Positions 1 to 64,000 of a stretch of 64,000 nt of DNA are shown here, piece by piece. Source of the stretch: Thermodesulfobacteriota bacterium (GTDB lineage Bacteria > Desulfobacterota_D > UBA1144 > Nemesobacterales > UBA2774); the NCBI GenBank assembly GCA_965216785.1, contig OZ244197.1, forward strand, positions 1,248,001-1,312,000. The letters run 5' to 3'. Both the position numbers and the translations under genes were made by a program. The stretch's first letter is position 1. Each line of letters opens with the position of its first letter. The notes beneath the pieces are model-generated. The model had not been told where the DNA came from and ran no database searches. It was given only the letters and a program-made list of their open reading frames with translations.

Positions 1-135
1 CTTAAGTAAAAGTAGAAAATTTTCATATACGGGGGACTGTTTTGGGGAAATATAAAATATTGATCCTGCTTTGTACATTGTATTCGGCGGTTATTCGCAG
101 CTCTTTATCGGTACGAGGATTAAGAATTATTCGTA

Positions 136-1461
136 TTACTGGCCTACAATATTTTCGACCTTTTTTAGGGCCTCGGGGAGCGTAAAGATAATAACCTTGT
201 CGTCAATCTCGGGCACATAGTCTCCTCTTGGAATAACAACTTCATTGTGCCTGAGCACTATGCCGACTATCGAGCCTTCAGGGAAGTCTATGTCTTTAAG
301 CGCTTTACCCAGGATTTTACTCTTTTGAGTGATATCGACCTGAATTACCTCAGCTCTTCCTTCCTCAACTAGCGCTACCTGCGCTACTCCTCCGATGTGA
401 AGCAGACTGAGTATTTCGTTGGCTACTGAAAGTCTGACGCTTATCGCTCTGTCCACGCCGATGGCCTCAATTACGTCGATATAATCGGGCTTGGTATATA
501 GAACGGTGGTTCTCTTGGCGCCGAGGTTTTTAGCCAGTAGCGCGCTCAGCACGTTTTCTTCGTCATCACCCGTGAGCGCTATAAAGTAATCAGCTGACTC
601 TACGCCCGCTTCCTTAAGCGTCTCCGTGTCTGTGGCGTCGCCCTTGAAGACCAGCACGTTGTGCATCTGCTCGGCTGCGACAAGAGCTCTCTCGGGATCG
701 CTGTCAATGAGTTTTACCTTTATTCCTTTTTCGGAAAGCGCTTTTGCCACACCGAGACCTAATCTCCCGCACCCTACGATTACAACGGATTTTACTGGGG
801 TATCCTCAACATTGAATAGCTCTTTGAGCTTGCTTAAAACGTCGGGTTTGCCGAGCGCAAAGATATAGTCTCCCGACTCGAGCCTTGTGTCACCTGTTGG
901 TATCATTATCTCTCCATTCTTCGAGAGGGCTACGAAAATCCAGGCTTTTGCCGGGCCAATGTCCTTGAGCCTGCTTCCGACAATCGGTGTGTCCTCTTCA
1001 ACCTTGAGCTTGAGCAATTTGATCTTGCCCATGGCCAGGGTTTCGGTTTTCCAAGCGTAGGGCGAGCTGATCAGGCTTATAATCTTCTCCGCCATGATAG
1101 CTCCAGGATTTACGATATAAACTTTCGGTCTTTCTAGTATCTTCGGATAGTCGAGATAATTTCTGTCCCTGATCCTTACTATGATCTTGGCTACACCCAC
1201 GGAGGCTGACCATGAAGAGGCCAGGATATTGGTTTTATCATCCCCTGAGACCGCGAGCATAATGTCGCACTTGTCTATTTCGGCCTCTTTTAATATTTGG
1301 GGGTTATCTCCGTCTCCTTCTATAATGAGTACGTCGAGGAGCTCTCTCAGCCTCTCAACCGTGGCTTTGTCTTTCTCTATTATTACAATCTCGTGCTCTG
1401 ATGAAAGGTTTTTAGCCAGGAAGGACCCGACCTGCCCGGCACCTAAAATCACAATACGCAT
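136..1461 (-). CDS. trkA: Trk system potassium uptake protein TrkA
   Basis: 441 aa; two RCK_N Rossmann motifs (ILGAGQVG, VGCGRLG), each followed by an RCK_C domain. Confidence 0.95.
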   Translation of the reverse strand: MRIVILGAGQVGSFLAKNLSSEHEIVIIEKDKATVERLRELLDVLIIEGDGDNPQILKEAEIDKCDIMLAVSGDDKTNILASSWSASVGVAKIIVRIRDRNYLDYPKILERPKVYIVNPGAIMAEKIISLISSPYAWKTETLAMGKIKLLKLKVEEDTPIVGSRLKDIGPAKAWIFVALSKNGEIMIPTGDTRLESGDYIFALGKPDVLSKLKELFNVEDTPVKSVVIVGCGRLGLGVAKALSEKGIKVKLIDSDPERALVAAEQMHNVLVFKGDATDTETLKEAGVESADYFIALTGDDEENVLSALLAKNLGAKRTTVLYTKPDYIDVIEAIGVDRAISVRLSVANEILSLLHIGGVAQVALVEEGRAEVIQVDITQKSKILGKALKDIDFPEGSIVGIVLRHNEVVIPRGDYVPEIDDKVIIFTLPEALKKVENIVGQ

Positions 1462-1473
1462 GGACTTTTACCC

Positions 1474-2244
1474 CTAAGAGGACTTTGCCTCGCTTATTTT
1501 ATTGCTGCGCTGATATATTTTATAAAGCATTATAACTCCAATAACAGTTAAGCATATGGAGATAACCTGGGCTTGTGATAATCCGGGTATAAAGCTCGGT
1601 GACGTGCTTCTAAGAAATTCCATGAAAAACCTCTGCACGCCGAATATTATAAATCCTACTGAAGTCATCCATCCGAGCGGCAGGTCCCTTTTTCTTATTC
1701 TCCATAGTATCGCGAATATGATTAACATACTTATTGTATCGTAAAGCTGCGTCGGATGGACCCTCAAAATAGTCGGTGGAGAGCCGTCAGGGAAAGAAAT
1801 CGCCCAGGGGAGATTGCTCGGGATTCCGTAATCGTCTCCCACGAGCAAACATCCGATCCTGCCTATTGCATATGCCAGGATCAGGGGCGGCATTGCGGTG
1901 TCCAATACGGATAGGAAACTGACCCTCTTCATCTGAGTCACGAACCAACCTAAAAGAATTGCACCTATAAGCCCACCTAAGAATGTAAAACCCGAAGCCA
2001 TATACCTAGTTGGGTTGGCTAGTAAATCAGAAAGCGTTGCCTGCTGGAACAAAAAAAGTATCTTGGCTCCACCGAGCCCTCCGATTACGCTTGCAATTAG
2101 CAGTAAATCCACCAGATTAGGGTCAAAGCCTTTTCTCTTAAACTCTGCCTCGCTTACAAAATATGCGACCAGAAAAGCTACGAGCACCATGACTGAGAAT
2201 GAAGAGACCTGTATATCTCCGATTGTGAATAGAATAGGATGCAT
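1474..2244 (-). CDS. lgt: Prolipoprotein diacylglyceryl transferase
   Basis: Membrane protein with GRIGC..GDDYG and HPTQLY motifs. Confidence 0.93.
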   Translation of the reverse strand: MHPILFTIGDIQVSSFSVMVLVAFLVAYFVSEAEFKRKGFDPNLVDLLLIASVIGGLGGAKILFLFQQATLSDLLANPTRYMASGFTFLGGLIGAILLGWFVTQMKRVSFLSVLDTAMPPLILAYAIGRIGCLLVGDDYGIPSNLPWAISFPDGSPPTILRVHPTQLYDTISMLIIFAILWRIRKRDLPLGWMTSVGFIIFGVQRFFMEFLRSTSPSFIPGLSQAQVISICLTVIGVIMLYKIYQRSNKISEAKSS

Positions 2245-2444
2245 ATTTATTGGCTCCCTTGCGTTGCGCGCTTTAGGTTCAGGCCCTTTAATATCAAATT
2301 ACAGGAGATTCTTGTCGCTAAAATCTACTGTTTGTTTATAAGGGTTAAAGTCTTACATGGTTTATGCGAGTGTGCAAACTAATGCTATATAGTTTAGGAC
2401 TTCCGGGGCGTATAGCCGGTTTGGTTAACTAAGAGCCCAGCCTA

Positions 2445-4031
2445 TTATGCCTTTGAAGAAAATTCCCCTTTAAATTCGTCCATGATTTTTCTGACCGCCT
2501 GACCGATTGCCTGGTAACTATGCTCAGTTAAATTTGCCAGGGAAACCCGGGCTGAAGGGTGATCTACGTCAAACCCTTTACCGGGGAGCAGCACCACTCC
2601 GGTTTCATCCGCGAGGCGAGTTATAAACTCGGCGCCAGTGTATTTCGTCATAAGCCATTTGGTAAATTTAGCACCGTGCAGCTTGAGAGATAACTCCTCA
2701 AGATCAATAATCGAATAGTAATCAACGCTGTTACTGTCAAAGTCAGGTGTATAGCCTATGGCGTTGTGAAGTATCGCGTAGCGTCTTCTTATCAAGCGTT
2801 TTGCATCGGCTTTATAGTCTTGGCGCTCGTCCAGAATATTCCCGATTGCAAACAGCATCATTTGCAGCTGCTGTGGACAAGATAGGCCTGCCGTATGGTT
2901 TAATGCGACAGCCCGGCTGTCAGCTACAAGGCGGTCTATGAATTTCAGCTCCCGGGGTTTGTCGGTAAGCGAGCTGTAGCGCTTGTCCAGCCTTTTTTTG
3001 ACAGTAGCGGATAAATTCCCGATAAGCTCGTCAAATATATTGTCGTTACCAAGAACTATAGTTCCCAGTCTCCATCCGGTCGCGCCGAAATATTTTGAAA
3101 ACGAGTAGACGCAAAGCGTGTTATAAGGGCATACAGAGAAAATAGACAGGAAATCGTCGGCAAATGTGCCGTATACATCATCTGTTACGATCATCAGGTC
3201 CTTTCTCTTTTTAGAAACAAGCTCGGAAAGATTTTTCAGCACAGTGTCGCTCATTTTTACGGACGGCGGGTTCGAAGGGTTTACCATGAAGAGCAGTTTT
3301 ATTTCAGGATCAAGGAGCTTTTTTAATTCTTTTTGCGGGACCTGCCATGACTTAGCTTCGTCCGCTTTAATATCGACAATTTCTAAGTCGTAAGCAGGTA
3401 TTCGTGGAATCTCAAGATAAGGTGAGAAAATCGGCGTTATAATAGCTATCTTATCGCCTTTGCCCAACAGGCCGTTTGACTTCATTGACTCGAATATATA
3501 TGTCATTGCCGCGGTCCCGCCTTCAGTGGCGAAAATGTCGAAATCTTCCGTCGGCATTTGAGCACCGCACATTTGATTGGCTAAATAAACTTTTACAATA
3601 CGCTGGCAAAGTGTGAGCATCTTTGGAGGGACGGGGTAATTACAGCCTAAAAAGGCTTCTGTTATTTCATGCAGGAGCTCTGCCTTCTTAATTCCCAGAT
3701 GGTCATCTGCAAAAGACAGAACCGAGCTGATAAAATCAATGCCGGGAGAGCCTTCATTATGCAGAGCGTAAGCATCAAAACGCTCGACAATACCTTCTTT
3801 ATCAGGCATCCCACCGAAGCTGGCGCTCAAATAGGAATAGGAGCGCTCGGACTCCCGTAACGCGAAATCACCGACGCGCAGAAAAGCGTGGCGTGCCTGT
3901 GTTGCCAGGAAATTCGGATTTCCCCGGCCGGCATTCAGCATCATTCTGTCCTTGTCCGAGCTCGCCATCTTTATCAGCAGGTCCTTGAATTCAAACGGGC
4001 TTAAATTTTCCAGGTTCTTCGGTAACGTCAT
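2445..4031 (-). CDS. aspD: Aspartate 4-decarboxylase (PLP-dependent, class I fold)
   Basis: LSPFEFKD and LNAGRGNPN N-terminus, NPSNPPS, SFSKYFGATGWRLG PLP-lysine motif; adjacent to aspT. Confidence 0.93.
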   Translation of the reverse strand: MTLPKNLENLSPFEFKDLLIKMASSDKDRMMLNAGRGNPNFLATQARHAFLRVGDFALRESERSYSYLSASFGGMPDKEGIVERFDAYALHNEGSPGIDFISSVLSFADDHLGIKKAELLHEITEAFLGCNYPVPPKMLTLCQRIVKVYLANQMCGAQMPTEDFDIFATEGGTAAMTYIFESMKSNGLLGKGDKIAIITPIFSPYLEIPRIPAYDLEIVDIKADEAKSWQVPQKELKKLLDPEIKLLFMVNPSNPPSVKMSDTVLKNLSELVSKKRKDLMIVTDDVYGTFADDFLSIFSVCPYNTLCVYSFSKYFGATGWRLGTIVLGNDNIFDELIGNLSATVKKRLDKRYSSLTDKPRELKFIDRLVADSRAVALNHTAGLSCPQQLQMMLFAIGNILDERQDYKADAKRLIRRRYAILHNAIGYTPDFDSNSVDYYSIIDLEELSLKLHGAKFTKWLMTKYTGAEFITRLADETGVVLLPGKGFDVDHPSARVSLANLTEHSYQAIGQAVRKIMDEFKGEFSSKA

Positions 4032-4046
4032 AATTCCCCTCCCTTG

Positions 4047-5756
4047 TTAAGTTGCGTTTTTAGATACCAATGCCACAATGATCGGCCCCCAGAGGGTAAG
4101 CCAAATATTTGCGATCGCGTATGTAGCTGTAAAAGCGACAACGGGCGTCGAGTTGCCTGCCTTTTCCAGAAGCGCCGCAAATCCCGGATTAGCACTTCTG
4201 CCGCCCGCGATGGTGGCTAAAAGCTCGATCGGATTTTTTATCTTCAACAAATAGTAAGAGATATAAAAAGTTATTATCTGAGGAATAATCGTGACTCCTA
4301 CTCCCAGAAGAAAGAGCTCTGTGCCATGCTCTTTAATTGCGGTCAGAGCTTGTGGCCCGGCCGTAATACCCACTGTGGCCACAAACACCGCCAGACCGAA
4401 ATCACGCAGGAAATTAGAAGCACCCGAAGGCAGCGCCCCGATTTGCGGATGGCGGGAGCGGAGCCAGCCGAAGACCAGTCCCGAAAGTAAACAGCCGCCC
4501 CCGGAGCCTATTGATATCGAAACACCGAATATCTTGATCGTAACCATACCGATCAGTATCCCTAGCGCCATTCCGATACCGAAGCTTATGAAATCTGTGA
4601 GCCTGGCAGCCGAAATTACACGCCCCAATTTTGCTGTCGTGCTATCCAGGTCGGCGGGACGTCCTACAAGCCTTATCTCATCACCCCTTCTCAATACCAG
4701 ATCGTGATCCGGCTTAAGCTCTTCACCGAGTCTCGACACGCCCCTTATAAATAATCCCCTGTGGTATTTATCTACCGTTTTGCTTTGAAACTCTTCGACC
4801 GTTTCTCCGTCAACTTCGGGGTCATGCAAAACAATATCTCTTTCCTCTTCGGTCAGCTGCATTATTTCGGGCTTGGGCACTTCCTTTTCAAATAATTCGT
4901 ATTTTTTAGAAAAATTCTCGGACCTTGCGGTTACAGCAACCACATCGCCGGCCTTTAAAACAGTATCGGGCTTCATATCGAACAATTCGCCGTCCCGCAT
5001 CAACCCTTCTACCGCCATACGATCCTTGCTATCAAATAAATCATCGATATTTTGCCCTATCAACTTGGAACCCTGGAGAATTTCATAGACCCGTGTGTCT
5101 ATATCGGGGATAGCCATAAATTGTCCGGGCTCAAGTTCAATATGAGTACCGGACATTTTCTTTGCCAGCTTCTTGGCTTCTTCGCGAAGGTCCCATTTCA
5201 TCATCGCTGGGAAAATACTAGCCAGCATAATTATCGGACCGAACGATCCGAATATGTAACAAACTGCGTAACCAACAGCTATATTAGCCTGCATTACCTG
5301 GGTTGCTTGAGCCGAGAGGCCTAGCCTTGCGATCGCGTCGCTAGCGGTTCCGATCAGAGCAGACTGGGTCAGCCCGCCTGCTGCCAAGCCTGCCGCAGTA
5401 CCCCTGTCGAGCCCAAAAGTCCAGGCGGCGGCCAGCACACAAAGAAGACCGAGCACGCACGTAATAGTTGCGGAAATCAGCTGAACAGCAGTTTCTCGGT
5501 TAAGTGAGCGGAAAAACTGAGGCCCGCCCTGGTAGCCCACAGCATAGATAAAGAGTGCAAAGAAGATAGTGCCGATAGCGGGGGGCATCTTTATACCTAG
5601 CTGGCCGATTATCACTCCCATTATCAGAGAGCCTGCAATTCCACCCAAGACGAAAGTCTTTACGCGGAACTTACCAATGAAATAACCCGACGCTATGGTT
5701 ATGAATAATATGAATAGAGGGGATTCAATTAATAGGTGATACAGTTCGCTAATCAA
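4047..5756 (-). CDS. aspT: Aspartate:alanine antiporter (AAE family, two TrkA-C domains)
   Basis: GYQGGPQFF motif, duplicated membrane domains flanking a soluble region, 15 bp upstream of aspD. Confidence 0.9.
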   Translation of the reverse strand: MISELYHLLIESPLFILFITIASGYFIGKFRVKTFVLGGIAGSLIMGVIIGQLGIKMPPAIGTIFFALFIYAVGYQGGPQFFRSLNRETAVQLISATITCVLGLLCVLAAAWTFGLDRGTAAGLAAGGLTQSALIGTASDAIARLGLSAQATQVMQANIAVGYAVCYIFGSFGPIIMLASIFPAMMKWDLREEAKKLAKKMSGTHIELEPGQFMAIPDIDTRVYEILQGSKLIGQNIDDLFDSKDRMAVEGLMRDGELFDMKPDTVLKAGDVVAVTARSENFSKKYELFEKEVPKPEIMQLTEEERDIVLHDPEVDGETVEEFQSKTVDKYHRGLFIRGVSRLGEELKPDHDLVLRRGDEIRLVGRPADLDSTTAKLGRVISAARLTDFISFGIGMALGILIGMVTIKIFGVSISIGSGGGCLLSGLVFGWLRSRHPQIGALPSGASNFLRDFGLAVFVATVGITAGPQALTAIKEHGTELFLLGVGVTIIPQIITFYISYYLLKIKNPIELLATIAGGRSANPGFAALLEKAGNSTPVVAFTATYAIANIWLTLWGPIIVALVSKNAT

Positions 5757-5890
5757 TGAGCTTGCCTCTTAATAACTCCTCAACTGTAACGTTCTGCTAT
5801 ATGTGATCAACCTACTAAAACTATAGTAAATAAGAATTAAGAACTTGTCCAAAATTACTATGCCTTTTACCACTGAATTTCTATCTATAT

Positions 5891-7159
5891 TTACAACTCC
5901 ACCTCGAACTTAAAACCAAGTACGAGAGCGTTATCTATATCCTCTCTTCCGCTCGGATGAATAACGTACTGCATCTGAGGCTGTACGATGAGCCATTTTA
6001 ATGTTTCCATTTTGTATGTAAGCTCGAGGACCGACTCGTAGTCCTGCTCCGGTAGGTCGTCGCTGTAATCGCCGATCAGGAAGCCGAGCCCCGTTTTATC
6101 GCTATTGCGGTTTTTTATCAAGCCTACATAAGCGAGCCCCCCGGCATAGTAGAACGGAAACGAGTTAATTTCCTCCTGTGGTGAATAGGTGAATACGGAG
6201 AAGAATATCAAGCCCTGATTGTCTAGGCCGTTCTCCTTATACAGTGTTTGCTCCATAAAGAAATAAAAGCCGTAGTTATCAGACTTAGTCCTGCCGGGTT
6301 TATTAAAGACGTCAAATTCACTCGTATCCAGAAGCGCCCCCAGCTTATATGTGCCCGGAAGTCCGTGCCTTGAGATTTTGAGTTTGGGACTGTATCCGAT
6401 CTCCCCGAGCCAAAGTGCTCCACCGTCAAACGAAAAATCTAGTCCGTTATTGTCCGCGTCTTTATTGTCCGGGTTCGACGTATACACGCCGGACATTATA
6501 TAAAACTCTTTTACGGGTTTGATTTTTACCCTTATACCCCACGCGGAGAAAGGATCGGGAGTGATGGTGGGTATGTTTTTCTTTATACTGCCGGCGTTTG
6601 CATTAAACGCTGTATTGACGTAGTACTCTAAAACGTCCAGGGTCGCAAACTCGGTAAGAGTTGCCATCCTTCCGGCGGCAACGCTCAGCTTGTCTCCGAA
6701 AAGTGACTGCTCCATAAAAAGCTGGTATAGACGGTATGAATCTGCACCGAACGTGAACCCGAGGTTTAGGTTAAAAACCTCAGACACGTCGAACTCGTTC
6801 CCTATGTGCTCTTCAGAGAGGCTCCATCCCGTGATCCAGGTGCCTGAGACGACAAATCTAAGACCGTTAATCCCTGCAATTTTCCCGAGATCAAACTCTG
6901 AGCCTATAACTAGCTGGCCCGCGTATTCAAATCCTTTGCTTTCACCGCCGACGGGGTTCCCCAGAAAGGTAGTATGGTAATTACCGAAAAACGTTATTCC
7001 TTTGTCAACAAGCTCATTACGTTTTCCACCCCAGCCGCCTGTCATATACTCACTGTCAAGCCATTTACCGAAGGCGTTTTTCTCATTAGATTGAGAAACC
7101 GCATCGTTAATTGGGACGCAAAAAAAGAGAATTGATGAAATAATAATTATGAATCTCAT
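5891..7159 (-). CDS. OprB-family carbohydrate-selective porin
   Basis: Signal peptide; MTGGWGGKR..L...GI, RLYQLFMEQ, LPGTYKLG and QPQMQYVIHP motifs. Confidence 0.85.
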   Translation of the reverse strand: MRFIIIISSILFFCVPINDAVSQSNEKNAFGKWLDSEYMTGGWGGKRNELVDKGITFFGNYHTTFLGNPVGGESKGFEYAGQLVIGSEFDLGKIAGINGLRFVVSGTWITGWSLSEEHIGNEFDVSEVFNLNLGFTFGADSYRLYQLFMEQSLFGDKLSVAAGRMATLTEFATLDVLEYYVNTAFNANAGSIKKNIPTITPDPFSAWGIRVKIKPVKEFYIMSGVYTSNPDNKDADNNGLDFSFDGGALWLGEIGYSPKLKISRHGLPGTYKLGALLDTSEFDVFNKPGRTKSDNYGFYFFMEQTLYKENGLDNQGLIFFSVFTYSPQEEINSFPFYYAGGLAYVGLIKNRNSDKTGLGFLIGDYSDDLPEQDYESVLELTYKMETLKWLIVQPQMQYVIHPSGREDIDNALVLGFKFEVEL

Positions 7160-7380
7160 AATTGGATTTGCGCATAGTCTGGTGCAGCTGAAATTAAATG
7201 AAAAATAATCGTGATACGCAAGCTAAGTTCTGTAATATATTAATAATATCATCCTTACTAAAACAAGCAATTTCAGGCTTTTATGTAGTGGTAAATGCTC
7301 AACGATTTCAGACACTTAATCTATAGTTGAAGCGCCTAGTATACGATTCCGCATCTTAATAGCAATCTAAAGGATGTTTG

Positions 7381-7962
7381 TCAGGGCTTCCAGGGTGTGT
7401 AGTCGATATTATGGATTATATCCATAGAGTAGCTCACGGAGCTTGAAAGCTTCTCACCATACTCTGCTACCCACTCGGGGGGCGCGTTTGAGTAAAAATC
7501 ATTAAGCGTCATCCAAGCGCCTCCGCTTAGTAAACCCCCGTCAACTACACTTACCAGAAAAGCGGTCATGTCGCCCCCGTCCATGGCGTTTATAATCTCA
7601 CATTCGGCATAAGAATGGGCGTCATCGAGCACTGGGCTTCCGGTAACGCCTAAGCTATAGGATATGTCTTCAAACTTATCTTTTTCCCTTCCTGTATAGA
7701 AGCCGAAGTTTTTCACAAGTCCGATCTGGTCTTTTCTAAGTAGGTGTATTGTGAATGCTTTACTGTAAGTTATGAACTCGTGCGTGTAGTTACCTTTCCA
7801 GATTCCCACCAAAAGCCTGGGAATCGTGTGAACTATGGAAGAAGTGACGGCAGTGACCGCTATCTGAGCGTTTACTTTGTCCTCCATAGAGCTTGCTATG
7901 ACGACTACGGGGGAGAGTGTCCAAAAAGCGCCCGCTACAGACGCCCCCTCTTCCCTACTCAT
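7381..7962 (-). CDS. Flavin reductase-like FMN-binding protein
   Basis: FGFYTGREKDKF, TGSPVL and AECEI..MDGGD motifs of the flavin reductase-like family. Confidence 0.8.
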   Translation of the reverse strand: MSREEGASVAGAFWTLSPVVVIASSMEDKVNAQIAVTAVTSSIVHTIPRLLVGIWKGNYTHEFITYSKAFTIHLLRKDQIGLVKNFGFYTGREKDKFEDISYSLGVTGSPVLDDAHSYAECEIINAMDGGDMTAFLVSVVDGGLLSGGAWMTLNDFYSNAPPEWVAEYGEKLSSSVSYSMDIIHNIDYTPWKP

Positions 7963-8000
7963 TATGTTCAGCCTTAAGATTCCTCATAGTATTTTCCAAA

Positions 8001-8789
8001 TTACCAATCAAAAGCTATAACAACCTGACCCGTGACGAGCGGGCCGAGGTTAACTTTGTCCCTGTCGGGCACGATTATTTTTACCGGGTTTACTATATAG
8101 CTCGCAGCTTTTAAAAACCCGCTGTTTTGACTCTCAAGCCACTCGGATGTTTCCTCGAGTACCACCCCGGCGGGTATTCCTATGCCAGGCGTGACAATAA
8201 GGTCTTGAATCGATGGGGATTGTATTACCCCCTCTATTGTGTATTCAAAGAGTGTGCTTTGAATTACGGATCCGAGCGCGGAGGTGTAGAAGTTATATCC
8301 CTTGGCTCTGTAATAAAGGTATGAATAAGCTCCAAACGCAGGATGAGCGATCCAATTGGTTTTAAAGCTATCCCCGTCCTCCACCTCGAAATCACCCCTT
8401 TTCCTGTCTTTGTTCTGGAAGCCTAAAACGTTCTTCCACCACCTGAATGGATCTATCAGCATCTGCTTGTCCTTATTGGTTATATCCATCATGTTTACCT
8501 GCACGATGCGGACTAGCCAGAGTGTGAAGTAGACGTTTCGGGTGGCGCGGAGAAAATCCTCAAAATCGGCAAGGGATTTTCGGTCCGCCTCTTTGTAAAA
8601 TTCAATATCGGCATTTCTGTATTCTGCCGAGTTGATTAAAACAGAGCTGTTAACCGGGCTCATTAGTACGGGAGGAGTGTCGCCGAAAATATTGTCAGCG
8701 CGGGCAATCCCGGCGGATATTATAAATACGGGAGTTAATAAAATTAAATAAATCCAGGCGGGAAATAGCTTCTTCATCATTTGAGACAC
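8001..8789 (-). CDS. DUF3943-like exported/outer-membrane protein
   Basis: DGDSFKTNWIAHPAFGAYSY..R, STLFEY..E and PSIQDLIVTP motifs. Confidence 0.65.
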   Translation of the reverse strand: MSQMMKKLFPAWIYLILLTPVFIISAGIARADNIFGDTPPVLMSPVNSSVLINSAEYRNADIEFYKEADRKSLADFEDFLRATRNVYFTLWLVRIVQVNMMDITNKDKQMLIDPFRWWKNVLGFQNKDRKRGDFEVEDGDSFKTNWIAHPAFGAYSYLYYRAKGYNFYTSALGSVIQSTLFEYTIEGVIQSPSIQDLIVTPGIGIPAGVVLEETSEWLESQNSGFLKAASYIVNPVKIIVPDRDKVNLGPLVTGQVVIAFDW

Positions 8790-8987
8790 CCGATCTTACT
8801 AACCTCCTATAATAATAACATAGACGTGCTTTGAATTGGTACTAAAATCTTAAACGTGGCAAAATATCCAAAAGGCGTTTTATATCGGAAAAATAATGTG
8901 TTTCAGATAAAAAATAGCTTGACTTCGCCAATAAAATAATGTAATTATCTGGGGTATAATATTCCTAAATTCCGCAGGAGGAGCTTA

Positions 8988-9698
8988 ATGCAAAAGGTGA
9001 AGTTATTTAGTACTGTAATGCTCGTTGTTTTGGCGTCGGTGTTGGTTTTTGGTTGCGGATCTAATGTAGATAAAGAGATGGCAGATGCGGAAGCAGCTTT
9101 ACAAGCGGCTAGAGACGCCGGTGCTGAGGGGCTCCCGGAATATCAAGCGGCAGAGGAGCTTATAGCCAAGGCAAGAGAGATGATGGCTGCAGGAGATACT
9201 GCAGGCGCACGCGCACTACTCGAAGAAGCCCGCTTCAAAGCTATAGAAGCTGAAGGAAAGGCGAAGCAGCAAGCCTATGTGGAATCAGTGGACATCGATA
9301 CTGTAGAAGAGTCACTTTCATCGCTTAGTCCTTCAGGATCGTCCTACGGGCTGGTTGATGTTTTCTTTGCGTACGACCAGTCGAGTATCACCTCGGAATC
9401 AAGAAGCACTCTAAACGATAATGCTCGTATAATTAGAGGCAGTTCAGGTAAATTTCAGGTTGTTGTGATTGAAGGTTACTGTGATATTAGAGGCACTGAA
9501 GAGTATAACTTGGCACTCGGTCAGAGAAGAGCGGAATCTACTAGGAACTATTTAATAGGTCTTGGAGTATCTCCTTCTATTGTACAGGCTGTAAGTAAGG
9601 GAGAGACGGAGCAGTTTGCCTTTGGCACTTCGGAATATGATTATCAGCAGAACAGGAGAGCACATTTTGTGCCGGCCGTATCTTCTCCGAGCTTTTAG
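8988..9698 (+). CDS. Pal/OmpA-family peptidoglycan-associated lipoprotein with N-terminal Ala-rich (DUF4398-like) domain
   Basis: Lipobox VFGC, C-terminal EGYCD.RGTEEYNLALGQRRA...NRRA; GGAGG RBS. Confidence 0.9.
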   Translation: MQKVKLFSTVMLVVLASVLVFGCGSNVDKEMADAEAALQAARDAGAEGLPEYQAAEELIAKAREMMAAGDTAGARALLEEARFKAIEAEGKAKQQAYVESVDIDTVEESLSSLSPSGSSYGLVDVFFAYDQSSITSESRSTLNDNARIIRGSSGKFQVVVIEGYCDIRGTEEYNLALGQRRAESTRNYLIGLGVSPSIVQAVSKGETEQFAFGTSEYDYQQNRRAHFVPAVSSPSF

Positions 9699-9701
9699 GT
9701 A

Positions 9702-10427
9702 TTGTCTATGAGACTTAATTCAATTATCATGTTGTTATCTGTAGCTTGCATTTTGAGTGCGGGTTGTGTAGCTTCGCAGGGAGATATGAACAGCGTGTAT
9801 GCCAGGCAGACTCGCTTAGAAGCGAAGATGGACAGTCTGACAAAACAGGTTCAGTCCATGAAAGGCTCAGAGGGAAGTAGCGCTACAGATCCGGCTCTCA
9901 AAGAAGAGGTATATAGGCTGCAGCAGGAAGTAAATGATCTAAAAAGATCTTATTCTGACTTGAATGCAAAGGTAAATAAATCTGACTTAGATCTTCCCGT
10001 GTCTTCAGAGGGCGGCTCGACTGAAATTGAAACCGCGTCTGTGAACACGGAGGAAGTTATATACAATCAAGGTTACACAGAGCTCAGCGAAGGCAATTAT
10101 GAGGAATCGAGGAAAAAGTTTAAAATGTTTTTATCAGAGTATCCAAAATCCTCAAAAGCAGGGGATGCTACATACTGGATAGCGGAGTCCTATTACAGAG
10201 AGGGTGAGTTTGAAGAAGCGATCCTAGATTATCAAAGGTTTATAGATACTTACCCAAGTGATGACAGGGTCCCGCTCTCATATTTAAAACAGGGATTGTC
10301 GCTAATGGAAATAGGTAAAAATGAAGAAGCGCAATTATTTTTTGAGACACTCATTGACAAATACCCTCAATCAGATGAAGCTAATACAGCAAAGGAAAAA
10401 ATAAGAGAACTTGCAGTTAACGGTTAA
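9702..10427 (+). CDS. cpoB: Tol-Pal system protein CpoB/YbgF
   Basis: Lipobox, coiled coil and C-terminal TPRs (ATYWIAESYY); follows the Pal-like gene. Confidence 0.85.
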   Translation: MSMRLNSIIMLLSVACILSAGCVASQGDMNSVYARQTRLEAKMDSLTKQVQSMKGSEGSSATDPALKEEVYRLQQEVNDLKRSYSDLNAKVNKSDLDLPVSSEGGSTEIETASVNTEEVIYNQGYTELSEGNYEESRKKFKMFLSEYPKSSKAGDATYWIAESYYREGEFEEAILDYQRFIDTYPSDDRVPLSYLKQGLSLMEIGKNEEAQLFFETLIDKYPQSDEANTAKEKIRELAVNG

Positions 10428-10487
10428 ACGGTTTATTATTATGTACTCAATAGGTACTCAAAAAACTCTTAAAGGAGGTGCAGTAGA

Positions 10488-11255
10488 ATGAAAAGGGATA
10501 AAATGATGTTGTTAGGTATGCCCTTATTAGTTGTTGCATTGCTATATTTAGCCAGCTGTGCGACACCCCCGCCAACAAAAGAGCTAGCAGCTGCAGAATC
10601 GGCAACAGCCGACGCACAAGCAACGTGTGAGCAGTGTAAGCAAAGAGTTTGCGGTGATGATCCTACAAGAGGAGACTATTGTGGAGCCCCATGTGGTGAA
10701 GCTGAGCTTGCGGCAGCGCAAGCAGCCCTAGCAAAGGGTAAAGCTCTTGCTGGTGAATTCTGCAGTGAGCTAGAAGCACGCAGAATGTTAATAGATGCAA
10801 AAGCTAAAGCAGACGAGGCTAAGCTGAAATGTTCAGCACCGCCTCCCCCACCGCCTCCACCGCCGCCTCCACCCGCACCGGATCTAAAAGATATATTCTT
10901 TGATTTTGACAAGTTCAATATCAGACCGGATGCAGCAGCTGTTCTCGAAGAGAACGCTGGAACATTGCAGGCAGATCCTAATCTTACTGTGCTTATCGAA
11001 GGTTATGCAGATATCAGAGGTACACCTGCATACAACCTGAGACTTGCTCAGAAGAGGGCTGATTCCACAAAGGCTTTCTTAGTCCAGATGGGAATCGATC
11101 CTTCAAGGATTTCAACTGCAAGTGGTGGTGAGACAACTCAGTTCGGCGCTGGGACGACTGAAGAAGCCTATCAGCTTAACAGAAGGGCACACTTCATAGT
11201 AACCTCACCTACCGCTAAAGTAGGCGCAAGGCTTATATTTCAGTACGCTAACTAA
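10488..11255 (+). CDS. Second Pal/OmpA-family lipoprotein with Cys-rich N-domain and poly-Pro linker
   Basis: Lipobox LASC, 12-Pro run, IFFDFDK..EGYAD.RGT..YNL.LAQKRA OmpA-C domain. Confidence 0.88.
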   Translation: MKRDKMMLLGMPLLVVALLYLASCATPPPTKELAAAESATADAQATCEQCKQRVCGDDPTRGDYCGAPCGEAELAAAQAALAKGKALAGEFCSELEARRMLIDAKAKADEAKLKCSAPPPPPPPPPPPPAPDLKDIFFDFDKFNIRPDAAAVLEENAGTLQADPNLTVLIEGYADIRGTPAYNLRLAQKRADSTKAFLVQMGIDPSRISTASGGETTQFGAGTTEEAYQLNRRAHFIVTSPTAKVGARLIFQYAN

Positions 11256-11337
11256 ATAGACTTCTTGCCCTATTTGCGTTGGTAGTATAGAAAAGAGAGA
11301 TATCTCATCTATTACGTTTCAGATGAGAATACAAATT

Positions 11338-11377
11338 ATGGAGAGAGACTCCTAGTGGGTCTCTCTCCATTTTTTTT
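11338..11377 (+). terminator. Rho-independent terminator
   Basis: ATGGAGAGAGAC-loop-GTCTCTCTCCAT followed by a T run. Confidence 0.85.
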
Positions 11378-11490
11378 ATATTTTAATCCCTGACTTCTTA
11401 TAATCTTTCCAGTCCCTACTTGACAGCCATGGGTGATCCATGTTTACTACATCTCGTTTTCCTAATTCCTGCAGTGTAATTTATTAAAAA

Positions 11491-12798
11491 TTGAGCAATA
11501 AATCTCAGATGGAATTCAAGCTAACAAAATCGAAGAGGTTGTATAAAGCCGCGGAAAAATTAATGCCGGGCGGTGTGAACAGCCCCGTACGCTCTTTCAA
11601 TGCGGTATCCGGAACCCCGGTATTTATTTCCCGAGCCAAGGGCGCCTATCTGTATGATGAGGACGGCAATAAGTACATAGATTATATGTCTTCATGGGGG
11701 CCGCTCATTCATGGCCATGCAGACCCGGATGTCGTAAGAGCGGTTAAGAGCGCGGCCTCTAGAGGAACTAGCTACGGAGCCCCTTGTACAAATGAGATTT
11801 CCCTTGCAAAGCTTATAACCTCTAGTTTTAAGTCCATAGATAAGATCAGAATGACTAGCTCAGGTACTGAGGCCACAATGAGCGCTGTTCGTTTAGCCCG
11901 GGCTTATACAGATAGAGACTATATAGTAAAATTTGAAGGTTGTTATCACGGCCATGCGGATTTCCTCCTGGTTAAAGCGGGGTCCGGAGCGACTACGTTT
12001 GGCGCGCCCAGCAGCCCGGGAGTGCCCAAGTCCTTTACAGACAAAACTCTTTTAGCCAAATACAACGATTTAAGCTCTGTAGAGAAACTTTACCAAAAAT
12101 ACGGGGACAGGATAGCAGGGGTAATTTTAGAGCCCGTCGCGGGCAACATGGGCGTTGTAACGCCGGCGCCGGGTTTTTTGAAAGGGCTAAGGAAAATTAC
12201 AAAGAAGAGCGGATCGCTTCTTATTTTCGATGAGGTGATTACAGGGTTTAGATTAAGCCCCGGAGGCGCTCAGAGTAAATACGGTGTTACACCCGATCTG
12301 ACGTGTCTGGGTAAAATTATCGGCGGAGGGCTTCCGGTCGGTGCGTTTGGCGGGAACAAAAAAATAATGGATATGGTTGCCCCCGAAGGGCCGGTATATC
12401 AGGCCGGCACTCTTTCCGGTAACCCTCTTGCAATGGCCGCGGGACTGGCATCGCTTACAAAATTAAAACAAAGAGGTAACTACGCTAGACTTAGGGAGCT
12501 TACCGAAACACTACTCTATGGTCTTACGGATGTGATAAAAAGGACAGGCGTAAACGTCTCCGTAAATTCCGTAGAATCTATGTTTACGCTCTTTTTTAAT
12601 GACGCTCCGCCCACCGATTATGAATCAGCTCTTAGGAGTAATACAAAAAAGTACTCGAAATTTTTTGATAATTTGCTCAAGGCTGGTATTATGTTTCCGC
12701 CTTCTCAGTTTGAGGCTGTTTTCTTATCACTCGCCCATACTGAAAAGGATATAAATAAAACGATTGAAGCAGTGTATAAATCACTTAAAACAATCTGA
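11491..12798 (+). CDS. hemL: Glutamate-1-semialdehyde 2,1-aminomutase
   Basis: PGGVNSPVR, SGTEATM, FEGCYHG, FDEVITGFR and GKIIGGGLP motifs. Confidence 0.97.
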   Translation: MSNKSQMEFKLTKSKRLYKAAEKLMPGGVNSPVRSFNAVSGTPVFISRAKGAYLYDEDGNKYIDYMSSWGPLIHGHADPDVVRAVKSAASRGTSYGAPCTNEISLAKLITSSFKSIDKIRMTSSGTEATMSAVRLARAYTDRDYIVKFEGCYHGHADFLLVKAGSGATTFGAPSSPGVPKSFTDKTLLAKYNDLSSVEKLYQKYGDRIAGVILEPVAGNMGVVTPAPGFLKGLRKITKKSGSLLIFDEVITGFRLSPGGAQSKYGVTPDLTCLGKIIGGGLPVGAFGGNKKIMDMVAPEGPVYQAGTLSGNPLAMAAGLASLTKLKQRGNYARLRELTETLLYGLTDVIKRTGVNVSVNSVESMFTLFFNDAPPTDYESALRSNTKKYSKFFDNLLKAGIMFPPSQFEAVFLSLAHTEKDINKTIEAVYKSLKTI

Positions 12799-13028
12799 TT
12801 GAGGTACTCAATTTTAAGAAGCAGCAGAATAAGAATAGATATAAATGGCTCGTATTCATAGCAGTAGGTTTTGAGCTAGGGTTTACGGTAGTAGCCGGTA
12901 TAGTACTCGGGCATTATGTTGATAAGTGGGTTGGGACCGAGACTCCATGGTTTACGATCTTAGGGCTGTTAGTGGGTGCGATTGCTGGATTTAGCTTGCT
13001 ATTAAGGATGATTAAAAAGATTAAATGA
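12798..13028 (+). CDS. AtpZ/AtpI-family small membrane protein (not in ORF track; non-canonical start)
   Basis: Translates as ..YKWLVFIAVGFELGFTVVAGIVLGHYVDKWVGTETPWFTILGLLVGAIAGFSLLLRMIKKIK*; stop overlaps the atpI ATG; only CTG(12795) or ATT(12798) available as N-terminal start. Confidence 0.8.
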   Translation: MEVLNFKKQQNKNRYKWLVFIAVGFELGFTVVAGIVLGHYVDKWVGTETPWFTILGLLVGAIAGFSLLLRMIKKIK

Positions 13029-13411
13029 CGGAAAGTAAAGAGAGTCTGATTACATTACCTCAGATAGGAAGAGTTGAAAAAGCGGGTTTAGTAGTAACCA
13101 TCTTACTTACGGCCGTAAGCTATGTGCTGGGATCAACCGAGCTTGCGTTCGGAGTGCTTGCTGGCGGCGTTCTCTTTACGGCGAATTTCATGGCTATACG
13201 GTTTTTGGTTAACTCCCTTGTTACAAACGCATATCCCACGGGATTCGGCATTTTTATATTCATAATAAAGATGCTCATATTCGTAGGAATAGTGGTAACA
13301 ATATTTTTGTTTGCGGATGTAAATATTTACGGATTTTTTATCGGTGTTACAGGTGTTGTTCTTGTTATCATTGCTGAGAGTTTAAGAGGAGGTAAGGATG
13401 GGTCACTTTAG
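13025..13411 (+). CDS. atpI: ATP synthase subunit I-like membrane protein
   Basis: Four hydrophobic segments, directly upstream of atpB. Confidence 0.75.
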   Translation: MTESKESLITLPQIGRVEKAGLVVTILLTAVSYVLGSTELAFGVLAGGVLFTANFMAIRFLVNSLVTNAYPTGFGIFIFIIKMLIFVGIVVTIFLFADVNIYGFFIGVTGVVLVIIAESLRGGKDGSL

Positions 13412-14096
13412 CTGGTTTAATTTAGTGGGGCTAGAAAAATACGATTACATTCTGGGTTCGATCATTGTTATCATACTGCTTGCTTTAGCGGGTCTTAAGA
13501 TTAAGAGCGCTCTTTCAAAGGATGATTCGGTTCTACCAGATGAAAAGTTTTCCATAAAAACTATATTTGAAATACTCACTTTAGATTTTCTCTTCGATCT
13601 CTTAACGAACGTGCTGGGCTCAAGAGAAAACGCTAAAAAGTACTTCCCGCTCCTGGCAGGTTCTTTCTTCTTTATAATGTTCGCCAATTTGCTCGGAATA
13701 GTGCCCGGATTTTTGCCGCCGACCGGCAATTTCAATACTCCAGTCGCGTGCGCACTTGTTATATTTGTCATGTACAACTACTATGGGTTTAAGGAAAACG
13801 GCATGAGTTATCTAAAGCACTTTGCGGGTCCTGTGCTTTTTCTTGCCCCCCTCATGTTCATAATCGAGCTTGTGAGTCATTTTGTGAGGCCTGTATCGCT
13901 TTCCCTAAGGCTCTTTATGAATATCTCGGGAGACCACTTGGTGCTTGGAGTGTTCACAAACCTGGTGCATTATGTCATACCGGCAATATTTGTCGGACTT
14001 GGTATTTTCGTTTCACTTCTTCAGGCTTTCATCTTTACCATTCTCTCGACTATCTACATTACTCTTGCTACGGCACACGATACAGAGATTGAATAA
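13398..14096 (+). CDS. atpB: F0F1 ATP synthase subunit a
   Basis: NLLGIVPG, RPVSLSLRLF.N and LQAFIF motifs. Confidence 0.95.
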   Translation: MGHFSWFNLVGLEKYDYILGSIIVIILLALAGLKIKSALSKDDSVLPDEKFSIKTIFEILTLDFLFDLLTNVLGSRENAKKYFPLLAGSFFFIMFANLLGIVPGFLPPTGNFNTPVACALVIFVMYNYYGFKENGMSYLKHFAGPVLFLAPLMFIIELVSHFVRPVSLSLRLFMNISGDHLVLGVFTNLVHYVIPAIFVGLGIFVSLLQAFIFTILSTIYITLATAHDTEIE

Positions 14097-14155
14097 CAGA
14101 AAAATGAAAAGTTTAAAAAAACGACAACGAACTCAATTTATAAGGAGGCACACAG

Positions 14156-14482
14156 ATGTATAAGGCTATTTCGTTACTTTCGATATTTGGAGTGGCTGTA
14201 CTTACCGCTTTTGTCCCGAATGTTGCTATGGCTGCTGAAGGAGGCGGGGGTGATCTTACGAAGCTCGGTCTTGCGTTAGGCGCAGGCATAGGGATCGGTA
14301 TTGCGGCAGGTATCGCAGGTTACGGTCAGGGTATCGCGACCGCAGCTGCATTGACCGGTATTGCAAGGAACCCAAGTGCAAGCTCAAAAATTCTTACTCC
14401 GATGATTATCGGACTTGCTCTTATCGAATCTCTCGTAATATACGCTCTTTTGATAGCATTTTTGCTACAGGGAAAAATTTAA
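14156..14482 (+). CDS. atpE: F0F1 ATP synthase subunit c (with N-terminal extension)
   Basis: Gly-rich helix, ARNP loop, LALIESLVIY carboxylate motif. Confidence 0.95.
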   Translation: MYKAISLLSIFGVAVLTAFVPNVAMAAEGGGGDLTKLGLALGAGIGIGIAAGIAGYGQGIATAAALTGIARNPSASSKILTPMIIGLALIESLVIYALLIAFLLQGKI

Positions 14483-14493
14483 CCTTAAAGTCC

Positions 14494-14530
14494 GTGAGGG
14501 AGCTTTACTAAAGCTCCCTCACTTAGCTTT
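14494..14530 (+). terminator. Terminator hairpin after atpE
   Basis: GTGAGGGAGCTTT-ACT-AAAGCTCCCTCAC 13-bp stem. Confidence 0.75.
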
Positions 14531-14589
14531 GGGCTAATTCTAATTACGTAGACTTTTGATAAAAAATAGAATATGATATTTCTTCAGTT

Positions 14590-15057
14590 ATGAGGAAACC
14601 CTTCTTCTTTTATGTCCTTACGCTTATGCTCGTACTTGGCTGTGGAACAGCTAAGGATCTTATGCAACAGGACGATAGGGAGTCATTTCAGTATTCATCC
14701 GACCGGTATTACAAACTTATCCAGTGGAAGTACTATGAGAAGGCTGCGCAGTTTGTGGACCCGGAGAGCGCCAGGGAATATGAGAGCTTCGTATTCAGGA
14801 ACCAGAAAGACCTGAATATTACAGCTTATCAAATTAAGGACGTTACATTCATAGATCCCGGAGTTTTAGATGAGAGTGAGGGCGCGTCTAAAAGTAATAA
14901 TGACGGTAATACTGACAGGGCTACGATTAGAGTTTATTTTACATACTTTAAATACCCTTCAGTAGTTGAAGAAAGCGTGATGGTGGAAGATACCTGGATT
15001 AAGATCGGGAAGCTTTGGTATGTTTCATCAGACTATCCTGAAGGAACTTTTAAGTAA
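14590..15057 (+). CDS. Hypothetical lipoprotein
   Basis: Lipobox VLGC; 155 aa. Confidence 0.7.
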   Translation: MRKPFFFYVLTLMLVLGCGTAKDLMQQDDRESFQYSSDRYYKLIQWKYYEKAAQFVDPESAREYESFVFRNQKDLNITAYQIKDVTFIDPGVLDESEGASKSNNDGNTDRATIRVYFTYFKYPSVVEESVMVEDTWIKIGKLWYVSSDYPEGTFK

Positions 15058-15098
15058 GTCCCTATTCTTCTTAAGAATAAAGACATTGCTAGCGGCCC

Positions 15099-16454
15099 CT
15101 AGAGAGGGTATTTACTGCTGACGAGCTCAAGGGCCTCTTCATGGCTTGCGATTTCTCCTTCGAGCTGGGCTTCCTCTACAGCGTTGAGTATCTCGCTAAA
15201 TAGCGGTCCCGGTTTATAACCCATATCTATTAGCTCCTGACCCCCGATAAGAGGCTTTGGCTTAATCTCCTCTTCTCCAAGCTCTTCTAGCTTCTCCACA
15301 ACAAAGTCATAGGCATCTCTCATGCCGTGGCTTGCCTGGCAGTCCGCAAGGTGAAGCGCAAGATGAAGGTCAAAATCTTCCATTCCGATAAAACGCTTTA
15401 ACGTGCTCTTTCGCATTTTGAACACGTCTTTAAATTTTAAGTGCTCTCTTATAAGCTCATAAATCGTGTCTGACTGCTTGTTCGACAGCTTTAATTTTCT
15501 ACAGATAGATCTGGACATTTCAGCTCCCACCCTGTCGTGGGCGTTAAACCGTATCCTGTCGGATACGCTGTAAGTTGGGGGCTTGCCGACGTCGTGAAGA
15601 AGAGCCCCTAGCGCAAGCTCGGGCGGTACCTCTCCTTGTGCGTTCTCGTATAGTTTGTCGAGTACAAGGCAGGTATGGACAAATACGTCCCCTTCGGGGT
15701 GAAACTCTGGTGGCTGCTCAACCCCGCGCATTTTTTCTATTTCGGGCAGTATCATGTTTAACAGCCCGGTTTCGCTAAGAAGCATGAGTCCTGTGCCTGG
15801 ATTTTCCTGGCTTATTATCTTAATAAGCTCATCACGCACTCTCTCTGATGAGACTTGGTAAATCTCTGGTGCAAGCTCGAGTATTGCCTCGTAAGTTTTT
15901 TTCTCTATCTCGAAGCCGTACCTGGAGCAAAACCTGACGGCGCGCATCATTCTGAGCTTATCTTCTGTAAACCTCTTAACGGGCTCCCCGATGGCCTTTA
16001 TGATGCCTGCGTCTATGTCGTCCAGCCCGCCGGTGTAGTCGATTACCTCTTCTTTAATCGGATCATACAGCATTCCGTTAATGGTGAAGTCCCTTCGTAG
16101 TACGTCTTCTTCTACGTCCCCGCTGTACGTTACGCTGTCCGGGTGTCTTCCGTCCGAATAGCTTTCGTCTTTTCTAAAAGTGGCGACCTCGAAAGTGAAC
16201 TCGTCTTTCAATACGAGCATGACCCCGAAGCTTGCTCCAATAGGGACAGTGTGGGAAAAAATCTCGGTAACCTGCTCCGGGGTTGCGCTGGTAGTAATAT
16301 CATACTCCCAGGGAGACTTCCCCATGACCATATCCCTCGCGCAGCCCCCGACGCAATACGCGCTGTAACCCTTATTATTAAGAGTTGTAACAACCTGTTT
16401 TGCGACCCGGTAAAGCTCACTCTCCCGAGGCTCTAATTTTATTACTCTCTTCAT
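15099..16454 (-). CDS. cca: CCA tRNA nucleotidyltransferase with HD domain
   Basis: VGGCARD, RRDFTING, EDKLRMMRAVRF, HPEGDVFVHT and LLHDVGKP motifs. Confidence 0.9.
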   Translation of the reverse strand: MKRVIKLEPRESELYRVAKQVVTTLNNKGYSAYCVGGCARDMVMGKSPWEYDITTSATPEQVTEIFSHTVPIGASFGVMLVLKDEFTFEVATFRKDESYSDGRHPDSVTYSGDVEEDVLRRDFTINGMLYDPIKEEVIDYTGGLDDIDAGIIKAIGEPVKRFTEDKLRMMRAVRFCSRYGFEIEKKTYEAILELAPEIYQVSSERVRDELIKIISQENPGTGLMLLSETGLLNMILPEIEKMRGVEQPPEFHPEGDVFVHTCLVLDKLYENAQGEVPPELALGALLHDVGKPPTYSVSDRIRFNAHDRVGAEMSRSICRKLKLSNKQSDTIYELIREHLKFKDVFKMRKSTLKRFIGMEDFDLHLALHLADCQASHGMRDAYDFVVEKLEELGEEEIKPKPLIGGQELIDMGYKPGPLFSEILNAVEEAQLEGEIASHEEALELVSSKYPL

Positions 16455-16536
16455 AGTTCCCTATTTCGGATTTTATAGTATATTTTACACGCTGTCCGAG
16501 ACTCGGATAGCTAAATAACTCTAACAGGAAACTAAT

Positions 16537-17553
16537 GTGAGCGAAAATACAATTCCCGGGCTTATGGAAAAACGGGTTAAAGACCATGGTACACGGCTCT
16601 TGTTTCAGCGAAGAGACGGCTGGAGCTGGAAGCAGATCACATGGCTCGATTTTGACAGGGAAGTTAAGAATATTGCGTCTTTTCTTATGGATTTAGGCTT
16701 TGGCGAAGGAGACAGAGCTCTATTGGTATCGGCCAATACTCTTGAGGCGATTTCAACAGAGATTGCGGTGTATCATCTCGGCGGCGCTGTTGTATCGCTT
16801 TCCCGAGACTCTGATGAGGACAAAATTAAAGAAACTGCAAGGGAGCTAGACGTTAAGTTCGTATTCATCGAGAACCCTGAGCTGCTCGATACTGCTACAG
16901 CAATACAGGACGATCTTCCGGGCGTACTAAGAACCGCATTCTTTAAGGACGTTAAAACAAAAAATGAAAAGGTGTTAAATTTCAGGAGTATTCTCAAATT
17001 CGGGCTAATGAAGAGAAAGAAACTTCAGGACGAGCTCAAAAAGGTGTCGGATGAACTTGAAGCCGATACGCCTGCCGCCATATTTTTAGCTCCCGGGAAA
17101 AGCGGGTTCAAAACAACTGAAATCACTCAAGGCGATATAATGAGCGCTCTCAAGCTCATATCGTCTAAGACTAACGGGATAGGGGACGAGGACCAGTCTT
17201 TTTCCTACATAGCCTCATCCAGTCCCTACTCAAAGATCATAAGCTATTTAAATTTTTACAATAACACCCGCGCCGCAACGGCTGAGAGCAGAGAAGAATT
17301 CTACAAGGATATTCCTGAGGTCATGCCAACTGTTTTATATGAAACACGGGAGGGCCTTTCAGCGTTATACGACCAATCACAAACGAGCCTGAGCGGTCTT
17401 ACGCCTGAAAAGAAGCTTAAGAAAGACCTGGGGGGAAGGGTGAAATATATTTTCGTAGACGCGCTTCCTGAATCTCAAATCGAGAGCGTTTTCAGGAGTG
17501 TAGGGGCTACTTTTAGCCTCGTTCCCGAGCTCTGCGCTACGAATTCCGAATAG
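16537..17553 (+). CDS. AMP-binding (long-chain acyl-CoA synthetase-like) protein, short and degenerate
   Basis: N-terminus WKQITW.DF..EV..IA..L..LG..GDR is FadD-like; P-loop degenerate and C-terminal domain absent. Confidence 0.7.
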   Translation: MSENTIPGLMEKRVKDHGTRLLFQRRDGWSWKQITWLDFDREVKNIASFLMDLGFGEGDRALLVSANTLEAISTEIAVYHLGGAVVSLSRDSDEDKIKETARELDVKFVFIENPELLDTATAIQDDLPGVLRTAFFKDVKTKNEKVLNFRSILKFGLMKRKKLQDELKKVSDELEADTPAAIFLAPGKSGFKTTEITQGDIMSALKLISSKTNGIGDEDQSFSYIASSSPYSKIISYLNFYNNTRAATAESREEFYKDIPEVMPTVLYETREGLSALYDQSQTSLSGLTPEKKLKKDLGGRVKYIFVDALPESQIESVFRSVGATFSLVPELCATNSE

Positions 17554-17578
17554 GCCGCGTGCAGGGCCCGAAGTATCC

Positions 17579-18748
17579 CTATTCCTCGGTCTCATCGACA
17601 GAGCACTTGGCTTTGCCTTTGGCAAAATTTATAAGTACTTGGTCTCCGCTTTTTAGCTTGCCCGCGTCCGTAACGGTTTTCATGGAGGGGAGCTTGTATG
17701 TGATGCTGTAGCCGCGCTCCATGACCTTGAGCGGGCTCAGGGCGTCTAGCTTTCCCGTGAGGGCGCTGAATTCAAGCTTGGCGTTATCGAGTTTGTTTGT
17801 AAAAATGTAAGTAAACTCTGACTGCATTTGATCCACTTCTCTGGACACTGCCTCTATAGTGTTTTTAAGGGTGCGTCCGAGCCTGCCTTTTAAGTACAAA
17901 AGCTCCTGGGTGAGCTCTGTTTTTTCTCTTACCGCAAGCTCAGCGGCCATGGAGGGTGTAGCGGCGCGCAGGTCTGCTGCAAGGTCAGAGAGGGTGAAGT
18001 CTATCTCGTGCCCTACCGCGGAAATCAGCGGTACAGGCGATTTTACAATCTCTCTTACCACCGCTTCATCGTTGAATGAAAATAAATCCTCCGCAGAGCC
18101 GCCACCTCTGGCTAGTATGACAAGATCTATTCCCTTAATACGGTAAATCTTTTTAAGAGCGCTTACTATATCGGCAGGGGCCTCATCGCCCTGAACCCTG
18201 GCGGGAGATACTATGATTTCAAGGTTCGGGAACCTTCTGTCCAGAACTTTCAATATATCCTTCACGGCAGCCCCGGTAGGTGAGGTCACGATTCCTATCT
18301 TATGCGGCAAATACGGCAGGGGACGTTTTCTCTCTTCATCAAAAAGCCCTTCTTTAAAAAGCTTCTCACGAAGCTTCTCCAGGGCAAGCGCTTGGGCTCC
18401 TACGCCCTTTGGCTCCATGTGCTTGATATTGACCTGGTATACGCCTTGCTTCTCGTACACACCGATTTGCCCGGCGCATATGACCTCCATACCGTCCTCA
18501 GGCACAAATTTTATGCCCTGGTTGGCCCACTTGAAGCATACGGCTGAAATCTGAGCGTTCTCGTCTTTAAGTGAGAAATACCAATGGCCGCTTGCGTAAT
18601 TCCCTCTAAAATTGCTTACTTCTCCTGTGAGCCAGACGTACTCATACCCAAACTCCTCTTCGATTGCATCCTTTAGCTTTAGTGTGATCTGAGATACGGT
18701 ATAAATGCGCTCTTTTAAGAGATCACTGAATGAAGGCGTGTCTTCCAT
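17579..18748 (-). CDS. xseA: Exodeoxyribonuclease VII large subunit
   Basis: GEVSNF..SGHWYFSLKD, IGIVTSPTGAA, RGGGS.EDL and GHEIDFT..D..AD.RA.TP motifs. Confidence 0.95.
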   Translation of the reverse strand: MEDTPSFSDLLKERIYTVSQITLKLKDAIEEEFGYEYVWLTGEVSNFRGNYASGHWYFSLKDENAQISAVCFKWANQGIKFVPEDGMEVICAGQIGVYEKQGVYQVNIKHMEPKGVGAQALALEKLREKLFKEGLFDEERKRPLPYLPHKIGIVTSPTGAAVKDILKVLDRRFPNLEIIVSPARVQGDEAPADIVSALKKIYRIKGIDLVILARGGGSAEDLFSFNDEAVVREIVKSPVPLISAVGHEIDFTLSDLAADLRAATPSMAAELAVREKTELTQELLYLKGRLGRTLKNTIEAVSREVDQMQSEFTYIFTNKLDNAKLEFSALTGKLDALSPLKVMERGYSITYKLPSMKTVTDAGKLKSGDQVLINFAKGKAKCSVDETEE

Positions 18749-18811
18749 TACCGAAAGTATTTTTGATGGGGCTTAAATAGTCAAGACGCGATGAGTAGAT
18801 TCGAGTTGTGT

Positions 18812-19321
18812 CTAACTGCCCGGTTCCTTAAAAAGCTCCGGATACTGCTCGTCGATCATTGCCATAAGCTCTTCGTCGAGCCTGCAGCCTGAAAGGGTCA
18901 TTACCTCTGAGAGCTGCTCTATATCGAGCCTGGTGCACCCGCGTAGGTCTGAGTTCCTGAGCTCTGCTTTCCACAGGTTCACAAGCTTCAGATTGGCTCC
19001 TTTTAAGTTTGTGTTTATAAATACAGCTTTTTTTAAATGGGCCCCTTCGAGGTCGGCCCCTTCCATGTTCACGTTCTCTAAATTGGTTTCTTCAAGGTTT
19101 GTTCCGTAGAGCGTAGCGTTTTGAAAATCAGCTCCTTGGAGGTCCTCCCCCTTACAAAACGCAAGCTTCATGTTTGCGTCCTTGAGGTTTATACCCCTCA
19201 TGTCGGTCCCTATAAGGTTAGCCCACGATAGATCGGGTTTAATCTGAGGATTGTCCTCTCTCCACTTATTCCAGGATTCAGCTCCCGATTTTAATATCTT
19301 TTCGTGTTCCCTGTTTGCCAT
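18812..19321 (-). CDS. Pentapeptide-repeat protein
   Basis: WNKWR..NP...DLS.ANL followed by A(D/N)LxG repeats. Confidence 0.9.
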   Translation of the reverse strand: MANREHEKILKSGAESWNKWREDNPQIKPDLSWANLIGTDMRGINLKDANMKLAFCKGEDLQGADFQNATLYGTNLEETNLENVNMEGADLEGAHLKKAVFINTNLKGANLKLVNLWKAELRNSDLRGCTRLDIEQLSEVMTLSGCRLDEELMAMIDEQYPELFKEPGS

Positions 19322-19350
19322 GTTCTCTCGGTAAATTTAGAAAGTATGAT

Positions 19351-19533
19351 TTATTCTCCGAATACTTTTATAGCCGAATACAATATGTACGCGGCCATGA
19401 TAATTAAAATCACCCGGGTGAGTAGCCCTTTAAGACCGCCTATCTTTATGCCTATCGGCTCACCGCAATTGGGGCACGTATCGGTCTTAATGCTTATCTC
19501 GTATCCGCACTCGTTGCATTTTGAGGTTTTCAT
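19351..19533 (-). CDS. Zinc-ribbon membrane protein
   Basis: CNECG..CPNCG plus a C-terminal TM helix. Confidence 0.75.
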   Translation of the reverse strand: MKTSKCNECGYEISIKTDTCPNCGEPIGIKIGGLKGLLTRVILIIMAAYILYSAIKVFGE

Positions 19534-19536
19534 AAC

Positions 19537-21021
19537 TCACTTTACCCGGCCAAGCGCGGGCGCTATAAGGTGCGGGTGATGACGGCCTATTTCATCCGCA
19601 AGAGTGCGGGTGACGTTCTTGATGTCCCACTGCGCGCCCTCTGACATTCTGAGGTTTACAAGATGGAAGAGCTCCCAGAGATCAAAGCTTCCCAGAAGCC
19701 TTCTGTTATGAGCGTTCGTTACCACGTAGCTTGCCGTAAGCGGAAAGCCCTCTTCCCTTAGCCTGTGGTAGAGCTTCTCGGACTCTTTTACTGCGGTCCT
19801 TAAGTCCCCTGCTATACCGGCGCTCTCAACATTCGGCGGCATAGTTATGCCGTCATACACTCCGGGCTCCTTATATATCCAGTCCGTCTTTCTGTGCCTC
19901 AAGAGCTGATGCCAGCAGGCCTCGCTTATCACAAACTCTGCTTTGTACTGTACGAGCTTAAAAGCGTTAATGGGGTTATCGAATTTCCCAAGTTTCTCTA
20001 TCGACTTTTTCAGTATTTCCAGTTTATACGCACTATCCTTGCCTGTAAGCTTTTTCTCAATCTCGTCGTAGCTTAGATTTGAGTGCTCGAAAAGTATCGC
20101 GCGTACCATCTGATCAAGCGCGGTTCCTTCTGGGCTCTCAGAGTCTTTGCCGGTCCACTCAAGGAGGTTTACCGAAGGCTCCTCAGCCGGGCTTCCCGAT
20201 TTATCCCCCTCATTTAAACTTCCACCAAGCTCTTCGAGTTCAGCTCTTGTCCCGGCGATATATTCATTTTCATTTGCGTACTTAACGAGTGTGGGGACGG
20301 AGAAGCGGACTTCCTCCTTTATTTCCTCGGCGCGCTTCCTCACTTCGGGATATTGACTCGAGAGAAGCTTTGTGAGTGAATCCTCTATAGCCCGGGCGTT
20401 TGCGGTGAGGCCTAGGTTTGTAAAAGTCGCCAGGCTCAGCGCGTAGCGCGCGTCTTCAAACGCGACTTTCTCGAGCGCTCTGTGGTGTATTCGCTCCTCC
20501 GTTCCCTCTTCTGTGGGAACGGTGTCTTTCAGATATTCGAAGAGTGTGTCGTTCAGCCCTGCATATATATCGTAAAGATAGTTATTGAGCTCGATAAAGT
20601 CATTATTTAGTGAAGGCTTCTCACTTAGCTCCTTGGGCAAGTAGAAATCGCCTTTAACGGGTTTTTGGTAACGCTGAGAGTACTCCGTAAACGACATGTA
20701 CTCGTTTGAGAGCTCGAGCACCGATGAAAAGAGCCTGGATACCCTCTCGATTCCCACGTGTACGGCTGCGTGCTCTGCTACGGAGGCGTGGCCGTAGTTA
20801 AGTACCCACTTCTCATGAAATTTAGCGGCCCTTTCCTGACCGAGCTGCTCTTCCTGTATGACCGTGTCTATATTCTCTCTAAATCCTTTGGGACTTCGGC
20901 TTACGTATGCGAATATTACTGCCACTACCTCTTCGGGGATATTGCTTACGGTATATATGTCCCTGTCTGTATTGGATACGTATTTATTTACATCATCTAA
21001 ATTTGATTTTTCCTGTGCCAT
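19537..21021 (-). CDS. thyX: FAD-dependent thymidylate synthase, long two-domain form
   Basis: YGHASVAEHA, EYSQRY and EDARY in the N-half; QLLRHR and LR..EGAQWDI in the C-half. Confidence 0.85.
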   Translation of the reverse strand: MAQEKSNLDDVNKYVSNTDRDIYTVSNIPEEVVAVIFAYVSRSPKGFRENIDTVIQEEQLGQERAAKFHEKWVLNYGHASVAEHAAVHVGIERVSRLFSSVLELSNEYMSFTEYSQRYQKPVKGDFYLPKELSEKPSLNNDFIELNNYLYDIYAGLNDTLFEYLKDTVPTEEGTEERIHHRALEKVAFEDARYALSLATFTNLGLTANARAIEDSLTKLLSSQYPEVRKRAEEIKEEVRFSVPTLVKYANENEYIAGTRAELEELGGSLNEGDKSGSPAEEPSVNLLEWTGKDSESPEGTALDQMVRAILFEHSNLSYDEIEKKLTGKDSAYKLEILKKSIEKLGKFDNPINAFKLVQYKAEFVISEACWHQLLRHRKTDWIYKEPGVYDGITMPPNVESAGIAGDLRTAVKESEKLYHRLREEGFPLTASYVVTNAHNRRLLGSFDLWELFHLVNLRMSEGAQWDIKNVTRTLADEIGRHHPHLIAPALGRVK

Positions 21022-21099
21022 TAGTCCTCCTGATATCGGCGCGGGCGGCGAGTAATGCTTGAGTCTCAGAGTTACGGAATCTTATTATACCGGGTCAAG

Positions 21100-21852
21100 C
21101 TAAGTAATAGTAATTCCCTCTTTCATCTTGCTTAAGATGTAGGTGAGCACCTGTCCCGGCGTTCCGTATATTACGGCGTCCACGTAGTCGTCCGCCGGGC
21201 CCTGCTTTTCGCTTATTATAACGACTTTGGCCTCGTTCTCCTTGGCCAGAAAAGGGTATGAGGCAATGGGCTCGTGCTCTAAAGAAGCCCCTGCGATTAA
21301 AAACATATCCGCGTTATGAAGCCTTATCCACGCCTCTCTTGCTTCCCAGTGCGGCAGAGGCTGGCCGGGAAAGGATACGGGGGGCTTGATTTGGTCGCTT
21401 CCGCACTCGGTGCAAAGCGGTATTTCGTTTCCTTTTTCCACAACGCCCAGAATCTCGTGCATCGGGTAGTCCTTCCCGCAGCTCGTGCACGTAGCCCATT
21501 GCATCGAGCTGTTAAGCTCGATCACTGTCGTGCTCCCGGCTCTTAAGTGCAGCCCGTCCGTTGTCTGTGTAAAAATGCAGTCCAGGTTTACGAGCATCTC
21601 AAGCTCCGAAAGAGCTCTGTGGGAGGGTCCGGGCTCTATAGTGGAGACAAGGGGATATATCTCGCTTAATTTTTTCCAGTATTCCTTCCTGACACTTTGG
21701 CTTTCTCTGAAATCTCGTATGTGAGGGTTTAGACGGGGGTCTGACAAGTCCGGCAGTCCCGCTTCCTGAGAGATTTCCGCACCGGTGAGAACTACAATTT
21801 TTTTTGCTTCCTGTAACCAATCGGCAACCGCGGCTGCGGCATCGACTTCCAT
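21100..21852 (-). CDS. Sir2/CobB-family protein with degenerate catalytic motifs
   Basis: LTGAEIS, TQTTDGLH, ELNSS, two CxxC; overall sirtuin layout. Confidence 0.8.
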   Translation of the reverse strand: MEVDAAAAVADWLQEAKKIVVLTGAEISQEAGLPDLSDPRLNPHIRDFRESQSVRKEYWKKLSEIYPLVSTIEPGPSHRALSELEMLVNLDCIFTQTTDGLHLRAGSTTVIELNSSMQWATCTSCGKDYPMHEILGVVEKGNEIPLCTECGSDQIKPPVSFPGQPLPHWEAREAWIRLHNADMFLIAGASLEHEPIASYPFLAKENEAKVVIISEKQGPADDYVDAVIYGTPGQVLTYILSKMKEGITIT

Positions 21853-21988
21853 AGTTTATGGATTATACAACCCGGGGCTAACGGATGTCAACGTAGGAGT
21901 GAACTTGCTTAGTGTTACTCAAACATTATGGTGACCATTAGCCCGCAGCATTAGGTAAACTAACGGGAAACGGAGGTTTACCCTGAGC

Positions 21989-22342
21989 ATGGAAGAGAGC
22001 TTGCAGTACAGACCTGAAGAAATTGCCGAGTTTAGCGATACGGCGTTCATGATACACTGGAGCGACGGGCACCAGAGTATCTATCTATATGAAGAGCTTC
22101 GCCAGGAGTGTCCTTGCGCCACATGCAGAGAGCTCAGGAAAAAATCCAAGACCGGAAAGCTCCCGTTCAAAAAGACCATACCTCTGGGGGCTAAAGCAAC
22201 TAACGTCAGGCCTATCAAGATCGATCCCGTAGGTCAGTATGCCTACAAATTCACCTGGAACGATAAGCACGACACGGGAATATACACCTACGAGTTCCTT
22301 AGAAACCTATGCACCTGTGAAGCGTGCCTACCAGAGCGTTAA
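21989..22342 (+). CDS. DUF971 / GBBH-like N-terminal domain protein
   Basis: WSDGH...LR..CPCA.C and VGQYA..F.W.D.H.TGIY motifs. Confidence 0.85.
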   Translation: MEESLQYRPEEIAEFSDTAFMIHWSDGHQSIYLYEELRQECPCATCRELRKKSKTGKLPFKKTIPLGAKATNVRPIKIDPVGQYAYKFTWNDKHDTGIYTYEFLRNLCTCEACLPER

Positions 22343-22346
22343 CGCC

Positions 22347-23078
22347 TTATTGTATTTCGAATACCATAGTAACTGACGCGTTTACAGTGAGCTCTCCGGG
22401 CTCTATCGGCGGCGGGGGAGGGGCCGCTTCAGCATACGCCGCTTTTCCCCTGATCGCGTAGTCTCTGTATACGGGCATCGGTATCTCGGACGTGGGTCTG
22501 ATGGAAAGTATCTTTACGATCTTCACACCGGCAGCCCCGGCTACGGTCTCTGCAGTGGCTTTGGCGTCTTTCACGGCCAGCTCGAGCGCGCGTTTTCTGT
22601 AAGCGTCTTTTTCGGTCGTATCGAACGAGAGGCTGTCGATCCTGTTCGATCCCGCTTGCGCAACGCTGTCTATGAGCTTTCCGAGATCATTTAAGTTGTG
22701 GGTTTCAACGATAATTTGATTAGAAGCTGTGTAACCCTTGAACTCGGATTTCTTGGTTTCGTTATTGTATTCGTATACAGGCGACAGCGTATATCCCGCG
22801 GTCGAGATTTTGTCTTTCTCGCCAAGACCTGCTTTAATGACTTCCATAACTTTGTTTGTCTTCTCTGAATTATCTTTAACAGCGCCCTCCGCTGTGTCGG
22901 ACCTGCTGTCTACCGCTATGCTGATACTAGCTTTGTCAGGATTGGCAGTTACTTTCCCCTGCCCCGTAATGCTCAAGGTGTTTTTTTCATATTTACCGTT
23001 CTGTGCGTATGTGCTCGAGAACGCAGTCAGGACGAGAATAAAGCAAATCGCTGCAACAGCCGTAATCTTGAATCTCAT
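22347..23078 (-). CDS. SIMPL (DUF541) periplasmic protein
   Basis: Signal peptide, G.GKV.A.PD.A, GY.ASN, A...AV.DA...A and PIEPGE motifs. Confidence 0.88.
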   Translation of the reverse strand: MRFKITAVAAICFILVLTAFSSTYAQNGKYEKNTLSITGQGKVTANPDKASISIAVDSRSDTAEGAVKDNSEKTNKVMEVIKAGLGEKDKISTAGYTLSPVYEYNNETKKSEFKGYTASNQIIVETHNLNDLGKLIDSVAQAGSNRIDSLSFDTTEKDAYRKRALELAVKDAKATAETVAGAAGVKIVKILSIRPTSEIPMPVYRDYAIRGKAAYAEAAPPPPPIEPGELTVNASVTMVFEIQ

Positions 23079-23247
23079 TTATCACCTCTTACTAAGTATT
23101 TTTAGAGCTTTTCCAAATCATGCTCATAGTATACGGAATTATCCGTAAAAATTTAATGTGTCTTCACTACGATAATACTACGAACAGGTAGTTGAGATAG
23201 CTCTAATTATTGATTTTCCTACTTCTTAATGATAATTTTGTAGGTCA

Positions 23248-23922
23248 ATGATTGAAAAGAAGCTCAACTATAAATTTAAAGACCGTAAACTCTTAAAGAC
23301 CGCTCTAACACACAGCTCATACGCAAACGAAACCTCTGTCGAGAGTAACGAAAGGCTCGAGTTCCTGGGAGACGCGGTGCTCGGGTTCGTCGTAGCCCGC
23401 GTTTTGTATGACCGCTACCCGGATGCGACCGAGGGTACGCTTTCAAAAATGAGAAGCGCGATTGTAAGCCGCATGAATTTTGCTCACTTTGCCCAGGAGC
23501 TAAAAGTCGATAAGCAATTACTACTTGGGAAAGGAGAAGAGAATACAGGGGGGAGGCTCAGGCAATCGAACCTTGCAGGCGCGTTTGAATCCATAATCGG
23601 GGCTATCTTCATAGACGGCGGGTACAGAAAGGTTTACGGCATAATTACCAAGTTGCTAAAGGACTGCCTTAACGGTGATGAGGAGATATTCAAGGACTAC
23701 AAGACAAGGCTTCAGGAAATAGCTCAGAAAAAGTTCCGGAAAGTGCCAAAATACAAGGTGGTGCTTGAGGAAGGCCCTCCTCACGACAAGTGTTTTCACA
23801 TTGAGGTTAAGCTCGGAAGAAAACTCTTTGGAAAGGGGACGGGAAGGAATAAAAAACAGGCCGAGCAGGAAGCGGCCAAAGAAGGGCTTGAGGCTATCTC
23901 GCTCTTAAAAAAGTTGTCCTGA
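23248..23922 (+). CDS. rnc: Ribonuclease III
   Basis: NERLEFLGDAVL signature plus dsRBD (DYKTRLQE...G.G.NKKQAEQ.AA). Confidence 0.97.
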   Translation: MIEKKLNYKFKDRKLLKTALTHSSYANETSVESNERLEFLGDAVLGFVVARVLYDRYPDATEGTLSKMRSAIVSRMNFAHFAQELKVDKQLLLGKGEENTGGRLRQSNLAGAFESIIGAIFIDGGYRKVYGIITKLLKDCLNGDEEIFKDYKTRLQEIAQKKFRKVPKYKVVLEEGPPHDKCFHIEVKLGRKLFGKGTGRNKKQAEQEAAKEGLEAISLLKKLS

Positions 23923-23930
23923 TAAAGACG

Positions 23931-25367
23931 CTATTCTTTTTCTTTATTATTAAGCCCAAGCTCATCCATTTTCTTAGACAGAGTGTTTCTATTTATTCCC
24001 AGTATCTGGGCCGCTTTTTTCTTGTTCCCCTTAGTCAGCGTAAGTATTGATTCTATAAGTGGCTTCTCAACTCTCTTGATAACAGTCTCATAAATGTTGC
24101 CGGAGTCCTCCTCGTCCCCGGAACTTAGCAGATACTTAATCTCGTTTGAAATAAGGTTATCGAGTGAGGAGCGGTCTTTTTTAATCCTGCCTTCCAGGTG
24201 AGGGGCGGCTTCGAGAAGTGTTCCTTTAGTGATGATGCTGTCTGAGGACAATACGAGTACGCGCTTAATAATATTTTCGAGCTCCCTTACGTTTCCGGGC
24301 CAATTGTATCCGAGTACCGTGTCTTTGGCCTCATCCGAGAATGTTCTGTTTCCCACGCCGAGCTCTTTTGAGTACTTACTCAGGAAGTGATTGATTAGCG
24401 GAATTACGTCTTCTATTCTATCCCTTAACGGGGGTATCTCGATTGTAATGGCGTTAAGCCTGTAATATAGGTCTTCCCTGAATTTGCCCAGGTTCACCTC
24501 TTCTTCCAGGTCTTTATTGGTAGAGGCTATTATCCTGACGTCCACAGGGGTTGGCCTCTCGCTACCCAGACGGTAGAACTTTCTTTCCTCTAGAATTCTC
24601 AGGAGTTTTGTCTGAAGCTCGGGCGGCATATCACCGATTTCGTCAAGGTGAAGAGTCCCCATGTGAGCCTCCTCAAACCGTCCCTGCTTGGGTAAGGAGG
24701 CTCCGGTAAAAGCCCCCTTCTCATAACCAAAGAGCTCGCTCTCTAGCAGATCTTTAGGGATTGCGGCAATATTTACTGCCACAAGCTTCTCATTTCTCCG
24801 GCTGCTGTTTGAGTGTATGGAGCGCGCGACAAGCTCTTTTCCTGTCCCGCTTTCCCCAACTACCAAAACGGTGATGTCCCGCTCCGCCACACGGCCGATC
24901 ATCTTATAGATATTGAGCATGACCTGGGACTGCCCCACAATATCCTGAAGGGTGTCGGTTTCCCCGCCTTCTTTCCTGAGCATCTGGAGCTTCTTGGTAT
25001 TCTCATAGCTCTCGATTGCTCTTTTGACTGTTATATTTACTTCATCGAGGTCAAAGGGCTTTGCTATGTAGTCATACGCCCCTTCTTTCATAGCGTCTAT
25101 TGCGTTTTTAACAGTGTTCTGGGCTGTGATAATGATTACGGGGGGGTCTATTCCCTCTGCCTTAAGCTCACCCATAACCTCAAACCCGCTCATATCGGGC
25201 ATAGTCAGGTCAAGTATTATTGATGAGAAGTCCTGAGAGCCCGCTTTCTCAATTGCGCTTGCGCCGTCCTCAGCGTACTCTACGGCATATCCCGCTTTCT
25301 GGAGGCTCTTGCCTAGGACCCACCTTATACTCTCTTCATCGTCAACGACCAGTATTTTCCTTTTCAT
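23931..25367 (-). CDS. ntrC: NtrC-family sigma54-dependent response regulator
   Basis: REC domain, [30 protein letters not shown], Fis HTH; downstream of an NtrB-like kinase. Confidence 0.8.
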   Translation of the reverse strand: MKRKILVVDDEESIRWVLGKSLQKAGYAVEYAEDGASAIEKAGSQDFSSIILDLTMPDMSGFEVMGELKAEGIDPPVIIITAQNTVKNAIDAMKEGAYDYIAKPFDLDEVNITVKRAIESYENTKKLQMLRKEGGETDTLQDIVGQSQVMLNIYKMIGRVAERDITVLVVGESGTGKELVARSIHSNSSRRNEKLVAVNIAAIPKDLLESELFGYEKGAFTGASLPKQGRFEEAHMGTLHLDEIGDMPPELQTKLLRILEERKFYRLGSERPTPVDVRIIASTNKDLEEEVNLGKFREDLYYRLNAITIEIPPLRDRIEDVIPLINHFLSKYSKELGVGNRTFSDEAKDTVLGYNWPGNVRELENIIKRVLVLSSDSIITKGTLLEAAPHLEGRIKKDRSSLDNLISNEIKYLLSSGDEEDSGNIYETVIKRVEKPLIESILTLTKGNKKKAAQILGINRNTLSKKMDELGLNNKEKE

Positions 25368-25452
25368 ATCCTCGGTTCAATTTTGCTCGGATTTTAATAT
25401 TGCAATAAAAAGCATGATGTCTTTTAGCCCGGCAGGCTATATTCTCTCACTA

Positions 25453-26520
25453 TTATGAAGCGATAGGGAGATATACCTTAAACACCGTGCCCCTAGCTAC
25501 TTCACTCTCTACAAATATCGCCCCACCGTGCTTTGCTATTATTTGATAAGCCAGAAAAAGGCCCAAGCCCGATCCTTCCTTTTTAGTAGTATAAAAGGGA
25601 TTAAATATTTTATCCAGGCAATCCCCGGATATGCCCGAGCCGCTGTCTCTGATTTCTACAGCCATTGAGTTTTGTCCCTTAAGCTTGTGCTCGGTGATCC
25701 ACCTAGTGGTGATCTCGACTTCACCTTTGCTTTTTATCGCCTGGGAAGCGTTTTTAACGAGGTTCAGAAATACCTGCTTTAACGAGTTTGCGTCTCCCTG
25801 TACGGCAGGGAGCGTGACGTCGTAGTTTTGCTTATATGTAATGCGCTTGTCCGATATGGATTCCAGGTATATGATCTCCATCAGGATTTGGTGAATATCC
25901 ACGGGCTCAATTTCCTCGTCGGCAAAGGGCTCAAGCTGCTTGAGCGTATCAAGGAGAGAGCGCAGTCTGTCGGCTTCTTTTGTGATAATCCCTGCGCATT
26001 CTATGGTCTCTTTATCCTGAGCGTCATTTGCGAGTAACTGCGCCGCGCCCCTGATGCCCGAAAGCGGGTTCTTAAGCTCATGCGCCAAGCCCAGAATAAG
26101 GTTCTCGAACTTTGAAGCGGAAATTTCCTGAATGCTTTTACTGCTGAGGAATTTTGTTCCCACAAGGTTTCTTATCTGCAGAATAACTCCAGATAAAGTC
26201 CCTTTTTTATCAAAAATCGGAGACGCTGCAGACTGAACGGATATTTTGTCGCCGTTTCTTAGCACAGGGTTGAGCTCGTCACTTATAATAGTTCTCTCTT
26301 CCTCAATCGCCATATGGGCAACGTTCTCCACCTCTTCGGGCATAAAGATATTCGAGGGACTGCCGCGCGCTTTCTTTCTGGATATCCTGAAGACGGTCTC
26401 GGCATTATCGTTCATATCGAGCACCGTAAAGTCTTTGTCGAGTATGATTATACTTTCGGGAAGGGAGTCGAATATCTCCTTAAAATCTACTTTCTTCGGT
26501 TTTGCCTCGTTTTTAGCCAT
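25453..26520 (-). CDS. ntrB: NtrB/GlnL-like PAS sensor histidine kinase
   Basis: PAS domain, LAHELKNPLSGIRGAAQLL H-box typical of NtrB, HATPase_c. Confidence 0.8.
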   Translation of the reverse strand: MAKNEAKPKKVDFKEIFDSLPESIIILDKDFTVLDMNDNAETVFRISRKKARGSPSNIFMPEEVENVAHMAIEEERTIISDELNPVLRNGDKISVQSAASPIFDKKGTLSGVILQIRNLVGTKFLSSKSIQEISASKFENLILGLAHELKNPLSGIRGAAQLLANDAQDKETIECAGIITKEADRLRSLLDTLKQLEPFADEEIEPVDIHQILMEIIYLESISDKRITYKQNYDVTLPAVQGDANSLKQVFLNLVKNASQAIKSKGEVEITTRWITEHKLKGQNSMAVEIRDSGSGISGDCLDKIFNPFYTTKKEGSGLGLFLAYQIIAKHGGAIFVESEVARGTVFKVYLPIAS

Positions 26521-26647
26521 AGCTAGGCTCTTGAACTGTTATGTTTTTACAGTTTGTATGAAATAACCCCTTGGGCATGAGTTGCGGCGGAAGCTATTTA
26601 TCAATTGGACGCATTAGCGCTAGTCATATTAAACTGTAAAAAGGTAC

Positions 26648-27967
26648 TTATTGAACCTCCTCGATTCTTATAAACGTGGTCTTAGAGTTGTTGTTTAAGA
26701 AGGAGTTCGTTTCCTTGATAGCCGAAAGAAGGTCCTTCTCCCTGGCCTCGTGTGTCATAATTACCACAGGGACGTCTCCCCCACCGAAGTGTCTTCCTTT
26801 TTGTATCACAGATTCTATACTAATGCCGTATTTCCCCAGACACCCCGTAATTTTCCCCAGCACTCCGGGGCTGTCTTCCGCCTGAAACCTGAGGTAGTAC
26901 TTGTTTGTCGTATCGCCCATTTTTATAAGGGGCTGGGTTTTTGTGTTATCATAGAACCTGGGGACTGAATTGTTTGCGTTCTCAGAATTTTTTTGTTTTG
27001 CTCCGATCTCTTTTGCTATCTGAATCGCGTCGCTCACTACGGCGCTCGCGGTAGGCATCATGCCGGCTCCCATACCATAGAGCATCGTCGGGCCTACAGC
27101 GTCCCCCACGACGTATATAGCGTTAAAGGCGTCAGACACATCGGCGAGCTGCGTGCCCTTTCTGACAAGCGCCGGGTACACCCCGGCTTCAATTCCATTG
27201 TCTTTGGATTTAGCGATCGCAAGGAGCTTGATTTTATATCCAAGCTCGTCCGCGAAAGATATATCGAGGGGCGTGATCCCCCGTATCCCTTCGACGTGAA
27301 TCTTCCCGAAGTCGAGGAAAATACCGAATGAGAGCATAATTAATATGGACAGCTTGTGCGCGGCGTCTACGCCGTCAATATCAAATGACGGGTCTGCTTC
27401 CGCGTACCCCTCATCTTGAGCCTGCTTGAGCACGTCTTCAAACTCAGAGCCTTCGTCTGTCATTTTGGACAGTATGTAATTCGAAGTGCCGTTCATGATT
27501 CCGTGGATCGAGAGTATATTGTTTGCGGCATAACCGACTTGAGCTGATTTTATAATCGGTATACCGCCGCCTACGCTCGCCTCGAACCCGACTTCCACAC
27601 CCTTCTTAGATGCAAGGGCGAATATGGCCTTGCCGTGGTGCGCGAGTAGCGCTTTGTTTGCCGTGACCACGTGCTTTCCACTCTGTAGCGCGCCCATCAC
27701 AAAATCCTTTGCGATCTTCGTGCCGCCGACAAGCTCGATTATTATATCGATCGACTCGTCTTCCAAGAGCTCGCTTGCGTCTGTCGTCAGCTTTTTCTTT
27801 GGCAGCCTTACCGGTCTTTTCCTTTCGGGGTCGTTATCCGCAATCCTCTTCAGATTGAGCTTTACGCCGGTTCTTTTCTCTATAATATCTTTATTTTGAT
27901 TCAGTATCTTAATGACGCCCGAGCCTACTGTGCCCGCGCCTATTAGGCCAATATTCACTACACTCAT
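26648..27967 (-). CDS. hom: Homoserine dehydrogenase with ACT domain
   Basis: IGAGTVG, VVTANKA, FEASVGGGIP, NGTSNYIL and GYAEADP motifs. Confidence 0.97.
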   Translation of the reverse strand: MSVVNIGLIGAGTVGSGVIKILNQNKDIIEKRTGVKLNLKRIADNDPERKRPVRLPKKKLTTDASELLEDESIDIIIELVGGTKIAKDFVMGALQSGKHVVTANKALLAHHGKAIFALASKKGVEVGFEASVGGGIPIIKSAQVGYAANNILSIHGIMNGTSNYILSKMTDEGSEFEDVLKQAQDEGYAEADPSFDIDGVDAAHKLSILIMLSFGIFLDFGKIHVEGIRGITPLDISFADELGYKIKLLAIAKSKDNGIEAGVYPALVRKGTQLADVSDAFNAIYVVGDAVGPTMLYGMGAGMMPTASAVVSDAIQIAKEIGAKQKNSENANNSVPRFYDNTKTQPLIKMGDTTNKYYLRFQAEDSPGVLGKITGCLGKYGISIESVIQKGRHFGGGDVPVVIMTHEAREKDLLSAIKETNSFLNNNSKTTFIRIEEVQ

Positions 27968-28030
27968 ATATACTTCTCCTTAGCTCTGTTTAGCATTCTT
28001 GATTAAACGGGAAATTATACATTATTATAT

Positions 28031-28059
28031 TTGACTTTAAACGAAACCGCACTTAAATT
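28031..28059 (+). promoter_or_regulatory. Sigma70-type promoter of tRNA-Ala
   Basis: TTGACT-17 nt-TAAATT ending 14 bp before the tRNA. Confidence 0.6.
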
Positions 28060-28073
28060 TAATGTCACCCCGT

Positions 28074-28149
28074 GGGGCCGTAGCTCAGTTGGGAGAGCGC
28101 ATGAATGGCATTCATGAGGTCGAGGGTTCGAATCCCTTCGGCTCCACCA
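28074..28149 (+). tRNA. tRNA-Ala(GGC)
   Basis: 76 nt GGGGCCG...CGGCTCCACCA; anticodon arm CATGA-ATGGCAT-TCATG; G3:U70; T-loop TTCGAAT. Confidence 0.97.
28105..28149 (+). repeat. att core (tRNA 3' half), left copy
   Basis: Identical to 51088-51132. Confidence 0.95.
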
Positions 28150-28176
28150 TTAATTTCAGTAACTTACAACACCCGT

Positions 28177-29253
28177 TCAACTTTCCATATTAGCTATGTC
28201 AGTGGATTTGTCAGTAAATGATTCTGGCATATAAGCTGCAAGTGCTTCAACAGCGTCTTTTAGAGTATCTTCTGGATGTGCATAACGCATAGTTGTTTTT
28301 AGGTCGGCATGACCTAAAATTCTAGACACTGTTACTATTGATGCACCTGATTCAATCATCCTAGTTGCTGCAGTATGACGAAGGTCGTGAAATCTAAGTC
28401 CCTTAATTTTTGCTCTTCTACAAGCTCCAGCAAATGATTGCTTTAATGAGTCATGCCTTTTATATGGAGAACCTTTTGTACTTAAGAAAACATAGTTCGA
28501 TGAGCCAACTTTTAGTTTCTGTTCTAGTAGTACCTTTCTAAGTATAGAGTTGATAGGTATACGTCTTGTTTTTTTACTTTTTGTATTAGTGTGTTCGAGG
28601 GTGATTAGCTTCTTGTCTAGGTCTACATAATCCCATTTAAGACTTAGTACTTCATTTTTCCTCATTCCTGTATGAAGTGCACAAAGTAGGATTGATTTTA
28701 GGGCAGGGGAACTCGTTTCTAATAGCCTGGCCTCTTCCTCTTTGCTAAGTATGCGTTCAATTTGATTATGTTCGGTTAGTAATTTTGAAATTGATACAGG
28801 ATTTTCTCCAAAGAACCTTTTTTGTCTCTTGGCAAAATTAAATAAATGACTTAGACATGCAAGGTCTCTATTAACTGTTGCAGGTTTAACTTTTTTTAGT
28901 CTATATAGCTTGTAGTCATCAATATCACTTGAGGTAATATCAGATAGCCTCTTTCCATCAAAAAACGTCTCTAGACGCTTTAATTGAGCTATGGCTAACT
29001 CCCAAGACCTGTTTTGTTTGACATCCCTTATGTGTCTAATATATTCATCTTTAAACTGTGCTATTGTAGGAATATCAGTTTCTATCATTTCATATTGACC
29101 AAGTTTTATTTGCTGTTCTCGTTGGCGTAGAACCTCTTTAGCCATGGATTTAGTTACAACTCCTGCTCTACCTATAGATTCCCGTTTAATCCTGCCATTA
29201 GGCTTTTTGTACTCAATTACCCATCTATCTCTTATTCTGAATACACTTCCCAT
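28177..29253 (-). CDS. Tyrosine integrase (arm-binding, core-binding and catalytic domains)
   Basis: TGMRKNE, TKSK, FHDLRHT, LGH and TMRYAH catalytic residues; adjacent to att. Confidence 0.95.
   Translation of the reverse strand: MGSVFRIRDRWVIEYKKPNGRIKRESIGRAGVVTKSMAKEVLRQREQQIKLGQYEMIETDIPTIAQFKDEYIRHIRDVKQNRSWELAIAQLKRLETFFDGKRLSDITSSDIDDYKLYRLKKVKPATVNRDLACLSHLFNFAKRQKRFFGENPVSISKLLTEHNQIERILSKEEEARLLETSSPALKSILLCALHTGMRKNEVLSLKWDYVDLDKKLITLEHTNTKSKKTRRIPINSILRKVLLEQKLKVGSSNYVFLSTKGSPYKRHDSLKQSFAGACRRAKIKGLRFHDLRHTAATRMIESGASIVTVSRILGHADLKTTMRYAHPEDTLKDAVEALAAYMPESFTDKSTDIANMES
28196..28217 (+). repeat. Putative integrase arm-type site (left)
   Basis: ATGTCAGTGGATTTGTCAGTAA, identical to 50940-50961; contains tandem TGTCAGT. 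Confidence 0.7.
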
Positions 29254-29255
29254 AA

Positions 29256-29462
29256 TTACTTAACCCCCTTATCAGTTTTTGTTGATTCAGGTAGAGACGG
29301 TTCTTTAATCTCATACCCTTCTCTCTTCATAACTTCATGTATCCAACCCCTGATTAATTCGGAACCTGTCATATGATTTTGCTCGGCATATTTGTACATA
29401 AAATCTAACTCTGTTTCATCCAACCATACCTGAAACCTCTTTAATTTTTTCTTCTTTCTCAT
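29256..29462 (-). CDS. Ribbon-helix-helix (CopG-like) protein
   Basis: KRFQVWLDE.E..F...YA....MT.SELIR pattern; 2 bp upstream of the integrase. Confidence 0.7.
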   Translation of the reverse strand: MRKKKKLKRFQVWLDETELDFMYKYAEQNHMTGSELIRGWIHEVMKREGYEIKEPSLPESTKTDKGVK

Positions 29463-29700
29463 AGAGGATATTATACTCTATTTTAATCCATTTATCTAGT
29501 TCAATATTGATAAAAGGCTATTCTTGGAAAAGAATATATGTGTATGAAATACATATATATTCTAGCTGTAATACTGAAAGAACTTTTATATTTTTATTAA
29601 GTAAAGGTATCCGACAGATAAACCTGAATCAGAGACTAGAGGAAAAGAAGATATAGAAGTTTAATCCAATTCTTAGTGAATACTCAAAGGATATTAACGA

Positions 29701-30054
29701 ATGGGAAAATACGGATTATCACTATTGTTCATTATCTTATTGCTTTTGCCTACAGCCTCTTTCGCAGATGGAACACTGAAGTGTGGAATAAAGCCGATAC
29801 CTAAAGTAGGCTGTCTAATCGGTCGTTGTGTAGACGGTATGTGGGAACAGATATGTGATACTTCACCTATATTGAATTGTGGGATAAGACCTATTCCTGA
29901 AGTTGGCTGTAGGATAGGTCAATGTGTAAATGGACAGTGGGAACAGGTGTGCGATACATCTCCCATATTATCCTGCGGCATTAAACCAATACCTGATATT
30001 GGCTGCAAAATAGGTGGATGCGTAAACGGAAAATGGGAACAGATATGTGACTGA
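29701..30054 (+). CDS. Secreted cysteine-rich triple-repeat protein
   Basis: Signal peptide, then three 32-aa repeats CGIKPIP..GC.IG.CV.G.WEQICD. Confidence 0.8.
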   Translation: MGKYGLSLLFIILLLLPTASFADGTLKCGIKPIPKVGCLIGRCVDGMWEQICDTSPILNCGIRPIPEVGCRIGQCVNGQWEQVCDTSPILSCGIKPIPDIGCKIGGCVNGKWEQICD

Positions 30055-30240
30055 TTGATTTTGTTCATTATTTGACTTATCTAATAAATACAATGTGTTA
30101 CGAATGAGCTGTGATTGTAAAAGGTGAACAATCCACTATTTTTAGCTATTTTTTTTACGTTATTTGTCTGAAAAATCGTTTTCCTATATAGATAGCGATA
30201 GCTCCGGTTCTTCCGTTCTTCTGCCTTATAGCTTAAAAGC

Positions 30241-30891
30241 TTACTTCAGCAACCCTTCATTAATCTTTTTATTTCCCACCTCTAGATATATTTCGGGCTT
30301 CCTTGCTTTCGGACTATATATCCCTAAAAGATTTCCATTAGTGGAGAAGAGAAAACTTTTATCATAAGTCTTACGATAAATATATTCTATTACTTTCCTA
30401 AATAAACCTGTATCTACATGCTCTTGAGATTGGTGTTCTCTTATTTTCTCCCTTACAGTTTTGCATTGCTCAGACCATTGCAGACCAAGAATATCCTCTG
30501 GGAGAGTTATTACCTTAAAGTTATGTATACCTACAAAAGCTACCTGACATATACTTCCTACTGGTGGGTATTCTCGCTCATGTTTTATCCATATATGAGG
30601 TCGAAACATTCTTCTTTCATAACTCTCTCTACTTTTTCTAGCTTTTTCTTCCTGTTCTTCTAGTTGATTAAGAGTTAGTTCATATGCTTTCTGGTGAACT
30701 AGAGGGTCTAGACCTAATGCAGTGGGTAGCTTTTTTCTTAAAGAATCCGGACATTGACCTGTTTGGATAAGGTGGTCTAAACGTCGAAAACCCTTATTTA
30801 GGTTCTTATACCCGAGCTTTTTTACTATAGTGAGTTTGTCTTCTTTACTTCTAGATGTATACCGAAGTATAAGTTTGGAGATTTGGTACAT
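30241..30891 (-). CDS. Hypothetical protein (possible N-terminal HTH)
   Basis: 216-aa ORF with GAGGTG RBS; family not recognised with confidence. Confidence 0.65.
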   Translation of the reverse strand: MYQISKLILRYTSRSKEDKLTIVKKLGYKNLNKGFRRLDHLIQTGQCPDSLRKKLPTALGLDPLVHQKAYELTLNQLEEQEEKARKSRESYERRMFRPHIWIKHEREYPPVGSICQVAFVGIHNFKVITLPEDILGLQWSEQCKTVREKIREHQSQEHVDTGLFRKVIEYIYRKTYDKSFLFSTNGNLLGIYSPKARKPEIYLEVGNKKINEGLLK

Positions 30892-31110
30892 TTGTTCACC
30901 TCTTTAGCTGAATTTATTAAGCACCCGCAATCTGGTGTTTCAAATCAGTGCTAATAATATTTTAGTCAGAACTAATGAGTATATCAAATATCACAAACGT
31001 ATATATCGGTGGGAACTATATTCAGTGCCTATATATGGTTTGCCGGTTTAGGCTTGATAGTCTAACCTCAAAACTAGATTAAAATTGTTTGATATACAGC
31101 TCATATGGGA

Positions 31111-31240
31111 TGTAATGCTCCCCTTTTGTCAGGACCGATTTAATTTGGAATCATGAACAAAGCCAACTAGCCTTCATGACCTTCTATATAGGGTTTCTGT
31201 CAAAATTCTAACTTATGGACCTATTATTGGGAGCAGGTCA
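31111..31240. mobile_element. 130-bp MITE with IS3/IS150-like ends
   Basis: TGTAATGCTCCCC ... GGGAGCAGGTCA (TG...CA); homologous to 36253-36383. Confidence 0.75.
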
Positions 31241-31353
31241 AATTGCCTTACTCGGAATGCACTTAGATTTTACTCATTTCAACAGATCACATATTACCTA
31301 TTACATTATCGAATCCAAGAATATTGGCGAGCTCTCATAGAACTATGTTCGTT

Positions 31354-31605
31354 TTACGTCAAGGATTCGAGATAAGATTTCATGTTCTCGATCTTCTCGC
31401 TGTTTAGTGAGTAAAGCCGGTTTTGTCTCACCTTGCGCTCGCTCACTATATCGGCTTCCTTTAGGATTTTCAGGTGATTAGATATAGCTGGTTTTGAAAT
31501 CTCAAACTTGCTGGCGATTTCTCCCGCAGCAGTCTCACCCTGACTTAAATATTCCAGAATCTTTCTTCTGGTATCGTCTGCAATAGCCTTATATGGGCAA
31601 CCCAT
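31354..31605 (-). CDS. ArsR/SmtB-family transcriptional regulator
   Basis: AIADDTRRKIL..L...AGEIA..F.ISKPAISNHLKILKEA. Confidence 0.9.
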   Translation of the reverse strand: MGCPYKAIADDTRRKILEYLSQGETAAGEIASKFEISKPAISNHLKILKEADIVSERKVRQNRLYSLNSEKIENMKSYLESLT

Positions 31606-31996
31606 AATTGATTCCCTCCTTGTGATTTTATTACCCTCTCATGGCAATACTTTGAACGTCAGACGGTTGCAGTGACGTTCTACAGCTCAGCCAATTGTAG
31701 TACTGGGGGAAGCCTGGACATTAGATAGGGATGAGCCAAAAACCGTACATATAAGAGTAATCACTACAATCAAAAGCAGCTTTCTCATAATGAACCCCCT
31801 TACATTCACTATTTTGCCTGCTGTCTTGTCTTAATTGAAATGACTTTCTATTAACTACTATATATTAGTTATAATTAGATTACAACTTGGAGAACGGTAT
31901 AATGGCTTATCTTGCTACATTTCAATTATTTGCAGTACACATAAAGCTGAATTGGGTTGACTTGAGGGGAATAGTAGTTGTCAGCAATTTAAATAC

Positions 31997-33925
31997 TTAA
32001 TGTGAAGTATCTTTCAACACATTAATAATAGTTTCGCTAAGCACCTCTATTCTATAAGGTTTTTTTACAATAGCATTGAAACCAAATTTTTGATAATCCG
32101 ACAACACTGGGTCATTATAGTATCCGCTCGAAACAACAGCTCTTATATTCGGATCTAATGATCTTAGAATTTTAATTGCTTCACTGCCCCCCATACCACC
32201 TGGAATGGTAAGGTCCATAATTACAACGTCGAAAGGATTATTTTCTTTTGCCTGTTTATATTTATCTATCGCCTCTACACCGTCTGATGCGTAATCTACG
32301 TCATAACCAATTTTCTTTAACATGCGTCCGGTTGCTTTCCTTATTAACGCTTCATCATCCATTAATAGTATTCTGCCTTTCCCATACGAAACGCTCTTTT
32401 TGGGGCTACTTTTACTTTTGGCCAATTTATCACTGGAAGGGAGGTAAATATGGAATTTAGTTCCTACACCAAGTTTTGATTCTACATCTATATTCCCTCC
32501 ATGATTTGTTACTATTGAATACACACTTGAAAGACCAAGACCGTGTCCCTGCTCCTTTGTTGTATAATAAGGATCAAATATCTTATCCAAATCTTTTTGA
32601 TCTATGCCTATGCCGTTATCCTCAATTGTGATTTTAATATACTTGCCACTCCCTGGTTGAATTTTATCGGTTTTTTTTACTAATAGATTAATTACGTTCA
32701 CTTTAATAGTCCCACCATCTGGCATAGATTGTTGGGCATTTATTACTATGTTTTCAATCACCTGACTTATATGACTTTCATCTAGTTCAATATTCCATAA
32801 ACCATCCTCTATGCTAAATTCACATTTTGATTTTGATCCGCTTACAGCAAAATTCGCTACATCACATATAAAGTCGTCAAAGTTGGAGACCAGCTTTTTA
32901 ACTGGGGCACCTCCCTTTGAAAAAGTTAGAAATTGTGCTACTAAATCAGAAGCTCTATCTGTAGCATCTTCTATTTCAGAAAATAATTGAAGTAACTGAT
33001 CGTCAATCTTAGGGTGAGTCTTTGCAATGCTTAGATTCCCAATAATTGAAGTTAAAAGATTGTTGAAATCATGTGCTATACCACCCGCTAGAACTCCAAG
33101 GGACTCTAGCTTTTTGGCCCTGAGCAATTCTTCCTCTATGTTTTTTCGCTGCGTGATGTCAGCTACAAAACCGACCATTCTTGATTTTTCCTCATCACTG
33201 TCCATAAAGAAAAATCCTTTGTCTTCCACTACTATATAGTCCCCCCCCTTTTTTCTCACTCTGTACTCTAAGTTAAATGGTTCTTTTTTGTTTACCACTC
33301 TATCTAATTCATCTTGAAATTGTTCGATGTCTTCAGGGTGGATAAGCTCTAACCAATGATTTAGATCGTCTTGAATTTCGTTTTCAGAGTAACCTAGTAT
33401 CCTTTCCAAGTCTCCGCCGTAAGTAACTTTATTCGTTAATGTATCCCAATCATATAGAAGCTGGCTGCTTGCATTAATAGCTGCCTCGTAGCGGTTCCTC
33501 CACTCTACAACGGAGGCTTTTGCTTTTTTCTGCTCACTAATATCTTCGCAAATTATAAATATGAATTTTTGACCATCTTCTGAAATCACACGTGCACTTT
33601 CTTTAACCCAGAGGACATTCCCATCTTTACGAATTTTGCGTAATTCCCAATTGTGTATTTTATTTGGTTCTTTTAGGCACTCTCTGATTTGTTTGAGTAC
33701 TAGCTTTTTATCATCAGGATGAAAGACATCAAGAACCTGTTGACCAATAAGTTCATCATGCTTATAACCAAGTACTTTCGCCCCGTTTTTATTTGCCGAA
33801 AGAACATAACCTTCTGAATCAATGATGAAGTGCATCAAAGGACTAAATTCATATAGCTCACGAAACAAATTATCGTTAAAGCCTACTCGGTCCTTTCTTT
33901 TTATATTTTTAATATTTTCAGCCAT
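31997..33925 (-). CDS. PAS-PAS hybrid sensor histidine kinase/response regulator
   Basis: Two PAS domains, GGIAHDFNNLL H-box, HATPase_c, C-terminal REC (MDLTIPG). Confidence 0.92.
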   Translation of the reverse strand: MAENIKNIKRKDRVGFNDNLFRELYEFSPLMHFIIDSEGYVLSANKNGAKVLGYKHDELIGQQVLDVFHPDDKKLVLKQIRECLKEPNKIHNWELRKIRKDGNVLWVKESARVISEDGQKFIFIICEDISEQKKAKASVVEWRNRYEAAINASSQLLYDWDTLTNKVTYGGDLERILGYSENEIQDDLNHWLELIHPEDIEQFQDELDRVVNKKEPFNLEYRVRKKGGDYIVVEDKGFFFMDSDEEKSRMVGFVADITQRKNIEEELLRAKKLESLGVLAGGIAHDFNNLLTSIIGNLSIAKTHPKIDDQLLQLFSEIEDATDRASDLVAQFLTFSKGGAPVKKLVSNFDDFICDVANFAVSGSKSKCEFSIEDGLWNIELDESHISQVIENIVINAQQSMPDGGTIKVNVINLLVKKTDKIQPGSGKYIKITIEDNGIGIDQKDLDKIFDPYYTTKEQGHGLGLSSVYSIVTNHGGNIDVESKLGVGTKFHIYLPSSDKLAKSKSSPKKSVSYGKGRILLMDDEALIRKATGRMLKKIGYDVDYASDGVEAIDKYKQAKENNPFDVVIMDLTIPGGMGGSEAIKILRSLDPNIRAVVSSGYYNDPVLSDYQKFGFNAIVKKPYRIEVLSETIINVLKDTSH

Positions 33926-34091
33926 GAGCTTCAGGTATTTTTATTAATCCATTCATTATTAGTTGTTCAATATAAGCCTTTATACTGAATACCCTTATCT
34001 GAGCATGTCAGTATCTCAACTAAATCACATCTAAGATACCTTGTTTCAATCTATCTTATTTAGTTTAGCAGAAATTCTAAAATTTAGTAAC

Positions 34092-34211
34092 TATACTGCT
34101 CCCCATTAAGAAGTGAGTATAGTTAAGTTGGAAAAAAAGCTATACGGAGGGAGCAATGAAGCGAAGAAGATGGGATTCTAAAACAAAGACTAAGATAGTA
34201 CTTGAAGGTCT
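34092..34211 (+). pseudogene. IS3-family left end with truncated OrfA start
   Basis: TATACTGCTCCCC end, GGAGG RBS, ATG at 34156 encoding MKRRRWDSKTKTKIVLEGL (IS3 OrfA-like), cut by another IS end at 34212. Confidence 0.75.
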
Positions 34212-34326
34212 TGTACTGCACCCCTTCTTTTGTCAAGCTCAGATTAAGTTGGAATACTGAAGATTGTGCACTCTTCTAAGCCAATCAAATGACTTCCTGT
34301 ATATAGGGTTTTCTGGCAGTAGTCCA
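34212..34326 (+). mobile_element. Partial MITE copy with IS150-like end
   Basis: TGTACTGCACCCC..TTTTGTCAAGCTCAGATTAAGTTGGAAT; interior ATGAC.TC.TATATAGGGTTT shared with 31111-31240. Confidence 0.7.
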
Positions 34327-34430
34327 AAATGGTAGAGGAAAATAATTTCTTGACTGGATATTCCACATTGTGATACGATGAGATTTTGTAGGAGTCATTT
34401 AATAGACTCTGCTTTTATTCCAATTGGCTA

Positions 34431-34682
34431 ATGGAGGTACCCATGCCAAAGTTTATAGATGTACATGATATGGAGCCGTTCACTGCAGAACAGCTTAAAG
34501 AACTTCAGGATGCACCTGCAGACGAATTTGGAGTCACGCATCATGATATTCTATTTAACGAGGGTGAAAACAGGATTTACTGCATCCTGGATGCTCCCAA
34601 TGCAGAAGCGATTCACAAGCATCATGAAAAGGCTGGCATCAAATGTGAATGGGTCCATGAAGTGAAGTCGACACGAACCTGA
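34431..34682 (+). CDS. DUF4242 (SCO4226-like) small protein
   Basis: MPKFIDVH...IYCILDAPNAEAI.KHH..AG....VHEV; likely start at ATG 34443. Confidence 0.8.
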   Translation: MEVPMPKFIDVHDMEPFTAEQLKELQDAPADEFGVTHHDILFNEGENRIYCILDAPNAEAIHKHHEKAGIKCEWVHEVKSTRT

Positions 34683-34716
34683 CTGGTCCTTGGTGGTTTC
34701 ACCACCACAATCGACC

Positions 34717-34807
34717 TTTTCGTCAAGCTGCGTAAAAGTGGAGCAGTATAATCTGCCCACTATAATAGGTCCATAAGTTAAGTTAGATTTTTATGGAGAG
34801 CAGGTCA
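34717..34807. repeat. Cluster of three abutting IS-like ends
   Basis: AAAAGTGGAGCAGTATA joined to TAATCTGCCCACTATAATAGGTCCATAAG, and GGAGAGCAGGTCA. Confidence 0.65.
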
Positions 34808-34892
34808 AATACTATTGAAAATATATCCACCTGTGATACTATTATAGTTGCTAAGTTGTTAAATTTAGAAATCTGTATTATAGGGGGATATA

Positions 34893-36083
34893 ATGAAAAA
34901 GTTTATAATTAGTATACCCGTTTTACTGTTGTTGACCGTATTTTCCGTCCGTGCCAATGCCGATTTCGGCGATCTTTTTATCCAGGTAGAGTTGAATACC
35001 TCTCCTCAGGGATGTTCGATATTGAAAGTAGATCCGGCTGGAGGACTTTCTGAGTTTATTTCTAATGCCGAGATTCTAACTGTTTCTGGAGCTGCTAGTG
35101 CTGACTGTGATGACGCTGGACTTGCCGCAGGCTTGGATGGAAAAGTTTATTTCAATGAGGACATCTCCGACAATATATTCGTTGCAAATCCAAACGGACA
35201 GCTAGGACTATTCATCTCTGACGATGTGGTAGACAGTATAGTGCCTGGTAATGATGATGTTGATTGGGATAACGGGCTCGCTGTGGGCCCTCGATCCGGA
35301 GACCTTTTCGCGGCCGATGAGGACAATGAGATAATATTTAAGTTTTCTACGAATGTACCCACTCCTATTATAGACACGGCTTTTATAGATATATTAGCGA
35401 CTGAAGCGGATTTTGAAGCTCTTGTTTCAACAGCAGACCTTGAAGGTGGAATTGCTGTAGATTTCGAGGATAATGTCTATATCACTAACGACGGCGGCGG
35501 TACTTCTGACGTTATATTTAAGTTAAGCCCACTAGGTGATGTCTCTATACTATGTACTAATGCGGAGCTAGAAGCTGTTACAGGTGGGGATATTGATCTG
35601 GACGTAGGCGCGGTATTCGGCGGCAGCTTGTTCGTTAGTGACGACGGTGATTGCGACTGTGTCCTGGAGATTGATACAGAATCCTGCAACCCAAGGGTTA
35701 TAATTACTGAGGATGATATTACTGCGGCCACGGGGAATTCATCTGCAGACCTCGAAGGCGGTCTGTGTATAGGTCCGAATAGAGCTTTGTTTATTGGGGA
35801 CGACGCTTCAAGTGGTAATGGCGACATACCTAATATTCTGAAGTCGCCCATTACTGAGCGCTCGGGAGTCTCGATCTTTGTGTCTGACACTGCAATCGAT
35901 TCTTTTTATGCTATAGCGGAGCCGGGTTCAGATCCACAGCTGAGGGGCTCATGCAGTGTAGAGGGAGGTTTTGATAGACAGGCTTCAATCCCCACACTTT
36001 CGGAATGGGGTCTAATAGCAATGGCTGGATTATTAGGAATTATTGGTCTATTGGCTATTCGTAGAAAAAGGGTGACAGCTTAA
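34893..36083 (+). CDS. Acidic secreted repeat (beta-propeller-like) protein with IPTL-CTERM sorting signal
   Basis: Signal peptide, repeated DLEGG-like units, C-terminal IPTLSEWG + TM helix + RRKR. Confidence 0.85.
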   Translation: MKKFIISIPVLLLLTVFSVRANADFGDLFIQVELNTSPQGCSILKVDPAGGLSEFISNAEILTVSGAASADCDDAGLAAGLDGKVYFNEDISDNIFVANPNGQLGLFISDDVVDSIVPGNDDVDWDNGLAVGPRSGDLFAADEDNEIIFKFSTNVPTPIIDTAFIDILATEADFEALVSTADLEGGIAVDFEDNVYITNDGGGTSDVIFKLSPLGDVSILCTNAELEAVTGGDIDLDVGAVFGGSLFVSDDGDCDCVLEIDTESCNPRVIITEDDITAATGNSSADLEGGLCIGPNRALFIGDDASSGNGDIPNILKSPITERSGVSIFVSDTAIDSFYAIAEPGSDPQLRGSCSVEGGFDRQASIPTLSEWGLIAMAGLLGIIGLLAIRRKRVTA

Positions 36084-36119
36084 ACTTAAACAAAACTAAA
36101 CAATACAAATTGTATATAG

Positions 36120-36150
36120 AAAGGGGAGCTTCGGCTCCCCTTTGTGTTTT
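36120..36150 (+). terminator. Rho-independent terminator
   Basis: AAAGGGGAGC-TTCG-GCTCCCCTTT followed by a T-rich tail. Confidence 0.85.
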
Positions 36151-36164
36151 GAATTGATATCCTA

Positions 36165-36205
36165 ATTCCAACTTAATCTGAGCTTGACAAAAGTGGAGCA
36201 GTCCA
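36165..36205 (-). repeat. IS150-like terminal repeat
   Basis: Reverse complement TGGACTGCTCCACTTTTGTCAAGCTCAGATTAAGTTGGAAT; inner part identical to the copy at 34212. Confidence 0.8.
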
Positions 36206-36252
36206 AACTTACCAACTAGCAGGTTAAGAGTAAGACTTCATGGCCTGAGTTC

Positions 36253-36383
36253 TGACATGCCCCCCATAATAGTCCATAAGCTAGCTTCTTGAAAGGAAAC
36301 CATACGTACAGAATATCATCAGAATCACCACTAAACGTAGCATTCTAGCTTAAACCGATCTTGACGAAAGGAGGAGCAGTACA
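36253..36383. mobile_element. 131-bp MITE with IS3/IS150-like ends
   Basis: TGACATGCCCCCCATAATAGTCCATAAG ... CTTGACGAAAGGAGGAGCAGTACA; inverted homolog of 31111-31240. Confidence 0.7.
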
Positions 36384-36559
36384 ATAGTTCCTTCAAATTA
36401 ACTATTAATATAGAAAAATTATGGCTCTATCAAACTAGACATAAGGCTCAATAATTATCCTCTGCATTGTAGAATTATTCTTAGAAAATACTTAGAAATG
36501 AAACAGGGGCTAACGGGTAGCCCCTATAATGTTAGTGAGAAATGTTTGAATAATGCAGC

Positions 36560-36667
36560 TTACATGTTTTCAATCTCACAATACGATAGATTAATTTCTT
36601 CGGCTTTATTTGTTTTCATCCATTCTTCTACCTCACTCAGCTTGAATCGGATTAATCTGCCAATTCT
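36560..36667 (-). pseudogene. C-terminal fragment of an excisionase-type HTH protein
   Basis: RIGRLIRFKLSEVEEWMK... preceded by an in-frame stop; no upstream start. Confidence 0.55.
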
Positions 36668-36713
36668 TTAGAGAAAATTTGAGGTTTGTCCGGATTTGCA
36701 CAACTTGACAGAT

Positions 36714-37454
36714 TTATAACTCGCCTTCTCTCTTTTTGCTTCTATCGGTGTCTCTAAACGATACCAGATATGCGGTTCCACTATACCATTCTATCTGCAC
36801 TACTTGCATCTCCATTACTACGTTAAGGCCGCATTTGTGACTGATGTTGACTTTTGTCCTTTTGCCCGTATTCAAAGGAAAATCAAAATAACTTCCGTGC
36901 ATTTCTTCTTCATTACGGCCAAAGAGAAGCTCGGCGGCGGCGTTGATATATTGGACGTATCCATTCTTATTTACTATTACTAAGCCGTTGGGGTTACCGT
37001 GCAGTGCATTAAGGAAATAGTCTACGCCCTCCGGGTCTGATACTTTAGAGTGTCTATTACTTTCCATCATGAATCTGAGGTAAGAATGTAAAATGCTGCG
37101 TGCCAGATTCACAGTCTTTATCTCGTTTTTTATAAGGTAACCTTGCGCACCCATCTGAATTGATTTTATTGCCATTACTTCATCTTCATTTGCCGTCACG
37201 ATGATAATTGGTGTATTTGGTGCGTGCTTTTGCAATTTGATAAATGTATCAATTTCTTGACTATCCGGGAGATTGAGATCTAAAAGAACCAAGTCGATAT
37301 TTTCATGTGTCAGTTGTTTAAGTCCTTTTGAAAGACAATCAGCCCAATCCACTTCGAATGTTACCAGTTCTGACTTATGAAGCTTTCTTTTAACTATTTG
37401 TGAGTAATCATAATTGTCCTCAATCAATAGGACTTTTATATATTCGTTTTGCAT
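36714..37454 (-). CDS. Response regulator REC-PAS protein lacking an output domain (possibly truncated)
   Basis: LLIEDN..LLDLNLPD REC, then PAS ending at SFRDTDRSKKRE, where a kinase or GGDEF domain normally follows. Confidence 0.75.
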   Translation of the reverse strand: MQNEYIKVLLIEDNYDYSQIVKRKLHKSELVTFEVDWADCLSKGLKQLTHENIDLVLLDLNLPDSQEIDTFIKLQKHAPNTPIIIVTANEDEVMAIKSIQMGAQGYLIKNEIKTVNLARSILHSYLRFMMESNRHSKVSDPEGVDYFLNALHGNPNGLVIVNKNGYVQYINAAAELLFGRNEEEMHGSYFDFPLNTGKRTKVNISHKCGLNVVMEMQVVQIEWYSGTAYLVSFRDTDRSKKREGEL

Positions 37455-37494
37455 ATGGCTTGCTCCTCCATTAATGTTCGTTATGTGCTTTCTG

Positions 37495-37540
37495 TGTACT
37501 GCTCCCCAGTATGATGACCAAATTAAGTCGGAATTATGAA
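37495..37540 (+). repeat. IS150-like terminal repeat
   Basis: TGTACTGCTCCCC...ATTAAGTCGGAAT. Confidence 0.65.
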
Positions 37541-37660
37541 GTTTACATTACTCATTCTAGAGCCTTATGTCCTAGGTTGTAAACACTCTTTCTGAAGTGA
37601 ACAGACAGAAATGGCGACGGTAAAAGATATAGCTCGGAATCGCCTGACTCTATATAGATT

Positions 37661-40600
37661 TTAATGCTCTGGCGACATAACCACATCGTGTAAAACTTTA
37701 CTCACATTATTAATATTATAAGGTTTTGGCATGAAAGCTTTAAATCCATATTTATCGTAATTGGATATGCCTCCGTTCTCAGAGTATCCACTTGATACAA
37801 TAGCCTTAAGATTCGGGTTTATGTCGAGCAATTTCTTCAAGGTCTCTTTTCCTCCGATGTCTCCGGGAATAGTCAAGTCGAGAATCACCGCATCCAATCT
37901 ATCGCCGGATTCTACGGATTCATTGTAGATTTTTATTGCTTCGGAACTGTTTTTAGCTAATATAGGATTGTATCCGAGCTGTGTTATCATTTCACTAAGA
38001 GTTTCTCTGATCTTCAACTCATCATCCATTATTAGTACATTCCCTTCACCTCTCTTGAGATTAAATTCTTTATCCTCCAACTCAGAGGGAGACTCTTTGA
38101 TTGCGGGAAGATAGATAGTAAATGTCGATCCTTCGTTTACTTTAGAGTCTACGGTTATATGTCCGTTGTGCTGTTTTACAATGGAGAATGAAGACGCAAG
38201 CCCAAGGCCGCTCCCATGTTCTTTTGTGGTGAAAAAAGGATCGAATATCTTCTGCAAGTGCTCTTTGGGTATACCGCCTCCGCTGTCTTTTACGTTTACC
38301 TCTACATATTCCCCCTGCGGCAGATTTAGATTATTTCCTTCCTCTAATATAACGTTTTTTGCTCCCACTTGTATTGAACCACCATCGGGCATTGCATGCT
38401 GGGCATTTATAATAAGATTATTGATAACCTGGTTTATCTGTCCCTCGTCAATCTCTACCGGCAGTAGGTTGTCTTCTATAGAGAAATCGCATTCTACGTT
38501 TGAACCTCTAAGGGCGAATTTTGTTGAATCTTCTAGTATTTCATGAATAGTCATAACTTTTACATTAGGCTCACCGCCTTTAGAGAATGTAAGAAGCTGC
38601 TGAGTTAACCCAGTTGCTCTTTGAATTGCGTCTTCTGCTTCCGAAAGCCATTTGGACATATAATCATTCGGGTCCGTTTTAGGCTCACATTACCCAAAAC
38701 TATAGTTAAGAGATTATTAAAATCATGCGCGATACCGCCAGCAAGCAGGCTCAGTGATTCCAGTTTTTGAGATTTTAGGAGTTCTTCTTCCATTTTCATG
38801 CGCTCAGTGATGTCTGTTGAATAAAGAACAGCCCGAGTCTCCCCGGACGAGGTTGTAAATGGTGTACCTGTGCTTTCAAGCCACCTATATTCCCCATTTT
38901 TATGTTTGTATCTAAGGTGCTGGATACCAGCATTAGAAAAATTCTCCAGTCCGGTAATCATACTATTAAATACGGCGTTTTTGTCTTCTGGATGAATATT
39001 ATCAAATACACTTGTGCCAATAAGTTCCTCAGGGTCATAGCCCATTTGATCTTTATGATTCTTGTTTACGAATAAAAATTCGCCCTTTGTATTTATTTCA
39101 ACTATTAAATCATGTGAGTACTCAACTAAGGCGCGGTACCGTTCTTCAATCTCCCGCCTCTTTTCTTCCTCAAGTTTACGCTCGGTAATATCACGAGATG
39201 TTATAACGCCTCGATCTTCTCCACTTGCTGTTTTAAATAACTTGCCGATGCTATTGAGCCACCGCCAGGAGCCGTCTTTATGCCTATATCTAAAACTTAC
39301 TTCATTGCTGGAGGTTAAGGTATTCTTCGCGTGAATAAATTTACTAAGTACATGGTTTTTATCATCAGGATGGACGAAATCGAAAATACTTTTGCCTATA
39401 AGCTCTTCTGGGTCATAGCCCAGATATTCTTTATGATTCTTGTTTGCGAATAAAAATTTACTGTCTGCACTGACTTCTACAATCAAATCGTACGAGTGCT
39501 CAACAATTGTGCGATACCTGTTTTCGCTTTCTATTAGCGCATCTGACTGTTTTGTATTACCGATTGCGGTTTCGACCTGCTGTGCAACTATATTCAGAAG
39601 GTATATTTCATCGTCACTAAATGCGTTTTTCTCAAAAGAATGCAAATTAATGCAACCTATTACCTTACCCTTGTAATGGAAGGGCATGGACAAATAACTC
39701 CTTGTTCCGACCTCTCTCCCGGCGGGTCCAATATATTCGTCCTGGTCTACATCCGGACAATATCTCAGCTTCCCTTCCATCAATACCTTCCATGTAAAGC
39801 CCTTAGGGTAGGGAATTTTTCCTAACCGCTGAACAAACCATTCTGGCAATCCTTTTGAGGTTTTTAATACGGCATCATCCCCCTCAATCATAAAAATTGA
39901 TACGTGTTCAGCTATTTCCATATTCCTGCTAAGTGATTGAGCCGCATTTTCTAGAACGTCTTCTAGCCTGGTTGATTTGTGCACGTTACGTGTAATCAAG
40001 CTGATAATAGATTCATACTTACTCTTTTTATATAACCTATTGAAGTTTCCCTTTATTTCGTTTTCCGCAATCTCTTGATCTATGCGCGTGGCAATCATAT
40101 TAGCAACGGATTGCAAGAAATTAATGTCATCTTGAGTGAAATTTCTTAGCTTTTTAGTGTGAGCGCCTATGACGCCATAAATTTTTTCTTTGCACTTGAT
40201 GGAGGTGCTGATCCCGCTTATAACGCTATGATCGTGAAGAAGAGCAGGTCCTGAAAATCTTTCTTCTGTTTGCAGGTTTTTTACTGTAACTGGATGTTCT
40301 GAATACAAGGTATAACCGGCCTGGGAATCGTCGCCGCCCGGAACGACGGTCTTACCCACACTTCCGTCTTTCCATCCGATGCCGGCAACAAGCAGAAAAT
40401 CCTCACCGTCCGGTAGGAGCTTTAGAATCTTGCAGTATTCAATTCCTAAGCCCCTAGCAACTAAGTTTACTGTTTTATCCATAAATTCCGAAAGATCATT
40501 GATAGATAAGGAAGATTGTCCGAGATTTGCAATTATCTCATTCTGGTAAGCCCGGATTCTTAGCTCATCTAAAATCTGTTTCTTTTCTTTGATTTCATTC

Positions 40601-40836
40601 TTAAGTTTGATTCTATGACGAACTGAGAATATGAATATGATGAAAAAAAATAATGCCGCTGTACCTATAAATTCATCTAATTCCCACGGTTCGTAACTAC
40701 TAATTAACATGTGGATTATTTCAAATAAGTCGAAATACGAGGAAATGATATAAACGGACAAGAATAAAACTAATAAAGCTGCTGGTTCCTTGTTATTGTT
40801 TGCAAATTGGAAAATTCTGTCTTTAAAATTAGTCAT
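37661..40836 (-). pseudogene. Membrane GAF-GAF-PAS-PAS hybrid histidine kinase, frameshifted just after the H-box (ORFs 38605-40836 and 37661-38659)
   Basis: First ORF ends ..AHDFNNLLTIVLGNVSL; second frame resumes ..SEAEDA..QLLTFSKGG, colinear with the paralog at 31997-33925. Confidence 0.85.
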
Positions 40837-41019
40837 AATATGCTGTTTTGCTTAACTCACCAGACGGTATTGGTTACGCCATCCTTTTCCCTCTGTACAT
40901 CTGGCTTGTTCAACCTTTATTCTTTAGCCTCATAACTTTAATATTTTTGAAAAAGCAGAGTAAAAAATTTATGCTAACACCTACAAAAAATTAAATCGCA
41001 CATTACATAGAATGTATCT

Positions 41020-41034
41020 GCAATCTTTATGCCA
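41020..41034 (-). promoter_or_regulatory. Sigma54 (-24/-12) promoter for the hybrid kinase
   Basis: TGGCAT-AAAGA-TTGC on the minus strand; palindrome GACAAAGTTTGTC at 41119-41131 upstream. Confidence 0.65.
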
Positions 41035-41186
41035 GTTGATCTAGGATTTGTAAGAGACTAGAATTATTACACATTGATGATAAAACCTTATTGCTATCTA
41101 TTAAAGATGTTTAAGGGCGACAAAGTTTGTCACAATATAATTCACTTTTTTGTCAAGAGTGGTTAAAGTTGGAGTTTTTAAGACTT

Positions 41187-41225
41187 TGTACTGCACCCCT
41201 TTTGTCAAGCCTGATTTAAGTTTGA
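41187..41225 (+). repeat. IS150-like terminal repeat
   Basis: TGTACTGCACCCCTTTTGTCAAGCCTGATTTAAGTTTGA; a degenerate copy lies just upstream (~41140-41175). Confidence 0.75.
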
Positions 41226-41415
41226 TTGAAGAATATTTGAACGAATTAAAAGGTCTTGCCTAATCATAGTCTAAATAACTTAATTTCTGTAACTCACTTT
41301 CGATACCAATAACTTTATCTTATAGAGAATGTAAATAATCTATATAATATCCTTGGCTATACCGGATTAGCCTATATAATTTAATCCATAGGCTATAAAA
41401 TATATTGAGCAAAAA

Positions 41416-42057
41416 ATGCAATCAACCGCATACAACATAGATAGAGAAAAGATTTTAGACCTTGAACAAAGAGCAAAGCTATTAAAAACATGTAAGGACA
41501 AAGCTGAACTGGATTTATTACATGGTCGGGAAACATGGATAAAACGTTACATGTTAGTAGATTTGGCTCTATTTACTGGATTACGTGTTGCCGAGATAGC
41601 CAATTTAAAAATTGGGGATTTCGATATAAAAGCTAAAGATCCCTATCTAATTGTTAGAAAAGGGAAAAGGGGTAAAAAAAGAGATGTTTATTTGGATAAA
41701 GAACTCGTTAGGCATATAAAGGCTTTTATTAGTTGGAAGAAGAAAACAATGAGAGAAGAAGTTGAAAATGATAGTCCTTTTTTTACTGGTAGAGATGGAA
41801 AACACTGTGCAGTTATAACTCTTATGAAATCATTTAAAAGGGCAATCCAAGACTCAAACTTACCTTTACATTTCTCTATACACAGTGCTCGTCATACATA
41901 TGCCACTTTCTTACTACATGCAACAAATAATCTTAGATATGTTCAGAAACAGCTTGGCCATAGTAAAATAAGTATGACTGCACTTTATGCGGATGTTTTA
42001 CCATCTGAAAATGGTAACCTAGCTAATAAGATTAGAGAAAATAATCTAACAGATTAG
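41416..42057 (+). CDS. Short tyrosine recombinase (catalytic domain only)
   Basis: TGLRVAE, GK, HSARHTY, LGH and TALY catalytic residues in 213 aa. Confidence 0.9.
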   Translation: MQSTAYNIDREKILDLEQRAKLLKTCKDKAELDLLHGRETWIKRYMLVDLALFTGLRVAEIANLKIGDFDIKAKDPYLIVRKGKRGKKRDVYLDKELVRHIKAFISWKKKTMREEVENDSPFFTGRDGKHCAVITLMKSFKRAIQDSNLPLHFSIHSARHTYATFLLHATNNLRYVQKQLGHSKISMTALYADVLPSENGNLANKIRENNLTD

Positions 42058-42100
42058 CACACATACGGTTGTATTAAGCGTACTTAATTTATATTGATTA

Positions 42101-43615
42101 TCATTTTTCTGTAATCATATTTCTCCTAATCCATCCCTCAGCTTCAAAGGCATGTACGTAATCCATGTAACTTACTAGACACCATCCATCTTCTTCTCTG
42201 ATTAAAGTGACTACCATATTAGGCTGCAATATTCCCAGTGGTTTAGCATCATAAGAATTGGCTTCCATAACCTCAGATTTCTCTATTACTACATAGTCGT
42301 CAAATTGGCTCTTATTCTCCTCTTCTTCGCACGTATTTTCCATGTGTTCTTTCAATTCATTGAACTTTTCTTGTTCATAAATTCTATCTCTTTCTTCCAT
42401 CTCTTTTAGTTCTTCAATGAGTAGTTCCCTAGTAACCACATGTTCTTGACTCATTTTTTCTATTATTTTATTAGTGGATTCCTGAGACACATAGCAGCTA
42501 TGTGATAAGCTAATAAATAAAAATACTGCCGATACAATCACGTTAAGTATCAGAGGGTTTTTAGTACTTTTATCCCAAACATTCTTTATAAATTCAAAGA
42601 AGCTATCTCTTATCTCATTACGTTCTGACTCTTCTTCTGCTGTTAGGATTCGGGAGCAATATTCTGTGTACTTATTGCCAAATGTATTTTGGAATTGTTC
42701 GAATAAATCCTGACTGTCAACTAATTTGTTAAGATAGTCTCTAGCATAATTTATTGGAATGTTATTAGCAGTAACCATATTTATTGCATCCATCATATTA
42801 CGTTTGGCTTCTAATGCTTCTTCAAATTGAAGTGCGGCCGTTGATGGTATATCAAACGCATTAAAGGTCTTGGAGAGTAAATCATTTGTTTCTTTTAATG
42901 TCCTAAGTGTTTCAGTATCCAAAGTTATTTGATTAGGTACTAAATATCCCCGACTAAGGCCTGCAACTAATCCGATATCAACAGCAGCTTGTTGTGCTAG
43001 TTTGATTTGGTCCTCAAACAAGTCACGTTGTTGAAATATTGCATCGCTTAACCCGTGATCTGCGACCAATCCCATATTTGATGCAGTCTTTTGTGCTAGT
43101 TTGATTTGGTCTTCGAACCACTTGGGTTGTTGCAATAGTGTATTTTCAATATCCATCATCTCTATTTGCTTACTAACGGATTGCAACGTTTCTAATTGGG
43201 GAAATGTATACCTCTTCATTCTTTCACTTAGGTCTTTAAATGGTCCCATCAATTTCTTATCGTAGTCTTTAAAAACTTTTCTGAGCTTATCGAAAAAATT
43301 TCCATATTTATGTTTATTTTTTATTTTGTTGTAACGAGTCTTAAGTGCATGACTGTTTAACAAAATTATTCCAATATTTTTCAATTGATACTCTGATAGC
43401 TCAGATAATTTATCTCTTGGTAACTTAGGTTTGATTAGTAAGGAATGTGCAAGGTCACGAAATGCCTCTCTCGCATTTTTTCTACTAGATGCAAACTTCT
43501 GTATGATATTGTGTTGCTTTAAAGTAGGATAACGAAACTCTAATTCACCAATGTTTTTAGTTTTAATTTTGAATGACCCAGGAATTTTTACTTCTAAGTC
43601 TTTGATATCTACCAT
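42101..43615 (-). CDS. Hypothetical protein with one TM helix and C-terminal SH3-like domain
   Basis: C-terminal LGILQP.MVVTLI.EEDGWCLVSY...EGWI; internal duplication FEDQIKLAQ..A...GLVA. Confidence 0.65.
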   Translation of the reverse strand: MVDIKDLEVKIPGSFKIKTKNIGELEFRYPTLKQHNIIQKFASSRKNAREAFRDLAHSLLIKPKLPRDKLSELSEYQLKNIGIILLNSHALKTRYNKIKNKHKYGNFFDKLRKVFKDYDKKLMGPFKDLSERMKRYTFPQLETLQSVSKQIEMMDIENTLLQQPKWFEDQIKLAQKTASNMGLVADHGLSDAIFQQRDLFEDQIKLAQQAAVDIGLVAGLSRGYLVPNQITLDTETLRTLKETNDLLSKTFNAFDIPSTAALQFEEALEAKRNMMDAINMVTANNIPINYARDYLNKLVDSQDLFEQFQNTFGNKYTEYCSRILTAEEESERNEIRDSFFEFIKNVWDKSTKNPLILNVIVSAVFLFISLSHSCYVSQESTNKIIEKMSQEHVVTRELLIEELKEMEERDRIYEQEKFNELKEHMENTCEEEENKSQFDDYVVIEKSEVMEANSYDAKPLGILQPNMVVTLIREEDGWCLVSYMDYVHAFEAEGWIRRNMITEK

Positions 43616-43657
43616 ACGCCTAATATAACCAAATTTTTAGGAAAAGTTTATTTAATA

Positions 43658-43780
43658 TGTACTGCTCACAATTACTATTAAGTTTTAAGAATCATACTTC
43701 CAACTTAATCTTTGCTTGACAATAGGGGAGCGGTGTACTGCTCCCCTTTTGTTTAGTCGGATGTAAGATGGAATCTTGAA
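43658..43780. repeat. Three IS150-like ends including a head-to-head junction
   Basis: TGTACTGCTCAC at 43658; TTCCAACTTAATC..GCTTGACAATAGGGGAGCGG abutting TGTACTGCTCCCCTTTTG at 43734. Confidence 0.75.
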
Positions 43781-43854
43781 TATCTATACTAAGAAAAAGA
43801 AGCCGGCAAAAATAGTACTAAGCTAGCTTATTTCATTTATTATATTAATAATAA

Positions 43855-43900
43855 GTGGCTCCTACGGGATTCAAACACGAATAACAGCCTTGAGGGGACT
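43855..43900 (-). pseudogene. Degenerate 3' half of tRNA-Glu(CTC), att-like remnant
   Basis: Reverse complement AGTC-CCCTCAA-GGCTG-TTAT-TCGTG-TTTGAAT-CCCGT-AGGAGCC-AC. Confidence 0.6.
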
Positions 43901-43987
43901 ATATCAACAGCCTTTATCTGATTACCGATAGCATGATAGATTAATAATATTATATAGATAATCTACATTTTCTATCAAATAGCGTCA

Positions 43988-44059
43988 TATTCTGATATAT
44001 TGCCATCAGAAAATGGCAGTCTTGCCAATAAGATAAGAGAAAATAATCTAACAAATTAG
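43988..44059 (+). pseudogene. Duplicate 3' tail of the short tyrosine recombinase
   Basis: YSDILPSENGSLANKIRENNLTN* vs YADVLPSENGNLANKIRENNLTD* (41986-42057); 59/72 nt identical. Confidence 0.85.
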
Positions 44060-44104
44060 GACAATATAGCTGATTGGATGGGAAAAAATAATAATTATTT
44101 TGAA

Positions 44105-44707
44105 CTAAGATCGATCTGCCCAATTGTCATCAAACCAAATACGGGGAATACCGACCTTCTTTGAGGCTTGATATAAAGTTTCTTGTACATCATAAAACTT
44201 TTTCTTTGTATCAATTTCTTTAATAGCATTAAAGGGTAAATTATATTTGAGCTTCTTGAGTTTTTTCATCACGATCCCATCGATTGGGACGTAAAGATAA
44301 TTACTGAGTCTTGCCACTTCATTCTTTGAGAAACGACGACTGTGTAATACCGTATCGCGAAGGATAAGACACAAGATTTTTGTGCCATGCCCCCATTTAT
44401 AACCAGGGTAAATTGAGGGTTTGTCAGCCTGAGGACTCGTCCTTTTTATAACTTCAGCAAATTTAGATAAATTTTTCTCAAAATATGCCTTAAATTGTCG
44501 CTGACTTTTGATAGATTGAAGTTCCTTAACATCAATTTTGATTAGCGCATCAACCAACTTGTTCTTTGTGCCACTTTTAAACACTCGTATTATTGATCCA
44601 CCTAGATTTATGCGTGCAAAGAAGTATAGTTCAGATTCCCAATGGTGCTTTTTTATACGCTTGTACTCTTCTTGTATCAACTCGTACTCTTGTATCAATT
44701 CGTTCAT
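44105..44707 (-). CDS. Hypothetical protein
   Basis: 200 aa with GGAGG RBS; WGHGTKILCL.LRD, VPID and GIPRIWFD motifs; family not identified. Confidence 0.7.
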   Translation of the reverse strand: MNELIQEYELIQEEYKRIKKHHWESELYFFARINLGGSIIRVFKSGTKNKLVDALIKIDVKELQSIKSQRQFKAYFEKNLSKFAEVIKRTSPQADKPSIYPGYKWGHGTKILCLILRDTVLHSRRFSKNEVARLSNYLYVPIDGIVMKKLKKLKYNLPFNAIKEIDTKKKFYDVQETLYQASKKVGIPRIWFDDNWADRS

Positions 44708-44839
44708 TTCCGCCTCCCATTATAATTGATAAAAATCAAACTATAAATATTAAAGAATAAAACTGAAATAATATAGAGGGGGACGGCAGGTTAAAAGTTA
44801 TAAGAAATAATTTGATTTATTTCTTCTCGTTATGATATA

Positions 44840-46117
44840 TTGAATAAAATGTACGAATTGAAGTTCCTTCATTGTGCAGATCTTCATATCGATAGTCCTT
44901 TCAAGGGCCTTTCATCTGTAAATACTGAATTAAGGGATATTCTCCATGAATCCACATATAGGTCTTTTTTAAATATCGTAGATTTAGCCATAAACGAAAA
45001 GGTTGATTGTGTCTTAATTTCTGGGGATATATATGATGGAGCCGATAAAAGTCTGAGAGCTCAACTGAGATTTCGAAATGGCTTACAGAAACTCTCAGAT
45101 GAGGACATACTAACTTTCATAATACATGGTAATCATGATCCATTAGATGGTTGGTCAGCAACAATAAAATGGCCTGAATTAGTTGTCATTTTTGGTGGTG
45201 ATAAAGTACAAAAATATCCAGTCATAAAAAATGGACAAGTTATAGCCAATATCTTTGGTATAAGTTTTGCAACTCGTGATATATACGAAAATTTAGCGTT
45301 ACAGTTTGAGAACCTTGAAGAAAATATTCCTTCAATTGCCCTCTTGCATACCAATATAGGAGAAAATACTGGCCACGAACCTTATGCCCCTGCATCTGTT
45401 GAAGATTTAATATCAAGAAAAATGAGCTATTGGGCATTAGGTCATGTGCATAATCATAAGATATTAAAAAACGAATACCCAGCAATTGTTTACCCCGGAA
45501 ATACTCAAGCGAGAAATTCTAGAGAAATAGGAGAAAAGGGATGTTGTATTGTTACATTAACATCTCAAGGAGAATGCAATATTAGTTTTGTGCCAACAGA
45601 TGTTGTTAGGTACAGCACTCATACCCTAGACATTTCAGAAATTGGGAATATTGATGATTTAATTGAAGCTGTGAAAGAGAAATGTGAAGAAATAGCTCAA
45701 GAAATGGATAAACGCCATACAATAATTCGGCTTAAAATTATTGGCAGAACAGATTTACATCATGAGATTAATAAAGAAAATGTTTTAGAGGACTTAATCG
45801 TATCTATTAGAGAACAATTTGAAGATGCAGATCCAATAATTTGGCTGGAAAAATTATTGATCAATACCAATGGTATGTATGATCTAGACAAAATAAGAGA
45901 AGGCAAGGATTTTATTGCAGATATTGTTAGGTTGTATGATGAACTTAATGTACCTGAGCAGATAATTCTGGATGAGTTGAGGGAGGAACTGAGTGTTCTA
46001 TTCTCATCCTGGCAAGGGGCAAGAAAATATTTAGATCAATTGTCGGACGGGGAACTATTAGAAATAGCTAAGCAAGCTAGGGACTTAACACTAGATGATA
46101 TGTTAACTATAGAATAA
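44840..46117 (+). CDS. YhaO-like Mre11/SbcD metallophosphoesterase
   Basis: HCADLHIDSPF, SGDIYD, HGNHD, YWALGHVH and YPGNTQAR motifs. Confidence 0.9.
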   Translation: MNKMYELKFLHCADLHIDSPFKGLSSVNTELRDILHESTYRSFLNIVDLAINEKVDCVLISGDIYDGADKSLRAQLRFRNGLQKLSDEDILTFIIHGNHDPLDGWSATIKWPELVVIFGGDKVQKYPVIKNGQVIANIFGISFATRDIYENLALQFENLEENIPSIALLHTNIGENTGHEPYAPASVEDLISRKMSYWALGHVHNHKILKNEYPAIVYPGNTQARNSREIGEKGCCIVTLTSQGECNISFVPTDVVRYSTHTLDISEIGNIDDLIEAVKEKCEEIAQEMDKRHTIIRLKIIGRTDLHHEINKENVLEDLIVSIREQFEDADPIIWLEKLLINTNGMYDLDKIREGKDFIADIVRLYDELNVPEQIILDELREELSVLFSSWQGARKYLDQLSDGELLEIAKQARDLTLDDMLTIE

Positions 46118-46118
46118 T

Positions 46119-48860
46119 ATGGAAATTCAAGAAGTCATAATAGATGGTTTTGGCAAATTCGCCAATATAAGAATTTCTGGTTTCAAAAAGGGTGTTAATA
46201 TCCTTTATGGACCTAATGAATACGGTAAAACAACTTTATTGAATTTCATTAGGCGAATGCTATTTGGATTTCCTAGGAGCTCCCCCAACGTAAATCCCTA
46301 TCCTGCTTTGAATGGTGGATCCTATGGAGGCAAGTTAATTTGCAAGCTGGATAATGGGGATGCTGTTATTATATCTAGGACCGAGGGGCCTCACGGTGGA
46401 AAAGTTTCAATCCAAAATAACTCCTCTGAATTAAATGATCAAGATGCATTGAACAGGTTGCTTGGCAATGTTAGTGGAACTTTATATCAAAAAGTATATG
46501 CAATTAGTCTCGATGAACTACAAGCTATTCAATCGTTGAGCACCGAAGAAGTAAAAAGTCGCATCTATGGTGCCGGACTTGGTTTAGGAAACAAATCTCT
46601 CACAACAATTAAAAAAGATTTATTAACTCATCAAGAGAATATTTTTAAGCCCAGGGGCTCCACTCAAAAAATTCCCAAATTATATAATGAGATTAGAGTA
46701 TTAGAAAATGAAATCAAAGAAATGCAAGAAAATTTATCAAATTATGATGGTTTAGTTGAAGAATTTAATAAATCTAAGAATGAAATTGATACACTTAAGA
46801 TTGAAATAACTAACCTCGAAGCAAAGAAAAATTTATCAGTAAATCAAAAAAAATTGTATCCAACTTATATTGATATTATTGATTCAGAATCTACTTTGTC
46901 TCAACTTGGAAAATCTGAGAATTATCCTGATAATACAATAGAAAGATTAGACAATTTAGAAATTGAGCTGACTGGCATACATAAACGTATTGATGAGCAT
47001 AAGAGTGATCTTGATTTCTTGAATAGTAAACAGGAATCCATTAGTTTCAACAAAAAACTTATAGAATCTGAATCAGATGTTATTGCTCTTCAACAATCTA
47101 TAGAGAACTTTAGGACAGCTACAAAAGACATTGAATTAGAAGAATCAAATAGAAGTGCATTAGTTGATAATATCCAAAGAGAAGTTAATCAGCTCGGAGA
47201 GGGGTGGTCTCTTAGTCAAATAGAACAGTTTCAACTAACCCACGAACAAAAAGAAACTATCAACTCTTTTAAAGATAGATTTATTAATGAAAAAGACAGG
47301 GCGCGGACTATAGAGAACAAATTAGAACTTTATAGGGATCAAAAATTAGCAAATTTTTCTAAAGGTTTTATAGGGCCAGAGTTTTATAAGTATGCTATTT
47401 ATGCAATAATTCTTATTGGGTTATTAGGTGTAGGTTTTGGTCTTTATTCTTCACAAATTAACCTTAACAATATTCCTTCTCTCATAAATTCACAACATAT
47501 CTATCTAATTGGATTTTCTTTTCTTATTTTTATTATTGGAAGTGTAATAGCATGGCATATGAAAAGTAAGAGCACTTTAGATTCAATTGATCCTTTAGAA
47601 CAGGCTTACTTAAATGAACTTCAAGAACAAGAAACAACTTTGACAAACATTAACATGGAATGGAATAGATTTCTTAGTACTTTAAATCTGGAAGAAGGTA
47701 CAACGGTAGAAACGGTTTTAGATATTGTTGCTTCGATAGAATATATAAAAAAGCAAGTTGCTACTTTAGATCAAAATGAAAAAAGGATTCTTAATTTGGA
47801 TAATATTATCAATAATGTTAAACAAATACATGACAAAGTTATCAGTGTTATAGAGGAACCAGCCGTTAGCACTGAGATAAGTGCTAACATAGAATATATT
47901 CAAAGAAAATTTGCAGAAAGTGCTGATAATAAGAGACAGAAAGAAAATAATGAGAAACTTATTACAGAGTTAGAAAATAAAATCGATAATCTTAGTAGCG
48001 AAAAACAATCAAAACTTATAGAAAAGCAAAATTACATTAGATCACTTAATGCGAATGATGAGGATGACCTCAAAAATAAGTACAAAATATTCAAAAAACG
48101 AGAAGAAATACTCGAAAAGATTAATGGGTATAAAAAAATCATACAATCAAATGTAGGAACCAACAAAGATTATGAAGATTTCCTAAATTACCTAAAAGTC
48201 ACTAACCCAGAGACGATAGAGAATGAACTAAATAAGATTATATCCCATTTAGACGAAATCAAAGAAGAACGAGATACTAAAAACCAATATATTGGGGAAC
48301 TTAATAACAAAATTGATGACATAGCGTCTCATCAAGATTTGTTGGTTAAGCAGAACGAAATTGAAGTGAAAAAGCAGCAATTGAACGATCTTTCAGTCGA
48401 ATGGACTAAATTTCAAATAGCTGGAGTAATGCTTAATAAAGCTATTTTTAAATATGAAAATACACGTCAACCAAACGTAATCAAAGCGGCAGAGGAAATA
48501 TTCTTTCATCTAACGGATAAATCCTATACTAATATTACTAAACCAATTGAAAAGGACGATCTTTTTATAAGTGATGAATTTGGAAATAGAAAAGGTGTGC
48601 TTGAATTGAGTAGAGGTACTAAGGAGCAGCTATATTTTGCTATGAGACTCGGCTTAATTAAGGAATATGAAAGTCAGTCAGAATCAATGCCAATAATTAT
48701 GGATGATATATTCGTAAATTTTGATGATGATAGGGGACCATTAGCTATGGAAGCATTACATAATTTTGCATTATCGCGTCAGGTTATTGTACTCACATGC
48801 CATAAAAATATGTGTGAGTTATACAAAGGTTTAGGCGTAAATGAAGTTGCAATTATTTGA
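46119..48860 (+). CDS. YhaN/SbcE-like Rad50-type ATPase (AAA_27) with central TM segments
   Basis: YGPNEYGKTTL Walker A, coiled coils, LSRGTKEQLYFAMRL, MDDIFVNFDDDR. Confidence 0.9.
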   Translation: MEIQEVIIDGFGKFANIRISGFKKGVNILYGPNEYGKTTLLNFIRRMLFGFPRSSPNVNPYPALNGGSYGGKLICKLDNGDAVIISRTEGPHGGKVSIQNNSSELNDQDALNRLLGNVSGTLYQKVYAISLDELQAIQSLSTEEVKSRIYGAGLGLGNKSLTTIKKDLLTHQENIFKPRGSTQKIPKLYNEIRVLENEIKEMQENLSNYDGLVEEFNKSKNEIDTLKIEITNLEAKKNLSVNQKKLYPTYIDIIDSESTLSQLGKSENYPDNTIERLDNLEIELTGIHKRIDEHKSDLDFLNSKQESISFNKKLIESESDVIALQQSIENFRTATKDIELEESNRSALVDNIQREVNQLGEGWSLSQIEQFQLTHEQKETINSFKDRFINEKDRARTIENKLELYRDQKLANFSKGFIGPEFYKYAIYAIILIGLLGVGFGLYSSQINLNNIPSLINSQHIYLIGFSFLIFIIGSVIAWHMKSKSTLDSIDPLEQAYLNELQEQETTLTNINMEWNRFLSTLNLEEGTTVETVLDIVASIEYIKKQVATLDQNEKRILNLDNIINNVKQIHDKVISVIEEPAVSTEISANIEYIQRKFAESADNKRQKENNEKLITELENKIDNLSSEKQSKLIEKQNYIRSLNANDEDDLKNKYKIFKKREEILEKINGYKKIIQSNVGTNKDYEDFLNYLKVTNPETIENELNKIISHLDEIKEERDTKNQYIGELNNKIDDIASHQDLLVKQNEIEVKKQQLNDLSVEWTKFQIAGVMLNKAIFKYENTRQPNVIKAAEEIFFHLTDKSYTNITKPIEKDDLFISDEFGNRKGVLELSRGTKEQLYFAMRLGLIKEYESQSESMPIIMDDIFVNFDDDRGPLAMEALHNFALSRQVIVLTCHKNMCELYKGLGVNEVAII

Positions 48861-49155
48861 CGCCTTGTTGCTGTTAAGTATTGAGTAGTATTATCAATAT
48901 AGAAATAATGAAGTATTATTTCTGAAGTTTTCAACATATTAATGTTTTAGTTTCAAGTTCTTCATTTCCACAGATCATGGTCTATATATAGTTTCGTATC
49001 TAAATAATCGATAGTGAACAATATCCACAATATTGAAGTTGTAATAAATTATATGTATTAAAAATAAACATTAACTTATAGTTATACTATTCAAGAGGGG
49101 ACCTCCCCAACTTGTTAGGAACTGCCTACTACGTAGAATCGGGTGTTTAACTCAC

Positions 49156-49728
49156 TTATTCAGGAGTCTCAATGCTACAGGCCTTGCCCTCTCGTTCTTT
49201 ACGAGGGACGTAAATGTCAGGTTCTCCACCTTTATATATACTCTTTGTCATGTAATGTATTGCACCCTTTTTAGGGTCGTAAGTATCTATAACTGCGTGT
49301 CCGTTAACAATCCTATTAAGCAAAGTTCCGTTCTTCTGTTGCCCATTACACTTCCAAAGTTCAGCCATATACTCCCAATAAAGCTCACTTAGCCCATCAG
49401 CACCTAGCAAAGCGTGAATGTGAAGGGTCCCCCTCTTCTGGGTTTCGTATACGACTGCATAGCGAATACCACGACCTCTTTGTTTGTATCGCCTTCTAAA
49501 GAGTTTTTTGTTAAGAGAGTCAATCCACTTCTCAAATCTCAACTTAACCAACCCAAATTCTGTATCTTCTCGAAACGTTAAGGTAACAAATAAGTCGTAT
49601 TCATAGCGTGAGATAAGTTCTATCCAGTACTTCTGCCGTTCACTCTTTTCAGAGTACAACTTTCTAGATTTATATTTTTCAAGTCTACGCCTACAGTCTG
49701 CTACAACTTTACCAGCAAATGAACTCAT
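49156..49728 (-). CDS. Small HUH rolling-circle replication initiator-like protein
   Basis: Motif I FVTLTF, motif II ETQKRGTLHIHAL, motif III HYMTK. Confidence 0.75.
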   Translation of the reverse strand: MSSFAGKVVADCRRRLEKYKSRKLYSEKSERQKYWIELISRYEYDLFVTLTFREDTEFGLVKLRFEKWIDSLNKKLFRRRYKQRGRGIRYAVVYETQKRGTLHIHALLGADGLSELYWEYMAELWKCNGQQKNGTLLNRIVNGHAVIDTYDPKKGAIHYMTKSIYKGGEPDIYVPRKEREGKACSIETPE

Positions 49729-49733
49729 AATTA

Positions 49734-49961
49734 CTATCCTCCCAGCTTTCGCTTTTGGCTTATAATCACATTAAGTCTAGAATGTTCTCGAAGCCAGTTA
49801 TTTAAATCCTCTGGAATTATTAAACAACGTTTTCCCACTCGAGAGACAGGCAATCTGCCCTCCGCCGAGAGACGATACAGATATGAAACACTAAGACTAG
49901 TGAGCTCTGCTACCTCTGGGATGGTATAAGCAAGTTTCTCATTTTTATGACTTTCATTCAT
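49734..49961 (-). CDS. Excisionase-type helix-turn-helix protein
   Basis: AYTIPEVAELTSLS.SYLYRL..EGRLP..RVGKR.LI..EDL..WL. Confidence 0.85.
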   Translation of the reverse strand: MNESHKNEKLAYTIPEVAELTSLSVSYLYRLSAEGRLPVSRVGKRCLIIPEDLNNWLREHSRLNVIISQKRKLGG

Positions 49962-50057
49962 TTTAATACCTCCTATTTGATAATATCAACTACAATGTGT
50001 AGAATATAACACAAAATACCACATATATATAGTATTTATGGTACAATATTACACACA

Positions 50058-50972
50058 ATGGAAAATCGGCTCTCAAAATCAGATACAGAATACATAGCGG
50101 ACAAGTTTAATTGGTCAGCAAATGAAGCTAGCAACGCTGTGATAGAGTTTTTGGAAAAACCTTCATTTGCCAATAGTGAAGAGATATTGAGGATATGTAT
50201 TGATGCTAAGACCCCTGATGAAAGAAAAGGAACAATATATGAAAGTTTAGTAAATGCTCAATGTAATGATTTAGCAGAACACGTCTGTAATCAAATTGTT
50301 CGTCCAGACCCTTGTTTTGATATACTTGCCACTTTCAATATTAGTGAACTAAACTCGCCATTTATTACATTAAAAAAGAGGCCGAATAAAGGACCATATG
50401 AAGCCTCATTCTATTTAAGAAACATAACTCCTGGACATATTTTGGTAAATCCAAGTTTGGGCTCTAACCTTGTTTATTCATTATGCTATGAATATTTGGA
50501 TAAGCTTTTAAAAATAAAATTTAGACAAGGATTAAATTCTGAATCATTACTTACAGATATTGTATCAAGAGTGGGCTTCAGGGCATTTGAAATAACTTGT
50601 CTAAAAGATATGGCAGTTTTCTATAGTGCGGTCCCCGTTTTAAACGATAAGGCGACTCGATTAGCTAGAGCTATTGCATCGGCGATAGACAAAAAAGAAA
50701 TAACACAAATGGGTTACTGGTTATATTACGTAGTTATAGAAAGAAATAGAGAACAATATGGTTTAAGAGGGGCGTTCAGGGAACTAGCAAAAGTAACAAG
50801 TCAAAAAACAAGTACAATACACACTACATACTTTGATAGAAAAAAGATAGCAAAAAAAGAAGGTTTAACTCTTGATGATATAATCCATAAATGTTCACTT
50901 CAAAAACCAATACTTGAGATCGAACAAACGTTGCAGAAAATGTCAGTGGATTTGTCAGTAACTGAAGAGTAG
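50058..50972 (+). CDS. Hypothetical protein divergent from xis-rep (possible element regulator)
   Basis: 304-aa ORF; position typical of the regulator of an integrative element. Confidence 0.6.
   Translation: MENRLSKSDTEYIADKFNWSANEASNAVIEFLEKPSFANSEEILRICIDAKTPDERKGTIYESLVNAQCNDLAEHVCNQIVRPDPCFDILATFNISELNSPFITLKKRPNKGPYEASFYLRNITPGHILVNPSLGSNLVYSLCYEYLDKLLKIKFRQGLNSESLLTDIVSRVGFRAFEITCLKDMAVFYSAVPVLNDKATRLARAIASAIDKKEITQMGYWLYYVVIERNREQYGLRGAFRELAKVTSQKTSTIHTTYFDRKKIAKKEGLTLDDIIHKCSLQKPILEIEQTLQKMSVDLSVTEE
50940..50961 (+). repeat. Putative integrase arm-type site (right)
   Basis: Identical 22-mer to 28196-28217. Confidence 0.7.
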
Positions 50973-51087
50973 AATCTGTATAATGCTATATGAAGACATA
51001 TAAAGCAAATTCTAAATATCGTGTAATAACGGAGGGTTGTAACAACTCTATATCAACACATATAAAGTGATATAATAGAAAATCAGT

Positions 51088-51132
51088 ATGGCATTCATGA
51101 GGTCGAGGGTTCGAATCCCTTCGGCTCCACCA
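51088..51132 (+). repeat. att core, right copy (3' 45 nt of tRNA-Ala)
   Basis: ATGGCATTCATGAGGTCGAGGGTTCGAATCCCTTCGGCTCCACCA. Confidence 0.95.
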
Positions 51133-51207
51133 GTAATTTCAGGAACTTTGTGCAACCTCACTCACATACTCTATAAATATAAAGTCCATGTGATATATAA
51201 TTAGTCT

Positions 51208-52263
51208 ATGTGCCGGATTGTAACCATCGCATTTGTAATGCTGTTTTTATCGCTGGCAAGTACAAGCGAAGCGCAAAACTCTGCTGAGAAGAGATGTGAT
51301 ATACCAGGGGAGCTTACATTTGACCGGCCCGATCCACAAGGGACTCCCACGGTCGTAAACATAGAGCTATACGTTATAGATGTAAATCAAATTAAAGACG
51401 CGAACCAAACTTTTCTGACCGACTTTATTTTCACGCTCGACTGGAAAGACCCGCGCCTGTCTGAAGCCTCGTTGGGCAAGTCCCTTGAGTATTGCAGAAT
51501 CGATATTAACAGCGTGTGGAATCCGGCAATTAATCTTGTTAACATGTCCTGGCCTATCAAAACGTTCTATGACGACGTCGTAACCGTGGATGCCGAAGGT
51601 AACGTTCAGTTCTATCAGCGGACACTGGGATTTTTAGAGTCTCCCTTAAATATTGAGAAATTCCCATTCGACAGACAGATACTACCGATTACTTTTGCGT
51701 CGATTGACTATAACCCCCGGCAATTGACCCTGAAAGTAGACTCTAAAGACAGCGGAATGAGAGAGAAGCTCTCAATTGTGGGATGGGATATAAATCCTGA
51801 GCTTGGTTTTGAAAATAAAAATGAGAGTGTGCCGGTTTTGGGTGAAGTGCCGCTCGTAGAATTTCAAATTAGCGCAAAGCGAGTGTCGAGTTATTTTGTT
51901 TTGCTGTTCATGTTTTCACTCAGTCTCATTGTTTTGATGGCGTGGTGCGTGTTTTGGATCGATCCCTCGCAGCTAGGACCGCAGATCGGCATATCTACCG
52001 CCTCGGTATTCACTCTAATAGCTTTCCGTTTCGCGATATCAAACCAGCTGCCGAAAGTCTCATTTTTAACCGTTATGGATAAATTCGTTTTGTTCAGCAC
52101 TATCCTGATTTTCCTGGCGCTTGGTGAATCTATACTCGTAAGCAGGATTGCCAGGCAGGGTAATGAATCATTGGCGCGAAAAATTGATAGTACCGCAAGA
52201 TGGGTCTATTTAGGATTTTTTGCTATCTTACTGCTATATATATTCATTCTTTCCCGCAGTTGA
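51208..52263 (+). CDS. Prokaryotic pentameric ligand-gated ion channel (GLIC/ELIC-like)
   Basis: Signal peptide, WKDPRL, VWNP, FPFDRQ Pro-loop, four TM helices, LPKVSFLT.MD. Confidence 0.88.
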   Translation: MCRIVTIAFVMLFLSLASTSEAQNSAEKRCDIPGELTFDRPDPQGTPTVVNIELYVIDVNQIKDANQTFLTDFIFTLDWKDPRLSEASLGKSLEYCRIDINSVWNPAINLVNMSWPIKTFYDDVVTVDAEGNVQFYQRTLGFLESPLNIEKFPFDRQILPITFASIDYNPRQLTLKVDSKDSGMREKLSIVGWDINPELGFENKNESVPVLGEVPLVEFQISAKRVSSYFVLLFMFSLSLIVLMAWCVFWIDPSQLGPQIGISTASVFTLIAFRFAISNQLPKVSFLTVMDKFVLFSTILIFLALGESILVSRIARQGNESLARKIDSTARWVYLGFFAILLLYIFILSRS

Positions 52264-52326
52264 TTCTCGGGCGTTTCTCACAAGTTCTCATATCTTGGCA
52301 CAATTAACCAAAATTCCATAAAATAG

Positions 52327-52373
52327 GAATGGTATTCATGAGGCCCATGTTTCGAATCCCCTCGGCACCACCA
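52327..52373 (+). repeat. Degenerate tRNA-Ala 3' fragment (old att site)
   Basis: 40/47 identity with 28103-28149. Confidence 0.85.
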
Positions 52374-52496
52374 GTTTCACTCGATACTCTCTTTCAGGAT
52401 CATTTTTGATCATTTAATACAATATATATTGTGCCACCTGGCACTTTATATTTGTGCCTATTTCATAATCATCCATAATCATTGCTTATTATCTTT

Positions 52497-52512
52497 TGGC
52501 ACAAGATTTGAA
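52497..52512 (+). promoter_or_regulatory. Possible sigma54 promoter
   Basis: TGGCAC-AAGAT-TTGAA; palindrome GGCAC-N9-GTGCC at 52440-52458. Confidence 0.45.
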
Positions 52513-52592
52513 TAAAAGTATTAATAATATTGATGCGAGGCCGCAGTCAAGAGAGGGTCTTTCATATTTAACACTTACAGGGGGGAATACAT

Positions 52593-54221
52593 ATGATGTC
52601 ATGCAAAAGAGTGATAGCAGTACCGCTTTACGTTTTGCTTAGTCTTTCTTTTGTTCTCCTATCGGATTTCTTTCCCATACCTAGCGCACATGCTCAGCTT
52701 ACCGATGAGACGCAGACTTTCCCGAACGTCCCGGGCGGGACAATCGGGAAATCGCTTGAAGAGCAGATAGGCGCTGGCACTGGTGATGAGTTTACACCGG
52801 GCTCTTCTACCTATCTTATTAAGCGCGATCCGGCGCGCTCAATCCGCCGCGGGCGCCAGCTCTTTCAGCGTAAGTTCACTGAGGCCCAAGGCCAAGGACC
52901 GCGCGCGAGCGAAGATTCCGCTGGAAACATACGGGAAATGCGTGAGCTCGGCGCTGGGCTTGCCGATAGCTGCGCCACTTGCCACGGACGCCCAAGGGGA
53001 GCCGCCGGGTTTGGCGGAGACGTCGCTACGCGCCCGGACAGCCGTGACGCCCCTCATCTTTTCGGACTCGGGCTTGTGGAGATGCTCGGGGATGAGATCA
53101 CCCGGGACCTTAGAACCATAAGGGGCGAAGCCATCACCCAAGCCGAGGTGCAGGGAAGCGCCGTTACACTTGAGCTTAAGAGTAAGGGAATCTCATACGG
53201 CTTCATTACCGCAGTGCCCGACGGGAGCGTCGATACGACGCAAGTAGCCGGCGTAGACGAAGACTTGAGGGTACGCCCGTTCTTTCACGAGGGAGGTACA
53301 ATGTCGATACGCGAGTTTATCATAGGCGCTTTTAAGGCAGAGATGGGTCTTGAGACCCCGGATGACCTTCTTTGCAGAGCGACAGACCCTGATAACCCTG
53401 AGCTTGTAATTACCCCTTCAGGGATGGAGTTTGATCCCGAGCTCGATACGATTGAAAGGCCTCCAGTGTGTGACGCCGCTGAGGACGGGGACGGAGACGG
53501 CGTGGTTAACGAGATAGACCCTGCGGTTGTGGATCATTTGGAGTTTTATCTCCTTAACTACTTCAAGCCCGGTACCGGGAAGATGACAAAACGCGCTGAA
53601 AAGGGACTCGAGCTTATGGAAAGTATAGGCTGCACCTCTTGCCACGTGCAGAGCTTGACTGTCGAGAATGACAGACGTATAGCAGATGTGGAGACCGTTC
53701 ACGACCCTGAAAAAGGGATATTCAACCGTCTGTTCGCGACAGCAACGACATTATTTAAAACAGTTGAGGACGGTGAGGAGTTCCCTCAGCTTCTCCCCAA
53801 TGAAGAATCTTTTGAGGTAAAGAATATCTTCACCGATTTAAAGCGCCACGATCTCGGCCCCGCGTTTCATGAGCGGGAATATGACGGCAGCACGGTAACG
53901 GAGTTTATGACAGAGCCCCTTTGGGGTGTAGCCACCACAGCCCCTTACGGTCACGACGGGAGGAGTATAAACCTTGAAGAGGTGATCCTCCGCCACGGCG
54001 GCGAGGCTGAGGAATCAAAGAGAAAATTTGCGAGATTGAATGCTAACCGGCGGGGTATGGTGCTCGAATTCCTGAGAGCCCTTGTTCTGTTCCCGCCTGA
54101 CGACACGGCCTCTAGCCTGAACCCCGGAAACCCCGGGACTGCTAACCCGCAGGACCCTGTGGAGCACGGATCCATTAATCTGGGCGCGCTCTTTCAAATT
54201 GAGTCCGAGGGCGGGGAGTAG
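52593..54221 (+). CDS. Di-heme oxidoreductase family (DHOR/DUF1111-like) protein
   Basis: Signal peptide, CATCH and CTSCH heme motifs, PHLFGLGL, PLWG...PYGHDGR..L.E.ILRHGGE. Confidence 0.85.
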   Translation: MMSCKRVIAVPLYVLLSLSFVLLSDFFPIPSAHAQLTDETQTFPNVPGGTIGKSLEEQIGAGTGDEFTPGSSTYLIKRDPARSIRRGRQLFQRKFTEAQGQGPRASEDSAGNIREMRELGAGLADSCATCHGRPRGAAGFGGDVATRPDSRDAPHLFGLGLVEMLGDEITRDLRTIRGEAITQAEVQGSAVTLELKSKGISYGFITAVPDGSVDTTQVAGVDEDLRVRPFFHEGGTMSIREFIIGAFKAEMGLETPDDLLCRATDPDNPELVITPSGMEFDPELDTIERPPVCDAAEDGDGDGVVNEIDPAVVDHLEFYLLNYFKPGTGKMTKRAEKGLELMESIGCTSCHVQSLTVENDRRIADVETVHDPEKGIFNRLFATATTLFKTVEDGEEFPQLLPNEESFEVKNIFTDLKRHDLGPAFHEREYDGSTVTEFMTEPLWGVATTAPYGHDGRSINLEEVILRHGGEAEESKRKFARLNANRRGMVLEFLRALVLFPPDDTASSLNPGNPGTANPQDPVEHGSINLGALFQIESEGGE

Positions 54222-54268
54222 TTAGTAAGATTGACAACCGGGCATGACTGAGGTTAGATAGTCACGCT

Positions 54269-54814
54269 ATGGCACAGAGCGACAGAGAGCGGCTTAAGGA
54301 GATACTGAAAGAAAAATCGATACTCCGGGGCGAGTTCACCCTAGCCTCGGGCAAAAAGAGCGACTATTACATTGACGCCAGGCTCACCACGCTCGACCCT
54401 GAAGGCGTTTACCTGATCGGGAAAATATTCCTTGAAGAGATAAGAAAGGACTCGGACATCAGCGCCGTTGGCGGCCCTACTATGGGGGCTGACCCGATCG
54501 TCGGCTCTCTTCTGGTCCTAAGCCACCAGAGCGGCTCCCCGCTTCCGGGGTTTCTTGTCCGCAAGCAGGAAAAGGGCCACGGCACGGGGAAATTGATCGA
54601 AGGGAACTTAAATCCGGGTGATATAACCGCCGTTGTAGAAGACGTTGTAACCACTGCGGGCTCCGTGATCAAAGCCATACACGCAGTGCGTGAGGCGGGC
54701 GCAGAAGTGAAAAAAGCTCTCGTTATTGTAGACAGGGAAGAGGGCGGACAAGAAAAATTCAGCGAGATCGGCGTCCCGTTATACTCCATATTTAAAATCT
54801 CAGAGCTTCTTTAG
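54269..54814 (+). CDS. pyrE: Orotate phosphoribosyltransferase
   Basis: FTLASGKKSDYYID, VRKQEKGHG, VVEDVVTT and VDREEGG motifs. Confidence 0.95.
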   Translation: MAQSDRERLKEILKEKSILRGEFTLASGKKSDYYIDARLTTLDPEGVYLIGKIFLEEIRKDSDISAVGGPTMGADPIVGSLLVLSHQSGSPLPGFLVRKQEKGHGTGKLIEGNLNPGDITAVVEDVVTTAGSVIKAIHAVREAGAEVKKALVIVDREEGGQEKFSEIGVPLYSIFKISELL

Positions 54815-54817
54815 ACC

Positions 54818-56200
54818 TCAAGGGGCTGCGATGTCGAACTCTTCGAGCTTTCGTCTGAGAGTAAGGCGGTTTATTCCAAGAGTCCTTGCCGCCTGAGAGC
54901 GGTTCCAGCCGCTTGCCTCTAGCGCCTCTACGAGCATTATCCTCTCGGACTGTTTTATTATACGCTCGTAGACGTTCGTGTTGTCCCCTTTTCTGATGAG
55001 CGCCTTTACGGACTGCCTGAGCGAGTCCTGGTATGAAGCGGGCTCGGGCGCAAGCTCGCGGGCGGGCTTTAGATGTATATCGAGATCAAAGGAAGTTAAG
55101 TAAGGGGTTTTGGTAAAAGCGATAGCTTTACGTATGACGTTTTCTAGCTCCCTGACGTTCCCCGGCCAGTCGTACTCAAGGAGTCTTTCCTGAAACTTTT
55201 CCGTGACGCCGTGAATATCTTTCCCGATCTGGTTTGCGTGCCTTCTGGTAAGACACTCGGTCAGAAGGGCTATGTCTTCCTTTCTTTCTTTAAGCGCCGG
55301 GAGCTTAATATTTACGACGTTTATTCTGTAGTAAAGGTCCTCTCTGAACCTCCCTTGAGAGACGAGGGTATCGATGTCTTTATTTGTAGCTGTAATGATT
55401 CTTACGTCAACGGACTGCTCCGTGTTACTTCCCAGTCGGTGAAACGCGCCGCTCTGTAGTACACGCAGCACCTTGGCCTGGAGCGAGAGCGACATATCGC
55501 CGATTTCATCCAGAAAAATAATGCCGCCGTCGGCCTCTTCGAATTTCCCGATCCTTGACGTATCAGCCCCTGTAAACGCGCCCTTATTGTAGCCAAATAG
55601 CTCGGCCTCGAGAAGGTTCTCCGGGATCGCGGCGCAGTTAAGCACTACAAAAGGCTTCTCCCATCTTGTGCTTACTTTCCACACGGACTCTGCCACAAGC
55701 TCTTTTCCTGTTCCGCTCTCGCCTGTAATGAGCACGGGGACGTCCACCCTGCCTACCTGTCCGATGAGCTTGCATATATCCTGGAGCATCGGAGAGTCTC
55801 CGACTATCGCGCACGTGACGCTAGAGCCCTCTACCTCGCCCGGAAACTTTATTACGCTCTCTTTGGTCTCTGAGTTAATACCGAGCGCCCGGTTTACGGA
55901 TTCGGCCAAATGGGAAGACTTAAGTGGTCTAAAGACACAGTCAAACGCTCCGAATGTCATCGATTCTATCAGATACCTGGCGCCTTTCTCGGCGGTTATT
56001 ACGACTACAAATGCCTTTTTCTTTAAGCTGTCGAGTCCGCTTAATCCGGCGCTGTCCACGTCCAAAAGCACTACGTCGGTGTCCTTTATATCTTCAATAC
56101 ACTCAAAGACGGATATCTCGATTGAGCCAAGTATCCCGTTTATTTCCGCGATTAATCCGGTATCTTTACTAAGAATCGATACTTTTCCTGGTTTAGACAT
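54818..56200 (-). CDS. Sigma54-dependent Fis-family activator with atypical receiver domain
   Basis: [30 protein letters not shown]-terminal HTH. Confidence 0.9.
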
Positions 56201-56214
56201 AATGCACCCTTGAC

Positions 56215-56251
56215 TGTTACAAAAATATACAAGCTGATTACAAAATAATCA
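56215..56251. promoter_or_regulatory. Tandem enhancer-like palindromes
   Basis: TGTTAC-N5-TATACA and TGATTA-N5-TAATCA, 20 bp apart. Confidence 0.55.
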
Positions 56252-56303
56252 AGGACTTGCAGTATCTTCTTGAAAACCGGCTTAAATCCCTTATATTAGC
56301 ACC

Positions 56304-56318
56304 TGGCACTTTAATTGC
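56304..56318 (+). promoter_or_regulatory. Sigma54 promoter for the permease-cysH operon
   Basis: TGGCAC-TTTAA-TTGC, consensus -24/-12. Confidence 0.8.
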
Positions 56319-56400
56319 CTAAAGTATTCGGATTCGGAATCTATATATATAAAATCATTATCATAACTCTTATGCAATATAACTCACAGGAGATAAGTAG

Positions 56401-57414
56401 TTGGAATTGATACTGCCCATAGCGCTTGTGCTCTCGGCGTTTCTGGCATTGAATATAGGTGCTAACAACTCAGCCGCCGCTATGGCTACCTCTTACGGTG
56501 CCGGGGTAAGGTCAAAGAGGCAGGCCACTATACTTATAGCCATATTCGCCTTACTCGGCGCGGTGGTAGCAGGCGCCCCGGTCGTCAGCACGCTCGGAAA
56601 GGGGCTTGTACCCAGCGACGTACTGTCCGCTCACGTCGGGCTTGTATTAATAATATTCGTAATCGCCATATTATTCGTATCCTGGGCCAATGTGGCTCGC
56701 GTGCCTATCGCTACCACACATGCGATAGTGTGCGCTATAGCGGGCGTAGGTATATACTCGAGCGCACTAAACGGCCAGAAATTTATAGAGATAATCATTT
56801 GGTGGGTATGCGCTCCTATTATCGCGTTTGTAATTAATTTTGTTGTAGCGAGATACCTGTATTTCAGAACGCTTAAGTATCTGACAGACCGTTACTCGGA
56901 GACGAATATAAACCGCATTCTTACTATTTTGATTACGGTTTCGGGTACGTTTCTGGCATTCTCCGCGGGGGCCAATAACTCGGCCAACGCCGTTGGACCT
57001 ATAGTGGGGCTCGGGCTGATCAGCTCTTACTGGGGAGCGGTGATCGCGGGTGTCGCCATGGGCGTAGGAGCCATATTGTTCGGAGGCCGGGTGCTTGATT
57101 CTGTGGGAAAGGAAATAACCGAGATTTGTATCTTAAGGGCTGTTTCGGTTGAATTTACCGCGGCTGCGCTCATACTGATAGCGTCGGTGTCCGGTATTCC
57201 CGTATCTATAGCGGAGATCGTGACATCGGGTATAATTGGTTTTTCATGCGCTCAACAGGGTTTTGGTGTTACGGCGCGGAACCGGCATGTAATGAGGATC
57301 GCGTTTTTCTGGATTGTGATTCCGTTCATAGCCGTCGGTATGGGTTACGCATTATCGTCCTTATATTTTAACTATAACGTCGGGGAGATAATAAGTATGA
57401 GTATCGGTCATTAG
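56401..57414 (+). CDS. PiT-family anion permease (probably CysP-like sulfate permease)
   Basis: Two GANN(S)A(A/N)A PiT signature repeats; upstream of cysH. Confidence 0.8.
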   Translation: MELILPIALVLSAFLALNIGANNSAAAMATSYGAGVRSKRQATILIAIFALLGAVVAGAPVVSTLGKGLVPSDVLSAHVGLVLIIFVIAILFVSWANVARVPIATTHAIVCAIAGVGIYSSALNGQKFIEIIIWWVCAPIIAFVINFVVARYLYFRTLKYLTDRYSETNINRILTILITVSGTFLAFSAGANNSANAVGPIVGLGLISSYWGAVIAGVAMGVGAILFGGRVLDSVGKEITEICILRAVSVEFTAAALILIASVSGIPVSIAEIVTSGIIGFSCAQQGFGVTARNRHVMRIAFFWIVIPFIAVGMGYALSSLYFNYNVGEIISMSIGH

Positions 57415-57461
57415 ACCTTGTGCTCATATCATAAGCTTTTTCTGTACGGAGGTGCTTTACT

Positions 57462-58250
57462 ATTAACGTTGAAGCGGATTTATCTAAGGATTCCCTTGGC
57501 TCTGATAACACGGGCATAAGGTTTAACGCCGAGCAGGTAAGTGAGCTGAACCACGAATTTAAGGACAAAAGCCCGCACGATGTACTAGAGTGGGCTCTTG
57601 AAACCCTTCACCCGAGGCTTGCCATGGCATCGAGCTTTCAGTCCCAGGGTGTCGTGCTCATTGATATGTTCATGAAAGTCAGCAATGAAGCCAGGATTTT
57701 CACTCTGGACACAGGAAGACTGAACCAGGAAACCTACGACGTTATGGACAGGATAAGGAGCCACTATAGTACACAGATCGAGGTTTTGTTCCCTGATAAA
57801 GACGAAGTGGAAAAGATGGTTACCGAGCGTGGAATGAACCTTTTTTATAAGAGTAAGCAGAACAGGTTCTTATGCTGTGAAGTAAGGAAGGTCTACCCTC
57901 TCAAACAGTTTCTGGTCGGTCTAGATGGTTGGGTAACCTCAATCAGACGCGGGCAGACAGAGAACCGGGCCCAAGCCCAAAAGTTCGAAATAGACGAGCT
58001 TCACGGCGGCATATTAAAGATCAATCCGCTTGTAGACTGGAGTTCCAAACGTGTGTGGGACTACATAAACGAGCACAAGGTTCCTTACAATAAGCTCCAT
58101 GATCTCGGCTACCCCAGCATCGGCTGCGCGCCGTGCACACGCGCCGTAAAAGAAGGCGAGGACTCTAGAGCAGGCCGCTGGTGGTGGGAAAGCGACTCGG
58201 ATAAAGAGTGCGGCCTCCATATCGAGCACGATATAAGTACACCCAAGTAA
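57462..58250 (+). CDS. cysH: Thioredoxin-dependent APS/PAPS reductase (Fe-S type); extended 54 codons upstream of the ORF-track start
   Basis: LDTGRL, CCEVRK, SIGCAPCT, RAGRWW and ECGLH motifs; open frame from ATT 57462 encodes LN.EF..KSP.DVLEWA; GGAGGT 8 nt upstream. Confidence 0.88.
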   Translation: MNVEADLSKDSLGSDNTGIRFNAEQVSELNHEFKDKSPHDVLEWALETLHPRLAMASSFQSQGVVLIDMFMKVSNEARIFTLDTGRLNQETYDVMDRIRSHYSTQIEVLFPDKDEVEKMVTERGMNLFYKSKQNRFLCCEVRKVYPLKQFLVGLDGWVTSIRRGQTENRAQAQKFEIDELHGGILKINPLVDWSSKRVWDYINEHKVPYNKLHDLGYPSIGCAPCTRAVKEGEDSRAGRWWWESDSDKECGLHIEHDISTPK

Positions 58251-58281
58251 TCACGCCGGACTCCTGAGCTGCTAATTCCTA

Positions 58282-58719
58282 TTATTGAAGATTAGAGTTT
58301 TCCCCGGACTCATCTGACTCTGTGGTAAAGGGAACGGGAGAGGCGTGGTGGATCAGCATAAGCCATCCTGAATCGGTTTTCTCAAAAATGTTTGTCGATA
58401 CCGAGACGTTCATCATTACAGGGTCTCTTCTGATATAGGTAAGCTCCTGGATACAGGTGACCCAGGCGGAATCACCTCTTAAGTCGACGGTGACGTTATG
58501 AAGGTTTATATGAAGTTTGTCCTCAGGGTCGAAAACGTTCTCCCAGCTTTGAATTATTGCGTCGTATCCCCTAAGCATAATCCACCCTGGGTGTGTGCAG
58601 CCTGCCCTCTCATCAGGGACGAAGACTGTTTTCATAAGCTCGAGGTCTCTGTCGCCCAGAGCTTCGTAAAACCGGCTGTTAGATTTAATGATCTGGTCTA
58701 TATCATGTTTGTCTGTCAT
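58282..58719 (-). CDS. SnoaL/NTF2-like protein
   Basis: N..FYEAL..RDL, CTHPGW..L.G...I..SW and TNIF.....W..IHHAS motifs. Confidence 0.85.
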   Translation of the reverse strand: MTDKHDIDQIIKSNSRFYEALGDRDLELMKTVFVPDERAGCTHPGWIMLRGYDAIIQSWENVFDPEDKLHINLHNVTVDLRGDSAWVTCIQELTYIRRDPVMMNVSVSTNIFEKTDSGWLMLIHHASPVPFTTESDESGENSNLQ

Positions 58720-58768
58720 TTGCCTTTCTAATTTATACCCGATTAATCAACAAAATTCTTATAGTTTG

Positions 58769-59695
58769 TTATTGATATAGGGCGAGATAAGCGAGCACTG
58801 CTTTGGGTGACCTGCCGATCTGGTTCGGGGAAAATGTCCTGTCGGGGGTACGGAATTCTATATCGAAACCTTGTTTTCGGAGCTCTAAAAAGGCCGAGGC
58901 CACACGGCTAATTTGGCGCTCTAGCAAGCCTATATCCTTATGGGGAACAAATTTCAGCACGGCTTCTTTGTTCTCCGTCTCTTCCTCAATCTCTCTCACC
59001 ATCACTCTCCCTGTCTTAGCCGTAGTCTTCCAGTGAATAAGCTTTGGGTTGTCTCCGGAGTTATACTCTTTAATAGAGCGAATATCCTCTCCCGATCCGC
59101 TTCTTTGTTTGCTGCTTCCTTCCTGATCGGGGTTTCTGTGCTCAGGATTTTTTCTTATGTCTTCATAATCCAGTGAGACGTTTTGCAGTCTCGGATAGAC
59201 CAGAACATTATTTTCTCCAGTGTCTACCCTAATCCATTTTCTAAAGAATCCGAACGGGAACCTCGTAGAGAGCCTTGCCTCGGGGATTTTATTCCAGCCC
59301 CTGCGTCTGAATAAATAACTTACACCTACTATGCTTTCTTTTTTCGCCGGTAGGTAGGGTATAAATACTTTTTCGTTTTCAAGCTCAATAGATATGGAAT
59401 AAGAGGGTATCAAATACTTCTCGTTCCTAATAGAGAATTTAAGTTTTGAAGCTGATGCGGCAAACGCGTCTCCGGTGGGTTTCACTGTGACTTGGATCCT
59501 GGCGAGATTGATCATGGACATCACGCCCGAAGCTACTATGAAGCTGAGCATCATTCCGAAAGCAAGATACAGTAGGTTGTTGCCGGTATTGAGCGCCGCG
59601 AACCCAACGAAAAGGCTCAGTCCCAGGAACACCATTCCCTCTTTGGTCGGACTCGTCCTTGCCCAGTTGTCTTTTCCCAGCCTTAGAAGACCCAT
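58769..59695 (-). CDS. DUF58 domain protein
   Basis: AALNTGNNLLYL, TRFPFG and IKEY.SGD.PK.IHWKTTAK motifs. Confidence 0.88.
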   Translation of the reverse strand: MGLLRLGKDNWARTSPTKEGMVFLGLSLFVGFAALNTGNNLLYLAFGMMLSFIVASGVMSMINLARIQVTVKPTGDAFAASASKLKFSIRNEKYLIPSYSISIELENEKVFIPYLPAKKESIVGVSYLFRRRGWNKIPEARLSTRFPFGFFRKWIRVDTGENNVLVYPRLQNVSLDYEDIRKNPEHRNPDQEGSSKQRSGSGEDIRSIKEYNSGDNPKLIHWKTTAKTGRVMVREIEEETENKEAVLKFVPHKDIGLLERQISRVASAFLELRKQGFDIEFRTPDRTFSPNQIGRSPKAVLAYLALYQ

Positions 59696-59784
59696 TTTCT
59701 TAGTTTAGACCCGGCGCTTGTGATTAAGCTTGTACCCGCGTGGTTCTATATAGGAAATTATACAGCCACAGCGGTTTTTCCGCC

Positions 59785-61386
59785 CTATTGCTTTAGCACG
59801 TCCACTATCCTGTTAAAGGAGTTCAAAAGATCCCCTTTGACTCTTGATATGTCGTTGTAAATAGCAAGGAACATGATAAAGATCAGCAGCGTGAGCCCGA
59901 TCTTCTGGCTTATTTCCATTGAGCGCTGACTTAGCGGCTTTTTCTTAATGGCTTCAATCGCCAGGTACACAACATGACCGCCGTCTAGCATCGGTATAGG
60001 GAACAGATTGATTATCGCAAGGTTTATGCTGATAAAACATGTGAACTGCAGAAGCTGCGCGATGCCGCTCTCTGCGGCAGAGCCTGAGACCTTGGCAATA
60101 AGTATGGGACCCGCCAAGCTCTTACCCGCCGTACCCAGGGCTATCTTGCCCGTGACCAGCTTGTAAAGGAACCCGAACAGAAGCACAATAACTTCTATTA
60201 TCATTTTTGCGGCTTCTTGTACGCCTTTTACTATCGATTCGAAGAACCCGTACTGCTTTACCACCTCTTCAGTGTAGATCTGTATGCCGATAGCGCCCGC
60301 ACCGTCTTCCCCCAGGGGCTCTGGCGTGATTGATATGTCAAAAACTTCCTCTCCCCTTTCAATAGCCACAGTTAGCTCGTTTCCTGCGTTTTGTTTTATA
60401 ATAGACGCCATCTGGTCCCAGTCCGCGATACTGACCCCGTCTATCTCCGCAATCCTGTCACCTTTTTCAAGTTTCACGGCGTCGGCGGGTGTGCCGCTTA
60501 CCACGCCTCCCACTTTTGCCGGAATCGGCTCGCTGAACCCTATTGCCACTACACCTTCGGGCGATGCCTTAGCTATTACAGGGATCACCTGCTCCGTGCC
60601 GTCTCTGTCGATCTTGATATCAATCTCTACATCCGGGTTTGTTTGTACTGCGATATTGACGTCCCGCCAATTAGAGACTTCACTGCCTTCGATTTCAAGT
60701 ATCTTGTCCCCTTTTACAAAACCTGCTTCAGCGGCGGGAGACTCGGGATTTATGTAGCCGATCTCAGGCGCGCGCTCCAGATAAGCCGGCACCGTAATAC
60801 CGATCATGAATACCAGCGGCAGGAATATAAAAGGGAGTAGGAAATTCATAAAGGGTCCTGCTACCACTATTGCAAGCCTGTTCAGGATAGGCTGTGTCGA
60901 GAATCCGCGCGGGTATTCTTTCTCAGAGTATGTATCATTGCCTTCCAGGTCTCTTGCCTTTACCTGGATCTCAATTGGTTTTCCGTCCCTTTCCACAGTT
61001 ACTTCGTAATCCCTTTCAGGTTCTTTTTCAAGAACGGCTTCAAGCTGTTTCCACCGCTCGTATTCCTTGAGATCGAGCCCCTCGACATTCACTATTCTGT
61101 CGCCCGATTTAAACCCGCATCTCTCGGCCACGGATCCAGCTTCTACCTTATCTACTATGAAGTTGCCCTCAGAGCCCTCCCCATACATCTTAACGTAACC
61201 TCCGAGAGGGAGCATGCAGACCAGGTACTCAGTCTCGCCCCTTGTAAACCCGAAGAGCTTTTTCCCGAACCCGAGAGAAAACTTTTCGACCCTCACACCG
61301 CTCCACTTGGCTACCAGGAAATGCCCTAACTCGTGTATGAATACCAAAATCCCAATTACAAAAATAAAAGCTATTATTGCAGTCAT
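59785..61386 (-). CDS. rseP: RIP metalloprotease RseP (three PDZ-like segments)
   Basis: HELGH, PLGGYVKM, AGP.MN and NLFPIP.LDGG motifs. Confidence 0.95.
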   Translation of the reverse strand: MTAIIAFIFVIGILVFIHELGHFLVAKWSGVRVEKFSLGFGKKLFGFTRGETEYLVCMLPLGGYVKMYGEGSEGNFIVDKVEAGSVAERCGFKSGDRIVNVEGLDLKEYERWKQLEAVLEKEPERDYEVTVERDGKPIEIQVKARDLEGNDTYSEKEYPRGFSTQPILNRLAIVVAGPFMNFLLPFIFLPLVFMIGITVPAYLERAPEIGYINPESPAAEAGFVKGDKILEIEGSEVSNWRDVNIAVQTNPDVEIDIKIDRDGTEQVIPVIAKASPEGVVAIGFSEPIPAKVGGVVSGTPADAVKLEKGDRIAEIDGVSIADWDQMASIIKQNAGNELTVAIERGEEVFDISITPEPLGEDGAGAIGIQIYTEEVVKQYGFFESIVKGVQEAAKMIIEVIVLLFGFLYKLVTGKIALGTAGKSLAGPILIAKVSGSAAESGIAQLLQFTCFISINLAIINLFPIPMLDGGHVVYLAIEAIKKKPLSQRSMEISQKIGLTLLIFIMFLAIYNDISRVKGDLLNSFNRIVDVLKQ

Positions 61387-61419
61387 ATTAATACGCTCTC
61401 CAATCGTTATTTATATATT

Positions 61420-62571
61420 CTAGTTTTTGATTAAATCCGCCGCCTTCTCTCTTGCCCATGTATCGCTTTGTATTACGGCTTCAAGTGTATCCGCCTTAGC
61501 TATTTTGTGAAGCTCCATAACCCTGTCCACTGTTTTTACTATATCAGTAAACCCGATCTTTCCTGTAAGGAAAGCCTCAACCGCCACCTCATTGGCTCCG
61601 TTCATTACTGAAGGCATTGTTCCGCCCTCTTCGAGTGCTCCGAACGCCAGAGCAAGGGACGGGAATTTTTTAAAATCCGCCTCCCTGAAGCTAAGCTCTG
61701 AAAAATCTCCCGGCCTGGCATCGTCTCTTCGCATGTCAGTCCTTTCTGGATACGAAAGCGCGTAAGAGATCGGAATCCTCATATCCGGTATACCCATCTG
61801 CGATATAATCGAACCGTCTATATATTCTACCATAGAGTGTACAATGCTCTGGGGATGTATCCAGACAGATATTTTCTCAGACCCTAAGCCAAAGAGCCAT
61901 TTTGCCTCTATTATTTCAAACCCCTTATTCATAAGTGTAGCTGAGTCTATAGTGATTTTCTTCCCCATCACCCAGGTAGGGTGGTTGAGCGCAACCTCGG
62001 GGGTGACGTTCGTGAGCTCCTCCTCCGGAGTGTCCAGAAAGGGCCCGCCCGAGGCCGTGAGTATCAGTCTCTTAACATCTTTTTTCTCTCCGCACTGAAG
62101 CGCTTGAAAGAGCGCGCTGTGCTCGCTGTCCACCGGCAGGATAGTGACGTTACTCGCCTTTGCCTCTCTGGTTATAATCTCCCCCGCGATCACCAGGGTC
62201 TCCTTGTTGGCAAGCGCAATATCCTTGCCTGCACGCACGGCGCTAATCGTGGGTTTTAGTCCTGAGGCTCCGACCATGGCCGACACTACAGTGTCCGCGT
62301 CCTCAATCGATGCCACTTGGGACGCCCCCTCATCTCCGTGCACAATCTCGGTCTCAGAGCTGTTCACCGCGGACTTAAGCGCGGAGGCAAGCCCCGGGTC
62401 TTTTACAGAAGCTACGGCGGGCTTGTATCTGAGTATCTGCTCCATAAGTAACTCCAGATTTTCCCCGCACGAAAGACCCACGACATTATACTTGTCGGGG
62501 TTGTCCGAAATTACTTCGAGGGTTTGTCTGCCGATTGAGCCGGTTGAGCCCAGAATGGAGATGTTTTTCAA
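61420..62571 (-). CDS. dxr: 1-deoxy-D-xylulose-5-phosphate reductoisomerase
   Basis: LGSTGSIG, LANKETL, PVDSEH, HPTW.MGKKITIDSA and NKG.E motifs. Confidence 0.97.
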   Translation of the reverse strand: MKNISILGSTGSIGRQTLEVISDNPDKYNVVGLSCGENLELLMEQILRYKPAVASVKDPGLASALKSAVNSSETEIVHGDEGASQVASIEDADTVVSAMVGASGLKPTISAVRAGKDIALANKETLVIAGEIITREAKASNVTILPVDSEHSALFQALQCGEKKDVKRLILTASGGPFLDTPEEELTNVTPEVALNHPTWVMGKKITIDSATLMNKGFEIIEAKWLFGLGSEKISVWIHPQSIVHSMVEYIDGSIISQMGIPDMRIPISYALSYPERTDMRRDDARPGDFSELSFREADFKKFPSLALAFGALEEGGTMPSVMNGANEVAVEAFLTGKIGFTDIVKTVDRVMELHKIAKADTLEAVIQSDTWAREKAADLIKN

Positions 62572-63320
62572 ATGACTTCCCTTTTTTGGACCTGCTCTCC
62601 GGTGAGGCCGAATCTGCGTTCGCGTCTTTGGTAATTGAGAATGGCTTTTATCAGGTGGCGTTTTCTGAAATTAGGCCAGAGAGTTTTTGTGACATAAATC
62701 TCCGTATACGCAAGCTGCCAGAGCATAAAATTTGATAGCCTCATCTCTCCGCTAGTACGTATCAGGAGGTCGGGCTCAGGGAGATCATCGGTGTATAGGT
62801 AGTTTGAGAAATTCGATTGATTTATTTTCTCAGGGGATATTTTGCCGTTTGAAGCGATTTTTTTTACGGCGTCCACTATTTCCTCTCTGCCCCCGTAGCT
62901 CAGAGCCAGGGTAAGCGTAAGGTCTTTGCAGTGGCGGGTTTTCTCCATAGTTTCTGTGAGAACTTCGTACACGTCCTCGGGAAGCTCCTGGAGCCTGCCA
63001 ATTGCGTTAAGCCTGACGTCGTTTTCCACCAGTCTTTCCCCCTCTTTTACTAGATACTGTTTAAGAAGCTCCATAAGAGCCTTTACTTCCTCTTTGGGTC
63101 TATTCCAGTTCTGAGCCGAAAACGCGTATAGAGTAACGTGCTTGATGCCCAAATCTCTTGCCCCTTTCATAACGGCACGCACCGATTTCATGCCTTCTTT
63201 ATGCCCGCTGATACGGTCAAGATTCTTCTTCTTGGCCCACCTGCCGTTGCCGTCCATTATGATGACCACGTGCTGGGGGAGTTTTTTAGGATCGACGTAC
63301 GATTCGAGTTTCCCTTTCAT
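62568..63320 (-). CDS. uppS: Undecaprenyl diphosphate synthase
   Basis: IMDGNGRWA, YAFS.QNW.RP and RTSGEMRLSNFMLWQ motifs. Confidence 0.97.
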   Translation of the reverse strand: MKGKLESYVDPKKLPQHVVIIMDGNGRWAKKKNLDRISGHKEGMKSVRAVMKGARDLGIKHVTLYAFSAQNWNRPKEEVKALMELLKQYLVKEGERLVENDVRLNAIGRLQELPEDVYEVLTETMEKTRHCKDLTLTLALSYGGREEIVDAVKKIASNGKISPEKINQSNFSNYLYTDDLPEPDLLIRTSGEMRLSNFMLWQLAYTEIYVTKTLWPNFRKRHLIKAILNYQRRERRFGLTGEQVQKREVI

Positions 63321-63419
63321 CGAACTTGTAATTATAACACCTGAGCCATATTAACAAAGTAGGCACCGCTGGTGGAAAATCGCGAGTGATATATTTGAGA
63401 GGTATGAGCAAAAACAGAA

Positions 63420-63641
63420 CTATTTAAAGAACATATTTGAGATGAAGGAAATCGGCCGTGCTATAAAAATAACAATTAACAGCACGCCCGCAATTACAAA
63501 GAACGCGAGAAAGTAGATTAAAAGCGAGACAGGGATAAATACAATCTTATAGAGAATAAACCAGTCCTTTGAGACCTCGAGCACGACGGAGGTATAGCTT
63601 CCGATAAACCTGCTTATTACTGTGAATACCATATTCAGCAT
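63420..63641 (-). CDS. Small hypothetical membrane protein
   Basis: 73-aa ORF with a hydrophobic segment; no recognised motif. Confidence 0.4.
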   Translation of the reverse strand: MLNMVFTVISRFIGSYTSVVLEVSKDWFILYKIVFIPVSLLIYFLAFFVIAGVLLIVIFIARPISFISNMFFK

Positions 63642-63824
63642 AGTGTCTTTTCCGATAAGTAAAATATATTATCCGTCCGATAAGATCAAGAAAGCGAAAA
63701 CTAAATACTACTAAATAATGATACTTTGACCCCCCCTTTTTTTTAATTTTTATATTGAAGTGTCCCCGGTTATATATGGGTGTTGGTGATATACTCATAA
63801 ATAATAATTAATAGGAGAATGATA

Positions 63825-63983
63825 ATGGACATAGATGAAAAAACCTATGCCGAGATAGCTAAAATGATTCATAGTGACGATAGTCCGGTTGGTATAGATG
63901 CCAAAAAGACCCATATCTACATTATTTACAAGCTTACTCAGATCGAAAAAAGGCTGGAAGCCTTGGAAAAGGAACAAAGTTAA
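63825..63983 (+). CDS. Small hypothetical protein (52 aa, below ORF-track cutoff)
   Basis: AGGAG RBS; MDIDEKTYAEIAKMIHSDDSPVGIDAKKTHIYIIYKLTQIEKRLEALEKEQS. Confidence 0.6.
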   Translation: MDIDEKTYAEIAKMIHSDDSPVGIDAKKTHIYIIYKLTQIEKRLEALEKEQS

Positions 63984-64000
63984 ATCTGGGCCGTTATTTG

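Follow-up and report, generated by a model that had tools for sequence, protein, structure and literature searches.

The IS3 family is one of the largest families of insertion sequences (ISs), and its members are normally treated as cargo-free. Mobile insertion cassettes (MICs) carry passengers between IS ends without a transposase, and integrons form arrays of one boundary element plus cargo in a single orientation. A number of other systems, as described in the parts of the literature consulted here, resemble the elements that we report. IS911 and other IS3 elements, which transpose by copy-out/paste-in, share with them orfA and orfB in the -1 frame, a DDE OrfB, imperfect inverted repeats (IRs) and a 4-bp target duplication, as well as a -35 box in the right end and a -10 box in the left end (PMC9330008, PMC2909936). 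In ISEcp1 and ISPme1 (IS1380 family), and possibly ISPpy1 (IS3 family), one IS likewise mobilizes variable DNA on its 3' side through a downstream end (PMC9330008). Single-ended derivatives of Tn6330 (ISApl1-mcr-1, IS30 family) show the same order of IS, cargo and short intact right end with a flanking duplication (PMC5821093), while transporter ISs (tIS) are defined by passenger genes between IS ends, and IS26 translocatable-unit arrays combine one boundary element and cargo in a single orientation (both PMC7986276).

What is new here is an IS3-clade form of single-ended and transporter transposons. Unlike in IS3/IS911, the working right end of this clade (type A) is detached from orfB and located 0.7 to 5 kb downstream, beyond the passengers. 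While Tn6330 derivatives, in the portion of the account consulted, arise rarely by decay and carry a single cargo, the arrangement is usual in this clade and comes with its own type of end, many cargos and chained ends. ISEcp1-type modules, as far as the cited passages describe them, use chance IR look-alikes, whereas the distal end here is a dedicated, conserved sequence that surpasses the inner end and is near consensus over 148 distinct copies. As in tIS, the passenger genes lie inside the transposed, duplication-bounded unit, but unlike tIS and MIC these units retain the old right end internally, differ in cargo between copies and can show several right ends in a row. In contrast to IS26 arrays and integrons, the repeated boundary is a 47-bp end rather than a whole IS or an attC hairpin. 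The integron hallmarks IntI, attI and attC are apparently not involved: both recombinases of the island studied here scored far under the integron-integrase cut-off (76.5 and 63.8 vs 265), and the boundaries are IS ends.

The window, a 64-kb stretch of a Thermodesulfobacteriota genome (G000), contains an island with a tRNA-Ala and left att repeat (28074..28165, + strand; 61-bp repeat, with a copy at 51088-51148), next to a tyrosine integrase (28177..29253, - strand) that shows 82% DNA identity to the integrase at the same site in L069 and belongs to the context rather than to the IS system. An earlier note, made from the letters of the window, had described an array of IS3-type ends in this island. 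All 15 positions listed carry the described sequence, and several assignments of type or position needed correction. The type-A sequences are right ends of about 47 bp that stand by themselves, and the end at 34092 is the left end that matches them. Type B represents the left end of another IS3 element; a pairing of A with this element as its right end was ruled out, since the intact B-type copy in L021 terminates in a different sequence on the right. The right end begins with TG and the left end with TA (TATACT), and both contain the core CTGCTCCCC, so that the imperfect terminal IRs of the IS3 family are present; a likeness of these ends to IS150 is presumed. Models trained solely on non-island ends gave 11 island ends at least 17 bits, a score reached by 43 hits in the real genome and 0 in a locally shuffled genome. 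The claim that no ends occur outside the island holds within the 64-kb window and fails genome-wide, where 30 of 41 ends are found elsewhere, in 14 other clusters, which rules out an island-restricted system. An even spread of ends, with cargo boundaries away from them, had been named as the outcome that would speak against the array; instead, ends are clustered and several cargo boundaries coincide with termini.

The island itself is free of transposase, as proposed, but the genome is not: an intact IS3 element whose left end is the same is located at G000:1323502-1324637, 11.5 kb beyond the window. The island ends are of IS3 type, as had been proposed. Its OrfB scored 173 bits against the NCBIfam IS3 model NF033516 (cut-off 160) and contains the DDE/rve domain PF00665 above cut-off, and its orfA encodes the HTH domain PF01527. 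orfB is in the -1 frame (offset 2 mod 3) behind an A8 run, where a frameshift is predicted from sequence. Since OrfB is at most 34% identical to its best hits among plasmid IS3 proteins (30-34%), no IS3 subgroup was assigned.

The elements of this lineage form a clade on one side of a branch with 100/100 support, and in these uncultured bacteria its copies land as one piece, with passengers that vary from copy to copy. The transposed unit runs from the left end through orfA, orfB, a decayed inner right end and one or more passengers to the A end, and is bounded by a 4-bp target duplication, a length within the 3-4 bp of the IS3 family. Of 22 clade copies, 15 have a perfect 4-bp duplication at the distal A end, a number not attained in any of 100,000 permutations, and 7 do not. 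At the inner end, which would bound a bare IS, it was found in 1 of 33 copies with 8 offsets allowed, which is chance level; among outgroup elements, it flanks the bare IS in 27 of 45. Inner ends, which overlap the orfB stop codon and are without the inner box common to A and the left end, are decayed (mean terminal score 0.6 bits vs 21.2 for duplication-bearing A ends). All 15 cargos differ, with only the IPTL tail in common, except that two IPTL proteins show one longer, weak match; IPTL proteins occur in 5 of the 15. One 2.59-kb unit is present in unrelated flanks in L092 and L081. The target duplications, this unit at two sites and an empty site described below show that gene-carrying units bounded by such ends transpose, as had been proposed.

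Type A is homologous to the orfB-type right end, and Tn6330 derivatives with 42-90 bp of right end plus a duplication have been described in the consulted sections of PMC5821093; the units might hence be composite transposons decayed as in ISApl1-mcr-1, in which two IS copies flanked a gene and the downstream copy was deleted save for its right end. We regard this as improbable, as there are systematic differences between A and the orfB-type end at positions ~22-40 (148 distinct copies) and none of 93 box-bearing A ends contains the transposase 3' end, as compared to 17 of 70 other right ends; the two flanking IS copies of a composite transposon are thus not seen. That target duplications flank the bare IS in clade copies at chance level only also counts against composites because new ones would need an active bare IS.

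Units delimited by a left end and a distal A end also extend into chains. Ends abut other ends, as the earlier note had suggested, with head-to-head junctions that have a 1-bp spacer (n=3, plus one in an independent run), and in a chromosomal A-left junction with this spacer the promoter spacing is 17 bp. Gene-A chains are in the same orientation in 52 cases and opposite in 10, in a sample partly chosen for several hits; in G000 alone the numbers are 3 and 2, which is not significant. A 1221-bp gene-A segment starts one base after two different upstream ends (L254 and L273) and stops at the A terminus. Serial growth is a minority state among duplication-bounded units: 12 of 15 have a single A end at the working threshold, and 3 have an internal A end as well, with a weak fourth in L182. 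In an all-against-all comparison, a boundary coincided with an end in 18 of 286 rows, several of them redundant. Gene chains are likely built by adding new passengers at old ends, by a mechanism that we infer; the integron-like accretion proposed earlier stands in outline (same-orientation chains, abutting ends), whereas its ordered insertion pathway and mobilization in trans stay conjectural.

A stricter version would have the transposase excise single-ended gene-A circles and insert them exactly at an existing right end that acts like attI/attC. The L254/L273 segment, which begins at +1 after a right end in both cases and finishes at an A terminus, the predominance of same-orientation chains and the 1-bp junctions are consistent with such a system, as is the targeted insertion of IS3 members into IRs described in the consulted part of PMC7986276. 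We nevertheless consider it unlikely, since gene-A circles were not observed, A ends face the 5' end of a gene in 48 of 139 cases, the ends of the island vary in both type and orientation, and the upstream end in L273 resembles an A/inner-end hybrid that plain recombination between ends explains; bridging of directly repeated ends by IS911 is also less efficient, according to the relevant passages of PMC2909936.

Other arrangements of these ends are without transposase. Among 23 transposase-less pairs, 3 have a perfect duplication, each at one site only, and these duplications may predate loss of the transposase. For a 1292-bp transposase-less cassette (G000:1967341-1968632), the sister genome G002 has a length-exact empty site. 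Comparisons of five G000 sites with relatives gave one base-exact case, one that is syntenic but too diverged, one with a boundary ~90 bp off the end and two that are uninformative, with G000:691978, 2126303 and 2681445 among the non-decisive sites. Mini-elements measure 47, 59, 80, 130-154 and ~176 bp, and B-A modules fuse arms that come from two different elements. The abundance of minis, the preference of ends for low-GC bins (9/15 vs 12/224) and the finding that the outer end in L171 and L195 is part of a B-A module would agree with MITE litter in AT-rich DNA that caught genes by chance. For the lineage this reading is largely refuted, and we give it very little credence: cargo is linked to the ends by the duplications, the shared units and the empty site, just 25 of 171 A ends face a B end, and none of 25 B-A modules has a duplication, which also rules out these modules as independently moving MITEs. 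The array unit is a gene plus one right end behind a left end, and not the B-A and inward A-A pairs proposed before.

Within the island, no bracket or unit has a perfect target duplication, and it is read by analogy with better-preserved copies for this reason. Two B-A modules, members of a recurring ~130-bp family, lie at 31111..31240 (- strand, 130 bp; the second-IS3 left arm, B, at 31240 is fused to a type-A right end at 31111) and 36253..36383 (+, 131 bp), both without target duplication. The cognate left end with its TATACT start and a 19-codon orfA stub (34092..34211, +; ATG at 34156) is real and 80% identical to the left end of the intact element, and is cut by the end at 34212; the other ends are intergenic, as had been stated. 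This left end showed no duplication when paired with 36205, 36383 or 43737. The cutting end is the type-A right end of a leftward-pointing unit (34212..34345, -) and has a B-A module interior with the B terminus lost. Of the three inward brackets proposed, 34212-34750 is plausible as a candidate 539-bp cassette around a PF14026 (SCO4226-like/DUF4242) gene (34431..34682, +), as 3 of the 4 flanking bases agree (probability by chance about 0.055); a DNA search of 40 relatives gave no counterpart among the matches listed. The end at 34750, called type A before, is the left terminus of a decayed ~47-bp mini-IS (34700..34750, -), fused to an orfB-type right end, as judged by alignment with L246, L019 and L180. 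Adjacent to it is a 59-bp B mini-element (34749..34807, +; B left end plus a 16-bp terminus) with a near-identical copy in G002.

An IPTL-CTERM gene with a terminator (34893..36083, +) is followed, 122 bp past its stop, by a partly decayed type-A right end with outward TTGACA (36160..36205, +; terminus at 36205). Bracket 34749-36205 is not supported (mixed ends, no duplication). One left end (G000:867932) sits in an IPTL terminator hairpin, but A ends present their inner side to terminators, so that the IPTL genes are cargo and the terminator as an insertion target was rejected. A decayed right end (37495..37540, -) lies 166 bp beyond the 3' end of a histidine-kinase gene, and two tandem type-A right ends occupy 41136..41235 (-), an intact one at 41187 and an additional decayed one at 41136. 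Bracket 41187-43733 is not supported either: it has no duplication, and the recombinase belongs to a separate element (41322..43975) that is not bounded by IS ends and whose own ~25-bp inverted repeats, at 41322 and 43975, reach past 43733. This element carries a 213-aa tyrosine recombinase (41416-42057) and a 504-aa gene (42101-43615), for which a Pfam search gave no family, leaving the SH3 label unconfirmed. An 80-bp mini-element (43658..43737, +; terminus plus type-A end) is head-to-head with a type-A right end (43734..43780, -) that overlaps its right terminus by 4 bp; the end placed at 43733 is real and better located at 43737, and those at 34807 and 43658 are present as terminal-only halves of the 59-bp and 80-bp minis. 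Such units have likely piled up and decayed in the island, where no transposase remains.

Overall, we think it probable that copies of this lineage are bounded by the left end and a free-standing ~47-bp A end beyond the passengers. By analogy with IS3 chemistry, the transposase would pair the left end with A in preference to the inner end, the unit would be copied out as a circle whose 1-bp-spacer junction creates a TTGACA-17-TATACT promoter, and the circle would then be pasted into a target. Growth could occur if an element inserts beside an older gene-A piece or upstream of it and subsequently makes use of the more distant A; cargo might be swapped by recombination between directly repeated ends, and deletion of orfAB would yield transposase-less cassettes and minis. 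More tentatively, the right end of the clade could be a portable cassette boundary, with the transposase itself adding, chaining and exchanging gene-plus-end units as an integron-like capture platform without an integron that helps spread IPTL-CTERM surface-protein genes in Dadabacteria.

If these elements were annotated from the transposase and the nearest IR, their limits would be set too narrowly and the cargo would be overlooked. The system also makes it possible to test directly whether an IS3 transposase prefers a near or a far end, and how. With 57 IPTL-CTERM genes in the G000 genome and such proteins in a third of the cargos (5/15), it is also a possible route for turnover of these surface-protein genes. 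A whole IS3 clade appears to be a habitual gene carrier while its outgroup still moves bare, and together the two offer a readable example of how an insertion sequence turns into a transposon.

Type A ends (free-standing right ends of about 47 bp) and type B ends (left ends of a second IS3 element) had been read in an earlier note as an IS3/IS150-type array within the island, built by integron-like cassette accretion, and the sequences stated for them were present at all 15 listed positions. Three-box models trained solely on ends outside the island identified, at a threshold of at least 17 bits, 11 island ends and 43 matches genome-wide, with 0 in a locally shuffled genome; the remaining four listed island positions were terminal-only or decayed. 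Removal of two matches within ORFs left 41 ends in 15 clusters in the source genome (G000), including 30 ends outside the island, which is the densest cluster, and 13-kb bins with ends represented 9 of 15 low-GC bins vs 12 of 224 others. Of 120 genomes from the phylum, 26 contained the type-A pattern, while a reversed control gave no match; G050 and G097, with 52 and 32 matches, respectively, offer the best material for studying arrays.

An intact IS3 element (G000:1323502-1324637), 11.5 kb beyond the window, encodes orfA (91 aa) and orfB (256 aa; -1 frame, A8 run), and the closest relatives of the transposase are from Candidatus Dadabacteria or Thermodesulfobacteriota. Ends such as that at window 34092 represent the left end of this element, whose right end is a homologue of type A that diverges from it at positions ~22-40; the box TTAAG(T/C)T(G/A)G is common to type A and the left end. 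Conservation of type A is limited to ~47 bp across 148 distinct copies, and a transposase 3' end was found inside none of 93 box-bearing A ends. The second element, presumably IS407-like, is intact in a relative's locus (L021), where it has a different right end. Fusions of B and the start of its orfA to an A end (B-A modules; 113-154 bp) were seen 25 times, never with a 4-bp target duplication around them.

Our data show that the transposed unit consists of a left end, orfA, orfB, a decayed inner right end, one or more passenger genes, and a distal A end. Among 33 full-length copies (OrfB identity of at least 75%, both flanks present, duplicates merged), a duplication was found at the inner right end in one, approximately the chance level with 8 offsets allowed; among the 22 copies for which a distal A end was available, the duplication at that end was perfect in 15, showed one mismatch in 3, and was absent in 4. 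Permutation of left flanks yielded a mean of 0.73 perfect duplications and reached 15 in 0 of 100,000 permutations. Mean end scores were 0.6 bits for the decayed inner ends vs 21.2 of 22.4 for the near-consensus, duplication-bearing ends. Outgroup copies carried the duplication on the bare IS in 27 of 45 cases, a count that leaves out 6 further copies in which one end was not found. An OrfB tree of 40 proteins had a branch with 100/100 support that separated 11 labelled extended units, nested within a group of 21 close relatives, from 11 labelled bare elements. Units ranged from 1.85 to 6.1 kb, and the 15 duplication-bounded units carried different genes (e.g., for a methyltransferase and a lectin-domain protein), including an IPTL-CTERM gene in 5 of the 15.

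Comparisons with relatives also bear on these boundaries. Loci L092 and L081 have in common 2.59 kb (86%), bounded by the left end and the A end and set between unrelated flanks. A transposase-less cassette (G000:1967341-1968632) bears a duplication, and its empty site in G002 holds one 4-base copy with two letters diverged. The genes flanking a 4.8-kb G000 unit adjoin each other in G003, and its cargo recurs in G018 ahead of a decayed A end; three further G000 sites gave no decision, the boundary at one lying ~90 bp off the end. Of 23 left ends that lack a transposase and face an A end, 3 showed a perfect duplication, which is no proof of movement in trans, as the duplication may be older than the deletion.

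With regard to accretion, three duplication-bounded units (L059, L171, and L195) contain an internal A end, and consecutive A ends were co-oriented in 52 of 62 pairs from loci picked in part for multiple matches (3 of 5 pairs in G000 alone). In L254 and L273, which differ in the DNA upstream, the first base of a 1221-bp gene-A segment directly follows a right end; the L273 upstream end resembles a hybrid of the two right-end types. A spacer of 1 bp separates the ends at three head-to-head junctions, and at that in L241 a -35-like hexamer and a TATACT hexamer lie 17 bp apart; an A-to-left junction of this kind also occurs on a contig of sequencing run X8. Separately, G036 carries a 1028-bp segment twice with 99% identity (L063:4955-5982 and L064:2437-3464), one copy beginning with the first base beyond an A terminus and the other fused to a B arm.

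The low-GC host island (~23 kb) begins at a tRNA-Ala, with a 61-bp att repeat at window 28105 and 51088 and an integrase at 28177-29253. One contig of run X1 spans window 30744-43982 with zero differences, which, X1 being a possible source sample, serves as an assembly check only. The island reads as nested remains of units and ends. A B-A module occupies 31111-31240, and further along the orfA of a left end is interrupted at 34212 by an A end of opposite orientation. The DUF4242 gene lies in a candidate cassette of 539 bp with the usual order of left terminus, inner end, gene, and A. Also present are a B mini of 59 bp, an IPTL gene followed by its A end, another B-A module, and right ends at 37495, 41136, 41187, and 43734. 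No end pair in the island has a perfect duplication; the flanks of the DUF4242 candidate agree in three of their four bases, for which the chance expectation is about 0.055. At the same site, G003 has an island with an intact IS, behind which come first an IPTL gene and then an A end.

Other island features include a Rep gene of rolling-circle type (PF23343) at the right end, within window 49156-50972, holding a terminal-only end match at 49256; the same stretch includes a short frame resembling an excisionase and an unknown gene of 304 aa. Given this content, the island is possibly a plasmid-like element that has integrated. Immediately beyond the right att site lies a homologue of pentameric ligand-gated ion channels (51208-52263). 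Window 29701-30054 encodes a small cysteine-rich repeat protein that looks secreted and has no Pfam match, with homologues in related islands (L067 and L070), and a PAS/GAF histidine-kinase gene (37661-40836) seems broken into two overlapping frames near 38605-38659.

The recombinase gene was rejected as cargo of IS ends, as it sits in another element with its own repeats. This element, a 213-aa tyrosine recombinase gene within ~25-bp inverted repeats, occurs at window 41322-44063, G000:864693-871654, G000:1152571-1164130, L314, and L315, with 2.6-11.5 kb of cargo that differs in each copy; in the three G000 copies the right repeat is closely followed by a second copy of the recombinase's last codons. 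The element may represent an undescribed integrative family. The IPTL-CTERM tail, terminator, and A end form a conserved ~220-bp block (69-78%; window 35988-36205 and many other loci), and the N-terminal domains ahead of it are unrelated, a pattern suggestive of domain exchange within cassettes. As judged by eye, roughly half of the IPTL genes in G000 (57 in all) have a common terminator hairpin. At G000:867932, the loop of an IPTL-gene terminator holds an inserted left end, the stem of this terminator being equal to the IR core.

IS3 elements move by copy-out/paste-in via a circle with a junction promoter (PMC9330008, PMC2909936), with targeted insertion at IRs (PMC7986276). The nearest precedents are single-ended Tn6330 derivatives (PMC5821093), ISEcp1-type modules, and a possible IS3 case, ISPpy1 (PMC9330008). 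The literature searched, with most subscription papers and ISfinder outside its coverage, held no description of an IS3 clade of such build. We propose that A would be preferred over the coding-constrained inner end, that a unit could grow through use of a farther A, and that cargo may be swapped via recombination between direct ends. The feature described in the earlier note is real and its lead was fruitful, while the object of interest is the lineage rather than the island.
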